From a virus (Duplodnaviria > Caudoviricetes): a DNA stretch of 64,000 nucleotides. A program made the translations under genes and the position numbers. A model generated the notes under the pieces. It worked only from the letters and a program-made list of their open reading frames with translations. It did not search any database and had not been told where the DNA came from. This document shows, piece after piece, positions 1-64,000 of this stretch; within the stretch, counting starts at the first letter, position 1, and the number at the start of each line of letters is the position of its first letter. The DNA lies in IMG/VR virus record IMGVR_UViG_2903109678_000002, positions 1 through 64,000 of that record, one strand, 5' to 3'.

Positions 1-2487
1 TCATTGCTTGTCGTAAATCCACACCCGGCCTGCATTTTCTACCTCCTCACTGCAGTACTGCCCCTCGCCGATAAACAGCCGGTTGGCGGCATAATCTGTC
101 GCCAGGCTCGAGGAAAACGTAAAATCTTTATCCTCTGGCGCACTAATCGTCTGTTTTAACGTCCACTCCCCTTCCCACAGTTGGAAAATCCAGACCTTTC
201 CGCTGTAATTGGTACCTGATTGCCCTTTGGCAGATGAAGTATGCACCACGAAGGTGTTGCCATCGGGGGAGAAAATACTGTACTGACCAAAATAGTCCCC
301 CGCAGTCTGTTTAGCCTCCAGCAGTTGGCCCGCAATCCAGCCCTCTCTCTGCAGTTGGTAGAGCTGTAGCTTACCGGTATTATTTTCAAAATCCCTGTTT
401 CCAATCGCTATCAGCTCGCCAGAGGGATGCAAGCTGGCAAATGAGGTTCCCGAGGCAGGAATTCGTGCTGAATCCTGCCGGGTTACACCGGTGTCATCCA
501 GCGTACAGGTGGTGACCTTGATATACTCGGCCTCACCCTCTTTGAGAGTTTGAGAAAAAATCACCAGCTGCTCCCCGCTGCGGTTAAAACTCATCTGGTA
601 ACCAAACCGTTCATTTTCCTGCGGTTGTTCCGCCTGTAGGGTGTGTTTGTGTTGCCAGATGTTGTCCTGGTAATACCAGAGATACACCGCACCGGCGCTG
701 GCGGGATCATTATAAGTTGCCTGTTTGGCATACACTGCCAGCCGGCTACCGTCCGGGCTAATGGCTATTTTTTGACCATATCCTGAATTTGGCTGCGGAA
801 CTGGCACAACTTGCTGCCACTCATCCCACTCAGGCCAGGTACCGGCTATACGGCGGGCAAAGTAGAGCTTGTTACCATTCGGCACACCGATAAAAGCAGC
901 GGAACCGTCCTGATTGAGAGCGTATTGAGTAACAGGGCCAGATTGAGCGATAGCGGCTTTAAACACCGGCTCCCACTGACTGTCTGAGCGCTGCTGATAA
1001 ATATACATACCCAAACTTGCGTGATCACCACCAAAAATTACCGTCCGCCCATCGGCAGACATTCCTACGCTGCGTCCGATAAACGCATTAGCAATCAGTT
1101 CATATCCCTCCGGCTGCTCCCTGGGCGCAACGTAGTTGACCACCGGCTCCAGCTCCGGTAACGGCTCCCTGATCGGCGTCACCACATCGCCGCTCACGGC
1201 GCTCGCCATGGTCTGGCTAAACTCCAGCACAATAAACTCTGCCGGGCGTACCACGGCGAGGCCGATATTCATGCGCAAGATACCGTCATTGAGGTCTTGT
1301 TCGGTCATGCTGCTACCGACGCCAACCTGCACCTGATAACACTGCTCCGGTGTGGTACCAGCAAACGCTCCGGCTTCAAACAGGCCGAACAGGTAATTTT
1401 CTGCCGCATTGCGCAGCTGCTGCCAGGTCTGTGGGCCGTTGGGTTTAAACAGCACTTTGCGCAGCGACTGCTGCATATCGCGTTCGATGCGGTCAAAGGT
1501 GCGGCGCACCGGCACATAGCGCCATGCGACATCACCCGCACTCAGGGTACGCGCCCCCCACAGCTGCACGCCGATGCCGGGGAATTCACGCAGCATATTC
1601 ACCGCCAGCGTGCCGTCCTGGTTAAAGCGCGCCTGCGAAGCATCCCCTACCTTCACCAGCGGTTGCAGGCCTGGCTGCAAAGTGAGGTTGGCGGGGGCCT
1701 TCCAGGGGCCAATTTGCCTGTCGGTTTGCTGAATCAGGGCCGCTGCCACCGCACTGGGGGCCACCGGATGGATGACCGCCACCGGCTCGCCGCTACGCTG
1801 ATAAAGCAACCACAGAGGGCTGAGCCACGGATAGTAGAGTGCCGCGCTGGCGTTGGCATTGTACCCACTGACGAAGGTTGCCAGTGCCTCGGCATCAAAA
1901 CGCGGCTGGCGTTTCACCGGTTCAGTATCATCACCTGGTCGCTCTGCATCATTTGGCCCGTCCAGCAAGGCGAACAGCCCGCTGCCAGGCTGGCACAGAG
2001 CAGAAATAGCCAGCCCGACCGCCAGCGGTTGCCCCGCCTGCACCACCAGCGTGGCATCTGATAAATCCGCAATCTGATTGAGCTGGTCACTGCGGCACAG
2101 GTAGCAGGCACCGCCGCCGTTGTCGAAATAGGCTTTGAGCGCACTGAAGCTGGGGTGAGTCCAGTCCGGTTCGCTGCTGCTGTGGTTCTCGGGGCCAGAG
2201 TCCAGGCTACTGAGGCGCTGGTGTGCCGGGTTGCCACCCTTACGCACCGGACGGGCGCTGGCAAAGCCTGAGGCGCTCGCGCTACTGCTGAGGACACCAC
2301 TCTCTCCTTGCAGCCAGCGCTCAATTTCAGCAAAGCTACTGACCAGGTAAGGCTGAGACAGCGCCGACCACGGCCCGTCATTGCCGATAACCATCACCGG
2401 GAGGCCCGGTGCGGTTGCGGTTACAGAGAGTGAACTGCGGGTGATGTCATCAATATGCACACCGGGAGCAAGCGGGAAATTGAGCAT
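1..2487 (-). CDS. Afp2-like tail sheath protein fused to a C-terminal FG-GAP/integrin-alpha-like beta-propeller
   Basis: N-terminal ~425 aa carry sheath motifs (APGV, YFDNGGG, GPWKAPAN, WGARTL, WRYVPVRR, RPAEFIVLEFSQ). A Pro/Glu linker follows, then seven blade-like repeats (e.g. YGQKIAISPDGSRLAV, FGYQMSFNRSGEQLVI, FGQYSIFSPDGNTFVV). Confidence 0.9.
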   Translation of the reverse strand: MLNFPLAPGVHIDDITRSSLSVTATAPGLPVMVIGNDGPWSALSQPYLVSSFAEIERWLQGESGVLSSSASASGFASARPVRKGGNPAHQRLSSLDSGPENHSSSEPDWTHPSFSALKAYFDNGGGACYLCRSDQLNQIADLSDATLVVQAGQPLAVGLAISALCQPGSGLFALLDGPNDAERPGDDTEPVKRQPRFDAEALATFVSGYNANASAALYYPWLSPLWLLYQRSGEPVAVIHPVAPSAVAAALIQQTDRQIGPWKAPANLTLQPGLQPLVKVGDASQARFNQDGTLAVNMLREFPGIGVQLWGARTLSAGDVAWRYVPVRRTFDRIERDMQQSLRKVLFKPNGPQTWQQLRNAAENYLFGLFEAGAFAGTTPEQCYQVQVGVGSSMTEQDLNDGILRMNIGLAVVRPAEFIVLEFSQTMASAVSGDVVTPIREPLPELEPVVNYVAPREQPEGYELIANAFIGRSVGMSADGRTVIFGGDHASLGMYIYQQRSDSQWEPVFKAAIAQSGPVTQYALNQDGSAAFIGVPNGNKLYFARRIAGTWPEWDEWQQVVPVPQPNSGYGQKIAISPDGSRLAVYAKQATYNDPASAGAVYLWYYQDNIWQHKHTLQAEQPQENERFGYQMSFNRSGEQLVIFSQTLKEGEAEYIKVTTCTLDDTGVTRQDSARIPASGTSFASLHPSGELIAIGNRDFENNTGKLQLYQLQREGWIAGQLLEAKQTAGDYFGQYSIFSPDGNTFVVHTSSAKGQSGTNYSGKVWIFQLWEGEWTLKQTISAPEDKDFTFSSSLATDYAANRLFIGEGQYCSEEVENAGRVWIYDKQ

Positions 2488-2627
2488 AGGGTTCTCCGGT
2501 TACAGAATCAGGTTTTCTTTAGGGGAAACTGTGCGTATGAAATAAATCATGGCCATGCAAAACAGTAGTTGGCCGTTTGGCGACCACTGAGGTATGGCGG
2601 GTGGTTTGAACTACTTCTTTTGTCAAA

Positions 2628-2771
2628 CTACGGCAGAGTACAGAGCCTTGCGGTGAACCGAAAAGGGCCATGCTCCGGCGCGTTAATTGTCTGTTTTAAC
2701 CTCCACGGCCCTTCCCACAGCTGGAATCTCCAGACTTTTCCTCTGCCATCGCCATCAGATTGCCCTTTCAA
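2628..2771 (-). pseudogene. Decayed beta-propeller fragment, in frame after the stop codon of the 2772-4169 sheath gene
   Basis: 2671-2768 aligns ungapped to 131-228 (78/98 identical by hand count). Translates KGQSDGDGRGKVWRFQLWEGPWRLKQTINAPE versus KGQSGTNYSGKVWIFQLWEGEWTLKQTISAPE. Confidence 0.85.
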
Positions 2772-4169
2772 TCAAATCATCCCCCTCGGTTGTTCTCCCG
2801 CCTCAGGGTCATCCCGATAGGGATCCGACTCGGGCTCCGGCTCCGGTTCTGGCTCCGGTTCAGGTTCCGGTTCTGGCTCCGGTTCAGGTTCCGGTTCCGG
2901 CTCTGGTTCCGGCTCCGGCTCCGGTTCCGGCAACGCCGGCCCATCGGCAAGGGTGGCCCCGCCCAGCAGTTGGCTAAACTCGAGGAACACAAACTCTGCC
3001 GGTTTGACCACTGCCAGGCCAATGCGCATACGCATAATGCCAGCCAGCGTATCCTGCTGCGTCATGGTGCTGCCGAGGCCGATTTCAACGCGATAGCTGC
3101 TTTGCGGGGTATCCCCGGCGAAGGCCTGCTGGCGGAACAGGACGTAGAGATAATTCTCCACCCCGGCACGCAGTGCTTCCCAACTCACCGGGCCGTTGGG
3201 TTCAAACAGAAACCGCTGCATGGCCTGCTGCAAATCACGCTCCACCCGATCAAAGGTGCGGCGCACGTTAATATAGCCCCACGCCGGGCCGCTGTGGGTC
3301 AGGGTGCGCGCCCCCAACAGCACCGCACCACGACCGGGAAACTCGCGGAACATATTCACCGAGGGCGCGGTAAAATCCTTGCTGGTGAACGCCTGCTGGG
3401 CGCTGTTGCCCACGGCCACCTGCGGCTTCAGTCCACTGCTGAGCGGTAAATTACCCGGTGCGAGCCACGGGCCAGCGGCGTTATCGGTTTTCATCACCAA
3501 CCCGGCCGCCACGGCGCTGGGTGGCACCGCGTAAGTCCCCACTCTGCCTCCCTGCAATGTCCAGCGGGCATTGAGCCACGGATAGTAGAGCGCGGCACGG
3601 GGAGTGGGTGAAATCTCACCCAGAAAATCGTGCAGCCGCTGCGCCGAATAAAACCCCTGATGCTGCGGACCATCCAGCAGGGCAAAACGTCCGCTGCCGG
3701 GCTGGCACAGGTTGAGGATTCCCGCTATCACCTGCTGGGGTTGTCCGGCCTGCACCACCAGCGAGGCATCGCTCAGGGCTTCGATCTGCTCCAGCTGATC
3801 CACCGGGCAGAGGTAACAAGCCGTGCCGCCATTGGCGAAATAGGCGCGCAGAGCCAGTGCTTCAAGGCTGCCAGGATCGGCAGAGCGTTGGGCACCCGGT
3901 GCGTCCGCCGCTGCCGTCTGGGCGTCGTTGTCGGCCAGCCAGCGACTGGCCGCTGCTAAGCTCAGGCTCCCTACGCCCATATTGCCCGCACCTTCCAGCG
4001 CGAAATAGTCTTCCAGGCTACCGATCAGAGCTGGCTGCTGCTCGCCCCACCAACGGCTGCCCGCAGAGGTGAGCAACACCGGCACTGCGCGGGAGGACGA
4101 GCCAAGGGCGAGATCAAAGTGTGAAACCTCTTCAACATAAACACCGGGAGAGAGTGGCAATTGCGACAT
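2772..4169 (-). CDS. Afp2-like tail sheath protein with C-terminal (Pro-Glu)17 extension
   Basis: SPGVYVEEV, AYFANGG, GSGRFALLDGP, LGARTL, KPAEFVFLEFSQ, followed by a PE tract. Confidence 0.9.
   Translation of the reverse strand: MSQLPLSPGVYVEEVSHFDLALGSSSRAVPVLLTSAGSRWWGEQQPALIGSLEDYFALEGAGNMGVGSLSLAAASRWLADNDAQTAAADAPGAQRSADPGSLEALALRAYFANGGTACYLCPVDQLEQIEALSDASLVVQAGQPQQVIAGILNLCQPGSGRFALLDGPQHQGFYSAQRLHDFLGEISPTPRAALYYPWLNARWTLQGGRVGTYAVPPSAVAAGLVMKTDNAAGPWLAPGNLPLSSGLKPQVAVGNSAQQAFTSKDFTAPSVNMFREFPGRGAVLLGARTLTHSGPAWGYINVRRTFDRVERDLQQAMQRFLFEPNGPVSWEALRAGVENYLYVLFRQQAFAGDTPQSSYRVEIGLGSTMTQQDTLAGIMRMRIGLAVVKPAEFVFLEFSQLLGGATLADGPALPEPEPEPEPEPEPEPEPEPEPEPEPEPEPEPEPESDPYRDDPEAGEQPRGMI
2829..2930 (-). 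repeat. Coding (Pro-Glu)17 repeat with mixed synonymous codons
   Basis: 102 bp of imperfect 6-bp units using CCG/CCA/CCT/CCC and GAG/GAA. Confidence 0.95.
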
Positions 4170-4294
4170 AGTGCAGGTCTCCAGAACGTGGCCCGGCCAC
4201 GGTTCAGCGCAGCCGGTACCACAGGCATGATTAAGGGGCTCGTTCAGTGCGATCGGGTCGCGGGATCATTCAGCGCAGTCACCTGGCACCTCAG

Positions 4295-4328
4295 AAAAAA
4301 ACGATCTGCCCCCGGCGGAGGGCAGACC
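4295..4328 (-). terminator. Rho-independent terminator after the AAA+ ATPase gene
   Basis: Minus strand GGTCTGCCCTCCGCCGGGGGCAGATCG followed by T7. Confidence 0.75.
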
Positions 4329-4383
4329 TGGCGAAAGCGCCATGTGACCTGAGAGGTAACTGCAAGACTGAACCCGGCTATCG

Positions 4384-6447
4384 CTAGCCGCGCCCCATTT
4401 TGCTCAGTTCCCGCTGGATGGCGCGTTCAATATGTTCCAGCGAGATAGTTTTTTTCTCCGCGCTTAGCCAACTGGCGAGCAGCGCGGCGTTGCGGATGTT
4501 GGCACCGGTCAGCGCCAGCTGCGCCAGCCGGGCAAAATCGACCTCTTTCGCCACTTTGATCTGCGGCGGCCACACCGCACGCCACATCTGCTCGCGCAGG
4601 TCGGCGTTGGGGTAGGCAAAATGCGTAATAAACGAGAAGCGGCGGGTAAAGGCATCATCCAGATGGCTACGGTTGTTGGTGGCGAGGATCACCAGCCCAG
4701 GGTGATGCTCCAGCCGCTGGAGCAGATAAGCCACTTCGATGTTGGCATGCCTGTCTTTGGCATCTTTGGTTTCACTGCGCTTACCGAACAGCGCATCGGC
4801 TTCGTCAAAGAACAGCACCCCCGCATCCTGTACGGCGAGATCAAACACGCGGGCCAGGTTTTTCTCGGTTTCACCGATGTATTTGTTGATGATGCTGGAG
4901 AGATCAACGCGGATCAGATCCACACCTAGCGCCCCCGCCATCACCTCCGCCACCATACTTTTCCCGGTGCCGGGGTCACCATAGAACAGGGCGCTGATGC
5001 CGGTGGCCTTGCCCACTTTGCGCGCAAAGCCACGCTCCAGCACCCGCTCGCGCTGGCGTACTGCGCACAACACTTCATCCAGCTGCTCGCGTAGCCCAGG
5101 GCTAATAATGATGTCATCCCAGCTGCGCTGCGGCGTGACGCGCTGGGCCAGCGCATTGAAATTCTGTTTAGCACGACGCAGGAAGGCGGCACGAAAATCT
5201 TCCTCCTGCGGCCACATCTTGCCGCGCTGCATCGCCAGCGCGTGGGATTCAGCCACGGCGCTACGCATGGTATCGAACGGCAGCGCAATACGCTGCACCA
5301 GCGCGCGGGCATCCCACTGTGGCGTATTACCACCAAGTAAAGAGAGCAGGTAGTTGTAGCGTTCTTCTAAGCCCGGCACGCCAATCTCCAGCGCGTGGCG
5401 GCTGAGGCGGCTAAAGGGCAACTGCGAAAGCTGTGCTGCACTGAGGGTGCAGATCGGCAAGGGCAGCCCGTCGCGCACCTGTTGCTCCACTATCTGTTCC
5501 AGCTGCTCGATCAGGGCGCTGTAGCTGTCGCCCCCTTCCCCCGCTGCTTTAGGGGGCGGGAGGTCCAGCACCAGCAGTGAACGCGTCAGCCGGGTGAAGT
5601 TAAACAGCTGGCGCAGCAACAGCGGCGCATCACGGCCGGTGTTAAGCAGTTGCAGCCAGGAGACCCACAGCGCCTGGCTATTGAAGTGGCGTGCCAGTTC
5701 AGCAATATAGGCTTCACGGTCGGTACCGGCTTCACTGCGGATGTCGAGCAGCGGCGTCAGGCTTTGGTGAAACGCCAGCTGGCTCACCGCCGCCTGATGG
5801 CTGCGATCGTTGTGTTGATCCTCCACCCAGCGCGCCATGCCCTGTAACCCAGCAGGCAGGCTTTCACTGCCTAACAGCCAGTCCAGCACCATTTCATGGG
5901 TGCGATAGCCCTGCTCTTCACCGGCATTACGCCGGGGCAACAGTTCGATCAGCCCGTCGCGCTGTAGCGGCGCATCCGCCTGTAGGCTGGCGCGTTGGGC
6001 ATGACGGAGAAAGGTGCCCGGACAGAACAGTGCCTGAACCAGCCCGAAACTGGGGCCTTCATTTTGTTGCAGCGGAAGCTGAGCAAATAGCTGGCGATAG
6101 CGCGGCTCAAAGCTGTTCAGGCAGCCCAGCAGCAGCACCGCCAGTTCGAACTCACTCAGTTGATACTGCTCCACCAGCTGCGCCATGCGGCTTTCGGCGG
6201 GCAGATCGAACTGCGGGATGTTGCTTTGCCAGTTGGCACTGCGACCGGCCCAGTAAGGCATGGCGCGCGTGGCGCTTTCCAGCTCGCTGCTGGGCGGATA
6301 GAAATCACTTTGTGGATCAAACTGATACTGCTGCTGGTGGCGCAGCAGAATGGCATCCACCTGCGCCACGGCCGCCAGAAAGGTATAGAGTTGATCTTCC
6401 GCGGCAGCGCTGTCGGCTGGCGGGACATCTTCGGGCATCAGGTTCAT
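4384..6447 (-). CDS. Afp15/Pvc15-like AAA+ ATPase
   Basis: Walker A GDPGTGKS, Walker B LFFDEAD, KYIGETEKNL, DRHANIEVAYLLQRLE; long N-terminal domain. Confidence 0.93.
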   Translation of the reverse strand: MNLMPEDVPPADSAAAEDQLYTFLAAVAQVDAILLRHQQQYQFDPQSDFYPPSSELESATRAMPYWAGRSANWQSNIPQFDLPAESRMAQLVEQYQLSEFELAVLLLGCLNSFEPRYRQLFAQLPLQQNEGPSFGLVQALFCPGTFLRHAQRASLQADAPLQRDGLIELLPRRNAGEEQGYRTHEMVLDWLLGSESLPAGLQGMARWVEDQHNDRSHQAAVSQLAFHQSLTPLLDIRSEAGTDREAYIAELARHFNSQALWVSWLQLLNTGRDAPLLLRQLFNFTRLTRSLLVLDLPPPKAAGEGGDSYSALIEQLEQIVEQQVRDGLPLPICTLSAAQLSQLPFSRLSRHALEIGVPGLEERYNYLLSLLGGNTPQWDARALVQRIALPFDTMRSAVAESHALAMQRGKMWPQEEDFRAAFLRRAKQNFNALAQRVTPQRSWDDIIISPGLREQLDEVLCAVRQRERVLERGFARKVGKATGISALFYGDPGTGKSMVAEVMAGALGVDLIRVDLSSIINKYIGETEKNLARVFDLAVQDAGVLFFDEADALFGKRSETKDAKDRHANIEVAYLLQRLEHHPGLVILATNNRSHLDDAFTRRFSFITHFAYPNADLREQMWRAVWPPQIKVAKEVDFARLAQLALTGANIRNAALLASWLSAEKKTISLEHIERAIQRELSKMGRG

Positions 6448-6501
6448 AGGGCGATCCGTTTGTCAGGACAAAGGGGGAAATCGGGTGGACCGGAGGAATT
6501 A

Positions 6502-7434
6502 TTAATGGGGGGTGGGCACCGCCTCCGCATTTTTCTCCGGCACCTGCACCAGGCCATCAAGATTGACCTTTTTCACCGACCAGCTTGTGCCTGCCAGATC
6601 AAAGGTTTTCCCTGCCCAGCCGTTGGCGGTCTGCTCGAGCAACGTAACCTGTTCTGCCAGTACCAGCCCGGCCACGCTCACATCCACCTCCTGCACCGGT
6701 TCCCCGGCTTTCTTACGCCGGATGGTTAACGTGGGTACCGCCCGCACGGTGACGCGCGCCAGCGCCCCTCCCGGCAGCTTATGCGCCAGTTCGGCATACA
6801 GTGCCTGTTCTAACTGCAGCTGATCGTGGCCGGGGAGCGGTTCAAAGGTCGATTCCACCTTTTTCACCGGCAGAATTTCTTCCATATCATCCAGAACCAC
6901 CGGCATGGTGACGGCAAAGTTGAGAATGGTGCGCGGCTTATCCCCCAGCGCCTGCCAGAAGTTGCCGAGGCTGTTCAGCGCTTCTGGCTCGATAATGCGC
7001 AGCTGATACTTCTTAAACGCGCTGTTTTTACGCAACTTCAGCAGTGCGCGAATCATGGTGCTGTGGTTTTTCACCGAGTCGCTGTCCGGTTCCGCCTGCG
7101 GCGAGGTGGCACTGATTTTGGTCGGCGGCTCCCAGTAGGTCACCAGGTAGAGACAGCGGATAAAGGCGCGGTCCGGCTCATATTGCCCACTTTGCGGTAA
7201 ATAGGCAGTGGGTGAGCTGTGGCGAATCGCCAGGTCTTCATGAATCAGGTACATAAATAAGTGGAACGTCGGGCTATTAATTGACGCATCTTTATAATTG
7301 GGCTCATCGAAGCGGAAATTAAGTTTATCGCTGTCTTCGGGAACGCCAAAGCTGGTGTGCAAGTGGCGTTTAAGTGACATATTAAATTCACCGATCTCGC
7401 TGGCTGCGAGAGTGTCGAACAGGGATTTAGGCAT
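6502..7434 (-). CDS. Afp16/Pvc16-like cap / tail terminator (DUF4255-like)
   Basis: FMYLIHEDLAIRHS, YLVTYW and LNSLGNFWQALGDKPR motifs typical of Pvc16. Confidence 0.85.
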   Translation of the reverse strand: MPKSLFDTLAASEIGEFNMSLKRHLHTSFGVPEDSDKLNFRFDEPNYKDASINSPTFHLFMYLIHEDLAIRHSSPTAYLPQSGQYEPDRAFIRCLYLVTYWEPPTKISATSPQAEPDSDSVKNHSTMIRALLKLRKNSAFKKYQLRIIEPEALNSLGNFWQALGDKPRTILNFAVTMPVVLDDMEEILPVKKVESTFEPLPGHDQLQLEQALYAELAHKLPGGALARVTVRAVPTLTIRRKKAGEPVQEVDVSVAGLVLAEQVTLLEQTANGWAGKTFDLAGTSWSVKKVNLDGLVQVPEKNAEAVPTPH

Positions 7435-7635
7435 GGTGGCTCCTCGAAATAAGGAAGTAATAGGAAAGATTTTATTTTAAAAGTCGTTATCAGCCGTAAT
7501 TAACACTCTTCACTTTCGACAAGATAGATTTTAAAAAAAAACACTAATAATAGTTAATTTAAACTCATAAATAAGCACTTCTGAGTAAAAAATTATAATT
7601 CAACATAGTGCCTCATTGAGCCAATCCTCATTATA

Positions 7636-9099
7636 TTACAAAGTCTTGGTAATCATATCGCCAGTATTAGTAAATGCAACCGCATCACCAATCTTAAGTA
7701 TGTAATCGATAGACAGACTATAACCAACACTCCCCACCCCGCCGCGATGTGTTTTTTCATGTCGACTACCATTTATATAAACACTATCCGAATTATAATT
7801 CACCCCATTCAAATCAGCACCCCTTCCAAAGCCAGCCAAATACGTACCAGAAGAATTAACATAAGCAATAAAATAACCCCTAGAACTATACCCATATAAA
7901 TGACAGTTATGCAGCCTGGCCATTTGAATTATTAACATCTCCTCGGTAAAATTAGAATACAGCTGTCCAGAGCTGTTAATTTTTATCGTCGAATCATCGA
8001 CTTTCAACCCCAACTGCCCGGTGCTATTAATTTTTAATGTATTATCATGGCTTACGCCTAAAACCGCACCATAAGGCCCTGTTCCTTTATATTGTTTAAG
8101 GCCTTTTTTCTCCCCATTGGCGGCACCAACATTAATCCAGATACCGTCAATATCCTTTGGCGCACTGCTAATGACAGCAGCAACACCGCCATCATAGTCA
8201 GCATTATTTGAATATAAACTAACGCCTACCTCACCATTCGTTGTTATTTTCAACCCATTTGTACCGCTTATTTTCACATTAACTTTATTATCAGCGTCAA
8301 TCTCTAACGACGAACCCGTCGCCATCCTTAATGCATTGCTTTCAATTTTTAAGCCTGACATTTTACTAGTATTCAGCATCAAGCCATTAGTACTGCTGAC
8401 TAAGCCCCCCGAGGCATGGGGCATTACCCCTAGCTTCCCGGTACTGCTATCAATCTTTAACGTATCATCATGGCTCACGCCTAAAACCGCACCAGCAGCA
8501 TATGTGCTTTTATATTGTTTAAGACCTTTTTTACTCCCCATTCCACCAACATTAACCCCAAGACCGCTAATATCCGTTGGGTTATGGGAAATAACAGCAG
8601 CAACAAAGCTATCAGAGTCAGCATTGTATGAATATAAATTAACCTCCACCTCACCACCTTCTGATATTTTCAACCCATTTTTATTGCTTGTTTTAACATT
8701 AACTGTATTATCAGTGCCAATCACTAACGACTTCCCAGCGTCTAGACTCACGCCATTGGTATCGGAAAGCAGCCCTCCCGTTGCTTTCGCCTTTACATGC
8801 AATTTTTCATTTTCAAACACCAACCCATTACCGGTTTTACCACCATTATTATCGTCGGTATTTGCCATTCCTAGCGCACCGGCGACATCATAGTGCTGAT
8901 CCAATAGCTGTTTATAATCCGCTTCGCGCGGTACGGCATTGGCGCGAAATTTTTTGATTAATTCCTCACGCTTTTGCGCAAAGGGCAAGGTGCTGGCCGC
9001 CTGCGGGGCGGATTCCGACTGCGGCGCGATCGCGGCTTCAGGCTGCTTCTGCGCTGAATCCTGTGCATTATCCGTTGCTGCTGGGGTCTTTTTAGCCAT
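7636..9099 (-). CDS. Afp13/Pvc13-like tail fibre with shaft repeats
   Basis: N-terminal LIKKFRANAVPREADYKQLLD anchor motif; GLxx/LxV shaft-like repeats; AT-rich distal part. Confidence 0.8.
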   Translation of the reverse strand: MAKKTPAATDNAQDSAQKQPEAAIAPQSESAPQAASTLPFAQKREELIKKFRANAVPREADYKQLLDQHYDVAGALGMANTDDNNGGKTGNGLVFENEKLHVKAKATGGLLSDTNGVSLDAGKSLVIGTDNTVNVKTSNKNGLKISEGGEVEVNLYSYNADSDSFVAAVISHNPTDISGLGVNVGGMGSKKGLKQYKSTYAAGAVLGVSHDDTLKIDSSTGKLGVMPHASGGLVSSTNGLMLNTSKMSGLKIESNALRMATGSSLEIDADNKVNVKISGTNGLKITTNGEVGVSLYSNNADYDGGVAAVISSAPKDIDGIWINVGAANGEKKGLKQYKGTGPYGAVLGVSHDNTLKINSTGQLGLKVDDSTIKINSSGQLYSNFTEEMLIIQMARLHNCHLYGYSSRGYFIAYVNSSGTYLAGFGRGADLNGVNYNSDSVYINGSRHEKTHRGGVGSVGYSLSIDYILKIGDAVAFTNTGDMITKTL

Positions 9100-9226
9100 G
9101 ATAACTCTCCGGTTTGGAAAACGTTATGCAACATAGTGACAGCGGCAGCTGTCCGGGAAGGTGTTACGGCGGTTAGCCTGCGGCTTGCAATACAGGTTCA
9201 GGGCTCACCGCGCAGGAGTGACGAGA

Positions 9227-11596
9227 TTACAACGCGGCACCGTAGTCAGGGCGCGGCCAGTTCAGGGTGATCGGTTCGGATAACCAACTGTAATGAATCT
9301 GTTCCAGCGGCCAGGGAATATGGCGCAGCAAAATATCTGCCGGATGCGGCTGTACGCTAAGCTGCCAGCCGTAGCGCTGTTGCTCCAGGGTGCCGGCGCG
9401 CTGGAGAAACAGCTGACGTAACTCTGACAGGCTGAGGTTTTTCAGGCCCGGTAGCTGGAGCAGCAGCGCTTGCAGCGCCGGTTCCAGCTGTTGCGCCTGC
9501 TGCTGGGCCAGTTCCAGCGGCCACTCTTGCTCCAGCGGCCATTCCAGTGGCCAGCCACACAGCAGTTTGCTACACAGGCTGCGCCACTCACCACCTTCGT
9601 CGTCTTGCCAAATCAGCGCATCCAGCAGCGCTATCGCCTGTTGCTGCGCCTCGGGCCCGCTAAAGCGCAGCGGTGCCTGTGGATCGGCTTGCACCACCAG
9701 CCCCTGTGAACGCAGCCAGCCGGGTAGCAGCGGCCAGAGCAATACCAGGCCCGCGTGATGCAGCTCCAGCTGTTCGGGCAGCGGTGGCGGCTTTGGTGGT
9801 CGCTGCGCAGCATTGCGGGTTGTGGACGTGAGTCGTGCCAACTGCTGCTGTGCCCGCGCAGAGAGCAGTTGCTGCCAGCCTTGCTTTTCGTTAAGGGGAC
9901 GTCGTGAGCCTTCAGGCTGGAGGGCCACCTCCGCGGTTAACGCGGCGGCTGGCGGTTGCTGCGCCTGCTGTACAAGCCAGGGTTGCAGCGCCAGCAAACG
10001 TTGCGGGTTGCCCGCAGTTAACAACCGCTCCAGCTCACGCCGCTCCTGCGGCTGTGGCGGACGGAGTTCGGCCGCACTAAAGCCATGCAACAGTGGAAGT
10101 TCGCTCTGCTGCCACAGTAACAACAGCAGCGCCAGCGGGGATGCCGTGCTCAACCGGGCCGCTGGCGCTAACAGTGCGCACAGCTGCCGCCAGTCACTGG
10201 CCGTCATCAGCTGCAACAGCCGCTGGCGCCCGCCAGGCAACTGCAATACGCCGATCAGCGCAGCCCTCTCGGTGGGGGAAATTGCTGGCAGGCCCGCAAG
10301 GCGCTGGCGTAATAACTGCTGCGGCGTGCGGGGCTGCCCTGACAGCGGCTGTGGCGTGCGGCGGCTTCTCGCCCGAGCGTTTACACCAGACGGCACAATC
10401 CGGGGCTGCCCCACCCGACGCTGGCGTAATAATGGCTGCGGCCTGGAATGGCTTCTCGCCTGAGCGTTAACCCCAACTGGCATACTTTTCAGCTGGCCCG
10501 CCACTTGCTGGCGCAGCAACGGCTGCGGCGTGCGAGGCTGCCCTAACAATGGCTGCGCCGTGCGGCGGCTTCTCGCCTGCGCGTTAACCCCAACTGGCGT
10601 ATTTTTCAGCGGGCCCGTCACTCGCTGGCGCAGCAACGCTTGCGGCGTGCGGGGCTGCCTTAACAGCGGCTGTGGCATGCGGCGACTTCCCGCCTGCGCG
10701 TTAACCCCAACTGGCGTATTTTTCAGCTGGCCCGCCACTCGCTGGCGCAGCAACAGCTGCGGCGTGTGAAGCTGCCCTAACAGCGGCTGTGCCGTGCGGC
10801 GGCTTCTCGCCTGCGCGTTAACCCCAACTGGCGTACTTTTCAGCTGGCCCGCCACTCGCTGGCGCAGCAACGGCTGCGTCGTGCGGGGCTGCCTTAACAA
10901 CGGCTGCGGCTTGGAATGGCTTCCCGCCTGTGCGTTAACCCCAACTGGCGTACTTTTCAGCTGGCCCACCACTCGCTGGCGCAGCAACGGCTGCGTCGTG
11001 CGGGGCTGCCCTGACAATGGCTGCGCCGTGCGGCGGCTTCCCGCCTGCGCAATAACACCTGACTGGCCCTGCTGCTTTGACGCCGTCGCGTCAGTTTGCA
11101 GCGCCCACCCTGCCACAGGTTGCGGCACAGTGGCAAAAGTGGGCCAATAGCCATTGCTCAGGTAACGCAGCAATGTCGACCACTCTGGTGGCGCTGCGTC
11201 AGCCAGAGGGATGGCTCCTGGCGTATCGCCACTGAGATCCCTGAGACTTTCCTGCTCCTCAGGGGGATTGCTTATCTCACGCCGATCGGCTGCGCCCCGA
11301 TCCTGGTCGGCAGGAACGGCGAATCTCTCCGTTGGGTCAATCTCCTGCTGCTGTAGCGCCTGTTCCAGCGCGGCCAGCAGCCGTGGCACAAACTGCCAGG
11401 AGAACTGCCTAAGCGGCAGCGTGCCAATATCCACTCGTAATGGCTCTGTTAGCATGGTATCTGCGGGAAGATAACGCGCCAGTAACGCCGCGAGCTGTGG
11501 GTTCAGCTGCTGCATCAGCTGGCTCACCTGCTGCTGGAGATAAGCCGCATGCGTTCGTGAGGTGGTTAGCGATACGGTGACACGATCAATCGGCAT
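9227..11596 (-). CDS. Afp14/Pvc14-like tape measure protein with internal tandem repeats
   Basis: LRVDIGTLP and YLSNGYWP at the N-terminus; HAGLVLLWPLLP, LFLQRAGTL and DILLRHIPWP at the C-terminus. Start set at MPIDRV after an AGGAG RBS. Confidence 0.85.
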   Translation of the reverse strand: MPIDRVTVSLTTSRTHAAYLQQQVSQLMQQLNPQLAALLARYLPADTMLTEPLRVDIGTLPLRQFSWQFVPRLLAALEQALQQQEIDPTERFAVPADQDRGAADRREISNPPEEQESLRDLSGDTPGAIPLADAAPPEWSTLLRYLSNGYWPTFATVPQPVAGWALQTDATASKQQGQSGVIAQAGSRRTAQPLSGQPRTTQPLLRQRVVGQLKSTPVGVNAQAGSHSKPQPLLRQPRTTQPLLRQRVAGQLKSTPVGVNAQARSRRTAQPLLGQLHTPQLLLRQRVAGQLKNTPVGVNAQAGSRRMPQPLLRQPRTPQALLRQRVTGPLKNTPVGVNAQARSRRTAQPLLGQPRTPQPLLRQQVAGQLKSMPVGVNAQARSHSRPQPLLRQRRVGQPRIVPSGVNARARSRRTPQPLSGQPRTPQQLLRQRLAGLPAISPTERAALIGVLQLPGGRQRLLQLMTASDWRQLCALLAPAARLSTASPLALLLLLWQQSELPLLHGFSAAELRPPQPQERRELERLLTAGNPQRLLALQPWLVQQAQQPPAAALTAEVALQPEGSRRPLNEKQGWQQLLSARAQQQLARLTSTTRNAAQRPPKPPPLPEQLELHHAGLVLLWPLLPGWLRSQGLVVQADPQAPLRFSGPEAQQQAIALLDALIWQDDEGGEWRSLCSKLLCGWPLEWPLEQEWPLELAQQQAQQLEPALQALLLQLPGLKNLSLSELRQLFLQRAGTLEQQRYGWQLSVQPHPADILLRHIPWPLEQIHYSWLSEPITLNWPRPDYGAAL
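10286..11059 (-). repeat. 117-bp (39-aa) coding tandem repeat: five full units plus two shorter ones
   Basis: CCCCAACTGG recurs at 10471, 10588, 10705, 10822 and 10939. Unit resembles GVNAQARSRRTAQPLLGQPRTPQPLLRQRVAGQLKSTPV. Confidence 0.95.
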
Positions 11597-11650
11597 AAGT
11601 TCTCCTGTCAGCAGGACACAGCCCAACACCGGCTATGGCTGCGCGCGGGC

Positions 11651-14600
11651 TTAATCGTCCGGTGCCACAAACAGCAGGAAGTTATCGCTCGCCTCCTTGT
11701 TCCATGCGGCTTGGTTTTCCACTGTCCACTCTTTAAAGGGTTTCAGTACCCCATTAACGGTTTCCCTGGCTTCAATAGCCGTAAGCCTCGCCGACTCGGC
11801 ATGGTCCGGAATGCGCGCTATCCCAATGCCTTCTACCAGCTCGGCCAGCATACCCAGCGAGAGCATGCGCATGAGCTTCAGGGAGTCTTCCCCGACCGCC
11901 ATTCCCTGGTTTTGCCAACTGGCATAGGTGCTGCTAAAACTGGCAAATTGTTCGTCTGTTAACCACAGCACCCTCACCTGAATGTGCGCCGGCACCTCCC
12001 CCTGCACAATTTTGCGCACCCGCTGATCTTCGGCTTCAATCTGCTGTGCCGTCTTATCTTTCACATTCCCTATGTAACGCAGTGGCAATACCACGCTGAG
12101 GGTAAAGGAGAATCGATCGCGCTGTAGCAGGTCGTCATGGGAGGCAGGTTTGACCAGCGTGTCCTTAGATTTGATGAACCAGTAATAACGGTATTTTTCG
12201 AAGTCAACGGGGTCGTCCGCACTGTCTGTCACCGTAATGTTGGCGTAGCCTGTGACAGGGTCGACAGCATCAACGGTGGCCTCATACTGATAATCATTGC
12301 TGGCGGTACGTTCTTTGGTTTTAGACGCAGCATAGTAAGTACGCTCCAGGGTGAGCGTATCCCCTTTGCGGAGCACCTGCGGCCACGGTTGATCGCTGTT
12401 GGTGGTAATTTTATATTTGTTGGTCCCTGCGATAATCACTTCAGCGTGTTCTTTATCCAGCAAGTACTTCATTTCGTTAAGCCAGATATCGCTGAAGCTG
12501 GCGTTTAGCGTTGTCTTCGTCAGATCCAGCGCCAAAATCTCTTTTAACACCGCGCGCAGTTGCGCAAATTTACCCGGCAGTAGCAGGAAGCTGTTTTCAC
12601 GTTTAGGTGCACCCGTACCTGTTAGCCACAGTTCTTCTCGCACATCGTTACCCAGTTGCATCACCAGCAGGTTGCCTATGTGTACTTCCGGTTCGGTGCC
12701 AATTTTATATTTGAGATCAACCATATGCTTGCGCGTCATGTAGCCCGTAAGCTCCCTGTTCGTCTCCAGTACCAGGAAAGTTTCCGTGCCTAACTGCAGC
12801 TCTTTGGCCTGCGAGATTTTCAGCGGGGCCTGGCCCTGCTCTGGCGGCATATCCGGCAACAACAGGGCATGTTCCACCACATAAAACGACAGTTGGCGAA
12901 TATCGGGCGCGGTGCTGAACATCTCCTTGCCGATCCCCAACTGCCCGGCAAGGCGGCGCTGGAGGGAAGAGACCTGATTGTTGATAAATACGGTGCGTTT
13001 GTAGCCGACTTCAGGCACCTGGCGCAGCAGATTCAGGCCGATATACAGATTATCCAGCAGCTGCTGGTCAGTTGTGATCTGTTTATTGAAGTCTTCAATA
13101 CCGAAGTAATTTAACAAGAAGCGAATCAGCCGCAGCATGGCACTGAGTTCCATCTGGTTTATCTCTGCGGTGTTAATTAATTTCTCTTTAAGATCGGCGT
13201 CTTTATCGTCGCGATAGACCGCATCCAACACGCTACCTTCAGCAAATGGCCACTGCGCACCGTAGGCTTCCATCATGCTGAGATGGTCAGTGGAGAGATT
13301 GAGCAGCCGGGTCAGGTTTTCCAGCTGCTGCAGGTTGCTGGCAAGGTGCTGCTCAAACCCCAACAGAAAATGGTGTAACTGACGAACTTCCGGGGTCGGG
13401 TCAACTTGCTGTAGCTGGTAGAGCGGTGGCACCACCAGGCTGGCCGGGTAGTAACGGCGCAGATGACGATAACGGCCCAGGGGATAAGGCGGTGAGACCT
13501 GGCTGCGGGGGGACGCAAAACGCAATGCAATCAGCGACACAATGTTGCTTGCCTTACCGGCTATTTGCACCCCGTTACGGTAGATCAACACTTTTTCCAG
13601 CATCAACGCTACTTGTTTATCCAGGTCACGACTTGCTCCCCACAGCACCGGCAATTTATCTGTTAGCGTCCTGAAGAATTTCTCTTTCTCTGCTACGCCA
13701 TCAAACGCCAACTCACGCACCGCTTTCACGCCCTCCACCGCCGTCAGCGCAGTATTAAAGTGACTGAGTGAAATCACCTTCTTTCCGCCCAACTGGCCGG
13801 GAGGAAGTTTGGTAATCCAGCCATAGGCTGCCTTCGGCCCATGGTATTCCCCACGCGCCAGATCGACCTTTTCCTGACGTTCCAGCCGTGCTGCCAGCAC
13901 ATTTTGCAGCGCCAGATAGAGGTTGGCGTAACACGCATCGACATCTTCCAGCAGTTCGTCAGCCTCGATCTTTGCTGACAGCGTGATCACCTCTTCTTTT
14001 GCGCTAAGCACCGAGACACTCCGGAACACCTCACCCAGGTTGCGATGCTGCTCCAGATAGTTGGTCAGTTTCTGTTTATAAGCATCGTCATTGAGGTTAA
14101 GCCGCGGCAACTGTGAAATCTGTGCCACCACCTGGTAGCTGCCAAACAGCTCCATACGGGGGGGGCCTGGAAGAACTGGATCTTCCGGCTTCTCTTTTAC
14201 GGGTTTTTTAAACACAAAATTGCGGTTTACGGCATCGTAATAGTAGTGGAAACGGCCATTTGTCTCGCCATCTGCGGCCACGCGGGGATCGCGCGTAATC
14301 GTCGCATCGGCAAAGTAAAAACCAGCCGGCGTGCCTTGATGGTAAAGATCAAGAATGCCACGGCGATAATCTTCCGCCGTCACCGGGCTGGTGGTGAGCA
14401 TCTCTTCCGGCACAAAATTCGGCGGAAACAGCCCGCTGCCCACGGGCGCGTTTTCCAGCGTCAGTAGATCCTGCAACGGTAGCAGGCAACGGTAGCTGAT
14501 ATCAGAAATGTTCCAGGCCAGCGCCTCCAGCAGCGTAATGCCCGGATCGTGCAGTGCGGTATCGGTCCAGGTTTTCCCCGCCAGTTGTTCTACTACCTCG

Positions 14601-14686
14601 CGTGCATCACGCATCAGGGTGTTAAAGTGGATGTTCTCTTTTTCAGCTTCCACCAGCGAAGGCGGAATATAGTTATCGCTCATCAC
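11651..14686 (-). CDS. Afp12/Pvc12-like baseplate protein
   Basis: WTDTALHDPGITLLEAL, PVTAEDYRR, HRNLGE, YVVEHALLLP, EVPAHI. Confidence 0.88.
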   Translation of the reverse strand: MMSDNYIPPSLVEAEKENIHFNTLMRDAREVVEQLAGKTWTDTALHDPGITLLEALAWNISDISYRCLLPLQDLLTLENAPVGSGLFPPNFVPEEMLTTSPVTAEDYRRGILDLYHQGTPAGFYFADATITRDPRVAADGETNGRFHYYYDAVNRNFVFKKPVKEKPEDPVLPGPPRMELFGSYQVVAQISQLPRLNLNDDAYKQKLTNYLEQHRNLGEVFRSVSVLSAKEEVITLSAKIEADELLEDVDACYANLYLALQNVLAARLERQEKVDLARGEYHGPKAAYGWITKLPPGQLGGKKVISLSHFNTALTAVEGVKAVRELAFDGVAEKEKFFRTLTDKLPVLWGASRDLDKQVALMLEKVLIYRNGVQIAGKASNIVSLIALRFASPRSQVSPPYPLGRYRHLRRYYPASLVVPPLYQLQQVDPTPEVRQLHHFLLGFEQHLASNLQQLENLTRLLNLSTDHLSMMEAYGAQWPFAEGSVLDAVYRDDKDADLKEKLINTAEINQMELSAMLRLIRFLLNYFGIEDFNKQITTDQQLLDNLYIGLNLLRQVPEVGYKRTVFINNQVSSLQRRLAGQLGIGKEMFSTAPDIRQLSFYVVEHALLLPDMPPEQGQAPLKISQAKELQLGTETFLVLETNRELTGYMTRKHMVDLKYKIGTEPEVHIGNLLVMQLGNDVREELWLTGTGAPKRENSFLLLPGKFAQLRAVLKEILALDLTKTTLNASFSDIWLNEMKYLLDKEHAEVIIAGTNKYKITTNSDQPWPQVLRKGDTLTLERTYYAASKTKERTASNDYQYEATVDAVDPVTGYANITVTDSADDPVDFEKYRYYWFIKSKDTLVKPASHDDLLQRDRFSFTLSVVLPLRYIGNVKDKTAQQIEAEDQRVRKIVQGEVPAHIQVRVLWLTDEQFASFSSTYASWQNQGMAVGEDSLKLMRMLSLGMLAELVEGIGIARIPDHAESARLTAIEARETVNGVLKPFKEWTVENQAAWNKEASDNFLLFVAPDD

Positions 14687-17481
14687 ACAGTCTCCTCTGG
14701 CTGGGGTAATCCCACACTGGCATCACTGGGCAGCTTGAGATTAATCACTGCCAGCGTGGTTTCAATCGCCTGGTATTTATCTTTATCAGCCTGCGTTTCA
14801 TTTTTGACATCATTCAGCGTGACATCGGTGACATACCGCACATCAGGGTGCTGTTGCAGCACCTGCATGATGTCATTAATGGTCAGTGTGTCCCCCGGTT
14901 GCACCCGCTGCTGGCCATTCAGCCAGGGCATAAAGTGCTGGCGCAGCATCTCATCCAACTGACTTTGCAGATTGGCCTGGTTGACATGCTCATCCACGGC
15001 AACGTCATATTTCACCACAACGTCGAGATAGCAGGGGTTGAGCACCCGCAGATTGAGCCAGGGAGAAGCCCGATCGGTAATAAACTGCTGAATCTCTTTT
15101 AATCGTGCCGGGCTTAATATCGGTTTGTGGGGGTCCTGCCCCTGGTTGATGCCCGCTTGTGGGATCACCATAATCTCTTGCACGCGATCGGTAACGAATA
15201 CCGGTTCTGCTGTTGCGCTAGTGCCCGAACTGGCGGGTGGCACTTTCGGAATATACAAACCGTCGAGGATTTTCATACCGGGCAGGCGCACATGATGCAC
15301 ATCCGGGAAGTTGGCAATAATCAACTGGACAATATCGCGCCAGTTAGAGGCACGGCCACGATGCATAACCTGTTCAGCAATGCGCTGCATGCTGGCGGCA
15401 TCGCTCTCCTGTGCCTTCCCTCCCCAGCCCGGCAGCGGCTGAAGCACGGCAAGCAACCCATTGAACGGGACCACCGTGCTGCTCACCGTACCGGCGGGCA
15501 GCGGCGTGGCGAAGTGCTCAGGCGCAATACTGGCGGCATCCACCAACGTGGCACTCTGGGCATTGGTCCATAAACCATTGAACCATGGGTACGGCTCCAC
15601 ATTCGGCTGCATAGCCAGTAGTTTCTGTTGATCAGTGGCGGTGAGATCCTGAGTCATATAGACAGGTAGCTGTACCTGATGGTCAGTGAGTTCAAACTTA
15701 CTGACCCGAAGCCAGTAGCGTCCCGTGGGCATTAGCGTTGTCTCGTGAGCCGCGTCCGCTGGCAGCGTCACTGCGCCACTGCCGTTACGGGCAAAGTTGC
15801 CGGTGTTGTCACTTAGCTGCTTACTTAACGCTTTCCACTCAGCGACACCGTTAGTCTGCGACAGGTACTCCCACTCCAGCCCATCAGGCGTGAACGGTAC
15901 CGGCGTCTCGATGGACCAGTAGAGGCTCAGCTGTTGGCCGGGGTGCATATCCGTGAAGCCGAGATAGACGTGCGGGCTGGCGAACTCCTCGCGGGATTCA
16001 GCATAGCCATAGGGCAGCAGCGCGTATGGGGTAAATGCAACGTCAGCAAGGCTATAGCTGACATCGACATCCTCCAGACGGGGATCGTAAGGGGGATTGA
16101 GCGGCTTATTCTCGGTGATATTCCCCTCTTTAAACGTCTTTTCATACAGTGCATGCTGGAAGTCAATGGCCCCTAAATTCACCACCAGCGTATTTTCCCC
16201 CTCCTTTAGGGTGCGGGAAAAGATCAGTGCATTATCGCTTTGCCTCTCGCCAAACAACGAGACCTCTTTTTGCACCAGATCTTCACTCTTGACCTTGAAA
16301 ACCCCGTTACCCGAGACAGGATTATTGGGGTAGTTGGCGTACCAGGCCTTAAGATCCGCCGGACGTCCCTGCCATTTCGGGGTGAGGGTGAGCGTCAACG
16401 TCTGGCCGCTGGCGTTGCGCCATGCCGGAGATGACAGCGTAAAGGGGCTGCCTGCTTTCGGTGCCATACCAAAAAGATAATTTACCTGTTGAACCGGGCC
16501 TGAAACGCCATCGGCGGTCGTCACCGTCACGTCTGCAGCATTGACGACGGTAATCTCCACCGCCGTCACTTTTGGTAACGTCGCGTTAGATTTTTCCTGA
16601 TAGAGGCGTATCACCGGGTCGGTCAACAACGCATACTCCGCTGGCGCTTCCGGGCTCAGGCTCGCTTCCAGGGTGGCCGTTAGCGTATTGCCAGAAACAG
16701 AACACAGCAGTGGCTGCCATTTGGTGCCGATGCTCACTTCGGCCTTAAACCCTACAGGCGAGCTGTCAAACGTCAGCGTTAACTTACGCTGACCCGCGCC
16801 AGCCGCTTGCAGGGCGGCAATCACCAACAGCCAACCGTTGCGCACGGTTTCATCTTGCGGCTGTCCCCGCTTTCCGCCCAACTGGGGCGAAAATAGCCGC
16901 ACGCCACCCGCTGGCGGTGTGATGCCCGTCGCCACATCAAGCAGGGTACAGGCCCGGACGGTGTTTGTGACGGTATCAGGCAGCAGCCAGCGAATATCGG
17001 TAATACGCGCATGGTTGATCAGCAGCGGGGCATCCAACCGGTAGTTCACGGGTACACCCGCACTGTCTTGCCCGGCACTGAACAGCAGCCCTTCGGGTAC
17101 ATTCAGCGTCTGGTGCTGCTCATCCGGCGTGAGCTGTAGCATCACCTGGTCGGCCGCTGCGGGCAGCGGCTTAACCCCGAGCACGCCGCGAAAATAGAGA
17201 TCGCGATGCCGCGCTGGCAAGGTGTTCATCAGCCGGCGCGGGGTTTCCATCATTTTGAGGAATGCGAGAAGAAACGCCTGCTGCGGCTGAAGCGTACCCG
17301 GTGCCGATGCTGCTTGCTCCAGCAGAGCGGCGAGAGATTGCGGTGTCTGACCATCATTAAAGAAAACCTCATCCCAATTCTTAAGATCGTTGAATGGGAT
17401 AGCACGGGTATATGCCTGGAAATTCTGCAGGTGCGTAAGCAACGAACGATTATCATAGATAAACTCTTCTGGCGATGTCAT
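14683..17481 (-). CDS. Afp11/Pvc11-like baseplate wedge (J/gp6-like) protein
   Basis: PQQAFLLAFL, RHRDLYFRGVLG, AGQDSAG, HRGRASNWRD, LNPCY. Confidence 0.88.
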   Translation of the reverse strand: MTSPEEFIYDNRSLLTHLQNFQAYTRAIPFNDLKNWDEVFFNDGQTPQSLAALLEQAASAPGTLQPQQAFLLAFLKMMETPRRLMNTLPARHRDLYFRGVLGVKPLPAAADQVMLQLTPDEQHQTLNVPEGLLFSAGQDSAGVPVNYRLDAPLLINHARITDIRWLLPDTVTNTVRACTLLDVATGITPPAGGVRLFSPQLGGKRGQPQDETVRNGWLLVIAALQAAGAGQRKLTLTFDSSPVGFKAEVSIGTKWQPLLCSVSGNTLTATLEASLSPEAPAEYALLTDPVIRLYQEKSNATLPKVTAVEITVVNAADVTVTTADGVSGPVQQVNYLFGMAPKAGSPFTLSSPAWRNASGQTLTLTLTPKWQGRPADLKAWYANYPNNPVSGNGVFKVKSEDLVQKEVSLFGERQSDNALIFSRTLKEGENTLVVNLGAIDFQHALYEKTFKEGNITENKPLNPPYDPRLEDVDVSYSLADVAFTPYALLPYGYAESREEFASPHVYLGFTDMHPGQQLSLYWSIETPVPFTPDGLEWEYLSQTNGVAEWKALSKQLSDNTGNFARNGSGAVTLPADAAHETTLMPTGRYWLRVSKFELTDHQVQLPVYMTQDLTATDQQKLLAMQPNVEPYPWFNGLWTNAQSATLVDAASIAPEHFATPLPAGTVSSTVVPFNGLLAVLQPLPGWGGKAQESDAASMQRIAEQVMHRGRASNWRDIVQLIIANFPDVHHVRLPGMKILDGLYIPKVPPASSGTSATAEPVFVTDRVQEIMVIPQAGINQGQDPHKPILSPARLKEIQQFITDRASPWLNLRVLNPCYLDVVVKYDVAVDEHVNQANLQSQLDEMLRQHFMPWLNGQQRVQPGDTLTINDIMQVLQQHPDVRYVTDVTLNDVKNETQADKDKYQAIETTLAVINLKLPSDASVGLPQPEETV

Positions 17482-17525
17482 AGAAGTATCCTGCGGTCAG
17501 GGCCGAAAAAGCAGGCGAGTAAGAT

Positions 17526-17960
17526 TTAACCAGCGGTGACGAAGAATTGAGTGTTAATAAAGCTGCCGGTGCCGATCATCGGTGACCCAACAGTGGGATC
17601 GGGTGTTGAGGCGGGTGGCGGAAGGGTGGCCGGTGTTATGCCTGTGCACACGGCGATAAACTTCGTCCCCACGGTAATGACGTTGCCTTTACTGTCACAC
17701 CAGACCTGAAGCTGGTCGGCGTTTAACGCCTGTATCTCCAGTTTGCAGGTGCCCGGAACGGTATACGGCGGTGCGATATACGCGGTCGACATCACCTTGG
17801 TGGAGAGTTGATTGATATCTGCGGCGACACAGACCTTCAGCGCATTGATGTCGGCGTGGCCCGTACCGGTCATCACCGCCGGAACGGGCACCACGGTCCG
17901 GGTCATAAAAGTGGGGTCATAGAGCACTTTATCGCCGGTCACCACAATAAATTTGCTCAT
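17526..17960 (-). CDS. Afp10-like PAAR-type spike tip protein
   Basis: Position after gp25; short Pro/Thr/Cys-rich beta protein with YIAPPYTVPG and GTGSF..FVTAG. Confidence 0.7.
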   Translation of the reverse strand: MSKFIVVTGDKVLYDPTFMTRTVVPVPAVMTGTGHADINALKVCVAADINQLSTKVMSTAYIAPPYTVPGTCKLEIQALNADQLQVWCDSKGNVITVGTKFIAVCTGITPATLPPPASTPDPTVGSPMIGTGSFINTQFFVTAG

Positions 17961-18400
17961 GCAAATACCCCGCTTCGCCCGTCTGCGACATCCATGAATC
18001 CCTCTTCGGTTAGCACGATGTCGGAACCCTGAATTTTGTAGGAAACCTGTAACCGCAGCACGTTGAAACCCGACTGGCCGGTGCGCAGCACGCTGACATC
18101 CTCAAACAGCGCCTCAACGTTGAGGAGTGCGACCCTGGGTTCATAATGGGTAATACTCTCCCGTACCAGCGTGGTGATCCGTTGGAGCAAATCCGCATTG
18201 ACGTTAGCAAAAACCACTTCATGCAGGTCACAGCCGTAACCGGCGTGCATCACCCGTTCCAGCGGTAAGGTATTAAACAGAATGCGCAGGCTCTGCTGGA
18301 TATCTTCTACGTAGTTGGCAGCCAGTGCTGCGCCACTGTTAAGGGAGAAACGTGGCGGGAAGGCCCAGCCACGCCCGTGGATCTCGTCTAATGTTGGCAT
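17957..18400 (-). CDS. Afp9-like gp25 sheath initiator
   Basis: GRGWAFPPRF, DIQQSLRIL, ERVMHAGYGC, YEPRV. Confidence 0.92.
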   Translation of the reverse strand: MPTLDEIHGRGWAFPPRFSLNSGAALAANYVEDIQQSLRILFNTLPLERVMHAGYGCDLHEVVFANVNADLLQRITTLVRESITHYEPRVALLNVEALFEDVSVLRTGQSGFNVLRLQVSYKIQGSDIVLTEEGFMDVADGRSGVFA

Positions 18401-18418
18401 TCTTCACCTTCCCGTTTA

Positions 18419-20059
18419 TTAACCCTGTTTCAGGCTGACCAGCGCCCCTTTCACATCAACACCCGCTTTTCCCGCCACTTCTGTTTTCGCCGTGGCATCA
18501 AGTTTGATGTTAACTTTCGCCTTGATGGTGGCATTGGTATCCACATCCAGCGTGGCTTCGCCTTTATTAAGTACCAATGCGCTTTTCACCCCGGCTAACT
18601 CCTGCTGTAGCGTGATACCGGTAGTCGGACTGAGCATCAGAGACTGCTTGAGCTGTTTTTCGCTGTTGGTATGCACAATCCCTACGCCGTCCGCCGGAGT
18701 GAGGAACGGTGTCTGATTGAGGGTGCTGTGCATCGAACCGAGAATCACCGGGTAACAGGGATCTTCATCAATAAACGCCACCACCACTTCATCTCCCTGT
18801 TGCGGATAGAAGCTAAAGCCATGGCCTTTGCCAGCGTAAGGGCTGCTGAGGCGAGCCCGAATCGGCGTTGGTTTGCTCAGCTGGAGCGCGGGGATGTCAA
18901 TGGCCAACGTATTATCCGCAGGCAACGGCCCAGAGGGGTTCACACCGATGACCCCCACATGCAAACCTGGCGCGCGTGGCACGCGCTCGTGGGTTATGGG
19001 TGGCGCATACTCGCTGCCGATTTCTAACAGGGTCTCCCAGTCTTCCAGGCCCTGTGTCGCGGCGGAGAAGCGATGCCTCACCCCCATCACCAGCGCCGTT
19101 CCGTCACTGGCAGTACCAAACCCTGCCAGCAGCACGCTGTTGCCGGGCTCAATGCTGGCATCACCGTGAATAGCCAGCTCTGCGGAGACGGCACTGAGAT
19201 GGTTCATTTGCAGGCGAGCGGTGGCTAACTCAACCGCTTCGCCCGGATCCAGCATGTTATAACCTTGCTGCCAAATGGCGGTGTTTAACGGCTTAACCAG
19301 CTTTGCATCGTATGCCATTAACCCCAGCATAGCGGGCAGGCCTGCACCGGGGAGTAGCTTCTGCGTTGGCACGTTCCAGCCGCCGACGTTGATCCCCTGC
19401 GCCAGTTGCTCGTTACTGTGGGTGATGGTTAACCTGCGCAGTCCCTCTTTCCCTGGGACAAAACGTACAACCGGCGCTGCCGCCAGCGGCTTAATCGCGG
19501 AAACTACGCCCAGCCCATTGGTGGCGAGCATCAGGCCACAGGCATTCAGCCGGGTTTGCACATAGCGCCAGTCAGAACAGTTGAACTGAATCATCTGGGG
19601 ATGGCTGATTTTCATCCCCTCAACTTTACCCGCTACGATGCCGTGCTGCGTCAGGATCAGGCGCAGGATCGCTTCATCCGTCATCATCGGCCAGACCTGG
19701 CTCTGATACGTTGACTTCAGCAACTGCAACGCATGGCTGAGATGTAGCTCCAGCGTGCGGGATTTATCATCCATTGAAAGTTGTGTGCGCGTCAGCCGCC
19801 CTGTAAACAGCGCGGTTTTACCCACCATAATCGTGGCCACAGCCCCCGGCAGGAACGATGCCAGTTCGGCTTCCACCTCGGGATTAGGCACTTTGCCTGG
19901 TTTCGGGCATTGAAGTACCAGCTTTGCTGTCGATACCTCATTGAGTCGGTTGATGGTGGTCAACTCAACCAGCCGAAACCCTTTGAGTGCGCTGGCTTTT
20001 TTCGTGGGCTCAACCAGGACTTTACCTGCCACGGATACTGTTAACTGATAATTGGCCAT
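18419..20059 (-). CDS. Afp8-like VgrG/gp27-gp5 central spike
   Basis: QFNCSDWRY, ARLSSPYAG, FYPQQGDEVVVAFIDEDP.YPVILGSMH; short beta-helix C-terminus. Confidence 0.92.
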   Translation of the reverse strand: MANYQLTVSVAGKVLVEPTKKASALKGFRLVELTTINRLNEVSTAKLVLQCPKPGKVPNPEVEAELASFLPGAVATIMVGKTALFTGRLTRTQLSMDDKSRTLELHLSHALQLLKSTYQSQVWPMMTDEAILRLILTQHGIVAGKVEGMKISHPQMIQFNCSDWRYVQTRLNACGLMLATNGLGVVSAIKPLAAAPVVRFVPGKEGLRRLTITHSNEQLAQGINVGGWNVPTQKLLPGAGLPAMLGLMAYDAKLVKPLNTAIWQQGYNMLDPGEAVELATARLQMNHLSAVSAELAIHGDASIEPGNSVLLAGFGTASDGTALVMGVRHRFSAATQGLEDWETLLEIGSEYAPPITHERVPRAPGLHVGVIGVNPSGPLPADNTLAIDIPALQLSKPTPIRARLSSPYAGKGHGFSFYPQQGDEVVVAFIDEDPCYPVILGSMHSTLNQTPFLTPADGVGIVHTNSEKQLKQSLMLSPTTGITLQQELAGVKSALVLNKGEATLDVDTNATIKAKVNIKLDATAKTEVAGKAGVDVKGALVSLKQG

Positions 20060-20076
20060 CGCGTTTCTCCCGCAGA

Positions 20077-20811
20077 TCAGTGACCGACCATAAGGTTCTC
20101 ACCCACCTGGGGCTGATTCAGGCTGTCTAAATCGTTATCAACGGCGGTGCCCACGTAATCCACGCTGTCGCCCTGCTGTTCGCCCATCGCCGCAGCGGCA
20201 GCTGAAGCGGCTGTCAGTCCCGCGATCAGGGCAATCACCGCTGGCAGCACGGTCAGGTCAGGAACGGTCAGGTTGGGCATACTCAGACCCGCACCGACGG
20301 TGGTATCCGTTTTATAGTGCACGCCTTTAATCGAGAAACTGACTGAGGCCTGAATCGGCTCTCCTTGTCGGTTAAACAAGGTACGATTGATGGCCAGGCT
20401 GGTCATTAATCCTTCATAGGTCGTTGGACCATAGACAAATTTTACCCGTACCGGATTCGAGGTCAGCATATCTACCCCATGCACCAGGACCGTTAACGCC
20501 TCAATAATTTGCTGCACGGAATAAACGCGTTTTTCAGGCAGCGTGGAATCGAGGGTTAACGACAGATGCAGGGTCACGCCACTGGTCTGAGTACGCATCT
20601 CACTGTCTTTACCACCGGATAAGCTACTGACACTCTGGTAGCTGGACGTATGGGTGGTATGCAAATTGTCTGGATTGAAATGCAGAGGAATGCCCAATGG
20701 AAACAGCAGCAATTCCGGTGCGGTGACACCGACAGTGTAAGACTCATCGCTATAGCCATATAAGGTGGCTTTGGCGGGAATCATGGTTTTCAGCTGGCTG
20801 ACGATACTCAT
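20077..20811 (-). CDS. Afp7-like tube initiator protein
   Basis: FNPDNL, LTLDST, TLFNRQGEPIQA; degenerate LysM-like end NDLDSLN..VG..L. Confidence 0.78.
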   Translation of the reverse strand: MSIVSQLKTMIPAKATLYGYSDESYTVGVTAPELLLFPLGIPLHFNPDNLHTTHTSSYQSVSSLSGGKDSEMRTQTSGVTLHLSLTLDSTLPEKRVYSVQQIIEALTVLVHGVDMLTSNPVRVKFVYGPTTYEGLMTSLAINRTLFNRQGEPIQASVSFSIKGVHYKTDTTVGAGLSMPNLTVPDLTVLPAVIALIAGLTAASAAAAAMGEQQGDSVDYVGTAVDNDLDSLNQPQVGENLMVGH

Positions 20812-20987
20812 CTGAACCTCCAGGCTTCATCACGTATTTTTGCCATCACCTGGCTCATGACCTGGCGCGAAATACGATTGACCAGGTCCGCTTCGGTAAC
20901 CGGAGAGAGAGAGGCTGCCGGTGGCTGATCGTTGATATCATCAGTGACGCGTGCTTCGATGATCAGTTCACGAATTTCAATCGTCAT
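20808..20987 (-). CDS. Afp6-like spike plug protein
   Basis: MTIEIRELIIEARV motif; overlaps the upstream stop codon (ATGA). Confidence 0.82.
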   Translation of the reverse strand: MTIEIRELIIEARVTDDINDQPPAASLSPVTEADLVNRISRQVMSQVMAKIRDEAWRFR

Positions 20988-21448
20988 AGTTTGACTCCCA
21001 GCCATTCAATGCTGCGACAGGTAAACTCAAAGCTGTTGATCAGCGGCTGGCCCGAATCGGCATCCAGCGCCCCGTATTGCATGCGCACCGGGAGTGCATC
21101 ACTCGCCATCCAGATTGACTGCGGCTTGCCAGACTCCCCCAGCAGCATGATGGTAATGTCGAAATAGGTGACCGAGGTCAGGAACTCGCTCAGGATCAAC
21201 TGCACTCCCACGCTCATCGGTGTGGGGATCATCACCCCCCGATCAAACACCAGGTTTGAAGTGGTCGAGCGCTGCGGGAGTACCCGGTTGCTGGCGTTAT
21301 GCCCGCCTTCGTGAATCGATCGGGTCTGTAGCTGGTAGCCGAGCCCCGTGATACTGGCAAACTTAAAGCTTAACGGGTCTGGTACTAAGCCCAGCAAGAC
21401 AAAAGAGGCGAGAAAACGGTGATTCAGTTCAGGCTGATAGATGCTCAC
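20984..21448 (-). CDS. Afp5-like tail tube protein (gp19 family)
   Basis: FASITGLG, EGGHN, NLVFDRGV, ALPVR, LDA. GTG start after GGAGGA. Confidence 0.87.
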   Translation of the reverse strand: MSIYQPELNHRFLASFVLLGLVPDPLSFKFASITGLGYQLQTRSIHEGGHNASNRVLPQRSTTSNLVFDRGVMIPTPMSVGVQLILSEFLTSVTYFDITIMLLGESGKPQSIWMASDALPVRMQYGALDADSGQPLINSFEFTCRSIEWLGVKL

Positions 21449-21449
21449 G

Positions 21450-22646
21450 TTATCCTCCCGTGGCCGCGACATGCTCGGCAGTCAGATAGAAGTCGAGATT
21501 AATATGGATAAATTCGGCCGGTCTTTGGGTCGCCACCGCCACCCTGACGCGCAGCAAACCACTGGCGATTTCACTGGCTGACATGGTTTCATCCAGACCG
21601 ACACTGATTTTATAGGCATCATCTTCTACGCCCCCGGCCAGCCCCCCTTGTTCCCACAGCCTTTTAAGCTGTTGGCGCACCACGGCATGCAGCCGGTACC
21701 AGGTGATTTCATTGTTAGGTTCAAAGACATAAGGGCGCATAGCCTCTTTCAGCGTCTGTTTAATCCACTTGACCAACCGCTGATTTTGCAGATAGACAAA
21801 GCGCAGGTCAGGTTGATTACTCAACGTGCGGCAACCCCAAATTTTAACGCCGCGACCGGGGAAACTGCGGATCTGATTCACCGAGCGGCCGCTGCGCGGA
21901 TCAGGATGGAACAACGTGACGGGTGTGAGATGGTCATACTGGGGTTTGAGCACCCGCTCCAGCCGCAGGTTAGCGGGGGCGTACCAGATACCCCGCTGCT
22001 TATCAGACTGTTGCATTTTGGCCGCCACGGCCGCACCCGGAGGCACGGCCCGCAGCGCGCGCGTGGGAAAGGCCGGATCTTCGCTGACCATCACCCACGG
22101 CCAGTATCCCGCAAGGTGTGCCCAGTGTTCATTGCCCCATTTTGCGTTGTATTTTTCTGCGTCAGCAGGCGCACTCGGATAGTCAATTAAACCCGTCAGG
22201 TTCAGGCTCGAGGCGCAGCAGATGGCCAGTTGATTAACCACACTTTCCCACTGGTTCTCATCTAGCAGCGGGAGTTCTGGCAGCACCACCAGCGTAATGG
22301 TGGGCTCGTCTGCCAGCAGGGCAAAGGCTTCATCGTAGCCCGTAACAGAGGGGACATCGTCGATCAGTGTGCCGAGAGAAATCACATAGCACTGGCCGCC
22401 ACCATGACTGAAGTAGAGGCGCATAGCGTCGGCGAGATAGCCACCGTTGCGCACAGCATCACGGCCAAACTGGTCATAATAGTCTTGCAGCGAAGTGACC
22501 TGTACCCGCTCAAGTACCGATGCTTCAGGATGGTCGGCATAACCAATAAACACCGGCAGCGCGGTGAGTTTTTCCCGCTGGCTGATGTTGATGATCTGTT
22601 GATGAAAAGAGACGCCGGGCTGACTGAAATCACTGTTCAAAGACAT
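21450..22646 (-). CDS. Afp4-like tail sheath protein
   Basis: QPGVSF, LPVFIGY, YFSHGGG, GIWYAPAN, WGCRTL, RPAEFI. Confidence 0.9.
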   Translation of the reverse strand: MSLNSDFSQPGVSFHQQIINISQREKLTALPVFIGYADHPEASVLERVQVTSLQDYYDQFGRDAVRNGGYLADAMRLYFSHGGGQCYVISLGTLIDDVPSVTGYDEAFALLADEPTITLVVLPELPLLDENQWESVVNQLAICCASSLNLTGLIDYPSAPADAEKYNAKWGNEHWAHLAGYWPWVMVSEDPAFPTRALRAVPPGAAVAAKMQQSDKQRGIWYAPANLRLERVLKPQYDHLTPVTLFHPDPRSGRSVNQIRSFPGRGVKIWGCRTLSNQPDLRFVYLQNQRLVKWIKQTLKEAMRPYVFEPNNEITWYRLHAVVRQQLKRLWEQGGLAGGVEDDAYKISVGLDETMSASEIASGLLRVRVAVATQRPAEFIHINLDFYLTAEHVAATGG

Positions 22647-22711
22647 GGCTTAACCTCTTTACGTCTATTTTACGGAAGGTGGCAGGAGACGTGCCAACGC
22701 GTGGACGGCAC

Positions 22712-23986
22712 CTAAGCGGCCATAAGATCCTGCGAGAAGTCGAGCCAGAGAAACTCCACCGGACGCAGCGCCGCCAGCCCGATGCGGATGCGCAAAATGC
22801 CAAGGCTTAACTCACTGGACGTCAGCGCCAGTTCAACCTGGAAAGCCTGCTGTGGCGTTTCCCCATACAGCCCTCCCTGCTGCCACAGACGGTGCAGATA
22901 CTGATTGATTGCTGCCCGCGCCGACTGCCAGGTGCCTGCTGAGTTGGGTTGATACACCACCGGCAGCAGCAGGTTACGGACATCGCGCTCAACGGTGTTA
23001 AACAGCAGCCGCACCGGGATGTAGCGCCAACTGCTGTCGCTACTGGTCGCCAGCGTGCGAGCGCCCATCACCGTCGTGCCACCTTGTTCCTGCCAGAGAA
23101 TGGCATTAACGCCCCGTTCGTTGAGATCACCATGCTGAGCGTTACCAATGGCACGCTGCGGGTCAACGCCTTCCAGCGCAAGATTGGCGCTGGCCTGCCA
23201 CACGCCCAGTTGGCGCTCGGTGCGACAGTAAAGCCCGGCAACAGGTGCACAGGGTGAGAGCGTGAAGGTGTTCAGGTGCTGGTAATCCACGGTGACGAGA
23301 TTGAGCCACTGCTTGACCTTGCGATAGGTTTCCCGCTGTTTAGCCGTCCCCTGCGCCAGCGAGCTGAGGCTGCATGCAAGGTCACGGAGCCAGATATCCG
23401 ACGCCTGAATACTGAGCGGTTGACGCGGCACCAGATCCGGCGTGTAGCAGGCACTCTGTGCCTGTTCGCCGTAACGCGGTGGATTCCCACTGCCAACCAC
23501 ATAGCGCAGCAGCAAAAACGACTGTGGTAGCCGTGAAGTTAAGCCACCAAGCTGCGTCAGAATAGCCTCATCATCATGGCCCACATCAATCAGCGCCATC
23601 AGCGAGATATCATCCCGCTGCGCGAGGATTTCGCTGAGGCGCGCAATCTCATCACCCTGCGCCAGCGACAGGATGTAACAAGGGCCACCGCCGTTTTCGA
23701 AGTAGCTGCGCAAGGCAAATGCTGCGCTGTGAACGGCACTGCGTTCTGGCTGTAGGCTGTCTGGCAGTGAGTCGGTCTCGACTTCCACCCACACTTGCGC
23801 CCCCTGCAACAGCTGGCAGTAGTGCTGCCAGTTTTCAATCCACACCGGGCCATAGCTAAGGCTTAGTGGCGTGTTGTCCTGCTGACGAAAACGCCCCACC
23901 AGCAATGGCACCAGCTTGCTCATGCCGGGACTGGCCAGTGCCAGCCGGTTGTTCTCTTTAATAAATACGCCGGGATAATTGCTCAT
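22712..23986 (-). CDS. Afp3-like tail sheath protein (copy 3)
   Basis: YPGVFIKE, VPLLVGRF, YFENGGGPCY, MGARTL, WRYIPVR, RPVEF. Confidence 0.9.
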   Translation of the reverse strand: MSNYPGVFIKENNRLALASPGMSKLVPLLVGRFRQQDNTPLSLSYGPVWIENWQHYCQLLQGAQVWVEVETDSLPDSLQPERSAVHSAAFALRSYFENGGGPCYILSLAQGDEIARLSEILAQRDDISLMALIDVGHDDEAILTQLGGLTSRLPQSFLLLRYVVGSGNPPRYGEQAQSACYTPDLVPRQPLSIQASDIWLRDLACSLSSLAQGTAKQRETYRKVKQWLNLVTVDYQHLNTFTLSPCAPVAGLYCRTERQLGVWQASANLALEGVDPQRAIGNAQHGDLNERGVNAILWQEQGGTTVMGARTLATSSDSSWRYIPVRLLFNTVERDVRNLLLPVVYQPNSAGTWQSARAAINQYLHRLWQQGGLYGETPQQAFQVELALTSSELSLGILRIRIGLAALRPVEFLWLDFSQDLMAA

Positions 23987-24057
23987 CCTCTTCTCCTGGG
24001 AATCCATCGGGCCGCAGGGCGGCTGACGGCGAAGGGTTCAGGTGGTTAGGTATAGAT

Positions 24058-25455
24058 TCAGGCGAGAACCTGTAGCTGTTGGGTAAATTCCAGTTCGATA
24101 AATTCTGCGGGCCTGAGCGGCGCCAGGGCGACACGAATGCGCATTACCCCTTGTGCCTCGTCATCCTCATCCAGCGCAACCTGCACCTGGAAGGCCTGCT
24201 CCGGGGTCAGCCCTTGTAATCCACCCCGTTTCCACAGCAGGTAGAGGTATTGGCGGATGCCCGCCGTGGCCGCTTGCCAGCTGCGTGCGCCGTTGGGTTC
24301 GAACACCTGCGGTTGGATTATCGCCTGTAGATCTCGCTGCACCGCGTTAAACAGCAGGCGTACCGAGACGAAGCGCCCGTTGAGGTCTTGCGTGTCTGCG
24401 GTGCGCGCCCCGGCGATCACCGTGCCAGTGCGAGGCGACCACAGCAGCGGGTTAAAGCCTGCCTGAGTGAGCTCCGCCTGCTGCGACAGAGTGAGATTAT
24501 GGGTCGGCGCGGGGCCAGCGAGTTGAATGTTGGCCGGTGCTTTCCAGATGCCGCGTTCGCGTTCAGTTTTGCAGAAAACACCGGCGACACCACCGGAAGG
24601 GGCCAGGGTAATAGCCCGTAGAATGCTGTCATCGAACTGGTCAGTGTTACGCCTGGCGGTGACATTGGCATATTGCTCTCTTTGCCTTTCATCATCGCTG
24701 ACTTTAAGTTGTGCAAGGGTTTTACCGGTGCCCGCGAGCAGGGTGCTCTCTTCTTCCAGTTCACCGCCCGGCGAAGAAAACTTCAGTGCAGGTGTGTAAG
24801 TTGCAACCTGGCGGTTATCCGGCAGCGGTTGCGGAGGTACAGCGCCAGGGTACGGCTGATGGGTAATCAGCATGGCTTGTGGGTTAATTTCCTGCAACAG
24901 CGGAAAGGCAGTTTGCATGGCCACTTTGGCCTGGTCATCCAGGGCTACGTACAGGGTAATGTCATTATATTCTTGCAAAGAACCCGCGATTTTTCCCCCT
25001 TGCTGCTCGCTTTCGCAGTGCATGACATAGCAAGGGCTGCCACCATTATCAAAATAACATTTGACCCCAGCAGCACCCGTAGCGATGTCTGATGATTTAA
25101 GCACCACAATGTGATTATTTTCAGGTACTGGCACTGCACCGAATGTCACATCGTCTTCCATTGCGGAGAGGGATGTTTGCAGCGGCGATTCATCGCCTTG
25201 TTTTCTGTCTCCCCCCTTTTCAACAATCGGTTCTCCCCAACCATTCGCTAAAACAACGGTACGGGCATAAGGCGCGAATCTGGCCAGAAAAGCCTGATAA
25301 CTGTCAATCCACAGCGGTGCATTAACATGCTCGTCAGGATCGCCGCTGCAGCTCAGAAAACACCCCAACAACAGCGGCACATGGCCACTCGCGGCTGCCG
25401 CTCCCCGGCTGGGTGAATCCACTTCAGTAATACGCACACCAGGAATGTTACTCAT
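24058..25455 (-). CDS. Afp3-like tail sheath protein (copy 2)
   Basis: IPGVRITE, VPLLLGCF, YFDNGGSPCY, GIWKAPAN, RPAEFIELEFTQ. Confidence 0.9.
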   Translation of the reverse strand: MSNIPGVRITEVDSPSRGAAAASGHVPLLLGCFLSCSGDPDEHVNAPLWIDSYQAFLARFAPYARTVVLANGWGEPIVEKGGDRKQGDESPLQTSLSAMEDDVTFGAVPVPENNHIVVLKSSDIATGAAGVKCYFDNGGSPCYVMHCESEQQGGKIAGSLQEYNDITLYVALDDQAKVAMQTAFPLLQEINPQAMLITHQPYPGAVPPQPLPDNRQVATYTPALKFSSPGGELEEESTLLAGTGKTLAQLKVSDDERQREQYANVTARRNTDQFDDSILRAITLAPSGGVAGVFCKTERERGIWKAPANIQLAGPAPTHNLTLSQQAELTQAGFNPLLWSPRTGTVIAGARTADTQDLNGRFVSVRLLFNAVQRDLQAIIQPQVFEPNGARSWQAATAGIRQYLYLLWKRGGLQGLTPEQAFQVQVALDEDDEAQGVMRIRVALAPLRPAEFIELEFTQQLQVLA

Positions 25456-25547
25456 AACAGCTCCTCATCATGATGGCGTATCACCCACCGTAACCGGACG
25501 GTGCGATTAGCCACGGGCAAAATAAGTGTGATACGGCGAGAAAAGGG

Positions 25548-25589
25548 AAAAAGGGGCGGTGAAGCATGAGCAGCCAGTGAACACCGCCC
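25548..25589 (-). terminator. Terminator-like stem-loop after the first Afp3-like sheath gene
   Basis: Minus strand GGGCGGTG...CACCGCCC followed by CTTTTT; the loop is long. Confidence 0.5.
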
Positions 25590-25601
25590 AAAACAGCGTG
25601 A

Positions 25602-27005
25602 TTACGCGGCGGCTAACAGTTCCTGAGTAAACTCCAGGTCGATAAACTCCACCGGGCGCAACGCAGCAAGGCTGACGCGTACGCGCAGGATGCCGTTGTC
25701 GATATCCCCGTCTTGCAGCGCAATCTGCACCCGATAGGCCTCTTCTGGCGAGTTGCCAAACAGCCCACCGCGTTTCCAGATACCGTGCAGATAGTTACTG
25801 ATACCCGCCACTACCGCTTGCCAGGTAGGTGCTGAGTTCGGCTGGAAGATAATCGGTGCCAGCATTGCGCTGACATCACGTTCCACGGTGTTAAATAACA
25901 GGCGTACCGGGACGTAGCGCCAGTTAGTAATGTTGGGATCTGCGGAGGTGCGCGCCCCCATGATTGAAGTGCCCTTCTGCGGCGACCACAAAATGGCATT
26001 GACCCCAGCCTCGTTCAAAACACCGTGTTCCTGGGCACTAATAGTGTGTACTGGCGTTACCCCCACCAGAGAAACGTTCGCAGGTGCTTTCCACACCCCA
26101 CGGTTGCGCTCGCTGGTGCAATACGCGCCCGCCACAGCGGCAACTGGCGAGAGAGTTAGCGAACTCACCGCTGAGAAATCCAGTGGCGCGAGTGCCAGAT
26201 TGTCTTTTACCGTTTTGTAAACGGCTTTATCTCGCTGAGCGGAAAGCAGCGCATTACCCAGGAAAATACCGTTTTCATTCACCACGTTGAAATTACTCTC
26301 CAGCTTCAGCTCTGGGGTGTAACTGGCAGAAAATTCATTTTTAGGCATGACCGGGCCGGCTGGTGGCGTACTGCCGGTAAACGCTGCATGGGCAATAAAC
26401 AGGGATTGTGGATTATGCTCTTGAATCGCGGCAATACTGCCTTTAACCAGCTCTTGCGCACTGGCATTCAAAGGCACATACAACGAGACTTCATCCAACT
26501 CTGCCGTGGCTTTTTCTAAATCGTCTTTTGCATCAGAAGCGCTTAAAGCGAGGAGATAGCAAGCGCCGCCCCCGTTCGAAAAATAGCTGGCCACTGCTGC
26601 CGAGGAATTGTCATACAAATATGAACTGCTGATTTTTGTTGGCTGGCCGCTGGTAAAAGGTACCTCCGTGGCCGCAGCCACGCTATCAGCCTCTTTTGTC
26701 GCTTTTTTACTTTTTTTAGCTTCTACGCCTCCTGCCTCTTCGCCGCTTTCTTCATCACCGCCTTCCGGAAGGGGGGCCGCCTGGCCCCATGCCGGCGCCA
26801 GTTTAATAATCAGCGGGGCCGCAACGAATTTTTCAGCAAACTCCGCATAGTTAGCCACATAGACTGCGCCATCTGCCGCATTGGCTTGCGTTCCGTCCTT
26901 TTTCCAAAAGGCTCCCACCAAAAGCGGCACCAGGCCGCTCATGCCCGCAGCACCCACCGAAGGGGTACTGCTTTCAATAATTTTCACTCCAGGATTTCTA
27001 CTCAT
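25602..27005 (-). CDS. Afp3-like tail sheath protein (copy 1)
   Basis: NPGVKIIE, VPLLVGAF, YFSNGGGACY, GVWKAPAN, WRYVPVR, RPVEFIDLEFTQ. Confidence 0.92.
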   Translation of the reverse strand: MSRNPGVKIIESSTPSVGAAGMSGLVPLLVGAFWKKDGTQANAADGAVYVANYAEFAEKFVAAPLIIKLAPAWGQAAPLPEGGDEESGEEAGGVEAKKSKKATKEADSVAAATEVPFTSGQPTKISSSYLYDNSSAAVASYFSNGGGACYLLALSASDAKDDLEKATAELDEVSLYVPLNASAQELVKGSIAAIQEHNPQSLFIAHAAFTGSTPPAGPVMPKNEFSASYTPELKLESNFNVVNENGIFLGNALLSAQRDKAVYKTVKDNLALAPLDFSAVSSLTLSPVAAVAGAYCTSERNRGVWKAPANVSLVGVTPVHTISAQEHGVLNEAGVNAILWSPQKGTSIMGARTSADPNITNWRYVPVRLLFNTVERDVSAMLAPIIFQPNSAPTWQAVVAGISNYLHGIWKRGGLFGNSPEEAYRVQIALQDGDIDNGILRVRVSLAALRPVEFIDLEFTQELLAAA

Positions 27006-27032
27006 GATCGATCCTCATGAAAAGGCGCGTGA

Positions 27033-28301
27033 TCACGCGCCACTGGCAACTTGTTGGCTAAACTCCAGCACGATAAATTCCGCCGGGCGCACCACCGCAA
27101 TACCGATACGCGCTTTGAGGATTCCGTTATCAATGTCGGCCTGAGTCATGGTGACTCCCAGTCCCACCTGAATAAAGAAGGCCTCTTCCGGCGTATTCCC
27201 CTGTAACGCGCCTTTTTTCCACAGGTTGTAGAGGTAGTTCTCTACGGCGGCACGCACCGCCTCCCAGGTTGCCTGGCCGTTGGGCTCAAACAGCACCGAT
27301 TCCAGCGCCCGGCCAATATCGCGTTCTGCCATATCAAAGGTACGGCGCACCGGGACATATCCCCAGGCATTGCCGCCAGTGGTCAGCGTGCGAGCGCCCC
27401 ATAGCAGCAGACCACGCCCTTTGAATTCGCGCAGAATATTGACGGATTTGGTGGTGTGGTTTCCGCTGGTAAACAGGGCTTGCGTGGCTGACCCCACTTT
27501 AACCAGTGGGCTTAAACCCGAAGAGACAGCAGCATTTGCCGGTGCTTTCCATGGGCCTACGCTATTGTCAGTGCGACAGATGATGCCCGCTGCGACAGCA
27601 CTCGGCGCAACATTAGCAATCTCGGTCACCCCCGGAATGCTCCAGTTGGCTTTCAGCCATGGATAATAAACTGCAGCATGCTCTGTGGCCTGGATACCGC
27701 CGAGCGCAGTTTCAAGCTCACCTTTAACATCCCCTTTTGACTCCTCCGGCCCGTCCAGTAGAGCAAAACGCCCACTGCCTTCCGCGGTGTACTTCAGGAT
27801 GTCAGATGTTACTGTGCTCTGACCCGCCTGCACCACCAGGGTGACATCGGGCAATTTGTCCAGCCATTCGAGCTTATCTCTGGGCAGCAGATAGCAATAA
27901 CCGCCACCATTATCAAAATACGCTTTAAGGGCGGGTAAAGTGTGTCGATCCCAGTCCGGCACATCTGCCGTTTTGGTATTCACACCCATGGCATCGGCAA
28001 GACGAGGATGATGCGCCGGCCCGCCACGAGAAAGGCGTGAAAGCAGACTAACAACGGCACGCGGCGAGTAGTAGGCCACGCTTTCCGATTTACTCCCGCT
28101 GGCGGAGAAATAACTGAGTACATCCGCAAACGAATTGATCAAAGCGGGTTTTTCGCCCAACGCCTTCCACCAATCCAAAGAGCCCGAATTGCCGTCCAGA
28201 ATCACCGGTACTGCTGTCGCCGAGCTGCTGATGCTGAATGAGGGCAAATCCACCTCATCCACATACACGCCCGGCGCTTTTGGTAAAGTAAATACAGCCA
28301 T
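27033..28301 (-). CDS. Afp2-like major tail sheath protein
   Basis: APGVYVDE..SISSSATAVPV, YFDNGGGYCY, GPWKAPAN, WGARTL, RPAEFIVLEFSQ. Confidence 0.93.
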   Translation of the reverse strand: MAVFTLPKAPGVYVDEVDLPSFSISSSATAVPVILDGNSGSLDWWKALGEKPALINSFADVLSYFSASGSKSESVAYYSPRAVVSLLSRLSRGGPAHHPRLADAMGVNTKTADVPDWDRHTLPALKAYFDNGGGYCYLLPRDKLEWLDKLPDVTLVVQAGQSTVTSDILKYTAEGSGRFALLDGPEESKGDVKGELETALGGIQATEHAAVYYPWLKANWSIPGVTEIANVAPSAVAAGIICRTDNSVGPWKAPANAAVSSGLSPLVKVGSATQALFTSGNHTTKSVNILREFKGRGLLLWGARTLTTGGNAWGYVPVRRTFDMAERDIGRALESVLFEPNGQATWEAVRAAVENYLYNLWKKGALQGNTPEEAFFIQVGLGVTMTQADIDNGILKARIGIAVVRPAEFIVLEFSQQVASGA

Positions 28302-28328
28302 ATAACCTCCAGAAGGTTAAGCAGTACA

Positions 28329-28784
28329 TTACAGGGCGTGGCATTCCACGGTCAGACGATCGGCATTCAGGGTGATCTGCTTCGCCGCCACTTCATTGCT
28401 GGAAGCTTCGAGGCTTGGCCCGGTAATTCCGGTTGGGAAGCAGTTGAATACGTTCCAGGTGACATAGAGCTTTTTGCCCGATTCATCCGTCAGACTGATG
28501 GCGATATCTTTTTTGCCATCTGCGTGGTTGGCATAGTTATACAGCCACTCATACAGCTTGCACTCACCTGGGAAGATCGCCTGAGAAAGGGTGATAGAAG
28601 GTAACTGAACGCGCGTGATGTTGCGGAACAGGCCGCCCATACCATCGCGGTATTCATAACTTTCATACTGCTGGTCGAGGCCGCTTACTGAACTACAGCG
28701 GATCACATCACCGTCAATGGTTACAGTGAAGCGAAAACCGGGAACCGGATAACTTGCATCAATGATATCAGTGGTATCTGCCAT
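28329..28784 (-). CDS. Afp1-like major tail tube protein (gp19 family)
   Basis: YPVPGFRFTV, SVSGLD, YRDG, KKDIAISL, FPT..GPSLEASSNEVA. Confidence 0.93.
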   Translation of the reverse strand: MADTTDIIDASYPVPGFRFTVTIDGDVIRCSSVSGLDQQYESYEYRDGMGGLFRNITRVQLPSITLSQAIFPGECKLYEWLYNYANHADGKKDIAISLTDESGKKLYVTWNVFNCFPTGITGPSLEASSNEVAAKQITLNADRLTVECHAL

Positions 28785-28858
28785 GGTTATTTCTCACTTT
28801 GCAGGTTTGAACGTATCCGCTGCCCGCAGGCAGTCAGGATGGATGAACAACATTGATT

Positions 28859-30235
28859 TCAGGAGGTCCCGGTGGCTGACCTCAGAGGAACTAATTGCGT
28901 CAGGTTATTGTTAGAAGCGAATCTGGAATCTTGTGCGATCACAGAATCGGGGTGAATCCCTGGTAGTGGCGCCATCACGCCGAGCACCTGCTCAACGCTA
29001 ATAAACTTCGAGCAGGAAAACTGTTCACTGGTGCCCTTGTGACGTGGACACCAGAAAAAATCCTTTCGATCAAATTGATAGCGAGTGTCATTCCAGCAGC
29101 TATTGCAGACGTGGGTGTTAGTCACCCGATAGGGCGTGGCGAACTCGGTCGCTGGATTGCTAAATCCGCTGATCATCACCACCGGTGTGCCTGCGGTCCA
29201 GGCCAGCCAGGAGAGCCCGCTACTGAGGCCGACAAAAAATTCCGCGTGCATCAACCACCGCAGACGCTCGCTCAAGGGGCGATTGCCGGTTTCGTCTTCA
29301 GCGCCATGGGGAATGTGATTCCAGGTCAGATCGCGTCCTACTGTGGTCTCTTTGTCGATGCAGATCACCCGATAACCGCGTTCTTTAAGCTCCCGCACCA
29401 GTTGTATCCAGCCAACGGGATTGTTCCAGAATTTACACTGCGAGGTAGACTGAACGCCGATACAGACGTAAGGCTCCGCAATGGGGCGACGGTTTTCAGC
29501 CAGCCTGAACTGTGCGGGGTTTTCATCTGGGGCAAGGCCAAGAATGGCGCTGGCGATATGGTGTAGTGGCGTTTGTTGACCGTCAACCGGGCAGTATTCC
29601 CCCTGCGTATCCCCTATACCTGCATTCAGGAAGTAGGTGGCGTAATAGGTGGTTTCATCCGGTTCATACGGATCAATAAAGCGAATTTGCGGATAGCTGC
29701 TGGCAAAAACATCGTGGAAGCGTGCCGAGACACGGACCGTGAGACGGCACTGATGGCGTACCTGAAAACGCATCACTGAGGGCAGCCAGGCGAGGGTATC
29801 CCCCAGGGTATCTTCGGGGATTTGTATCAGCACCGGTTGCTGATACAAATCCATGACGTGCAACATGACAATCTCATTGTCTTTCTGCACCTGAAAGGCA
29901 AACGGCACGTAATACTTGTGTTTACTCTCAACCATCCCTCCTGACACCGCAGTATCACCAAACACGTGATAGTTCTGGATATCCACTACGCGTACGCGCC
30001 AGTTGCCTTCGGGTAGGTGAATGCGACAACCATGATTAAAGTCAAACAAAATGCCTGTGCCCTCTGCCCCCTGCTGGGTCGGCAGCTCGGGAACGGGGGC
30101 ATAAGGCGACTTTTTAAAATCAGAATCAGAAGCCACGGCGTACGACGACTCTGGTACAGAATCTTCTACGTGTTCGGGTTGTGGACGACTTTCAGGCGAT
30201 GGAAATGCAGCGTTATTAGGCGTAAAAAAACTCAT
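28859..30235 (-). CDS. TibC/Aah-like protein O-heptosyltransferase (BAHT family)
   Basis: FDFNHGCR, KYYVPF, TLGDTLAW, QSTSQCKFWNN, GLSSGLSWLAW, VVMISGFS and a four-Cys iron finger (CNSCWN...WCPRHKGT...FSCS). Confidence 0.92.
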   Translation of the reverse strand: MSFFTPNNAAFPSPESRPQPEHVEDSVPESSYAVASDSDFKKSPYAPVPELPTQQGAEGTGILFDFNHGCRIHLPEGNWRVRVVDIQNYHVFGDTAVSGGMVESKHKYYVPFAFQVQKDNEIVMLHVMDLYQQPVLIQIPEDTLGDTLAWLPSVMRFQVRHQCRLTVRVSARFHDVFASSYPQIRFIDPYEPDETTYYATYFLNAGIGDTQGEYCPVDGQQTPLHHIASAILGLAPDENPAQFRLAENRRPIAEPYVCIGVQSTSQCKFWNNPVGWIQLVRELKERGYRVICIDKETTVGRDLTWNHIPHGAEDETGNRPLSERLRWLMHAEFFVGLSSGLSWLAWTAGTPVVMISGFSNPATEFATPYRVTNTHVCNSCWNDTRYQFDRKDFFWCPRHKGTSEQFSCSKFISVEQVLGVMAPLPGIHPDSVIAQDSRFASNNNLTQLVPLRSATGTS

Positions 30236-30320
30236 ATTTCACCTTTATTTTTAAATAGGGCAGGTTATTTTTTCTGCTTATTGAGTTTTTATTTGCAGAT
30301 TTATAAAAAAGTGTTTTAGG

Positions 30321-30350
30321 CAGACTACCGTCCTCAGACATTCAAGCTGA
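30321..30350 (-). promoter_or_regulatory. ops-like (RfaH) element with JUMPstart-like upstream stem
   Basis: Minus strand GACGGTAGTCTG (30321-30332) is one mismatch from GGCGGTAGnnTG, is preceded by TCAG-N9-CTGA, and lies 85 nt before the first ATG. Confidence 0.65.
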
Positions 30351-30844
30351 TTTTTGGTAATTTTTTTCTTGCAATAAAGGGCATTCCTGGCGAGTGCCAG
30401 ATATAACCAGTTGAGTCGATCATGTGTTCCGCGAGGTGTTGCGGTCAGAGATAATATTAACCAGGTTTCTTAATTCAGCAAGCAGGTAAGACAATAAATA
30501 GGACAAACAAACACAACCATATGATTTTTAATCAAAAAAATAATTTATCGCTAGTTGAAAAATGTGACAGAGGCGTCAATTACAATAAAATCATGGTAAA
30601 GCAAGGGGTTGGCATGACCTATAGTTACTGTCTCAATAGCCGTTTTATCCATATATTTTAAAAAAAACCTTAATAATCAACACTCATAAATCCTCGATTA
30701 GGATAAAACTCATTCAATTAATGCCATTTTATCCATAGCGCTGGATCACGGTAAGCTCGGGAACATGACAATCATATGGGGGAATATTCAGGGCTTATTT
30801 CAATATGATTAAAATCACATGACTGAACCGACATGGATTAAAAA

Positions 30845-30858
30845 TAGGATTAGTCTTA
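30845..30858. promoter_or_regulatory. Putative RcsAB box
   Basis: Minus strand TAAGACTAATCCTA matches the consensus TaAGaatatTCctA at 12/14 positions. Confidence 0.5.
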
Positions 30859-31023
30859 TTTTAGAAAAAGATCAGCCACCACGCCTACTGCTGTTCAACG
30901 TGAGAGTGATCAAGGGGACAGGAAGAGCATGTTTGAGGCGCATTCTGAAGATTGAACAAACTGCTCTTTATAACCGCAATATTGATGCGGTTTAAGTGGT
31001 TGGTGGCCAGAAGCCAGGCAAAT

Positions 31024-31062
31024 GATATCAGGAAAGGATATCAGGAAAGGATATTGAGAAAG
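31024..31062. repeat. 13-bp tandem repeat, three copies
   Basis: GATATCAGGAAAG x2 plus GATATTGAGAAAG. Confidence 0.85.
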
Positions 31063-31076
31063 GAGGTGTAGAAACG

Positions 31077-31097
31077 AAAAAACCGCCCTTAGGCGGT
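31077..31097 (-). terminator. Terminator downstream of the tRNA-Leu 3' end
   Basis: Minus strand ACCGCC-TAAG-GGCGGT then a T run. Confidence 0.75.
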
Positions 31098-31142
31098 CAC
31101 GACATTACTACATATTGCTTTGATTTTATTCAGCTTTTACAT

Positions 31143-31198
31143 TGGTGCCCGGGGCGGGACTTGAACCCGCACAGCCATAAGCCGAGGGATTTTAAATC
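31143..31198 (-). repeat. 3' half of tRNA-Leu(UAA), leuZ-like; prophage att site
   Basis: Minus strand GATTTAAAATCCCTCGGCTTATGGCTGTGCGGGTTCAAGTCCCGCCCCGGGCACCA gives anticodon loop, variable arm, T arm and CCA. The 5' acceptor strand and D arm are absent. Confidence 0.88.
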
Positions 31199-31493
31199 GC
31201 TATCTTTTGCCTTTCATTTCAATGGATTACTTAGCTTCTTCATAATATGACGCATAAGTAGCATCCTGATAAAACAATGAGTTAGAGATACGGATTGTTC
31301 CTTATTATGAAGGCTTTTTCCATACATTCGCAGGATAAGCAAGCCGCACGTAGTATCTGGAAAGCTCCACGCAGATGCCCTATTGCTAATAACCAATAAT
31401 TTAATTAGATATTAAAAAATAATGCCATTTTATATTTAAATAAAACTATCGGATATTAGTTATATTGATTCATTTAATTCTTTCTCTTAAAAC

Positions 31494-31585
31494 TTAAATC
31501 GGCCCTTATGCTTCCCCAAGGTTAAAATCTCACAAACAATCTTCCCCAGCACAAACACCTCTTCCAGTAACCCAGCTTCTATAGC
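31494..31585 (-). pseudogene. Remnant of the 3' end of a second copy of the UmuD-like gene
   Basis: Translates AIEAGLLEEVFVLGKIVCEILTL versus AIEGEALEEVVVLGKIVCEILTL in 32366-32686; frameshifted before the GPI-stop. Confidence 0.8.
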
Positions 31586-31718
31586 GGGTTTCAGTTTAAG
31601 TACCTAGACTGGATGAGTATCACTTTCGACTCAAAAAAATGCACCCGGTGGTTCATTCTCTTCTATAGTTAACTCAGCTGTAGGTGTTGCTTATCCCCTT
31701 GGTGATGTTTCATGTTAC

Positions 31719-31746
31719 TGCCCGGCTGTCTCCGGGCATTTTTTTT
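31719..31746 (+). terminator. Rho-independent terminator with no ORF upstream
   Basis: TGCCCGG-CTGTCT-CCGGGCA then T8. Confidence 0.8.
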
Positions 31747-31814
31747 CGAAAAATCACATCCCGGCTGTTCAAAAAAAACTAGTCGTGCCTAGGCACGCAA
31801 CCGAGGTATTACTA

Positions 31815-31991
31815 ATGACTACAAGACGTGGTGGAAAAGGCAATTTTGCTGAGGATACTGATAGAGCAAGAGAGGCTGGCAGGAAAGGTGGCGCTATGAG
31901 TAGCGGTAACTTTAAAAATGATCCTGCACGCGCAGCAGAAGCAGGCCGCAAGGGTGGAAAAAAGAAGAAACCAGAGCCTACATCAGACTAG
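31815..31991 (+). CDS. KGG-repeat general stress protein (YciG/YmdF-like)
   Basis: GNFAED..RAREAGRKGG and GNFKNDPARAAEAGRKGG; GAGG RBS. Confidence 0.9.
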   Translation: MTTRRGGKGNFAEDTDRAREAGRKGGAMSSGNFKNDPARAAEAGRKGGKKKKPEPTSD

Positions 31992-32035
31992 CCACTAAGC
32001 CCGGTTCTATCCGGGCATTAGCTGTAAGTCACGAT

Positions 32036-32251
32036 CTAATTGTTGGCAATCTTACATGCTTTACGCATGATTTTTGCGGCGTCTAAGGTAAATGCTTTCA
32101 CCTGCAAATCTTTCGATTCAGCGGCCATCCTTTCAAGTTCATAGAGAATATTTTCATTGTTGACATGTACGCCTCTACCAGCAAGCTTTAAGACTGCTGA
32201 CCCTATAGCACGCCCAATCATTTTCGTACGATATGCTCGAACTTCCTTCAT
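32036..32251 (-). CDS. Small hypothetical moron protein
   Basis: 71-aa ORF with helical composition, converging on a hairpin near 31998-32017. Confidence 0.6.
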   Translation of the reverse strand: MKEVRAYRTKMIGRAIGSAVLKLAGRGVHVNNENILYELERMAAESKDLQVKAFTLDAAKIMRKACKIANN

Positions 32252-32365
32252 TTTTAAGCTTATTTCGTCATGCTGAATCGTTACACTAAACGTTTTGAGT
32301 AATTATTCAACATAAATAATTATATATTGTGCCCTAAGGCTTTTATTTATGCTCAGAAGCCGGAT

Positions 32366-32686
32366 TCAAACTGGCCCCTCGTTCTGCTCCAAAGTCAGAA
32401 TCTCACAAACAATTTTCCCCAGCACAACCACCTCTTCCAGAGCCTCGCCTTCTATAGCTTCACCGTCTTCAGTGACTAGGCTCTTTGGGTAGTATTTGCC
32501 GATCATTGGGTAGCCCAAATGCTGGAACGCCACCCGATCACCGACTTCGATTCGGGCAACACAATCAGCCAGGACGAACCCGGTTGATGTGTCGATGCGA
32601 AATGTTGCATCTGGGTGCGGCATGCAGATTTTGTTCAGGTCGATTCGTGATTCAATGTAGTCACTGGCCGGACTTGGGAATCCCAT
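32366..32686 (-). CDS. UmuD-like (degenerate S24 family) protein
   Basis: Starts MGFPSPASDYIESRIDLN, matching the processed-UmuD N-terminus; no clear GDSM catalytic Ser motif. Confidence 0.75.
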   Translation of the reverse strand: MGFPSPASDYIESRIDLNKICMPHPDATFRIDTSTGFVLADCVARIEVGDRVAFQHLGYPMIGKYYPKSLVTEDGEAIEGEALEEVVVLGKIVCEILTLEQNEGPV

Positions 32687-32689
32687 GTA

Positions 32690-32929
32690 TCACCTCACGT
32701 AGCCCATGTTACCCAACAGGAAAACGCGGTTGCCCTTCCCATCATCTGACTTTTCAACAAAGCAGGTCTGGTAGTACTCAATCCACCTGTTAGCCTCCTG
32801 CCGCGTCCAGATATGGTTCAGCTTCGCCAGTTCCCTGACGAAGTCGTTAGTTGATACCAGGCGATGCCCTTTTGGATCGAGTGATATGGCGTTGTTGAAC
32901 GCTGCGGGTATGTCAGAACGGCGCGGCAT
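32690..32929 (-). CDS. Small SOS-linked prophage protein of unknown function
   Basis: 79-aa ORF from MPRRSD with GAGGGG RBS, directly downstream of a LexA box. Confidence 0.7.
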   Translation of the reverse strand: MPRRSDIPAAFNNAISLDPKGHRLVSTNDFVRELAKLNHIWTRQEANRWIEYYQTCFVEKSDDGKGNRVFLLGNMGYVR

Positions 32930-32947
32930 GGTTTCCCCTCGAACAAT

Positions 32948-32967
32948 TACTGTATATATAAACAGTA
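32948..32967. promoter_or_regulatory. LexA (SOS) box
   Basis: TACTGTATATATAAACAGTA fits CTGT-N8-ACAG with near-consensus flanks. Confidence 0.9.
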
Positions 32968-33045
32968 TAATCACGACAAGGCAAAAGCGGCAACTGATCA
33001 TTTACCTATCAATCGCCGCCTCTGAAGTGCTCTTGATGCTGTTGG

Positions 33046-35055
33046 TTAGATTTCTGGTTGGTCGTTTAGGTCGGTGTCAGTAGATGCTGGTTCAGATGGT
33101 AATTCATCTGATTGCTGTGAAGTTTGTTCCGCTGCGGCCTGCGCTTCAGCAAGCGCTTCTGCTTCGGCTGCTGCAATTGCTGCTTGCTCTGCTTCCTCCT
33201 GCGCTTTCTGTTGAGCCGCAAGGTATTCACGCAGTTCAACAGTGGCCTGAGCCGCTTTCTGATTGAAAACAGAATCGCCAGGCATCGCAACACGCACATC
33301 AATCCATCGACCGTCCGGGACATCAACGGGATCGCCTGCAACAATCATAGCGCTATCAACATCAAATTTGCGCTTCGCCACGTTGAGGATCACTACTCCT
33401 TCCTGGTACGAAAGTGACGCATAGCAAAGCCTGTTACCATTTTCATCCTGCGGGATTTCCAGCGTCCAGCCATCAGGATAGAGACCCGCAGTACCGGCAA
33501 TGTGGTAAAGCCCTACATCCACACACTCGACGGTAACGCCTTCGGCCTCATCATTCACAGCAGCATAATCGGTCTGGGTGAAGTTACCTTCAGTAAAGCC
33601 TGCTGGCATTTTGCTGACATTGCTTGTCACGCGCACAATAGGGGAGGCTTTCTTGATGAACCCATTACCATCAACCGTGGTGTTCTTTTGTGACCAAATC
33701 ACATAGGAGTTAGCACCATTACTCCAGCCGCCAATTTTTAGCTGGTTGTCAGCATCAATACCAAACAGCGTTGCATATGCCCCGTCGCGGATGAATACCA
33801 TTGCTGCGGAAGCGCTGCTGTTAGCGCCATTAGAAACTCGGAAGCCGGGAGCATTCGTACCATTAGTCACATTTGCCATCGGGGGGGTAATGTTACTCGC
33901 AAAAGTCAGTGCAGCTATTGTGTTATTAGAGTTGACCTGACTCCCTGCAACAATAGGAGCGCCAGCTACTGGATCCGCACCAGATGGATTAACATTTAAG
34001 GTTGCTGCGTTCCCAAGGCCTAACCCGGTTCTTGCGGTTGCCTGGGTGGTGCCACCAGTGCCACCGTTGGCTATTGGTACAGTGGTTTTAGTTGAGAGAA
34101 GTTCAACCCATGCAACGAATGTTCCTCCAGAGCATAATCTTATAAACTTTCGGTTACCAGTAGCCGCAGATGCTGTATCAGTATGATATTCTTGAATGAA
34201 GCTTGTTTTACTTCCAATACTGCGTCTCTTAACCTCTAGAACTCCAGAACTTGTTATCGGTAAGTCTGTTACTGCATCAGATAAGAAATATCTACCAGGT
34301 AAATTTATATCATTTGCACTGCCGCTGATTACCTGAGTGTAAACTGTTCCAGCTCCGGCAGGTATCCATTCAGACCATGATGGAGTTGTTGCCGACCAGT
34401 TTGCAGATAGAGTTCTGGTATATATATTTCCATATCTTGTGGTATATCTCTGCGCACAGCTAAAAGCTCCACCAATAAATACTTCCAAGACACCAGAAAC
34501 CGGTTCAGGCAAATTAAGTAAATTATATTGAGCGGCTGAACTGAAATTCCAAATCCCAGAGTATCCAGCTTGCTGAGACATCATATTAACGTCAGTAACT
34601 TCACTGCCTGTAGTGCCCCTCTGAAGTATGGCACCACTCAAAGCTGCCATATCTGAAGTCAGCTTAGCGAAGCTACTGATGGTCACGTTGGTTCCATCCG
34701 GTGCAGTCAAAGTAATGCTTCCGCTGCCGGTCATTATCTGTTGCCAGCCATCCATCTGAGTCTGGTAGTAGCTCAGCTGTGCGGCCAGACGGCGAGCAAA
34801 ATCTGGCACAGAATCGGTGTAGAATGACATGATCGAGTAAGCTTGCCCCGCTGCGAGCGTACCCGGTGAAGTCATCAGCGTGATTTTAGTCGCGCTGTCC
34901 ACACTCTTAATTTCATACATCTTAACCGTACCGGAGCCTGGGATAAGAAGCGCCTGACCGGGGCCAATAGCAAATTTATTATCCAGCCAGTTGGTGCCTG
35001 TTCCGGTTACGGTCGTGCCTGATACGGCGATTGTTCCGGTGTTATACCATGCCAT
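33046..35055 (-). CDS. Phage side tail fibre protein
   Basis: MAWYNTGTIAVSGTTVTGTGTNW anchor, knob-like repeats, PIANGGTGGTT..ARTGLGLG, NTTVDGNGFIKKASP C-terminal module. Confidence 0.88.
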   Translation of the reverse strand: MAWYNTGTIAVSGTTVTGTGTNWLDNKFAIGPGQALLIPGSGTVKMYEIKSVDSATKITLMTSPGTLAAGQAYSIMSFYTDSVPDFARRLAAQLSYYQTQMDGWQQIMTGSGSITLTAPDGTNVTISSFAKLTSDMAALSGAILQRGTTGSEVTDVNMMSQQAGYSGIWNFSSAAQYNLLNLPEPVSGVLEVFIGGAFSCAQRYTTRYGNIYTRTLSANWSATTPSWSEWIPAGAGTVYTQVISGSANDINLPGRYFLSDAVTDLPITSSGVLEVKRRSIGSKTSFIQEYHTDTASAATGNRKFIRLCSGGTFVAWVELLSTKTTVPIANGGTGGTTQATARTGLGLGNAATLNVNPSGADPVAGAPIVAGSQVNSNNTIAALTFASNITPPMANVTNGTNAPGFRVSNGANSSASAAMVFIRDGAYATLFGIDADNQLKIGGWSNGANSYVIWSQKNTTVDGNGFIKKASPIVRVTSNVSKMPAGFTEGNFTQTDYAAVNDEAEGVTVECVDVGLYHIAGTAGLYPDGWTLEIPQDENGNRLCYASLSYQEGVVILNVAKRKFDVDSAMIVAGDPVDVPDGRWIDVRVAMPGDSVFNQKAAQATVELREYLAAQQKAQEEAEQAAIAAAEAEALAEAQAAAEQTSQQSDELPSEPASTDTDLNDQPEI

Positions 35056-35074
35056 TTACTTTTCTCCGGGCAAT

Positions 35075-35095
35075 AAAAAACCCGCCGTAGCGGGT
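35075..35095 (-). terminator. Terminator after the TonB-domain moron
   Basis: ACCCGC-TACG-GCGGGT then a T run. Confidence 0.75.
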
Positions 35096-35108
35096 CTCTG
35101 TTTATTCG

Positions 35109-35405
35109 TTAGCTTCTTTCGAAACTGATTTTAATCCTGATATCTTTCTCCGGACGTCCTTTAGGGAATCGCCATTTATAAATCTGGTCCCTTACCGCAT
35201 CGTCAAAAAGATATGCTGGTGTACTGCTTATAACCCTGACGTTCTCAGCCTTTCCGGTATCACCAATGTCATACATGACATCAACGCTGCCTGACTGACC
35301 TAGATACCACGCTCTTTCTGGATAGCTAACCTTGTTTTCATTTGCACCAGCAGATGAGAAAGAAAGCATTAAAAAAACCAGAAATAATTTTGGTAAGTTA
35401 TTCAT
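35109..35405 (-). CDS. Secreted stand-alone TonB C-terminal domain protein (moron)
   Basis: Signal-peptide-like MNNLPKLFLVFLMLSFSSAGA, then YPERA..G.SG.V.V.YDI...G....V.VISS.P..LFD.AV....KWRF; AGGAGG RBS. Confidence 0.8.
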   Translation of the reverse strand: MNNLPKLFLVFLMLSFSSAGANENKVSYPERAWYLGQSGSVDVMYDIGDTGKAENVRVISSTPAYLFDDAVRDQIYKWRFPKGRPEKDIRIKISFERS

Positions 35406-35501
35406 GACGCCTCCTGTGTTATTCACACAATGAGAACACAGATTCACTTACTCATGATTGAATTTATTCGATCTTAATGATCGAGTTTGCTTATTATTAA
35501 A

Positions 35502-36176
35502 TTAGTAACCTAATGATTGAATGTAATACTGATCATAGATGGCGGTTCTAATAGCAATTATCCCTCGACTCTGGTCAGGGTAAACTAGCCCTCCTGTATT
35601 AAGACCATCCCACCACGTTCCTTGTGATACACCTGTTGGACTACCTGCCCATGAGAGAAGAATAAACTGCTGGCTCCCACCGCTACCTGGCACACCCGGC
35701 CCAGCGACAGCAGAGTGAAACCCCGGCATAACTGCCATTGGCACACCCTGCGTGTTCGCTCCTGTCGTCCATGGTACATACTCGCAGGTGAGCGGAAGGC
35801 AATTCCCCGCATAGACCATAACCCCACCACGCCAAAAAGACAGGCCAAATGGGGGGTTATAAGCCACGTAGCCACCGAAGATATAGAACCTGACTGCAAA
35901 TGCATTTCCGCCATTACCTTGCGCGTAATCAATCTTGAGCTGCTTATACCCATTAGCGCCAGCAACAATCTGCATCATCATTCCACCAGTGGTGCTGATA
36001 TAGCGCCAGAAGACAGATGAACTTTGAAAGTTAGGTACGGTGGTTTGAATATAAATCGTCGACTTGACGCTGCCGGGTATTGTGTAGTCAATTACTTGTA
36101 CAAGATTAAACGGTGTAAAATCAGGAGAAGCAAAAAATTTACCATCACTTCTCCTTATCGTCATACCATAAGCCAT
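35502..36176 (-). CDS. Tail tip-associated protein
   Basis: MAYGM start, two beta-rich repeats, second gene after J. Confidence 0.65.
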   Translation of the reverse strand: MAYGMTIRRSDGKFFASPDFTPFNLVQVIDYTIPGSVKSTIYIQTTVPNFQSSSVFWRYISTTGGMMMQIVAGANGYKQLKIDYAQGNGGNAFAVRFYIFGGYVAYNPPFGLSFWRGGVMVYAGNCLPLTCEYVPWTTGANTQGVPMAVMPGFHSAVAGPGVPGSGGSQQFILLSWAGSPTGVSQGTWWDGLNTGGLVYPDQSRGIIAIRTAIYDQYYIQSLGY

Positions 36177-36178
36177 GC

Positions 36179-36445
36179 TTACCCCGCCCAGACAATGATT
36201 TTATAAGCCGTAGATGTCCCCGACCATGAAACAGTTGTGCCACTCACCGTTATGGTTGGCTCTTTTGTTCCCGAATAGGTTGGGGTATCCATGAAAGCCT
36301 GAGCAGTCAACGCCGTACCGGGTGGAACATTATACGACCTTGAACCACTTGCTATATTCTCAATGATATCCATCACATAAGAAGGTGACATTGAATTAAC
36401 GACATCAAAAGACGTGCCTTTGATATAGAGAAAAGCGCCAAACAT
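36179..36445 (-). CDS. Small tail tip-associated protein
   Basis: Abuts the J stop codon; GSRSY and ITVSGTTVSW. Confidence 0.65.
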   Translation of the reverse strand: MFGAFLYIKGTSFDVVNSMSPSYVMDIIENIASGSRSYNVPPGTALTAQAFMDTPTYSGTKEPTITVSGTTVSWSGTSTAYKIIVWAG

Positions 36446-39400
36446 TATTGTTGCCCCAGAATAAACACAACGTTGCCGCTTGCGTCATAGCCAACTAAAC
36501 GGTTATTTGACCAGGTCATTCTCCCCTGCCCTGCCACATAGCCATTGTTTTCAAATACACCTGTTTTGAAATTAATAGACAATCCTGTCATACCGGAAAC
36601 AAAGTTATCTGACTGGAGCGTATCCGTTATTTTACCCCTGCCGATTGTTGCATCGCCGATAAAAGCAGTGTCCATAATGGCCTGCCCGTTTTGCAGGGCG
36701 AAGAAGGCTTTTGGTGTGGTGCCAACCTGCGACATGATCACGAACCGGTCCGCCAGGAATGCCACTGTAGATTGCATCCCGTTAGGGCCGTTCTCCATGC
36801 CAATCCCCATACCTGCCGCATAAAGCACGCCGTTCTGGTCAACCTGCACCTTTACGTTGTACTGCGCTGATACCTTGCCATCTACCGCGCTAATAGCTGA
36901 GGCGTTTTGCTGAATAGACGCGGTGAAGGTGTTGAGCTGCGCTGTAGTCGTCTGCTGGAACTGAGCAAAAGCCTGACTTGAATCAGACTGAGCCTGTTCC
37001 AGCGTGGACACACGGGCGCTGTTGTTATCGAACTGAACGGTAATCTCGCGCTGGTATGAAGCAAACGCCTGATTCGCATCAGCCTGAGCCTTCTCAGCTT
37101 GCGTCACCCGCGCACGAATTACACCTGCTGCTGCACGCTGATTTTGTGCATCCTTATCATTTGCGAGAGCGTTCTCAATGTCCGCCATCGCCGAAGCATC
37201 AAAGTATGCCTCAGTGCTTTGCGTCAGCGTTGCCAGAGCCTGATCGGTCGTGGTCTGCGCTGTCTGCAACAAACCGATAGACGCAGTATTCCCATCCGTG
37301 CTGGTTTTAACGCTATCGATACGCGTACCCAGCGCGGTATCGGCATTAGCTCGGGCCGTCTGCTCAGTGGTGATCGCAGTGGCGTTGCTCGCAACAGACG
37401 CATCCAGGCTGTTTAAGCGGGTTGTAGTTGCTGACTGGTTATCAGTGACCGCTTTCTCTACCGTGGTCAGGCGTGACGTGTTGTTATCCGTCGTCGCTTT
37501 AACATCAGTGATCCGCTGCCCCAGCGCTGTATCTGCATTTGCCCGCGCCGTCTGCTCAGTAGTGATCGCTGTGGCGTTGCTACCAGCAGATGCCTCTACC
37601 GTGTCTATGCGTTTGCCTAACGCCGTATCGGCGTTTGCTCTGGCTGTCTGTTCAGTAGTGATCGCCGAAGTGTTAGAGCTAGTCGAAGCAGATACAGTAT
37701 CAATGCGTTTGCCCAAAGCGGTATCGCCATCTGCACGTGCAGTCTGTTCAGTAGCAATAGCCGATGCATTGTTACCAACAGAGGCGTCCAGGCTATCCAA
37801 CCGCTTCACAGTCGCCGACTGGTTATCGGTGACAGCTTTTTCCACAGTCGTTAGCCTGGCCGTGTTGCTGTCTGTGGTAGTTTTCACATCGGTAATTCGC
37901 TGACCAAGTGCTGTATCTGCATTTGCCCGAGCCGTCTGCTCAGTGGTGATCGCAGTGGCGTTCGCGCCAGTCGATGCCGTTACAGTGTCGATACGCTTAG
38001 CCAGGGCTGAATCAGCATCCGTCCGCGCCGTGATTTCAGTATTGATGCTTGCGGCATTAGAATCGGTCTTTGCTGACACTGCCATGACCATTTCGGTCAG
38101 GCCTTGATCAGCATCAGCCCGTGCTTTTGCTTCTGAAACGATACTGGCAGCATTACCAGCAGCCGTGGCTGTCACTGCATCAACCCTTGATGACAGCGCA
38201 TCATCAGCGCTGGCACGCGCCCCCTGCTCTGACAGAACCTGCGCACTAACATCAGCAATGTCACTGCCAGTGCTATCGAAACGAGCCTCAACACTCTGGC
38301 GATAAACTGCAAACGCCTCCCGATCATCAGCCTGAGCCTGCTCGCTTTGCGTGATACGCGCTGAGAGCTTGCCGGATGTTTCCCGCTGCTGCTGCGCGTT
38401 CTTATCCGTGCTGAGCGCATTTTCGATATCTGCCGCCGCGCCAGCATCAAACTTAGCGCTGGTGACGCGGGAAAACTCTGCCAGAGAGTTATCCGTTGTC
38501 GTTTGCGCGTTTTGCAGGGCGGTGATCGCCGCGCTGTTATTGCCGGTTTGGGTTGTGATGGTGTCAATTCGAGTGCCTAACGCACTGTCTGCATTCGCTC
38601 TGGCTGTCTGCTCGGTGGCTATTGCGGTAGCGTTTCCATCAGATTTAGCCACAACTGCATCCAGTCGGGTCGACATGGATTGATCATTAGCCTGTAACGT
38701 CTCGACTTGCGAAACCACCGTGGCGATACTCTGGCTGCTACCTCCAGTGATGGTATTGATCTTTTGCTGAATATCATTGTTGACGTTGGTTACGCGTGTA
38801 TTCACGTCACTGATGTTATTGTTGATGCCAGTAAGGGAGGTGTTAACCTGCTCCCTCGCCAGATCAAGATCATCACGGGCTGCTTTGATATCCGTTTTGT
38901 TCTGTTGGATGTCAATTTTCGCGCTAGATAAATCATCACGTGCAGCTTTGATATCAGTCTTATTCTGCTGGATATCGGTTTTCGCAGTAGATAAATCATC
39001 ACGCGCTGATTTGATATCTGCCTGAGCCTGATCAACCGCAGAATCCAGGCCGCTAACATCAGATTCAACAGAGGTGATGCGCTCAACCAGCGCTTTACCG
39101 GTTTCCGAGTTCATCACCGCTTCAGTGATATCGTTTAGCAACGCGCCAGTATCTGTACTGGTCACACCCTGAACCCATCCAGTCCAGTCACCGGCATTAC
39201 CAATACGGTCAACCAGTCGTGCGCGATACCAGCGGCGCACACCAGCAGCCATTGGCCCGTGTTGATAGCTGGTCGAAGGATACGCAACCGAAACAAGAAG
39301 CTGTGGGTTTTGCCCGTCTGCCGTTGTCGCTTGCTGAATCTCCGTTGTAGAGGTGTCACCTGAACCGGCAGGGAAAGCCCAGGACAGTTTGATATTCCAC

Positions 39401-41613
39401 ACAACGTTATCAGATGCCAGAAGGTTCAGCGGTGTACCGGGCTTGCCTACCTTGCCCGGAAGTGACACAGATTCAGATGTACCCCACGGGGAAGAGATAT
39501 CCGCCGCATTAACAGAGCGCACCCGTACATCATAAACCCCAGCGTAAATACCCTGGATAGAAAACCCCTGGGTGCTGGTCTGGCCTACGTTTATCCAGTC
39601 ACCTTTATCCTTTCGCCACTGCGCTGTGTAGCTAATCGCGCCTTCAACCTTGTCCCATTGCACCTGCATGGTGGCAACAGTTAATCCCTGGTCGATGTGG
39701 TCAACTTCAGTCACAGTGATATTTTTCGGGGCTTGCATCACCGCCGCAGGCGTAATGGTGATAGGTGCTGCATCAACTTTCACGCCATCATCAATGTACT
39801 GGTACTTGTTTTTGTCGTGTTGAACGCCGGTTACAGTGAATGTTCCGTCATCGTTTGAGGCGATAGAGGTAATGCGGAAATACTGGATAGCCAGATTATC
39901 ACTGTCAATTGCCCACACGCCGCCTGCTACGGGTTGCTGCCGGAAAGCAGTGGTCACTGTTACCGTTTTCTTGTCAGCACTTACCGCGCCGATTGTTCGC
40001 GTCTGCGCCGTGCCGTCAGGAAGGTTAAGCACCAGCCGGTCACCAGATGCGTAGTTGATCGCGCGATCAAGGGTTACGTTCAGCCCGTTCACCGCGCTAA
40101 TTCGCCCGCCGTTCTGCTTGCCAGCCCGATAAGGGTCAGCCACGCCAATGATTTCAGCCGGAAGTGGTATATACCCATCCAGGCCAACGCCAAAAGAGAT
40201 CGTTCCGTCTTTGGCATTAGAGAGCAGCAGCCACCGGCCACGGCGATGAGCCTCACTTTGAGAGGTGCAGCCAATAGCGGTGAGCTGGGTTTCATTGACG
40301 CCATAACGCTCGACTAAGTCTTTGTCATAGACCGCTTCAGGAGTATCGCTGTAGTTGTTCTGTGGGTCAGACCAGGAGACTTGGCATGAGGTGTAACGGT
40401 TCTTGTAAGAGCCGCCAGCGTAAGTAAATAGCCCATCAATAACGTTTGACGCATGATAAACAAAATCGACGTCATCCTGCGGGGCATCAGCACGCACATA
40501 AATCTGGTCGTTACCCCAGAAGGTAATACCGCGAAATATCGCCGCAATGTCCTTCAGGACGGTATACGCATCTTCCTGGCTCTGGATGTAGGCATTACAG
40601 GTAAAACGAGGCTCCTTGCCACCAGCTCCGTCTGACACCATGTCATCACAGTACTGTGCGATGGTGTACAGCTCCCATTTATCAATCATGGAAGCATCAA
40701 CGCGGTTCCCCATCCCGTAAATTTTATCCAGCACCAGATCGTAGAAAATCCACGCCGGGTTGTTGGTATAAGCCCACTTGAAACTACCCGTCCAGGTGCC
40801 GGTGTACGTGCGGGTGTTAGGGTCATAATTATCTGGAACCCGAACCAGCTTTCCTTTGTATTTACAGGTGGTTTTCGGCACAGAGCCGTTAAACTGGCTG
40901 GCATCCAATTCCAGAAAGAGCAAGGCTGTATTCGGGTAGCGTAACTTGCTGTCGATCACTTCCGCATAACTGAACACCTTGAAGGCGTTAACCAACTTAG
41001 TGGCCGATGTCGAATCAGCAGTGATACGGCGTACCCGGATTGACCAGCCCGAGGTGGCCTTGGGTAAATCGATGCGGTGATCGCGCTGGTATTCCGATGT
41101 GGTTTTGCCGCTAAACACGCCTTCAACTACAATCTGCCAGGCCGCGCCATCGGTGGATAACTCGATAACGTATTGGGTTGAGGTACCAACCATGTCGCCG
41201 TTATCTTTGTACTGATATTGAGCAGGCAGGCTTAGCTTAATACGTACGGCATCAAGGGAAAGATTGGTGTACTGGTGCGTCCAGGGAGAGGCCTGTTTGA
41301 CCTCAAGTCCAACAGCCAGCTCGTTATCAACCTCTGGCATGCCCTGAATGTATTCCTGATCCTGCGTGCCGGTACGGTATTCCCATTTAACGCCGGTAAA
41401 GTTATACGTGCCGTCATCGTTTGCCAGCGGCGTATCGCCGAGGAAAATATTTTGTGCCGTTAAATCGCCCTGGATTTCGCCTTCACCCAAAGCAATCAGA
41501 AGCTTTAGCTTTGCCGTGGAGAGCAAATCATCTGGCTGTTCGGTGGGCGTCTGCGCACTCTGACTGCCCCCTTTGCTCCCCCGGATAATGGTGGCACCGT
41601 CAAGAAGTCGCAT
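36445..41613 (-). CDS. Tail tip / host specificity protein J, extended by coiled-coil repeats
   Basis: GEGEIQG, YPNTAL, NNPAWIFYDL, EPRFTCN, GCTSQSEAHRRGRW; FN3-like region; C-terminal AAGMGIG..ADRF. Confidence 0.93.
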   Translation of the reverse strand: MRLLDGATIIRGSKGGSQSAQTPTEQPDDLLSTAKLKLLIALGEGEIQGDLTAQNIFLGDTPLANDDGTYNFTGVKWEYRTGTQDQEYIQGMPEVDNELAVGLEVKQASPWTHQYTNLSLDAVRIKLSLPAQYQYKDNGDMVGTSTQYVIELSTDGAAWQIVVEGVFSGKTTSEYQRDHRIDLPKATSGWSIRVRRITADSTSATKLVNAFKVFSYAEVIDSKLRYPNTALLFLELDASQFNGSVPKTTCKYKGKLVRVPDNYDPNTRTYTGTWTGSFKWAYTNNPAWIFYDLVLDKIYGMGNRVDASMIDKWELYTIAQYCDDMVSDGAGGKEPRFTCNAYIQSQEDAYTVLKDIAAIFRGITFWGNDQIYVRADAPQDDVDFVYHASNVIDGLFTYAGGSYKNRYTSCQVSWSDPQNNYSDTPEAVYDKDLVERYGVNETQLTAIGCTSQSEAHRRGRWLLLSNAKDGTISFGVGLDGYIPLPAEIIGVADPYRAGKQNGGRISAVNGLNVTLDRAINYASGDRLVLNLPDGTAQTRTIGAVSADKKTVTVTTAFRQQPVAGGVWAIDSDNLAIQYFRITSIASNDDGTFTVTGVQHDKNKYQYIDDGVKVDAAPITITPAAVMQAPKNITVTEVDHIDQGLTVATMQVQWDKVEGAISYTAQWRKDKGDWINVGQTSTQGFSIQGIYAGVYDVRVRSVNAADISSPWGTSESVSLPGKVGKPGTPLNLLASDNVVWNIKLSWAFPAGSGDTSTTEIQQATTADGQNPQLLVSVAYPSTSYQHGPMAAGVRRWYRARLVDRIGNAGDWTGWVQGVTSTDTGALLNDITEAVMNSETGKALVERITSVESDVSGLDSAVDQAQADIKSARDDLSTAKTDIQQNKTDIKAARDDLSSAKIDIQQNKTDIKAARDDLDLAREQVNTSLTGINNNISDVNTRVTNVNNDIQQKINTITGGSSQSIATVVSQVETLQANDQSMSTRLDAVVAKSDGNATAIATEQTARANADSALGTRIDTITTQTGNNSAAITALQNAQTTTDNSLAEFSRVTSAKFDAGAAADIENALSTDKNAQQQRETSGKLSARITQSEQAQADDREAFAVYRQSVEARFDSTGSDIADVSAQVLSEQGARASADDALSSRVDAVTATAAGNAASIVSEAKARADADQGLTEMVMAVSAKTDSNAASINTEITARTDADSALAKRIDTVTASTGANATAITTEQTARANADTALGQRITDVKTTTDSNTARLTTVEKAVTDNQSATVKRLDSLDASVGNNASAIATEQTARADGDTALGKRIDTVSASTSSNTSAITTEQTARANADTALGKRIDTVEASAGSNATAITTEQTARANADTALGQRITDVKATTDNNTSRLTTVEKAVTDNQSATTTRLNSLDASVASNATAITTEQTARANADTALGTRIDSVKTSTDGNTASIGLLQTAQTTTDQALATLTQSTEAYFDASAMADIENALANDKDAQNQRAAAGVIRARVTQAEKAQADANQAFASYQREITVQFDNNSARVSTLEQAQSDSSQAFAQFQQTTTAQLNTFTASIQQNASAISAVDGKVSAQYNVKVQVDQNGVLYAAGMGIGMENGPNGMQSTVAFLADRFVIMSQVGTTPKAFFALQNGQAIMDTAFIGDATIGRGKITDTLQSDNFVSGMTGLSINFKTGVFENNGYVAGQGRMTWSNNRLVGYDASGNVVFILGQQ

Positions 41614-41665
41614 ATTTCACCCATAAAAAAAGCCACCCGGAGGTGGCTTAGAAAAGTTGAAAAAA

Positions 41666-42310
41666 TTATTGCTGGTCGCTGGAGAAAATACCGGCGCTGA
41701 TTATCGCCCCGCCGTTTTCCCGCTCGCCATAAGCAACAGGAACGGGGTAGCCCATTGCTACCGTATTCACCGGGGAACCAAAGGCATAGTTCGGCTTGTT
41801 GTCGGCACTAGAAGATGATCCAACACTGTAGCCTGGCTGCGGCGTCAGCAAGCCGACTACACCACCGAGCATCATAGAGAGGCCCATACCAGTCAACGCT
41901 GTAGCCGCCAGCGCAGCACCGCCAGTAAGCGCGGCTGCACCTGTCCCCACACCGAGCGTGGCACCCCAGACTCCAAGGGATGCGCCAGCCGTAAAGAACG
42001 CAGCAACGAGTGCCGCAGAACCAATAACTATCTGCAATAGCCCAGCACTTTTACTTCCTTCAATGACCGATACCATCCGGTACTCATTTGCACCGTTGGA
42101 CATGTCGAACTCTGGAAGCGTGATGTTGTGCTTATCACTGTAGAAGGCAAAGCGAATGCCGTTTAGGTGGGCATTAGAAACATACTTTTTAAAGCCCGGT
42201 ACAGTGGTACACATTGCCCGGAGCATCTCGCGCAGGTCAGCAACTTGATAGCGATGCGTCTTGCCAAATTTCTTTGCAAGTGCTCCACCGAGCGTTAAGG
42301 TTTTAAGCAT
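41666..42310 (-). CDS. Tail assembly protein I
   Basis: GALAKKFG; NYAFGSPVNTVAMGYPVPVAYG..GGAIISAG. Confidence 0.9.
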   Translation of the reverse strand: MLKTLTLGGALAKKFGKTHRYQVADLREMLRAMCTTVPGFKKYVSNAHLNGIRFAFYSDKHNITLPEFDMSNGANEYRMVSVIEGSKSAGLLQIVIGSAALVAAFFTAGASLGVWGATLGVGTGAAALTGGAALAATALTGMGLSMMLGGVVGLLTPQPGYSVGSSSSADNKPNYAFGSPVNTVAMGYPVPVAYGERENGGAIISAGIFSSDQQ

Positions 42311-43022
42311 TCATCAGCTCCTTGTGCCTGACGATTCTCACTGTCCGATCCCGATGGTATGAACCATATGGGATGCGCGTTGAAAGCTGGCCGGACAGAT
42401 GATGAAGAATGATATTTTCACCGAGATAAACCGCTGCGTGATTGGTCACGGAAGACTGGAGCCGCATCATGATGATGTCGCCGTGGCGAAGATCGGAGGT
42501 TGAGATTTCAGCAAACCCCTCCTTCTCCCAGTTGTCATCGTAAAGCGCCTCTTTCCCGTCAATCCACCACTCGAGGGGTACGGAATAATCACCGAGCGCC
42601 AGCGAAAACTCCCGGCTGTAATATTCCTTAATCAAGCTCCAGCAGTCGGCATAGCCGATAACCCACGGCCTGCCGGTATAGTCTCGATCAACTCTTGGGG
42701 ACAGCGTGCAAAAGTCACCATCAGGCCAGGACATGATCCCCCACTCAACACCAGACCAGTCACACTGAATTCGGTCCATCTCGGAGGGAATAAGCTGCAC
42801 CACGTCCGGGTGAGAATGGATAATCATCAGCACTTCCCCCAACGCCTCCGCTGCGGTGAAGTCTTCCGGGGCCAGGGTAAAATTTTCCGTTGGCACTTCC
42901 GCCGTATTGCGACAGGGAATGTACTGTTGCGCCCTGCCGTTCTGCACAATCACGCCGCAAGCCTCATTCGGATAAGCGGCGGCTACATGCTGCTGGATAG
43001 CCTCAAGCACCTTTTTACGCAT
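42303..43022 (-). CDS. Tail assembly protein K (JAB + NlpC/P60)
   Basis: PNEACG, HSHP, DCWSLI, NHAAVYLG..LHH. Confidence 0.9.
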   Translation of the reverse strand: MRKKVLEAIQQHVAAAYPNEACGVIVQNGRAQQYIPCRNTAEVPTENFTLAPEDFTAAEALGEVLMIIHSHPDVVQLIPSEMDRIQCDWSGVEWGIMSWPDGDFCTLSPRVDRDYTGRPWVIGYADCWSLIKEYYSREFSLALGDYSVPLEWWIDGKEALYDDNWEKEGFAEISTSDLRHGDIIMMRLQSSVTNHAAVYLGENIILHHLSGQLSTRIPYGSYHRDRTVRIVRHKELMNA

Positions 43023-43023
43023 G

Positions 43024-43761
43024 CTATTTCCCCTGAAGATTTGCTGCGGGGAAGCCACCGAATGGCAACGGTTGATCGCTGCCAAATCGAGACTTACAGT
43101 CACTTAGCCTCCCGCCGCAAACATCTAACGCCGGGTTATCAGTTTCAGTTCCATCCTTCAGGAAGTAATTGCTGCCTGCATAATCACAGCCGGTTCCGCT
43201 TCTGTACCATCCGCGCATGCACCAGGTGCAAACAGGCGTTATCTGCCGGGAGGGTAATTGCAGGCTCTGGACGTCAAACGGAGAGCACAATTCAAAATCT
43301 ACCTGAATGCGCGTCTCGGTCGATTTGGCATTCACATAGAACAGTTGCACTCTCTCTTCAGTAGGTGATGCTGTCGGATTGCCTGAAGTCCAGTTCGCGG
43401 CGTCCAGATATTTCGCCATCGTGGTGCGGATTCGAACCTTGGCTTTAACGAGATCGTCGTATTGCAGGCACAACGCGCTGACGTACCCACCAATGTCGCC
43501 AACAGACAGAGTTGGCGTGGGCTGTGAACCCGTGCTGGAAAGCTCAACACTTTTCAGCTCATAGGGATGAGGATCGTACTGATTGCCCTGCCAGATAATG
43601 GCCGGCAAATTCTCTTGAGCAAAGGCGGCCCAGCCCTCTGTAGGGAGGTTGTAGGCGTGGAAACGTAAAACATCTGGCATGCCAAATTCAGTACCATCAA
43701 CCTCAATAAGCTGAATTAACTGACCGGCCTCCAGTTGTTGCAAATCTCGCGTCAGACTCAT
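43024..43761 (-). CDS. Minor tail protein L
   Basis: YLDAANW, CTWC..YRSG.GC.Y, DVCGG..SDCKSRFG, FGGFP. Confidence 0.92.
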   Translation of the reverse strand: MSLTRDLQQLEAGQLIQLIEVDGTEFGMPDVLRFHAYNLPTEGWAAFAQENLPAIIWQGNQYDPHPYELKSVELSSTGSQPTPTLSVGDIGGYVSALCLQYDDLVKAKVRIRTTMAKYLDAANWTSGNPTASPTEERVQLFYVNAKSTETRIQVDFELCSPFDVQSLQLPSRQITPVCTWCMRGWYRSGTGCDYAGSNYFLKDGTETDNPALDVCGGRLSDCKSRFGSDQPLPFGGFPAANLQGK

Positions 43762-43834
43762 AAGCGACCCAATAAAAAAGGCCGCATACGCGACCTGACT
43801 GGAAAGGATAGTAATTTAAGCTGTAGTGACTTAA

Positions 43835-44176
43835 TTACGGCGAAGGTGCCTCAAGGAAGGTAAAGCTGATATCTACAAATACACCCGTTGTGAAGTTAGG
43901 GGTGATCGAGTCTTTCTTAACGCGATAGAGCTTTTTTTCACCCCATGGATTTTCCCACCAGAATGAAGTGATCACATGGTCTTTCAGAAAACTTCTCACC
44001 TGTTTCATTTCGGTGATATCGCCGTTACATGAGAGCGTCCAGGTTTCGATTGCGGCGTTAATTCCGGCGCTGGCTATCTGACTGTAACCATCCCCGAACT
44101 GCGCAGACAAAGCCGCAACACTCAACTGCTCTTCTGCACCGATACGTACAGCCCAGCTAAATGTGTCGATTGCCAT
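43835..44176 (-). CDS. Minor tail protein M
   Basis: AQFGDGYSQ..GIN, FLKDH..SFWW..P. Confidence 0.88.
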   Translation of the reverse strand: MAIDTFSWAVRIGAEEQLSVAALSAQFGDGYSQIASAGINAAIETWTLSCNGDITEMKQVRSFLKDHVITSFWWENPWGEKKLYRVKKDSITPNFTTGVFVDISFTFLEAPSP

Positions 44177-44220
44177 AAAAATCTCCAGACGAAAAAAAAC
44201 CACCCGAAGGTGGTTATTTA

Positions 44221-44448
44221 CTACAGGCCAGCTTTCTTTCTGGCCTCTTCAAGATATCCTTCGGCGGATTTATCAAGATTAACTTTAGATCCGTTATCTG
44301 GTCCGGTTAGCTGTGATAGTTTCTCGTTAATTGACTCTAAGAGCTGAACTTGACGATTGGCTCTCACACTTGCGCGGTTCATGAAATACCAAAAAACAAA
44401 AGATATAACCATGAAAATAAGATAAACAACAAAACCTGCTGCGGCCAC
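44221..44448 (-). CDS. YebO-like small membrane protein (moron)
   Basis: Single TM segment then WYFMNRASVRANRQVQLLESI; followed by a terminator near 44192-44215. Confidence 0.7.
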   Translation of the reverse strand: MAAAGFVVYLIFMVISFVFWYFMNRASVRANRQVQLLESINEKLSQLTGPDNGSKVNLDKSAEGYLEEARKKAGL

Positions 44449-44503
44449 TTGTAACTCCCTCTAACATTTGGAGTCACAACCTTAACACTTGTTTGCTGCT
44501 GGA

Positions 44504-47500
44504 TCACCTGTTGTATAAAATCCCACCTGGAGACATTTCTTTTTTCAATAAGTCGGTAAACTTACTCTGTATTACAGCGCTTAATTGTTTTTGTATCGCA
44601 CCAACACCAGAAGGGTTTGAACTACCGCTATCTGGCTGAGTTAAATTGACCGGGGCATAGACACTTATTGATGGGCTTGCCTGATTAGATGCGGTGTTAA
44701 CTTTCGATGAATACTGTGCTTTTCCACCGACGGCCCCACCATCTGCATAACCTCGCATCATGCCATAAAGGTTATCAACCCCAATCCGTTGAGTCGCCTC
44801 TTTGGTAAAGACAAACTCTCCTTTATGAACAATTCCGGCTGGGTCGTACTTCCCGCCAACTCCTGTAAATCCACCACCATCATAAGCTGCAAAACTTGTG
44901 GACAAGCCCATAGCCCCAACGCCACCAGTCGAGGCAGCAGCGCCAGATGCGACCCCGCCAATGCTGCTAGTTATACCCCCTATAAGTCCACCTAATAGTG
45001 ATCCCCCTGATTGCTTTAGCGTATTCACAATCGTCATTTGCAAAGCAACTTTCGCGAGCATCTGAAGTACGGATAAGCCCCATGACTTCCAGTCAGCTTT
45101 GCTACCAATTAGCATTGAAGACATGTTGTCCAGGGCGCTATCCATAGTGGATGTGATGGCTGTGGCAACTGTTCCGGCCACGTTGCCAGCGCTATCAAGC
45201 CAGTTCTGGTAGCCCTTCGATACGCCGCTGAGCCAGTTACCCTCTGTTGCTGCTATCGCTTGGTACTTTTTATCGAGGGCATCTAATGCCTGATTGCGTG
45301 CTGCAATCGCGGCAGTCCCTTTGTCCGTTTTATCGAAGGTTCGGCCAATTTGCTGAGTTTCATCGTATCTCTGTTTTTGGCGATCGCTAAGGCTGGCCGT
45401 TTCTACTGTCAGCGCTCCCTCATCCTTGAGCCTGCGAGCTGCTTCACGTAAATCTTTTAACGCCTCCACCTGATCACGCTGTTTTTTAATATTTTCTTCT
45501 GCCCTTTGCGTCCAGATCGCCAGTTCAGCCGAAGAATCTCTTATCGCTTTACGCTGCTCCTCAGTCCACTTTGCCCCTGTTTGGTGAGTTGCGGCGTAAA
45601 GCTCAGAAGCTTTTTCTCCCTCAGATGCGCGGACTTTTTGCACCTCAGTGGCCACGCTTAAATCTGCCATCTTGCGAGCATAATTTTCCGCCTGCGAAGC
45701 GGCTTCTTTTTCCGCTTTATTTTGAGCGTTTGTTGATTTAGTTAATTCTTTCTTAGAATCAGCGATATTCTGAGTACTTATTGCGCCGCTATCCATATCA
45801 CTGATGTATTTATTATAATAAACACCAGTCAAGCCAAGGTCTTGTGCTTCATACACTCTTTGCTGGTGGAGCTTTTCAAGACCATCAAGCGCACCTAATA
45901 CGCGCTCTCTTTCCGCCTTTTGCAAAGCTTGTTGTTGTTTCTGGTTTAACCCTGAATAATCGAGCACAGGGCCAGTATAGGTTCCAAGATGGGAGCGCTG
46001 TTCAATCAGGTTGTTTCCCAATGACATTAAGCGGTTAAATTCGCTGTGTTGCCCGTTCATCATTACCAGTGACTGGTAAGCCGCGTTTTGCTCAGCAGCC
46101 TGCTGTCTGATTAGATCAATGCGGCGATTTTCAAGGGTGGTAAGAGCAGACTGAACATCCTGTGATTTAGCCTGCATTTGATAAAGCCTTTCCTGCTCCA
46201 CTGCCAGAGAGGAAGTCGATTTATCAAGTCCATTGGTCGCATCGGAAAGACTGATCAGATGGTTAACCAGAAACCCTCCAATGCTAGGGCCGGGGTTGGA
46301 CAGTATCTGCTGATACCCCTGCACTTCGCTTTTAAGCTCGCTTACCTTTCTTGCTTGCTCATCTACCAGACGATTCTGCTCATTAAGTGAGGCTTTGGTC
46401 TGAAATGCGTTGTCGGAAACTTCCGGCAAACTCATTTTTGGTAGAGCGCTTTTAACCTGCTCTAACGTTTTTATGTATTCCCGCGCTGACTCTCTCGCCT
46501 GCTCCTGGTTTTGATACATCGCATACCAGGCGCCAGCCCCCAGCATCACGAGGCCAGGAACACCACCGATAAGGCCTAGCGCGCCCCCAAGAAGACGCGA
46601 TCCAACAGATGTTACATTGTTGAGGTTATTTTGAGCTGCAACACGGTTTGCCAGATTACCATTCAGACTTGCTTGAGCTGCGGCCAATCGACGTTCTGCC
46701 GCAGCCTGCGCATCAGCATTCTTTGCCGAAACTAACGCAGCCTGGGCACGATCAAGTGCGGTTCGCGCTCTTCCCTTCTCCGTAGCCGTGCCGCTCGCTA
46801 GTGCAGCGTTGAGCCGCGTTTGTGCGGCAGTCACTTTCGCATCTGCTGCTGCGACTCTCTCCTGCTGAGCTGCTTGAACCTCGGCACTACGCGCAGCTTG
46901 CAGCCCCTGCTGTGCTCGATAAACTGCTGCACGTGAAGCAGCTACGGCTGAAGCCGCAGCCTTCTCCTGTGCGGCAGCAAGTGCGACCTCAGATTTAGCC
47001 GCAGCTATCAGAGAAGTAGTGGCACCGGTTGCGCTCGATACGACCCCGCCAAGATATTTTGCTAGCCCAACACCTACCAGAGCACCAGCTACAGTTGTGA
47101 TGGTTGACATGTTATTGGCAACATCATTTAGCGTGCCGCTAACAGCAGAGGCTGTGAATGAATCAATAGCTCCCGCCAATCCTGTCACGCCACCAGAAAG
47201 CGCCTGGGTTGCCCCGGTGGCATTGTTGATATTGCCTACCCAGGCCATGAAGGAGTTGCTAACCTTTTGCATGGCCCCTGAAACGGTCTGCGGCATTGCC
47301 GCAAACTCCTTTTGCAGGGTCCCAAGCTGGTTAATCAGCGCAGGAACTACCTTATCAATCGTAAGCTGCCCCTGATCGGCCATCCCTTTGAGGTCTTTAC
47401 GTGCAACCCCCATACCAGCAGCCAGTGCCCTGATAACGCGATCACCTGCCTCGTTGACTGCGTTAAACTCTTCACCACGCAAAACGCCCTGCGCAAGTGC

Positions 47501-48028
47501 CTGGCTGAACTGAGTAATAACGGAGCCTGATTCCTCTGTGCTTGCGCCAGAGAGTTTCAGGCCAGTACTGAGCGCCTCTGTGATTTTAAGTACATCATCA
47601 GAGCTGTAGCCATACTCTCGCATTGATGCAGCAGCACGCGAGAACAAGTTGGCGTTATCTACAAACGCCGTTCCTGTCGCCTGGCTGATTGCCATTAGCT
47701 TGCGCTGCGAAGCCGCAAAGTCCTCAGTTGATGAAGATGCCTGACGCATGCGGGCATTCACAGAAGTCCATTCATCGGCAATAGCAATGATTTCACCGGT
47801 AGCAAACGCAGCCGCAGCGGCCGCTGCCGCGCGCCCTGCGGAAGCGAAACCACTGGTTAAATCGGATAATGCTCTTTCGCTTTCTTTGGCCGCTGCGGCG
47901 GCCTGACGGCCACCATTTTCCATGGTGCGGTAGTAGTCCTGCCCCATGCGTGATGCTCGGGCAATTTCCGTTTGAAAGGAGCTGGAATTTGCGGAGATTT
48001 TGATAATTAGTTCGCGCAGCGTAGCCAT
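44504..48028 (-). CDS. Phage tail tape measure protein
   Basis: MATLRELIIKISANS, QALAQGVLRGEEFN, GGFTG.GGKYDPAGIVHKGEFV. Confidence 0.93.
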   Translation of the reverse strand: MATLRELIIKISANSSSFQTEIARASRMGQDYYRTMENGGRQAAAAAKESERALSDLTSGFASAGRAAAAAAAAFATGEIIAIADEWTSVNARMRQASSSTEDFAASQRKLMAISQATGTAFVDNANLFSRAAASMREYGYSSDDVLKITEALSTGLKLSGASTEESGSVITQFSQALAQGVLRGEEFNAVNEAGDRVIRALAAGMGVARKDLKGMADQGQLTIDKVVPALINQLGTLQKEFAAMPQTVSGAMQKVSNSFMAWVGNINNATGATQALSGGVTGLAGAIDSFTASAVSGTLNDVANNMSTITTVAGALVGVGLAKYLGGVVSSATGATTSLIAAAKSEVALAAAQEKAAASAVAASRAAVYRAQQGLQAARSAEVQAAQQERVAAADAKVTAAQTRLNAALASGTATEKGRARTALDRAQAALVSAKNADAQAAAERRLAAAQASLNGNLANRVAAQNNLNNVTSVGSRLLGGALGLIGGVPGLVMLGAGAWYAMYQNQEQARESAREYIKTLEQVKSALPKMSLPEVSDNAFQTKASLNEQNRLVDEQARKVSELKSEVQGYQQILSNPGPSIGGFLVNHLISLSDATNGLDKSTSSLAVEQERLYQMQAKSQDVQSALTTLENRRIDLIRQQAAEQNAAYQSLVMMNGQHSEFNRLMSLGNNLIEQRSHLGTYTGPVLDYSGLNQKQQQALQKAERERVLGALDGLEKLHQQRVYEAQDLGLTGVYYNKYISDMDSGAISTQNIADSKKELTKSTNAQNKAEKEAASQAENYARKMADLSVATEVQKVRASEGEKASELYAATHQTGAKWTEEQRKAIRDSSAELAIWTQRAEENIKKQRDQVEALKDLREAARRLKDEGALTVETASLSDRQKQRYDETQQIGRTFDKTDKGTAAIAARNQALDALDKKYQAIAATEGNWLSGVSKGYQNWLDSAGNVAGTVATAITSTMDSALDNMSSMLIGSKADWKSWGLSVLQMLAKVALQMTIVNTLKQSGGSLLGGLIGGITSSIGGVASGAAASTGGVGAMGLSTSFAAYDGGGFTGVGGKYDPAGIVHKGEFVFTKEATQRIGVDNLYGMMRGYADGGAVGGKAQYSSKVNTASNQASPSISVYAPVNLTQPDSGSSNPSGVGAIQKQLSAVIQSKFTDLLKKEMSPGGILYNR

Positions 48029-48056
48029 ATATCACCCTTAAATACCGCCGCAGCGG

Positions 48057-48349
48057 TTACTCAATTAATCCACCCATCCATGTTTCAAGGCCGCTTTTTT
48101 CCCGATCCTCTTCCTGTTGCCCCCACTTAACCAGCAATTCATCTATCGTCGCTTTGCCACCCTGCGAATTAATGACTGCTGCCGATATCTGTGCAGACTG
48201 AACATCCCCCCGCCAGTCTCCTATTGGGCTGAGTTGATCGTAGGTGATCCACATTTTCAGCTCACTGGCCGTCAGGGTCTGGTGTAATTCATGGAGAGTG
48301 CGCCCCAGCCGGAGCGCCAATGACATGAGAAAGAAAGTCAGCGGCTGTT
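48057..48349 (-). CDS. Tail assembly chaperone T-frame (expressed as G-T frameshift product)
   Basis: LALRLGRTL.EL, SPIGDWRGD; the -1 frame is open from the end of the upstream gene. Confidence 0.8.
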
Positions 48350-48742
48350 TTACTTTGCCTCCGCGTTTTCCTGGCTCATGGTTAATTTAAGCGCCTTTGA
48401 TAAAAGGCGAGAATGTACCGGCCCATATGAATCTGACACAATACTTTCATCTTCATCGCTAAATACCCGGTTGCCGTTTTCATCCAACAACACGTCCATA
48501 AACATCAATACATCAGCCCTTTTATTACGCTGATACTCTTGGGTGTGGCTCAGCTTTGGAGGTTCTTCACCTTCAGGTAGGTCAGGAGACATAATTTCAC
48601 GGAATTTAACCCACGATTCAGCAGAGGGTTCACGCACAGTTACTTGAGCGTTGTCCCATTCTGCTACAGAGATTATCGTGGTTCGGAATGAACTAGACTT
48701 GGCGAGCGCCAGACTACGAATAGAATTGTTAACCTCAGACAT
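48350..48742 (-). CDS. Tail assembly chaperone G
   Basis: V.EW....VREPS, LLDENGNRVF, YGPVHSRLL. Confidence 0.85.
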   Translation of the reverse strand: MSEVNNSIRSLALAKSSSFRTTIISVAEWDNAQVTVREPSAESWVKFREIMSPDLPEGEEPPKLSHTQEYQRNKRADVLMFMDVLLDENGNRVFSDEDESIVSDSYGPVHSRLLSKALKLTMSQENAEAK

Positions 48743-48776
48743 TTTTTTATTTTCCTGATGGTGAGATTTTAATTAA

Positions 48777-49247
48777 TTAGCTTGCATCAGCAGCGATGGT
48801 TTTCAGTTTTCCTTTAACTCGCAGGGAGTACGTTGAAGCAACTACGCTTGATGTAGTGGCAGACCAAGTGCTTTGGCGAACCTCAATCAATGCGTAGTAG
48901 CCATTTCCTGAAGGGAAGACAATCTTCAGCGCGCGCATTTCGTCATTATCGTAGGCTTCTTGCAACGCCTGCTGTGCAGCTTCAGAACCAACCCAGTTAC
49001 GGGTAATGCTCATTTCTGCTGCCGCTGCCAGCCCGTTAGTTTGTTCGACTTCCGTTGAGCAAAGTGTGGTGGTTTCGATATCCGCCTTTTGACCGCCGGT
49101 ATAAGAGATTTCTTTTGTGGCACAGGATGCATCCAGCCAGGTGATTCCAGCGGCGGGGAATCCAGCGCTTTTGAAGTCTTCTTGAGTTACTGGGGCAGAA
49201 GATACCGAAAATGACATACCCTGCGTTTTTTCAAATTTACTAGTCAT
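48777..49247 (-). CDS. Major tail tube protein
   Basis: TGGQKADIETTTLCSTE.E..NGL, FPSGNG. Confidence 0.87.
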   Translation of the reverse strand: MTSKFEKTQGMSFSVSSAPVTQEDFKSAGFPAAGITWLDASCATKEISYTGGQKADIETTTLCSTEVEQTNGLAAAAEMSITRNWVGSEAAQQALQEAYDNDEMRALKIVFPSGNGYYALIEVRQSTWSATTSSVVASTYSLRVKGKLKTIAADAS

Positions 49248-49300
49248 GTTTTCTCCAGACATAAAAAAACCGCCATTTGGCGGTGTGGTACTGAGGTTAT

Positions 49301-49648
49301 TTACTGAATAGCCTGAACTTCGAATGTCGCCCGGTATAGCCCGGTGTCAGATTCCCAACCTTGCGTTTTGCTCAACTGGCTAAACCCAAGCGGCTCAAGC
49401 ATATCTATCGCCTTGAGCCTTATCTCTCTGGCCTCGTCAATCGTCAGGGAATAGACATCCACCTGCAAAACGCCAGTGCTTTCCGCCCGACAACCAAGCG
49501 TGTCAGCTTCACTTTCAGAAACTACTGTGAAGATAACCCACGGGGCGCGAATGTCTGGCTGACCAGCGGCATTAAGCGGGGCGATATAGGGGTAGACCTG
49601 ACCATCAGCCAGGCCACCTATTAAGCTGTATACATCTGCTTCGGTCAT
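49301..49648 (-). CDS. Tail terminator protein (DUF3168-like)
   Basis: GQVYPYIAP, LQVDVYS, DTGLYRA; position in the neck cluster. Confidence 0.8.
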   Translation of the reverse strand: MTEADVYSLIGGLADGQVYPYIAPLNAAGQPDIRAPWVIFTVVSESEADTLGCRAESTGVLQVDVYSLTIDEAREIRLKAIDMLEPLGFSQLSKTQGWESDTGLYRATFEVQAIQ

Positions 49649-50091
49649 TTGCTGAGCGCCTCGTCAATTGCCTGGTTCGCACGCTCAAATGCAGCCTTAG
49701 TCGCGTCATCTTGCTTCGCTTCATAAGCGGGGCGAACGAAGGGGGTCGCAGGTAACCGTGATGTGCCAAGTTCGACAAAGCGCCAGTAATAGGCGTTGTT
49801 CGGGTTGTCCGCTTTCATTTTGTTATCACTGTTTCCAGTCTCTGGGTTTGTACCGCGAATATGGACACCAGAGGTAATGTTGCCATTGCGGTCACGTTGG
49901 GTCATGACGACAACATTCTTTTTGAGCTTACCGGTCAGCTCCGGAGCGCGCTCAATAACTTCATCTTTGAAAACTGTGGCCGCAGCGCGTGTCATGTCAC
50001 GGACCACTTTATTGTTTTCAGCTTTACTCAGCACATCCAAATCAGCGGACAAATCCAGAAGGTCTGAGAAATCTAGCCTCGAATTAATCAT
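49645..50091 (-). CDS. HK97 gp10-like tail completion protein
   Basis: AP..TGKLKK, YWRFVELGT..PATPFVRPA. Confidence 0.9.
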   Translation of the reverse strand: MINSRLDFSDLLDLSADLDVLSKAENNKVVRDMTRAAATVFKDEVIERAPELTGKLKKNVVVMTQRDRNGNITSGVHIRGTNPETGNSDNKMKADNPNNAYYWRFVELGTSRLPATPFVRPAYEAKQDDATKAAFERANQAIDEALSK

Positions 50092-50429
50092 GATTTCACG
50101 CCCTCTTCGCAGAGAAGCTCCAGGCGAGCACCGTTCTCCGCCTTAATGGCCGAATTAATGGTATAGACCTCACCATTACCTGTTGGGGGAAGATGCAATA
50201 CACGCCAGCCAGCTTTAACCAACACACCGGGAATTTTGCGAATCCAGATACGGGCAGTAGTCCCTGATAGCTCAGCGCCAGCGGCAATAATCTCCCGACC
50301 TGAGATATCAGTAATATCAGCACGAACAGAGATCACATCTACCCATGAAACGCCTGGCTGGCCTGATGGTAGCCTTCCCGTTCCGGGTTTTTGCAGCGTA
50401 ACCCGATAACGCATAGGACCGGCTTTCAT
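50088..50429 (-). CDS. Head closure (stopper) protein
   Basis: MKAG.MR.RVTLQ, ISGRE, RIWIR. Confidence 0.85.
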   Translation of the reverse strand: MKAGPMRYRVTLQKPGTGRLPSGQPGVSWVDVISVRADITDISGREIIAAGAELSGTTARIWIRKIPGVLVKAGWRVLHLPPTGNGEVYTINSAIKAENGARLELLCEEGVKS

Positions 50430-50752
50430 ACGCCATAAATCCGGTAAGGCTGAAGGATTGCTTCAACAGCATAATCCAGTGAAGTACTGGTTAGCCCGGT
50501 AACAACAGCCTCACGGTTGGCATACCAGTGTGCGATCAGCATCAGCATCGCGGTTTCAATATCCTCACCGTAAAGCAGAGAATCTCGGTCAGTGATAAAG
50601 CCAGGATCGTCCGCCGATTCGTACAGGGTTCGGCGCGTGGACTTTTCAACCATCTTCACTGCTGCCTTAATTCGCCCAGCGATCCAGACGTCATCCTCCG
50701 TAAACCCCAGCTCCAGATTGCAGTGATGCTTTACCTGCTCAACGGTCAGCAT
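50426..50752 (-). CDS. Head-tail connector (HK97 gp6-like)
   Basis: VKHHC, AMLMLIAHWYANREAV, LQPYR. Confidence 0.9.
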   Translation of the reverse strand: MLTVEQVKHHCNLELGFTEDDVWIAGRIKAAVKMVEKSTRRTLYESADDPGFITDRDSLLYGEDIETAMLMLIAHWYANREAVVTGLTSTSLDYAVEAILQPYRIYGV

Positions 50753-50761
50753 CTGGCCCCC

Positions 50762-51019
<258 letters not shown>

Positions 51020-51064
51020 TGGATTACTCCCAATAAAAAACGGCCCGGAGGCCGCGATTAGTGA

Positions 51065-52285
51065 TTAGGAACCGGAACTGACTGCCGGGGCAGTGAATGG
51101 GCCATAGATAAAGCCCTCTGGACGTTTAACCGCGAGTGCCAGACGCTCTTCGCATCGAATTGAAATCATGTTCTTTTCGAAGTCGTCGGAGTTCTCAGTA
51201 GAGATCACTACGTTCGCGTCTTCACGGTCAAAGAGCTGCGCCGCCGCGTTGAATGCACCAGTCAGGAACTTGCCCTGGAATGCTGCTGCTTCAGTCGCTA
51301 CAACCGGCAGCCCCCAGAGGGTGGGACCAGTAAGCCCTGATGGATTAGCCAGAATGTAGCGCCCCAGAGTGTCTTTGGTCAGTTCAATTTTCGCCCAGTC
51401 AATAAAGTGCAGAACATGGCCAGATGAAGGGAAACGAGCTAATTGCGCCTGCAACATCGCCAGTCGCAGATCGTCGATACCGTTTTGATTAGCGACTTCG
51501 AAAGCAGCGGCATAGGCCGAAGCCTGTGGAACGATGCCCTTGAGGTGTGCACCAGTACCGTCACCGAAAAGAATTTCCTGCTCTTCAACATACTTCAGGC
51601 CATAACGCATCTCAGCATCAACGGTCGATTGCAACTGAGCAAAGTCATCCAGAATTTGCTTAGAAGCTTTGAACATGTGAGCAATGGTTGTTACAGGGGT
51701 GATCTGCGTTGCAAATTGAATATCGCTATACGGCTTGGTCGTTCCTTCAGGCACTACAGCCGCTTTGTTGGTAAAGCCCGTCTGCTGCACCCAGAAAATC
51801 GCAGGTGATGAGGTTCGGCCTGGCGCAATCAGGTCACGAATGAACAAGCGCTGTTTAGGCGTAGTATCGATACCTGGCAGTCGTTGAGGTTCAACCACTC
51901 CATCAGCAACACCCGTTGATAACAATGCGGCGTTAACCGGGACGCTAACGCGTTTTCCTCCTTCAACGCTGGCAGCAAAGGCTTTCAGAGCTTCATTGTT
52001 GATAACAACCTGCCCAACCGTTTCAACCACTTTTGCTGCATTGATGAGAGGCATCTCGGCAACCTGCTGTTCCAGTTCACCCAACGCGGCTTTGAGTGTT
52101 TTTTCCGCATCGCGTAGGGCATTAAACTCTGACGCCATTTTATCTACAGCGGTTTTGGTTTCCGCTGAAAGCGTGCCTGCGTTTTTGGCCTCCTTCAAAG
52201 CCTCTTCCGCTTTGGCACTGAATTTACCACTGGCCTCTTCAATGCTGGCCGTGACCTTTTTCAGAATTTCATTTACTTCAGACAT
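51065..52285 (-). CDS. Major capsid protein, HK97 fold
   Basis: N-terminal helical delta domain; RLFIRDLI, TIAH..ASKQILDD, GPTLWGLPVV, EERLALAVKRP. Confidence 0.95.
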   Translation of the reverse strand: MSEVNEILKKVTASIEEASGKFSAKAEEALKEAKNAGTLSAETKTAVDKMASEFNALRDAEKTLKAALGELEQQVAEMPLINAAKVVETVGQVVINNEALKAFAASVEGGKRVSVPVNAALLSTGVADGVVEPQRLPGIDTTPKQRLFIRDLIAPGRTSSPAIFWVQQTGFTNKAAVVPEGTTKPYSDIQFATQITPVTTIAHMFKASKQILDDFAQLQSTVDAEMRYGLKYVEEQEILFGDGTGAHLKGIVPQASAYAAAFEVANQNGIDDLRLAMLQAQLARFPSSGHVLHFIDWAKIELTKDTLGRYILANPSGLTGPTLWGLPVVATEAAAFQGKFLTGAFNAAAQLFDREDANVVISTENSDDFEKNMISIRCEERLALAVKRPEGFIYGPFTAPAVSSGS

Positions 52286-52294
52286 GGGGATTCC

Positions 52295-53143
52295 TTATTT
52301 ACGAAACGCCGCCAGGGCGCTTTCAAGTTGTTTGAGGTTGTCAGGATTGATTTCATTGGTAGCGCCCGGCATACCATCTTGATCAGCAGTAGCGCCCGGC
52401 GTACTGCCTGTTAAAGCTTTAAGAAGTTTTCGCCGTTCTGAACGCGGGGTATCTGTTTTCGCCAGTAGCGCATCGAGTTTGCGAAGGGCTGCGGAGGGGC
52501 TGTCATCGTCGTCGGCAATCTCATCCGCAGAGAGAAGGCGATTAGCGAAACCTTTATCAACGGCATCACTACCGCCGATATACGTTTCACCGTCCATCAT
52601 TGCGCCAACCTCTTCCATGCTTAGCCCAGTTCGCGCTGAGTAGATGTCAGCCATGGCTTTATCAAACGGCTCCATATCGGCAGCCAGTTGCGCTAAATCG
52701 TGGCGATTGCCTGCTGCATACACCCAGCAGTTATGAATCATCAGAAACGCGCCGCGACCGATCTGGATGTCATCACCTGCCATCGCGATGATGGACGCAG
52801 CAGATGCAGCCAGGCCAAGCACCTTAACTGTCACCTTCCCCTCGTATTCACGCAGCAGGTTATAAATAGCCAGGCCTTCGAACATGTCACCGCCAGGGGA
52901 GTTAACGTTAACAGTCACGTCAGAGCCACCCAGGGAGCGAAGCGCTCCAGCAATACGGCTGGCAGTGACACCGTCGCCCCAATAGTCCGCGCCGATCACA
53001 TCAAAAATAGAAATGCTGCCCTCTTCGGGCTTTGCCGCCCTGATATTTCCGTCCCACTTTTCCATCGCCGCAGACGGTAAATCGCGATTTGAGAGCGCAG
53101 AAGGACGCCCTACCGGCGCTGCCGGAAGGTTTTTTAAAGTCAT
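52295..53143 (-). CDS. ClpP-like head maturation protease
   Basis: NSPGGD..G.AIYN, GLAASAASIIAMAGD, MIHN. Confidence 0.93.
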   Translation of the reverse strand: MTLKNLPAAPVGRPSALSNRDLPSAAMEKWDGNIRAAKPEEGSISIFDVIGADYWGDGVTASRIAGALRSLGGSDVTVNVNSPGGDMFEGLAIYNLLREYEGKVTVKVLGLAASAASIIAMAGDDIQIGRGAFLMIHNCWVYAAGNRHDLAQLAADMEPFDKAMADIYSARTGLSMEEVGAMMDGETYIGGSDAVDKGFANRLLSADEIADDDDSPSAALRKLDALLAKTDTPRSERRKLLKALTGSTPGATADQDGMPGATNEINPDNLKQLESALAAFRK

Positions 53144-53153
53144 TGAGAGGCTC

Positions 53154-54458
53154 CTAAGCCGCTTTTTTAAGCGGGGATTGTTCGAAAGGTATGTCCGGGA
53201 ATACGTGAGCGTGAAGTTGTCTTGCTGCTAAAGCGTTAGCTGCATGACTATTTGTTTTCAGGTCTTCAAGTGGTGTCAGGTTAAGTTGCACTGTGTACAG
53301 CTCACCGCCCTCAATTGGCGGCATATTCTCCAGCCTGCGAACATCGTTACGCGACATCCAGCCATTCTGAAGAGCTGTGGTGTAGTAAGCGGCACGGCCT
53401 GCACTGTCTGCTCTCAGCAATCCTTCAACTGAGAACTCGGCAAACAGATCGTCGTCACCATCCAGCAGACAGCGGCAAATCTCCTGCTCAATGTTGACCA
53501 GCATTGGCCGAAGCGTGTTAGTCAGGAATTGCAGATTCATTCCCTCCAGGCTAGAGGCCCAGCTACTTTGCTTGTCAGCGTGGCCGACCATAAAAGGCGG
53601 CACGCGGAACCAGCGGCAAATCTCCTCAATGCTGAATGACCGGGATTCCAGCATTTGTGCAGCTTCTGGATTCATGGTGACGTTCTGATACTTCAGGCCA
53701 CCTTCCAGCACCATGATTTTCCCGGCGTTTTTGGACCCGGTAAAAGCCTGCATGTAGCCACGAAGCCTTTCTCGCTGATCATCATTAAGAGCAGCCTCGG
53801 CTGAGAGGAACCCCGAACTCTGAAGGCCGTTTTCAAATATCTTCGCAGCGGATTCTTCAACCGCCATTGCTGAGCCAATCACATCGCGTCCAACCATCAT
53901 TGGCATCATCCCGCAGACACCATCCAGGCCAAATCCACGAATATGCATGATGTTCTTCAGCGGAATAACTCGCGGTGATTTTGACTCGGTGTAGGTGTAT
54001 TCCAGTACGCCGCTGTCGAGGCGTTTAACCACCATGTTCTGCGGCAGCAAAGGCACCAGAGAAACCAGTTTGCTACCGATAAATTTCTTTTCAATAAAGG
54101 CATTTCCGCGCAGGCAGATACTGGCAACCAGCATCAACATGAAGCGGGAAGGCGTCATTTCCATATTGGGGCGGCGACAAAGCACCTGATACGCCGGGTG
54201 ATTCATAGCCAGCTTTCGTGAGCCATCGTCTTGTCGCTCATAAATCTTTAACGGCAGCGTCGATACCGATTCACTCAGCAACCGGACGCACGCCCAGACA
54301 GCAGACAGGCGGATTGCTTTATCTGCTGACACCACCTTGCCGCTGCTGCTCATCCCCATCCATTCCTGCCAGAATGTTCCCGTGGTTAAGCTAATCGGCA
54401 CGCCCAGCCAGTTCAGCAGCGCACTTTTAACCCTGCCGGGCTGTTTGTTTGCTTTCAT
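53154..54458 (-). CDS. Portal protein, HK97 family
   Basis: AVWACVR, LRGNAF, VLEGG, EEICRWFRVPP, GWMSRN.VR..EN..P. Confidence 0.95.
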   Translation of the reverse strand: MKANKQPGRVKSALLNWLGVPISLTTGTFWQEWMGMSSSGKVVSADKAIRLSAVWACVRLLSESVSTLPLKIYERQDDGSRKLAMNHPAYQVLCRRPNMEMTPSRFMLMLVASICLRGNAFIEKKFIGSKLVSLVPLLPQNMVVKRLDSGVLEYTYTESKSPRVIPLKNIMHIRGFGLDGVCGMMPMMVGRDVIGSAMAVEESAAKIFENGLQSSGFLSAEAALNDDQRERLRGYMQAFTGSKNAGKIMVLEGGLKYQNVTMNPEAAQMLESRSFSIEEICRWFRVPPFMVGHADKQSSWASSLEGMNLQFLTNTLRPMLVNIEQEICRCLLDGDDDLFAEFSVEGLLRADSAGRAAYYTTALQNGWMSRNDVRRLENMPPIEGGELYTVQLNLTPLEDLKTNSHAANALAARQLHAHVFPDIPFEQSPLKKAA

Positions 54459-56188
54459 CAGAAACCTATCATTATCGGGTTGTCGAAGAAGCCGCTCAGG
54501 TCTTGCACGTCTCCACCACCATTGACCAGCAGACGACTTTTGGCGGTGAATAATGCTACAGGGCCATCAATTTTATTTTCCGGGGTCGATTTATTCGGAA
54601 ATATGTTGTCGTTCTTATCGGGCTTAACCGTAATATTCGACATCATCCATGTCATAACCGGATTATCGTTATGATGGAATTTGTTGCCATATATCTCCGC
54701 CTGCACCGATTTCATCGCTTCAGAGAGGTTTTTAACCGTCTGAGGTACTTCAACCAGCGGCAAACCTTCTTCAGCCAGCGCCAGACTGAATTGCAGTGCG
54801 CTCCATGGGTCAAAAGCAATTTCCTTGATATTCTCGCCATGCAGCCACTCCACAATTTCAGCCTTGATATACGCGTGATCGATAACATCACCATCGGTTA
54901 ATTCCAGATATCCGGCATCAGACCACTTGCGGTAAAGCTCAGCGATATGATTAGGGGCGGTTTCAATGCGCCCTTCCGGTAGCCAGAATCGCGGTTCAAT
55001 ATGTGTTTCGCCTGTTGGATCGCGCCATGCTTTCACTGCCGCGCAAATATCAATTTTGTTTGCCAGGTCAACACCAACCCACAGCGGCCAGCCTTTTCTC
55101 TTCTCAATAGCAGCCGTTTCGGGCATCTTCGCCCAGCGCTCCATGTCCATCCAGGCACTTTCAGCAGTAACCCAGATGTTCAGGTGTTTGGTGAAGAAGT
55201 TAGGCCGTGCGGCCACCTGCTCTTTCGCCTTCTTCGCGAGGCGGCGCATATCATCCCAGCGCTTGCAGACCCCGAGTCCGGGGTTTGCTTTCGGCCAGTT
55301 CGCCTCATCAAAGGGATCGTCATCTTCGTCCAGGGTGTAGATGACGGCAAAGTAAGTGTCATCATCCACTATTCCGCGTAATACCTTGATGGCGTAATCA
55401 CGCTGCTCGAAGCAGATTCCCTCTTTGTTAGTGCCCGCCGTGGTGATAGCAAACAACAGCGATTGAAGACGCGCACCCGTTGCGGTTTCGAGCACGTCCC
55501 ACACATCACGGGTACGGTGAGCGTGCAGCTCATCGACTATCCCGCAGTGGATGTTGAGGCCGTCGAGGTTGTTGGCGTCACTGGAAAGCGGCTCAAACTT
55601 TGACGCAGTTCTTTCCTGATGGATATTGAGCTTTACGTGACCGAAAAGCCGCCCCAGCGTACGAGGTGACTTCTTAATCATGTTCTTTGCATCGTCAAAC
55701 ACGATGCGAGCCTGATCGCGCGTAGTGGCTGCTGAGTAAACCTCTGCACCACCTTCGCCATCAGCTCCAGTCATGTACAGACCGATACCGGATGAGAGTG
55801 TAGATTTGGCGTTTTTACGTGCCACTTCGTCATAAGCCGTGCGGAAACGGCGTACCATAACCGGATCGCCATCTTCATCCAAAACCTGTTCGCCGCTGAT
55901 CTCATCGATAAGCGGAATAATGAATCCAAACAGGTTAATCAGAATAAAGATGTGCCAGGGCATTAAATCAATCGGCTTGCCTGCCAGCGCACCTTTCACA
56001 TGTGGAACGAAATTGTAGAAGTCGAGAATGTGCTGGGCGCGGTCCTCACTGAAATAGACGCCGCGTTCCGGTCCATGCTCTAAATCATTGAGGAATCGCT
56101 GACACGCCAGGCGCACCAGTTCGCCAGCAACAATCTCGCCAGCCAGTACGCGCTCGGCGTACTGAATACCAGCCTGGACGGTTGCCAT
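54458..56188 (-). CDS. Terminase large subunit
   Basis: VARKNAKST, IVDELH, ITTAG, GVDLA, KIDG. Confidence 0.95.
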   Translation of the reverse strand: MATVQAGIQYAERVLAGEIVAGELVRLACQRFLNDLEHGPERGVYFSEDRAQHILDFYNFVPHVKGALAGKPIDLMPWHIFILINLFGFIIPLIDEISGEQVLDEDGDPVMVRRFRTAYDEVARKNAKSTLSSGIGLYMTGADGEGGAEVYSAATTRDQARIVFDDAKNMIKKSPRTLGRLFGHVKLNIHQERTASKFEPLSSDANNLDGLNIHCGIVDELHAHRTRDVWDVLETATGARLQSLLFAITTAGTNKEGICFEQRDYAIKVLRGIVDDDTYFAVIYTLDEDDDPFDEANWPKANPGLGVCKRWDDMRRLAKKAKEQVAARPNFFTKHLNIWVTAESAWMDMERWAKMPETAAIEKRKGWPLWVGVDLANKIDICAAVKAWRDPTGETHIEPRFWLPEGRIETAPNHIAELYRKWSDAGYLELTDGDVIDHAYIKAEIVEWLHGENIKEIAFDPWSALQFSLALAEEGLPLVEVPQTVKNLSEAMKSVQAEIYGNKFHHNDNPVMTWMMSNITVKPDKNDNIFPNKSTPENKIDGPVALFTAKSRLLVNGGGDVQDLSGFFDNPIMIGF

Positions 56189-56191
56189 TCA

Positions 56192-56665
56192 TCATTTGCG
56201 CTTTTTAAGAAATTCTTCCAGTGGATCGGCTTCAGTCGGGTCTTTCGCGCCAACCTTGGTTCGGCTGGCAGGCGTCATTCCGAATTCGCCAAGCATCGCC
56301 CGTATTCTTTTCCAGGCGTCAGATTTCATTATCGCGGCGGGGTGAGCCTTGATTAACACATCCCCGGTCATGGTTTCGGTGCGATAGGTGTAACCCTCTA
56401 TCGCCAAAGTGTCGCAGTGGTGGCGAAACTCGGTGTAAGCCTCTACCAGCAATTCGAGCGCTCGGGCATCGAGTTTGGTTACCACGCCGATAGCGTCAAG
56501 TTCTTCGCCAATCCGCTTAAACCAGTACTTCCCCTGCTTATCAAAATGCTTAGGAATTGGGGGAACCCCTGAAGGCGGTTTTGGTTCGTTCTTGTTTATG
56601 GCTCTTTTTGATGGATTCCCCTTCACCAAAGCCAGGTGTGTCGGGGTTTTCGGTGGTCCTGGCAT
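56192..56665 (-). CDS. Terminase small subunit, P27 family
   Basis: GPPKTPT.L..KGNPSKR, HPA, EFGMTPASR. Confidence 0.92.
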   Translation of the reverse strand: MPGPPKTPTHLALVKGNPSKRAINKNEPKPPSGVPPIPKHFDKQGKYWFKRIGEELDAIGVVTKLDARALELLVEAYTEFRHHCDTLAIEGYTYRTETMTGDVLIKAHPAAIMKSDAWKRIRAMLGEFGMTPASRTKVGAKDPTEADPLEEFLKKRK

Positions 56666-56741
56666 AATCGAAAACTCCTATTAATTAACGATGCGGAAAC
56701 CCATAAAAAAGCTTTCTAACCTGCGGCGGTGTGAAAAAAGG

Positions 56742-56751
56742 TTAGGCGGCG
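56742..56751 (-). other. Candidate cos (cohesive end) site
   Basis: CGCCGCCTAA lies between the HNH and terS genes, the usual cos position in HK97-like phages. A second ACCGCCGC is nearby. The exact cut site is inferred. Confidence 0.45.
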
Positions 56752-56859
56752 GTCCTTTAGGGGCAAAGGCCCGAACTTTCGCCCCGCCCCACCCGATAAA
56801 CGATAATGAATCTCATTTATATTTAGGGCGCACTAGTTTTGTGCAAATAGTTTTGATTA

Positions 56860-57210
56860 TTACTTGCATCGCTCTTTGGCTGTTTTGCCTTTATGGCACG
56901 ACCAGCACAGCGCCTGTAGGTTGGCATCATCATCCGTGCCACCGTGTGCCTTGGGTTTGATGTGGTCTACGGTAGATGCTGGGGCGGGCTTCTGCTGCCG
57001 CAAGCACTCCTGGCATAGATGACGATCACGTTTAAGTATGCGAGCGCGGATGACGTCCCACTTGCTGCCATAGCCTCGCTGGTGTCGGGTCTTGCCGCCT
57101 TGATGTTGTTCCCAGCCCTCGTTGCGATGTTCTTCGCAATAGCCTGAGCGGTCGCTTGTGGTGCGCGCACAGCCACGCTTACGGCATGCGCGAGGAATAG
57201 CTGATGGCAT
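56860..57210 (-). CDS. HNH endonuclease (packaging-associated, gp74-like)
   Basis: RGYG..W, LCQEC, VDHIKP..GG, NLQALCWSCH. Confidence 0.92.
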   Translation of the reverse strand: MPSAIPRACRKRGCARTTSDRSGYCEEHRNEGWEQHQGGKTRHQRGYGSKWDVIRARILKRDRHLCQECLRQQKPAPASTVDHIKPKAHGGTDDDANLQALCWSCHKGKTAKERCK

Positions 57211-57242
57211 ATAAACTCCAATAAAAAACTGCCTGGAGGTGG

Positions 57243-57710
57243 CTAGAGTATAGAGTTTCCAAAAGCATCAAACCCTATGCCTTTTGCTTCGGGTAAGCTC
57301 TCCAGGGATATCCTTGTGTCTCTTCGAACGTACATATCGAAGAGCCCTAAGTCCTTTTTTCCTATGAGGTGCTTGTTGGCTCCTCTTCCCAGCCATCCGC
57401 TTACCATAGCTCCAATAAATTTCGGATGATGATGAGATTTGACGACAGGCTTGCTTTCTTGAAAGTTTTCTTTGTAAAAACGATGAAGATTTGTACGAGG
57501 ATACTTTTCATGAACATAATCCCACCAAACTGAAATCCTAATTTCACCATGCCCTACTCCGCTCCAGTTTATAACTGCAAGTTTACCTCCAATCTCGGCT
57601 ACAGCGTGGCCGGATGGTTCTCCTTCATCTTTTCCACTATCGAGGTTGATTAGACCATTAACAACTAAGTGGTTAGTGGCATGAACAAGTAGGTTTCGTA
57701 AGGCAGTCAT
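57243..57710 (-). CDS. Hypothetical moron protein
   Basis: 155-aa AT-rich ORF between the lysis and packaging genes. Confidence 0.7.
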   Translation of the reverse strand: MTALRNLLVHATNHLVVNGLINLDSGKDEGEPSGHAVAEIGGKLAVINWSGVGHGEIRISVWWDYVHEKYPRTNLHRFYKENFQESKPVVKSHHHPKFIGAMVSGWLGRGANKHLIGKKDLGLFDMYVRRDTRISLESLPEAKGIGFDAFGNSIL

Positions 57711-58009
57711 AGAAGCCTTCTCCAGGGATTCAGTTGATAGTTACCGGATGGAGAATTTTTTAACAGGAAACCTTTTGGAAAGCTAACATCTTAGGCAGCA
57801 CTCGCAAATGTGCCCTAAGATGATCGGCACAACTTGTGATGAAGTGCCAATGATTAGCTGAAGTATCTTATCGAACACCTTGATAGTGTCCAGAATCGTT
57901 CTCACGCCTTAAATTTACCTACCAATATTTAGATAGTGGTAAATTAGGCATGATTTACGCTCTTTAAATTACATCAAAAGTTAGGCTACCTAATCTCTCA
58001 CGCTGCAAA

Positions 58010-58357
58010 TTAGATCATACGCCTTTGACTTCTAAGCCTGTTTGACTCTACTTTTTTGCTTTTGAAGTCGTAAGCCCTAAGCTTCCTTTTAATAATCTTT
58101 ATAGAATATGCAATGACGCTACTCCATTCAGCACTAGCAGTCTTCATGAGGCAACTTTCAAGCATTTTAACTAAGTCTCTAAGAGCCGATTCGAATCCAG
58201 ACTTATCGTGACTAAATTTTAACCTCAACTCAATGATTACTGCATCTACATCAGCCTTGCTCTCAGAAAAACTCTCTCCCGACTGATGAGATAGAGCTAT
58301 CCTTCTGATTTTCCCAAAGAAGTAACTTAATTCTATGTTTTGATTTAACAAAGTCAC
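58010..58357 (-). CDS. Hypothetical moron protein
   Basis: 115-aa AT-rich ORF, GTG start after GAG. Confidence 0.5.
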   Translation of the reverse strand: MTLLNQNIELSYFFGKIRRIALSHQSGESFSESKADVDAVIIELRLKFSHDKSGFESALRDLVKMLESCLMKTASAEWSSVIAYSIKIIKRKLRAYDFKSKKVESNRLRSQRRMI

Positions 58358-58820
58358 CTCGACGTATGTATAAAAAAAGTAACCACACGAAACAAAAACA
58401 TTAGAAAACCAATAGTATTCTAAGAATCTCTCGGCTATAGAGGCCTACTAAATTGTACAGACTCAAACTATTTTTACTGATCAATTTTGTTTTATGCAAA
58501 ATTATCTCATTCAAATAAAGTGAATGACTTTAATGGTAAACGACCATGTAAACAATAAAACCTATCAATAACAATACTTTTAACATTAATTTTTTTGAAA
58601 ATATAACGCAAAGATATAGACAAACTGGTAATACCACTAGTTTTAAAAAAACTAAAGTTGTACATTTTTTCAAAAGCTGTATAAGTTAAAAACGTCATCA
58701 GTTTTAAAGTAACGAATGGTGCCTTGCGCCTCCTCTGAGAACTTTTTCGGATTACGCTCTCAGAGGTTTTTTTCGATGGATTTAAATCCCTTCATAAAGA
58801 ATTTAAGTAAGAAAATTCTT

Positions 58821-59123
58821 TCACCTACTCTTTAACCGATTTAATTCTATGATTCGTATAGACATTTTATCAAGGTTGCATTGAGCTAACGCGCTTAATG
58901 AAAGCACGTTAAGTTGCAGGCTCTGCGCCCAGGTCATGTTGTCGGGAATGGTGGGCTGTGGTGTGTCGGCGGTCAGCTCAATGCTGATCGGCACGTATGG
59001 CTCTTTGACGTAAACCGTTTGCGAATCCGCGCAACTGCTCAACAGCATCACTATTAATATGGGTGTTAGCGCACGTATCAGTGGAGAGTTGTTTTTGGAT
59101 AGTGATAACCCTTTCGCCAGCAT
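58821..59123 (-). CDS. o-spanin (Rz1-like lipoprotein); start uncertain
   Basis: Lipobox LLSSC, Pro-rich segment, second Cys (QCNLDK); overlaps the i-spanin gene. Confidence 0.8.
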   Translation of the reverse strand: MLAKGLSLSKNNSPLIRALTPILIVMLLSSCADSQTVYVKEPYVPISIELTADTPQPTIPDNMTWAQSLQLNVLSLSALAQCNLDKMSIRIIELNRLKSR

Positions 59124-59367
59124 CTGCCGCAACAGTCGTTTTTTCTTCATGGGTAGCTCGTGATAGATCATTAATGAGGGTTACAGCAGTTATCACGTTA
59201 TTGGTGATTGCCTCTGCTGTCGCTTTGCCCTGCTCCGCCTGTTCCTTCTGTTTAGCTAGCTCGACGTTGCTTGTGTGCTGCACTTTCACCGTTACAGCCA
59301 GGCCAATGATGAACAGAGCGAGAATGACTATCGCCACCGATCCCCACTTGATATCGGAAAGTGTCAT
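58978..59367 (-). CDS. i-spanin (Rz-like)
   Basis: N-terminal TM segment, coiled coil, C-terminal D.CA. Confidence 0.82.
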   Translation of the reverse strand: MTLSDIKWGSVAIVILALFIIGLAVTVKVQHTSNVELAKQKEQAEQGKATAEAITNNVITAVTLINDLSRATHEEKTTVAADAGERVITIQKQLSTDTCANTHINSDAVEQLRGFANGLRQRAIRADQH

Positions 59368-59903
59368 TCATCCAGTCCCCAGCACGTTAGCTCTGACTCC
59401 TGGTCCCGGCGATCAACCTGTCCGAAACAATTATTAGAGCGGATTCGGCAATCTTTCCCGCCGTCGAATATCCATTGCCTGATTGCAGCACACGCGCCTT
59501 TGCGATCACCGGCATTAAGCTTGCGATAGAACGTTGACGGCAGGCATTTGCCGGGGCCAATGTTCCACGGGCAGAACGAAGCAATGCCAACTTTCTGAGG
59601 TTCGGTCAGAGGAACGTGAACATTCCTGGCAACCCAGTCCAGCGCCTTTGCCTGTTCTGCTTTATCGATAGCATCGCATTGCGCAGCGCTTAACTTCATG
59701 CCTTCCACTACCGACTTGCCGTTAACGCGCGTAACGCCACCACAGATTGTCCAGACCCCGCCAGCGTCAGCGTATGCCGTCAGGCTTGAGCCTTCTTTCT
59801 CTTTCTGAAACTGTGACATCAGGGACGGAGCAGAAGCCCCTGCGGCTATAAGCGCCAGCATGGCGGCACTGAGACGGGTTTTAAGTTGGGTAGATACAGC
59901 CAT
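59364..59903 (-). CDS. SAR endolysin (GH24 lysozyme)
   Basis: Ala-rich N-terminal SAR segment; catalytic E-x8-D-x5-T (EGSSLTAYADAGGVWT). Confidence 0.92.
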   Translation of the reverse strand: MAVSTQLKTRLSAAMLALIAAGASAPSLMSQFQKEKEGSSLTAYADAGGVWTICGGVTRVNGKSVVEGMKLSAAQCDAIDKAEQAKALDWVARNVHVPLTEPQKVGIASFCPWNIGPGKCLPSTFYRKLNAGDRKGACAAIRQWIFDGGKDCRIRSNNCFGQVDRRDQESELTCWGLDE

Positions 59904-59905
59904 AC

Positions 59906-60148
59906 TTATTCCCCGCGTATTACTGCCTTGCCTTCACCGGCCGCTTTTTCAATGGCTCGGGTTTGACGGCGCTGAAAGTAAAAATTTGTGAAGAAAGTGG
60001 CTATACCGAGCACGATGCCGATAACCACCGCGATCTGATTCCAGTCAAGGTCATGAATCCATTGCGACACACTGCCTCCACAAACAAGTGCGCCGGACAC
60101 GCAGTAACTGACTGCGGAAGCAATTTTGTCAGGCATGATTTTTACCAT
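59906..60148 (-). CDS. Class II holin (S21-like pinholin) with dual-start motif
   Basis: M-V-K-I-M-P-D-K start, two TM segments, TNFYF, basic tail ending RGE. Confidence 0.85.
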   Translation of the reverse strand: MVKIMPDKIASAVSYCVSGALVCGGSVSQWIHDLDWNQIAVVIGIVLGIATFFTNFYFQRRQTRAIEKAAGEGKAVIRGE

Positions 60149-60337
60149 TTGGTCACCTCCGGTTGTCCGGTTGGTGCTGTTGTAGTCAGAAACCCCGAAT
60201 CTACGAGGATAAGAAGCGCCAGCAGCGCAAAGAACTTTTCACCACATCGGGAAAGACACTTAACGTTGTTGCAGCAAAGCCCACGCGCCAGCAGATGCCG
60301 GTGAGTGACAGTGTCTTTGGGGTTGTGGAGAGGGCAT

Positions 60338-60430
60338 AAAAAAACCCCGCAAGATGCGAGGCAAGATGGTAAGTTCCGAGTCTTAGAGACCACTCTTATC
60401 ACAATACACTGTAATTTGCGTACGCGTTAG
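60338..60430 (-). promoter_or_regulatory. Late promoter pR'/qut region and tR'-like terminator
   Basis: ACGCGTACGCAAA..TATTGT..TAAGAGT downstream of Q; hairpin CCTCGCA-TCT-TGCGGGG plus T7 at 60338-60361. Confidence 0.6.
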
Positions 60431-60481
60431 CTCTTATGTAAAATTTTCACAACTAACTAGACCTTACATGGATTAAATAAA

Positions 60482-61051
60482 ATGGAAATAATAAAGTACC
60501 TTATACCTTTGATAACTTTCCTCCTCGGGATGCTTTTAACTCCGTATATTGAAGGATTAAAAGAAAAAAGGAAGAATAGAATACTAAAAGATAACATTTG
60601 GATCGAGCTACATGATGAGCTGATAAACCTAAAGGGCTCTATAAAAGAAACAGACAAAAACATTTCATTTAGAAAAAATAAAATAGAAAAACTCCAGTAT
60701 TTGAACCTACCTCAAGAAATAGAGCTCCTCATTCTAAGTGATAAATTGAAAGAGATTTACCCATATCTGACTCGAGAGCAAAGACTAGCATGTAAGACAC
60801 TAATAAAACTACAAGACTCAATAAATGAAAAGCGAGAAGAAGTGATTAAAAATTATTTGGGGAGTAATAGTAGATGCCAAAGGCTTGAAGAAGCAATGCT
60901 TAAAGAAAAACTATCGATGTATTATTTAATTAATCAATTAATACATTCTAAAGACAAGTTCACTCGCCCAACTGAAAGCAATGATCACTTAATTCTTAAA
61001 GCTGCAGCGTCTCTCGACATACAAAACAAACCATCTCGAACAAATAATTAA
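60482..61051 (+). CDS. Hypothetical membrane-anchored moron protein
   Basis: Very AT-rich, opposite strand to the phage genes, N-terminal TM segment, helical body. Confidence 0.75.
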   Translation: MEIIKYLIPLITFLLGMLLTPYIEGLKEKRKNRILKDNIWIELHDELINLKGSIKETDKNISFRKNKIEKLQYLNLPQEIELLILSDKLKEIYPYLTREQRLACKTLIKLQDSINEKREEVIKNYLGSNSRCQRLEEAMLKEKLSMYYLINQLIHSKDKFTRPTESNDHLILKAAASLDIQNKPSRTNN

Positions 61052-61078
61052 AGCACCCAGTTAATGGGTGCCTATATT

Positions 61079-61423
61079 TTATATCATCATACATAGACAC
61101 CCATCAACAAAACCCATTGCTGCCTGCAACTCTTTTCTTATCGTACCATCTGAACATTTTCTTTTCTTAGCGATAGTTCTTAATGAGGCTCCAACAACAA
61201 AATGGGCAATAAGCAAATCATGCTCTTGAGATTTATATTTTTTTAGTTTAGCAATACATCTGTCAATCATAATGCCTTCATCATCATCTGATTGCACCCT
61301 CGACCGTCTGCTGTGTGGTAAAAGCCCTTTAAATCCAGCCGCAATTGGTTGCCAATCGACGCCGCTATTCTCTGAAGCAGCCCAAGCACCCCAACGCTCT
61401 AATACCTGTGACATGTCACGCAT
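61079..61423 (-). CDS. Antitermination protein Q
   Basis: VLERWGAWA, IAAGFKGL, SLRTIA, SDGTIRKEL..A.GFVDGCL. Confidence 0.9.
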   Translation of the reverse strand: MRDMSQVLERWGAWAASENSGVDWQPIAAGFKGLLPHSRRSRVQSDDDEGIMIDRCIAKLKKYKSQEHDLLIAHFVVGASLRTIAKKRKCSDGTIRKELQAAMGFVDGCLCMMI

Positions 61424-61441
61424 AATTATTCCCCACACTCA

Positions 61442-62011
61442 TTATTTTTTATCAGTCCCGAGCACGCCCACTGCAAAGACATGATCGAGAAATCGCGCCA
61501 CCAGCTCTAACTGGCTTCCGTGTTTATCTTCAAACGTTGTTACGTCCGCATGCAGTTCATCGTGATGCGCTCTGCAAAGCGGTATCACGAATATGTCATG
61601 CGCCTTTGTTGCCATACCGCCAAGGCCGTAGCCGATGACGTGATGGGGATCATCAGCTTGCTTGCCACAACACATACAGGGCTGAGTCTTTACCCATCGG
61701 GTGTACTTCTCATTTTCCCAGCGGCGGCGCTTAGGCCGCAGCATGAAGGATTCTGGTGATTCAGGGTCAACTTTTAGGGTCGTCACTGTGGAAAACGCGC
61801 CAGCAGCTACGTAATCGGGTATTTCTGCGCTATCGCCAATCGAAACGGCGTTATCCGGAATCTGACCAGATGGCAAATGCGCTAGGCATGTAGGCGCGGG
61901 TGATACCAGAACGCGGCCACGAAATAGCGGCAAGAGGTTTGGCCCCGGTTTAAACAGCACTATCCCCAGCTTTGGAGAAAGCTCAGGTGTCAGTATCGCC
62001 TTCACAGTCAC
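61442..62011 (-). CDS. DUF968/YdfU-like protein, short form
   Basis: VDPESPESFMLRPKRRRW, PCMCCG..ADDPHH, PLCRAHHDELH. Confidence 0.8.
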   Translation of the reverse strand: MTVKAILTPELSPKLGIVLFKPGPNLLPLFRGRVLVSPAPTCLAHLPSGQIPDNAVSIGDSAEIPDYVAAGAFSTVTTLKVDPESPESFMLRPKRRRWENEKYTRWVKTQPCMCCGKQADDPHHVIGYGLGGMATKAHDIFVIPLCRAHHDELHADVTTFEDKHGSQLELVARFLDHVFAVGVLGTDKK

Positions 62012-62012
62012 C

Positions 62013-62792
62013 TCAGCACACGTTATCTAACAGGCGAAGCAACTCGGGGAATTTTGACTCGAAGAAATGCGGCTGTGTTTCCCGTGGATTAGCCGGGCTG
62101 GTGATGTTCTTCCCGTACAAGCAGCCTTTTGAGGTAAGCGACCAGAACGATTTAACCCCGCCAGGACCGGACTTGCTGTTACGCGTTTTATGCTCAGCAA
62201 TCCCCAAGCGCACCAGTTGATGATAAACGCTGTTCGCCGTCACTCTCATACCATTGGCTTTCAGCAAAGCACTCAGTGACTGTGTGGGCCTGCTTGAGCC
62301 GTCCACAGCGTCTGCCGGGGCATCAATGGCGTAACTCGGCATCAGGTTTGGCAAGCCTGCGACCTGCTGAAGCTTCTGGAAAGCGCCGAGCTTAGATGAG
62401 TTGGACAGGTTGAGTAGCTTTGAAGCTGACTCCAGCAGGATAACACCTGCCTGAATACGATCTGCCACTACAGGGTTGCTGGAAGAGCCCTGGCTAATGA
62501 GCGCATCAAAGGTGCGGATCACTTTGAGGTTGAAGGCGGGACTGATCCACATGGCATACGAGTAGACCAGCTCTTTGCATACGAACGTCCCCTGATTGCT
62601 GCCACCTTTCACGACCGTTACGGGAATTCCCGTATCGCTCAGTAAATCGACAACCTCTTTGGTCTGCTTGAGGCGCAGCCAGTCATGCGGGTCATTGCGG
62701 CGTTCTGCGCCAGCGGCTTTATGAAGATCATTAAGGCAATAACGGCCAGCGTTGTCCTGACGTACAGGTACGCTATCAATCACTAGATTCAT
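62013..62792 (-). CDS. KilA-N domain DNA-binding (antirepressor-like) protein
   Basis: VRQD..GRYCLNDLHKAAG, QGTFVCKELVYSYAMWISP.F.LKVI. Confidence 0.88.
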   Translation of the reverse strand: MNLVIDSVPVRQDNAGRYCLNDLHKAAGAERRNDPHDWLRLKQTKEVVDLLSDTGIPVTVVKGGSNQGTFVCKELVYSYAMWISPAFNLKVIRTFDALISQGSSSNPVVADRIQAGVILLESASKLLNLSNSSKLGAFQKLQQVAGLPNLMPSYAIDAPADAVDGSSRPTQSLSALLKANGMRVTANSVYHQLVRLGIAEHKTRNSKSGPGGVKSFWSLTSKGCLYGKNITSPANPRETQPHFFESKFPELLRLLDNVC

Positions 62793-63386
62793 ATTGGTGC
62801 TCCACACTCGTTTTTATCCGGCCTCGCCTCTTCGTCTGCAAACAAACGAGGCCTACCTTTGCGCCAGCGACTGCAATCACTGGATGCGTATACATATTAA
62901 CGGGTAACCACCCTTTAACCAAGACTGGTCATGGCATTTTCTCACCATCGGATGGTAAGATTCTCACATCGGCTTAACACCTAGGTGTCCAGTATCTTCA
63001 TCCCGTTAATGTGGTACTCTCTAAAATGCTCGTCAATGGTTTGAAAAGTGAATGCGCCAATGTCAGCTTTGAGCCAGAAGCGGCTAGTAAGCCCAAAGGG
63101 AAATATCGGTTAATACTGCAACTTGTAGTACAAAAATTATATGTTTATCGAATTAAAAATGAATATGGCATCTACTCAACGCACAGGCACTAAAGGTAAG
63201 GGGTTTTCGTATTCTGCCTCCTTTACTAAACATTAGGAATTTGAGCTATGTGTATGAGATGGTGAAGTTTGAGGTAAGTTAAAGGATTCAACGCAGCCTT
63301 GCTGGTCCGGGTTCTAAAAAACGAGAGAAGCCGGAATCAAGACTGAATGCTAACAGTAGCCATCAATCAACATGGAGATAGGTTTT

Positions 63387-64000
63387 ATGGCAGTGGAAAA
63401 TCCAGAAGGACTCAAAAAATTCCTTCATGAGCTAAAAGAAGATACGCCCTCAAGCCCAATATCAGTGCGAGATTTTATAAGCTTGTTTGGCGCCGAACGC
63501 CGAGGATACATGGTTGCGTACAAAATTCGCAAAGAATTAGAAAACTTAGGTTTTATAACCAAACCTGATTTTGATAGTGTCCCGCTGGATTCAAAAATTA
63601 CTATTCATGCATATCAAGCAAATGACGCAATACCTCACGAAGCAGATGGATGCTTAGACGAAGCGGCCGAATCAAGTAATACTGAATTAGCTGCGCTTGA
63701 AACAGGACTTCTGCCGCAAGATCAATTAATTTCCGGTGCAGTTTCCGAGCCAGCCTTCCGAGTTAGCCGACTCGAAGCATCAGATGTTACATTAGTGACG
63801 GTAAAACCTGATGCTACATTAACAGAAGCCATCACATTGATGCTACGTCATGACTACTCTCAGTTACCTGTAATGACCAGTGAGCGAGATGTGAAAGGTG
63901 TTATTAGTTGGGAAAGCATTGCTCCAGTTCTGGCGTTGACCAAATCCGAATCGGCAGTTGTGAGAAATTATATGAAGCCGCACAGGGAAATAAACGCCAG
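63387..64000 (+). CDS. CBS-domain protein, truncated by the window end (absent from the ORF track)
   Basis: Open frame from an ATG after GGAG: MAVENPEG...VTVKPDATLTEAITLMLRHDYSQLPVM...VKGVISWESI...VRNYMKP. Confidence 0.82.
   Translation, partial: MAVENPEGLKKFLHELKEDTPSSPISVRDFISLFGAERRGYMVAYKIRKELENLGFITKPDFDSVPLDSKITIHAYQANDAIPHEADGCLDEAAESSNTELAALETGLLPQDQLISGAVSEPAFRVSRLEASDVTLVTVKPDATLTEAITLMLRHDYSQLPVMTSERDVKGVISWESIAPVLALTKSESAVVRNYMKPHREINA

Follow-up and report, generated by a model that had tools for sequence, protein, structure and literature searches.

The gene at 28859-30235, on the (-) strand of the 64,000-nucleotide stretch of DNA analysed here (the window), encodes a TibC/Aah-family O-heptosyltransferase (BAHT) of 458 amino acids and stands at the head of a 20-gene, Afp/PVC-like eCIS operon. 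We put the probability at roughly one half that this enzyme, a member of an eCIS lineage of BAHTs and the product of the first gene of the operon, heptosylates serines of one or more particle proteins. The identity of the acceptor is the most conjectural part of this reading.

We used the curated equivalog model TIGR04414 (hepto_Aah_TibC, NCBIfam) and an alignment to the solved TibC structure to assign the protein to its family. A score above the cut-off of 200 bits defines membership in TIGR04414; the protein scores 532.6 bits over residues 50-421, and the match covers profile positions 2-371 of 374. Pfam matches to TibC_1st (PF21129, 67.5 bits) and Glyco_transf_9 (PF01075, 31.4 bits) correspond to the two-domain architecture of an N-terminal TibC beta-barrel and a GT-B (GT9) catalytic domain. 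Residues 41-424 align with residues 5-386 of TibC (4RAP) at an E value of 5.9e-112. A disordered N-terminus of about 42 aa precedes the TibC-type beta-barrel, and the GT-B/GT9 domain with its iron finger is followed by a low-confidence C-terminal tail of about 30 aa. The AF2 model, which was built on an alignment of 11 sequences only, is confident over residues 50-200. Its pLDDT is below 50 over residues 1-42 (26-31 over residues 1-40, with a mean of about 36 over residues 1-50), 29-36 over residues 430-458, and low in the thumb region (295-318).

The earlier note had described a TibC/Aah-like enzyme with the motifs TLGD and Q.KFW and four cysteines intact, and both the family score and the alignment to TibC bear this out. 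TLGD is located at residues 143-146 and QCKFW at residues 266-270. The catalytic base of TibC, D110, aligns with D146, and the ADP-heptose contacts T226, K230, R286, and W305 align with T264, K268, R324, and W343 (residue list from the available part of PMC4358343). The iron-finger cysteines C339, C342, C358, and C370 of TibC correspond to C377, C380, C396, and C408; these four are invariant in all 74 aligned BAHT rows, over which 51 columns are invariant, catalytic and iron-binding residues among them. The position of TibC P300 is occupied by Ser338, and Aah likewise has a serine there. According to the same part of PMC4358343, TibC P300 and Aah Ser294 set the stereoselectivity for the heptose donor, Aah accepts both ADP-heptose epimers, and TibC is an iron-containing dodecamer of 578 kDa. 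At the ring-building and thumb positions, F265/V266 of TibC are replaced by L303/T304, and F368 is kept as F406. The protein is predicted from these residues to be an active, ADP-heptose-dependent enzyme, and its own genome encodes HldE and HldD above the respective cut-offs, which points to a supply of the donor.

A protein of this family may also serve its partner in another way. Burkholderia needs BimC, a BAHT-family protein, for its BimA-dependent actin-based motility (available text of PMC6439308), and the window's protein might by analogy help to assemble or target an eCIS component, mainly without catalysis. The ring-building elements that such a role could draw on, the iron finger and F406, are largely kept. 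However, neither the catalytic base nor any of the four sugar-binding residues has changed, and the catalytic Asp is present in seven of the nine sequences of the clade described below, which argues for selection on catalysis. We consider the non-catalytic role improbable.

The stop codon of the BAHT gene ends at 28859, and the ATG of the tube gene is at 28784; the coordinates confirm that the two genes are co-oriented on the (-) strand and separated by 74 nt (28785-28858), as had been claimed. On the (-) strand of this gap, a scan of 28000-32500 revealed neither a terminator-like nor a promoter-like site, and contigs from runs X2, X4, and X5 bridge it. One bridging contig of 298 bp was not counted in support of co-transcription; its source run was merely guessed to be RNA. 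The composition of the BAHT gene (GC 53.0%, GC3 57.5%) resembles that of the adjoining tube and S1-S3 genes. Position, gap, and composition suggest that the BAHT gene and the eCIS genes after it share one transcript.

The leader upstream of the BAHT gene (30236-30483, (-) strand) is conserved in a related contig and carries a ribosome-binding site and an ops-like word. The related contig, 20,313 bp long and from run X2, is about 93% identical, covers 27500-30483 unbroken, and diverges beyond; the right border of the island is probably at 30483. Because the conserved leader extends to this position in the related contig, the BAHT gene is placed inside the island. The ribosome-binding site, AAAGGT, precedes the ATG, and both the site and the start codon are conserved in a metagenome contig, G496. 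The ops-like word GACGGTAGTCTG is located at 30321-30332 on the (-) strand, 85 nt before the ATG, with one mismatch to the ops consensus. The ops-like element proposed earlier thus stands as a word at this position; the word is not enriched in the window (three observed versus 4.45 expected, not above chance), and a search allowing up to one mismatch did not find it in 15.8 kb of the G496 locus, leader included. We treat an ops/RfaH element in the BAHT leader as a weak lead.

The lineage I eCIS core set is complete in one co-directional cluster, with Pfam matches for all but two baseplate proteins; all coordinates that follow are on the (-) strand. Directly downstream of the BAHT gene is the gene for tube protein 1 (28329-28784), an Afp1/Pvc1-like protein of 151 aa that matches PF06841 at 4.6e-27 and is 88% identical to the tube of G496. 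Five consecutive sheath paralogues follow (21450-28301), each with a Phage_sheath_1C match: S1 (27033-28301), which also has matches in its own genome, S2 (25602-27005), S3 (24058-25455), S4 (22712-24007), and S5 (21450-22646). Next come tube 2 (20984-21472), a CIS_tube/Afp7-like protein (20077-20811), a VgrG-like spike (18419-20059), gp25 (17957-18400), and a spike tip (17526-17960), all with Pfam matches. The two large baseplate proteins of 932 and 1011 aa (11651-17481) have no Pfam match and are 43% identical to the proteins in the same place in G496. The tape-measure protein (9227-11629, 800 aa; CIS_TMP, 7.9e-56) contains about seven tandem repeats of 39 aa, seen as an autocorrelation peak at offset 39. 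The tail fibre (7636-9099, 487 aa) has an adenovirus-fibre-like shaft (Av_adeno_fibre match) rich in S, T, N, and G, and its gene has a GC content of 43%, versus 56% for the eCIS. A Pvc16-like cap (6502-7434) and an AAA ATPase (4384-6447), both with Pfam matches, precede two extra S1-type sheaths, which are 50-51% identical to S1: S6 (2772-4169), with a Pro/Glu-repeat tail, and S7 (1-2487, 828 aa), fused to a C-terminal beta-propeller that was recognized by an FG-GAP_2 match at 5e-21 in the G496 homologue. The operon ends with S7, and housekeeping genes lie past the left end of the window.

The arrangement of a BAHT gene followed by an eCIS recurs. In G496, the BAHT is 54% identical, and a gap of 105 nt separates its gene from the tube gene, which is followed by a complete eCIS. 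The BAHT and tube of a Serratia marcescens have consecutive accessions (MEN4128700.1 and MEN4128701.1) on one contig of 127,138 bp. In Pantoea sp. A4, according to a published supplement, a GT9 gene of 1377 nt is followed, after 74 nt, by afp1. Of the nine closest BAHT clusters, eight are linked to eCIS genes by a common contig or accession run; for clusters P0002, P0004, P0005, P0006, and P0008 the contigs agree in length. Two S. marcescens loci (BEM38644.1 to BEM38662.1 and BEM40959.1 to BEM40975.1) and one S. odorifera locus (HEI8868276.1 to HEI8868291.1) also contain a BAHT. The pairing is seen in Pantoea, in Serratia, and on a metagenome contig, among proteins that have diverged by about 45%.

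The nine closest BAHT clusters form one clade with an SH-aLRT support of 100 and a stem length of 1.03. Six changes are fixed in this clade, three of them in the beta-barrel (N52H, L54F, and F55G in TibC numbering), a domain with a part in substrate recognition or in enzyme integrity according to the available text of PMC4358343. The seven sequences that keep the catalytic Asp are P0001 (the window's protein) to P0008 without P0006, whose row is offset in the alignment; P0009 has Glu. In subclade A the BAHT gene is the first of the operon; in subclade B, 15-18 accession steps separate it from the tube gene, and it lies at the operon end. Given that loci which have diverged from one another keep the pairing, and that the BAHTs linked to an eCIS group in a clade apart from the others, we regard these BAHTs as an eCIS-dedicated lineage rather than a stray gene; a functional tie between BAHT and eCIS appears well supported by these sequence comparisons.

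Close relatives of the tube and sheath include, by name, Serratia plymuthica, S. inhibens, Enterobacter, and Xenorhabdus. None of these names occurs among the best 120 BAHT matches, and for this reason the BAHT looks dispensable for the particle. At E ≤ 1e-45, the tube was found in one of 401 relatives (G000 only), so this set held no BAHT-less eCIS of the same subfamily. Neither such an eCIS nor a subclade B locus was present in the 36, two, and two genomes of three guessed genera, and scans of viral contigs with P0002, P0004, P0006, and P0007 gave no new eCIS locus.

We compared the neighborhood of the window's gene with those of other BAHT genes. An autotransporter gene with ESPR and AIDA repeats lies directly downstream in all 20 enterobacterial BAHT loci scanned (three of three in Pantoea and 17 of 17 others of the same family), in agreement with the earlier statement that BAHT genes usually adjoin their substrate gene. 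The downstream neighbor of the window's BAHT gene is a gp19-type tube and not an AIDA-repeat substrate gene. Tail families were absent from the 124 neighbor proteins of those BAHT loci, and tblastn detected an eCIS gene at none of 113 other BAHT loci. In the plasmid collection, the best tube matches were classical Afp types with at most 50% identity. The BAHT matches among plasmids were all less than 60% identical, and the features listed with them were the transferase itself and, in three rows, an AIDA repeat-containing protein.

The absence of an autotransporter gene from the window, noted earlier, was confirmed by a domain scan of the window's own genome, which found no autotransporter domain on the window's contig. 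This genome is 100% complete. A six-frame scan of all of it detected no TIGR04415 or PF16168 repeat at E ≤ 1, and it contains no ESPR above the cut-off and no YadA anchor or trimeric autotransporter; by these scans, the BAHT gene has no canonical partner in it. On contig C1, the domain scan returned a single classical autotransporter; C44 gave a weak porin-like match. The C1 protein, 928 aa long and with Autotransporter, AC_1, and Pertactin domains, matches no AIDA-type repeat at E ≤ 1.

The BAHT could act on a protein outside the eCIS, foremost this autotransporter, and be merely co-mobilized or co-regulated with the island. The C1 passenger is a beta-helix with a repeat period of 20 residues, and its gene has the same distribution as the island, occurring in one of 75 genomes of the genus (G000 only). 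Aah and TibC also glycosylate Ag43, and BAHTs thus tolerate more than one beta-helix. However, the C1 passenger has neither a TIGR04415 or PF16168 match at E ≤ 1 nor an ESPR, and its gene is on a different contig, whereas BAHT gene and substrate gene are direct neighbors in all 20 enterobacterial loci scanned. Hitch-hiking alone also does not explain a pairing kept over about 45% protein divergence. We consider an acceptor outside the eCIS unlikely, though it deserves more weight than the non-catalytic role. The missing canonical partner could also mean that a BAHT-autotransporter pair was lost and that the BAHT gene is what remains of it, without function and next to the eCIS by chance. Against this stand the intact reading frame, the 51 invariant columns, the presence of the same junction in G496, S. 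marcescens, Pantoea sp. A4, and metagenome contigs, and the lack of any autotransporter remnant at either end of the island; a chance remnant is very improbable.

The disordered N-terminus raises the question of whether the particle carries the enzyme as a payload, with the N-terminus as a loading signal for the AAA ATPase, or whether the enzyme modifies a payload. PVC signal peptides are disordered stretches of the N-terminal 50-70 aa with a mean pLDDT below 40 (available part of PMC11495950), and residues 1-50 of the BAHT, at about 36, are within this range. The window's operon, with S7 as its last gene before the housekeeping genes, contains no recognizable payload gene other than possibly the BAHT gene. 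Payload genes are usually located at the distal end of eCIS operons, and the BAHT genes of subclade B are at the payload end. In contrast, the BAHT genes of subclade A head the operon, and the window's gene is upstream and not downstream of the structural genes. Other features do not fit a payload either. All ADP-heptose contacts are kept, and to our knowledge eukaryotic targets do not make ADP-heptose. The iron-finger cysteines of TibC, which works as a large iron dodecamer, are kept too; BAHT homologues from Bradyrhizobium and Paraburkholderia (P0048 and P0072) are extended at the N-terminus as well; and the disorder call comes from the model based on 11 sequences. A payload role seems doubtful to us, somewhat more so than action on the C1 autotransporter.

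We return to modification of the particle. The earlier note had proposed an eCIS component as the substrate. The tie between enzyme and eCIS is upheld by the recurrence and the separate clade; a specific acceptor is not, as no eCIS protein was found to have AIDA or TIGR04415 repeats, either in six frames of the genome at E ≤ 1 or in two fibres searched against Pfam and NCBIfam at E ≤ 10. Because these repeats are lacking, an eCIS acceptor would need a new specificity. S1-type sheaths have an insertion of 50-55 aa that is absent from all 13 Pvc2/Afp2-like sheaths compared. This serine-rich insertion occurs throughout the aligned long-S1 sheath subfamily, including members without a known BAHT; it was rejected as a BAHT-linked discriminator, the BAHT-linked members having no clear excess of serine. 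Our best guess for the acceptor is the adenovirus-like tail fibre, and next the surface of the S1, S6, and S7 sheaths. The enzyme, expressed as an active TibC-type O-heptosyltransferase from the first gene of the operon, would meet its substrates in the cytoplasm of the producer, where particle proteins under assembly and the ADP-heptose of the LPS-core pathway would come together, and heptose would be added to serines of at least one particle protein before the particles are released.

The window's enzyme resembles TibC and Aah of E. coli, which act on TibA and AIDA-I, in family, beta-barrel, GT-B domain, 1Fe-0S iron finger, catalytic base, and ADP-heptose contacts. It differs in that a phage-type tube gene, and not an autotransporter with ESPR and AIDA repeats, lies downstream in a genome without AIDA repeats, and in that it falls into a separate clade with a long stem and fixed changes in the beta-barrel. 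The particle, known here from its genes, shares its core gene set with the lineage I eCIS Afp (Serratia entomophila) and PVCs (Photorhabdus), and Afp1 is 47% identical to the window's tube. Unlike Afp and the PVCs, the window has five sheath genes in a row and two extra S1-type sheaths, of which one has a propeller fused to it; its tape-measure gene precedes the fibre gene, no toxin gene lies downstream, and a glycosyltransferase heads the operon. BimC and BimA of Burkholderia pseudomallei offer a case in which the partner of a BAHT-family protein is not an AIDA-type classical autotransporter (available parts of PMC6439308 and PMC11499645), but BimA is still type V secreted and the two genes adjoin, whereas the neighbor in the window is a phage-tail-like machine. 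A tail structure coated with sugar has its closest precedent in the mycobacteriophages Che8, Corndog, and Myrna, in which, as the available text of PMC12363180 describes, the phage's own glycosyltransferase acts on capsid and tail-tube proteins inside the producer cell. That case differs in its glycosyltransferase families, sugars, and hosts, and it concerns infectious phages and not injection particles.

We know of protein O-heptosylation only in autotransporter adhesins. Post-translational glycosylation of an eCIS particle was not described in the literature searched, in whose available text the sole glycosyltransferase tied to an eCIS is an injected toxin domain, that of Afp18 (PMC10598620). 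We tentatively suggest, at a little short of even odds, that a BAHT lineage exchanged type V adhesins for phage-tail-like particles as its clients, and that some enterobacteria release particles decorated with heptose. If so, an eCIS-dedicated BAHT lineage would represent a new substrate class for this enzyme family. Protein-linked heptose on the fibres or the sheath surface would determine which targets are bound, how stable the particle is in the host gut or on plants, or how host immunity recognizes it, a new layer of particle biology such as targeting, stability, or immune visibility. PVC-type particles are being engineered for protein delivery, and an enzyme that decorates them from within their own gene cluster would be useful in practice.

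The product of the gene at 28859-30235 (minus strand; an ORF of 458 aa) scored 532.6 bits against NCBIfam TIGR04414, the equivalog for autotransporter strand-loop-strand O-heptosyltransferases (BAHTs; cut-off 200 bits). It contains the Pfam domains TibC_1st and Glyco_transf_9, and residues 41-424 align to the solved TibC (4RAP) with an E-value of 5.9e-112. The functional TibC residues taken from PMC4358343 are all present in this alignment. The catalytic base D110 of TibC corresponds to D146, the ADP-heptose contacts T226, K230, R286 and W305 to T264, K268, R324 and W343, and the iron-finger cysteines C339/342/358/370 to C377/380/396/408. The earlier note had described a TibC/Aah-like enzyme with motif residues and four cysteines intact, and the family score and the TibC alignment bear this out. 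Ser338 occupies the position of TibC P300, where Aah has Ser294; PMC4358343 gives these two residues as determinants of donor stereoselectivity and reports that Aah accepts both ADP-heptose epimers. The window's own genome encodes hldE and hldD, so the ADP-heptose donor is available.

The gene lies 74 nt upstream of a gp19-type tube gene (Pfam) and, as had been noted, in the same orientation, both being on the minus strand. After this first tube come, all on the minus strand, five sheath paralogues, a second tube, an Afp7-like protein and a VgrG-like spike; then gp25, a spike tip, two large baseplate proteins and a tape measure; then an adenovirus-like fibre, a Pvc16-type cap and an AAA ATPase; and finally two extra S1-type sheath proteins, one with a beta-propeller fusion. 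The last ORF of this extracellular contractile injection system (eCIS) ends at window position 1 and is bordered by genes for a sulfate permease, a TonB-dependent receptor, a PLD-domain (phospholipase D-type) protein and glucan synthesis, which leaves the operon without a recognisable toxin gene. A consensus scan of the minus strand found no terminator-like or promoter-like site in the 74-nt gap, and placed the first terminator upstream of the BAHT gene at 31098-31081. The GC content of the gene (53.0%; GC3 57.5%) is similar to that of the adjacent tube and S1-S3 sheath genes. An ops-like element had also been claimed upstream of the gene; the word is there, at 30321-30332, but it has one mismatch to the consensus, is not enriched in the window, and was not found in 15.8 kb, leader included, of a second full locus on metagenome contig G496.

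In a 20,313-bp contig of a different sequencing run, 27500-30483 is present unbroken (213 letters differ, and there are 2 gaps). Past this stretch the contig diverges, which places the border of the island some 250 nt upstream of the BAHT start codon. In Pantoea sp. A4, by the Pfam labels in the supplement of PMC8213781, the island is preceded by response-regulator, UvrC-domain and CDP-alcohol phosphatidyltransferase genes. At ~31081-31200 of the window, on the minus strand, a fragment resembling a tRNA 3' end precedes a terminator-like hairpin; ARAGORN detected no complete tRNA in the window. This stretch is where many contigs of other runs start or end, and the lambda-like prophage at 33046-62800 is probably integrated at this tRNA site. 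At the tail-fibre end of the prophage, a 112-aa ORF (35109-35447) has a TonB C-terminal domain, and the first 34 residues of a 106-aa ORF (32366-32686) match the UmuD/HumD N-terminus.

The closest BAHT relatives form nine 90%-identity clusters, some from Serratia, which are 50-56% identical to the window's enzyme in the multiple alignment and 51-58% in BLASTP local alignments. One of them (P0003) lies on the 35,646-bp contig G496, where a BAHT gene (54% identical) is followed after a 105-nt gap by a tube gene (88%), three sheaths, a tube, an Afp7-like protein, a spike, gp25 (62%), a tip and two baseplate proteins (43%), and then by a fibre, a tape measure, a cap, an 830-aa sheath-FG-GAP propeller fusion (37.5% identical over 826 aa to the window's homologue) and an ATPase (52%). 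In Pantoea sp. A4, supplement file 9 of PMC8213781 shows a Glyco_transf_9 gene of 1377 nt, separated by 74 nt from afp1 and five sheath genes. In S. marcescens, a BAHT (MEN4128700.1) and a tube (MEN4128701.1) have consecutive accessions on the same 127,138-bp contig, and contigs of identical size carry BAHT and tube or sheath clusters for P0002 (123,627), P0122 (5,427), P0005 (20,969), P0006 (23,592), P0008 (94,318) and P0004 (227,761); such contig-size and accession matches are evidence of co-location, not of gene order. One S. marcescens genome has two BAHT copies and two tube genes, 18 and 16 accession steps apart, and in S. odorifera the distance is 15 steps; in both, the BAHT lies at the distal end of a cluster the size of an eCIS. 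Of the nine clusters, P0009 alone, whose contig is 14.5 kb long, gave no eCIS link.

We placed these sequences in a tree of 78 hand-picked BAHT rows, of which 38 have an AIDA neighbour, 9 a type I secretion neighbour and 3 a Hint neighbour; 4 come from viral contigs, 15 are of unknown context and 9 are the closest relatives. These nine group in a single clade (SH-aLRT 100; stem of 1.03 changes per site) in what was a quick search without bootstraps, with very long viral outgroup rows. Six fixed differences separate the clade from 65 other rows, three of them in the beta-barrel (TibC N52H, L54F, F55G), which PMC4358343 links to substrate recognition or enzyme integrity. The clade splits into subclade A (five members; support 96) and subclade B (four; support 97). 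In subclade A the gene is directly before the tube gene wherever its position is known (in the window, in G496 and for the S. marcescens pair with consecutive accessions); for P0005 and P0006 the evidence is a contig shared with eCIS genes. In subclade B, P0004 and P0007 are 15-18 accession steps from a tube gene, P0008 is linked to eCIS genes by a shared contig, and P0009 has no link.

The subclade B genes sit at the payload end of the cluster, as they might if the BAHT were itself an eCIS payload, or a modifier of one. We consider this quite improbable: the donor, ADP-heptose, is not known to be made by eukaryotes, and TibC works as an iron-bound dodecamer. Residues 1-50 of the BAHT do have a mean pLDDT of ~36 (AF2 model from an 11-row alignment; overall mean 67.8), which fits the working criterion that PMC11495950 gives for PVC signal peptides. 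On contig G496, a 2034-aa ORF without a Pfam match lies at 122-6226 on the opposite strand, just past the eCIS ATPase gene, and may encode a toxin or payload.

The own genome (48 contigs; 100% complete by marker genes) has one BAHT gene. The search for AIDA-like substrates that the earlier note had called for gave neither a TIGR04415 target repeat nor a PF16168 AIDA repeat at E<=1, no ESPR (autotransporter signal-peptide extension) above the cut-off and no YadA anchor. Draft assemblies can drop repeat-rich genes, so a missing AIDA-type partner is not proof of absence. Apart from a weak porin-like match, the only classical autotransporter, on contig C1 (40161-42944; 928 aa), has a passenger with a 20-residue repeat and an ordinary signal peptide. 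That the BAHT acts on this target elsewhere in the genome is unlikely in our view, yet the autotransporter has the distribution of the island: it was found in this genome alone among 75 of the genus (0/74 others at E<=1e-50).

For an enzyme acting within the eCIS, the candidate substrates would be the fibre, the sheaths and the propeller. No AIDA-type repeats (TIGR04415, PF16168) were found in eCIS proteins, in the own genome or in the fibres. The fibres, rich in S/T/N/G, appear by resemblance to be the most adhesin-like eCIS parts; that of G496 has six or seven 17-aa repeats. The window's fibre gene (7636-9099) has a GC content of 43.1% (GC3 38.9%), compared with ~56% in the rest of the eCIS, its product is 31.5% identical to the G496 fibre, and it looks like a targeting module swapped in recently. 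In the tape measure (9227-11629), residues ~190-460 comprise about seven near-identical, basic, Pro/Gln-rich 39-aa tandem repeats; its counterpart in G496 is shorter, at 619 aa, and only the last 168 of these align to the window's protein. The locus has seven sheath paralogues (1-4169 and 21450-28301); the two S1-type copies that come after the ATPase are one with a Pro/Glu-repeat tail and one (828 aa) that carries the propeller. This sheath-propeller fusion is common to both full loci, its G496 homologue (contig 8747-11239) matching FG-GAP_2 at 5e-21, and a propeller-displaying sheath subunit seems out of the ordinary among eCIS. In both loci, the S1-type sheaths also have a 50-55-aa insertion absent from 13/13 Pvc2/Afp2-like sheaths compared; we rejected it as a BAHT-linked mark, since it is present throughout the long-sheath subfamily.

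A full-text literature search found no paper tying heptosyltransferase or glycosyltransferase modification to eCIS; the dbeCIS paper and the PMC11495950 supplements were outside its scope and may affect novelty. The main text of PMC8213781 has no words beginning 'glycosyl', and its supplement file 4 gives no eCIS enrichment for Glyco_transf_9 (4 genes; p ~0.16).

Of the other genomes searched, three of 36 in the genus and 18 of 400 in the family had BAHT genes. We surveyed their neighbours by a Pfam scan of 124 co-directional ORFs, each cut to 390 aa, from 87 of 118 BAHT loci, leaving out opposite-strand neighbours and loci too short for any neighbour. ESPR and AIDA repeats were directly downstream in 3/3 Pantoea loci and 17/17 other family loci scanned, so the proposed neighbourhood survey returned the usual autotransporter partner in all 20; the 18th family locus, a partial match with its neighbour on the opposite strand, fell outside the scan. 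No tail family matched among the 124 ORFs, and in tblastn searches with the 20 proteins of the window, none of 113 other BAHT loci showed an eCIS gene.

An AIDA-repeat neighbour was present in 27/55 metagenome loci, with an autotransporter beta-domain in one more, and in none of seven viral-contig loci. The latter (L042-L048; two contigs of 255 kb and 329 kb, the others 5.5-56 kb) have BAHT-like genes, 33-39% identical and nearly full length, next to Mom-family proteins, methyltransferases, primase and ThyX, with no adhesins; their products may modify DNA or virion proteins. Neighbours in the remaining metagenome loci include type I secretion genes, Hint_2 proteins and one collagen-repeat protein (L059, L066, L068, L073, L074, L077, L081, L085, L087, L088, L090, L093, L113; L103, L104, L107; L009). 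Many BAHT genes from soil and peat metagenomes have neighbours of these kinds, the type I secretion genes being those for HlyD and C39-ABC transporters. With such neighbours, the substrates of the BAHT family are already wider than autotransporters.
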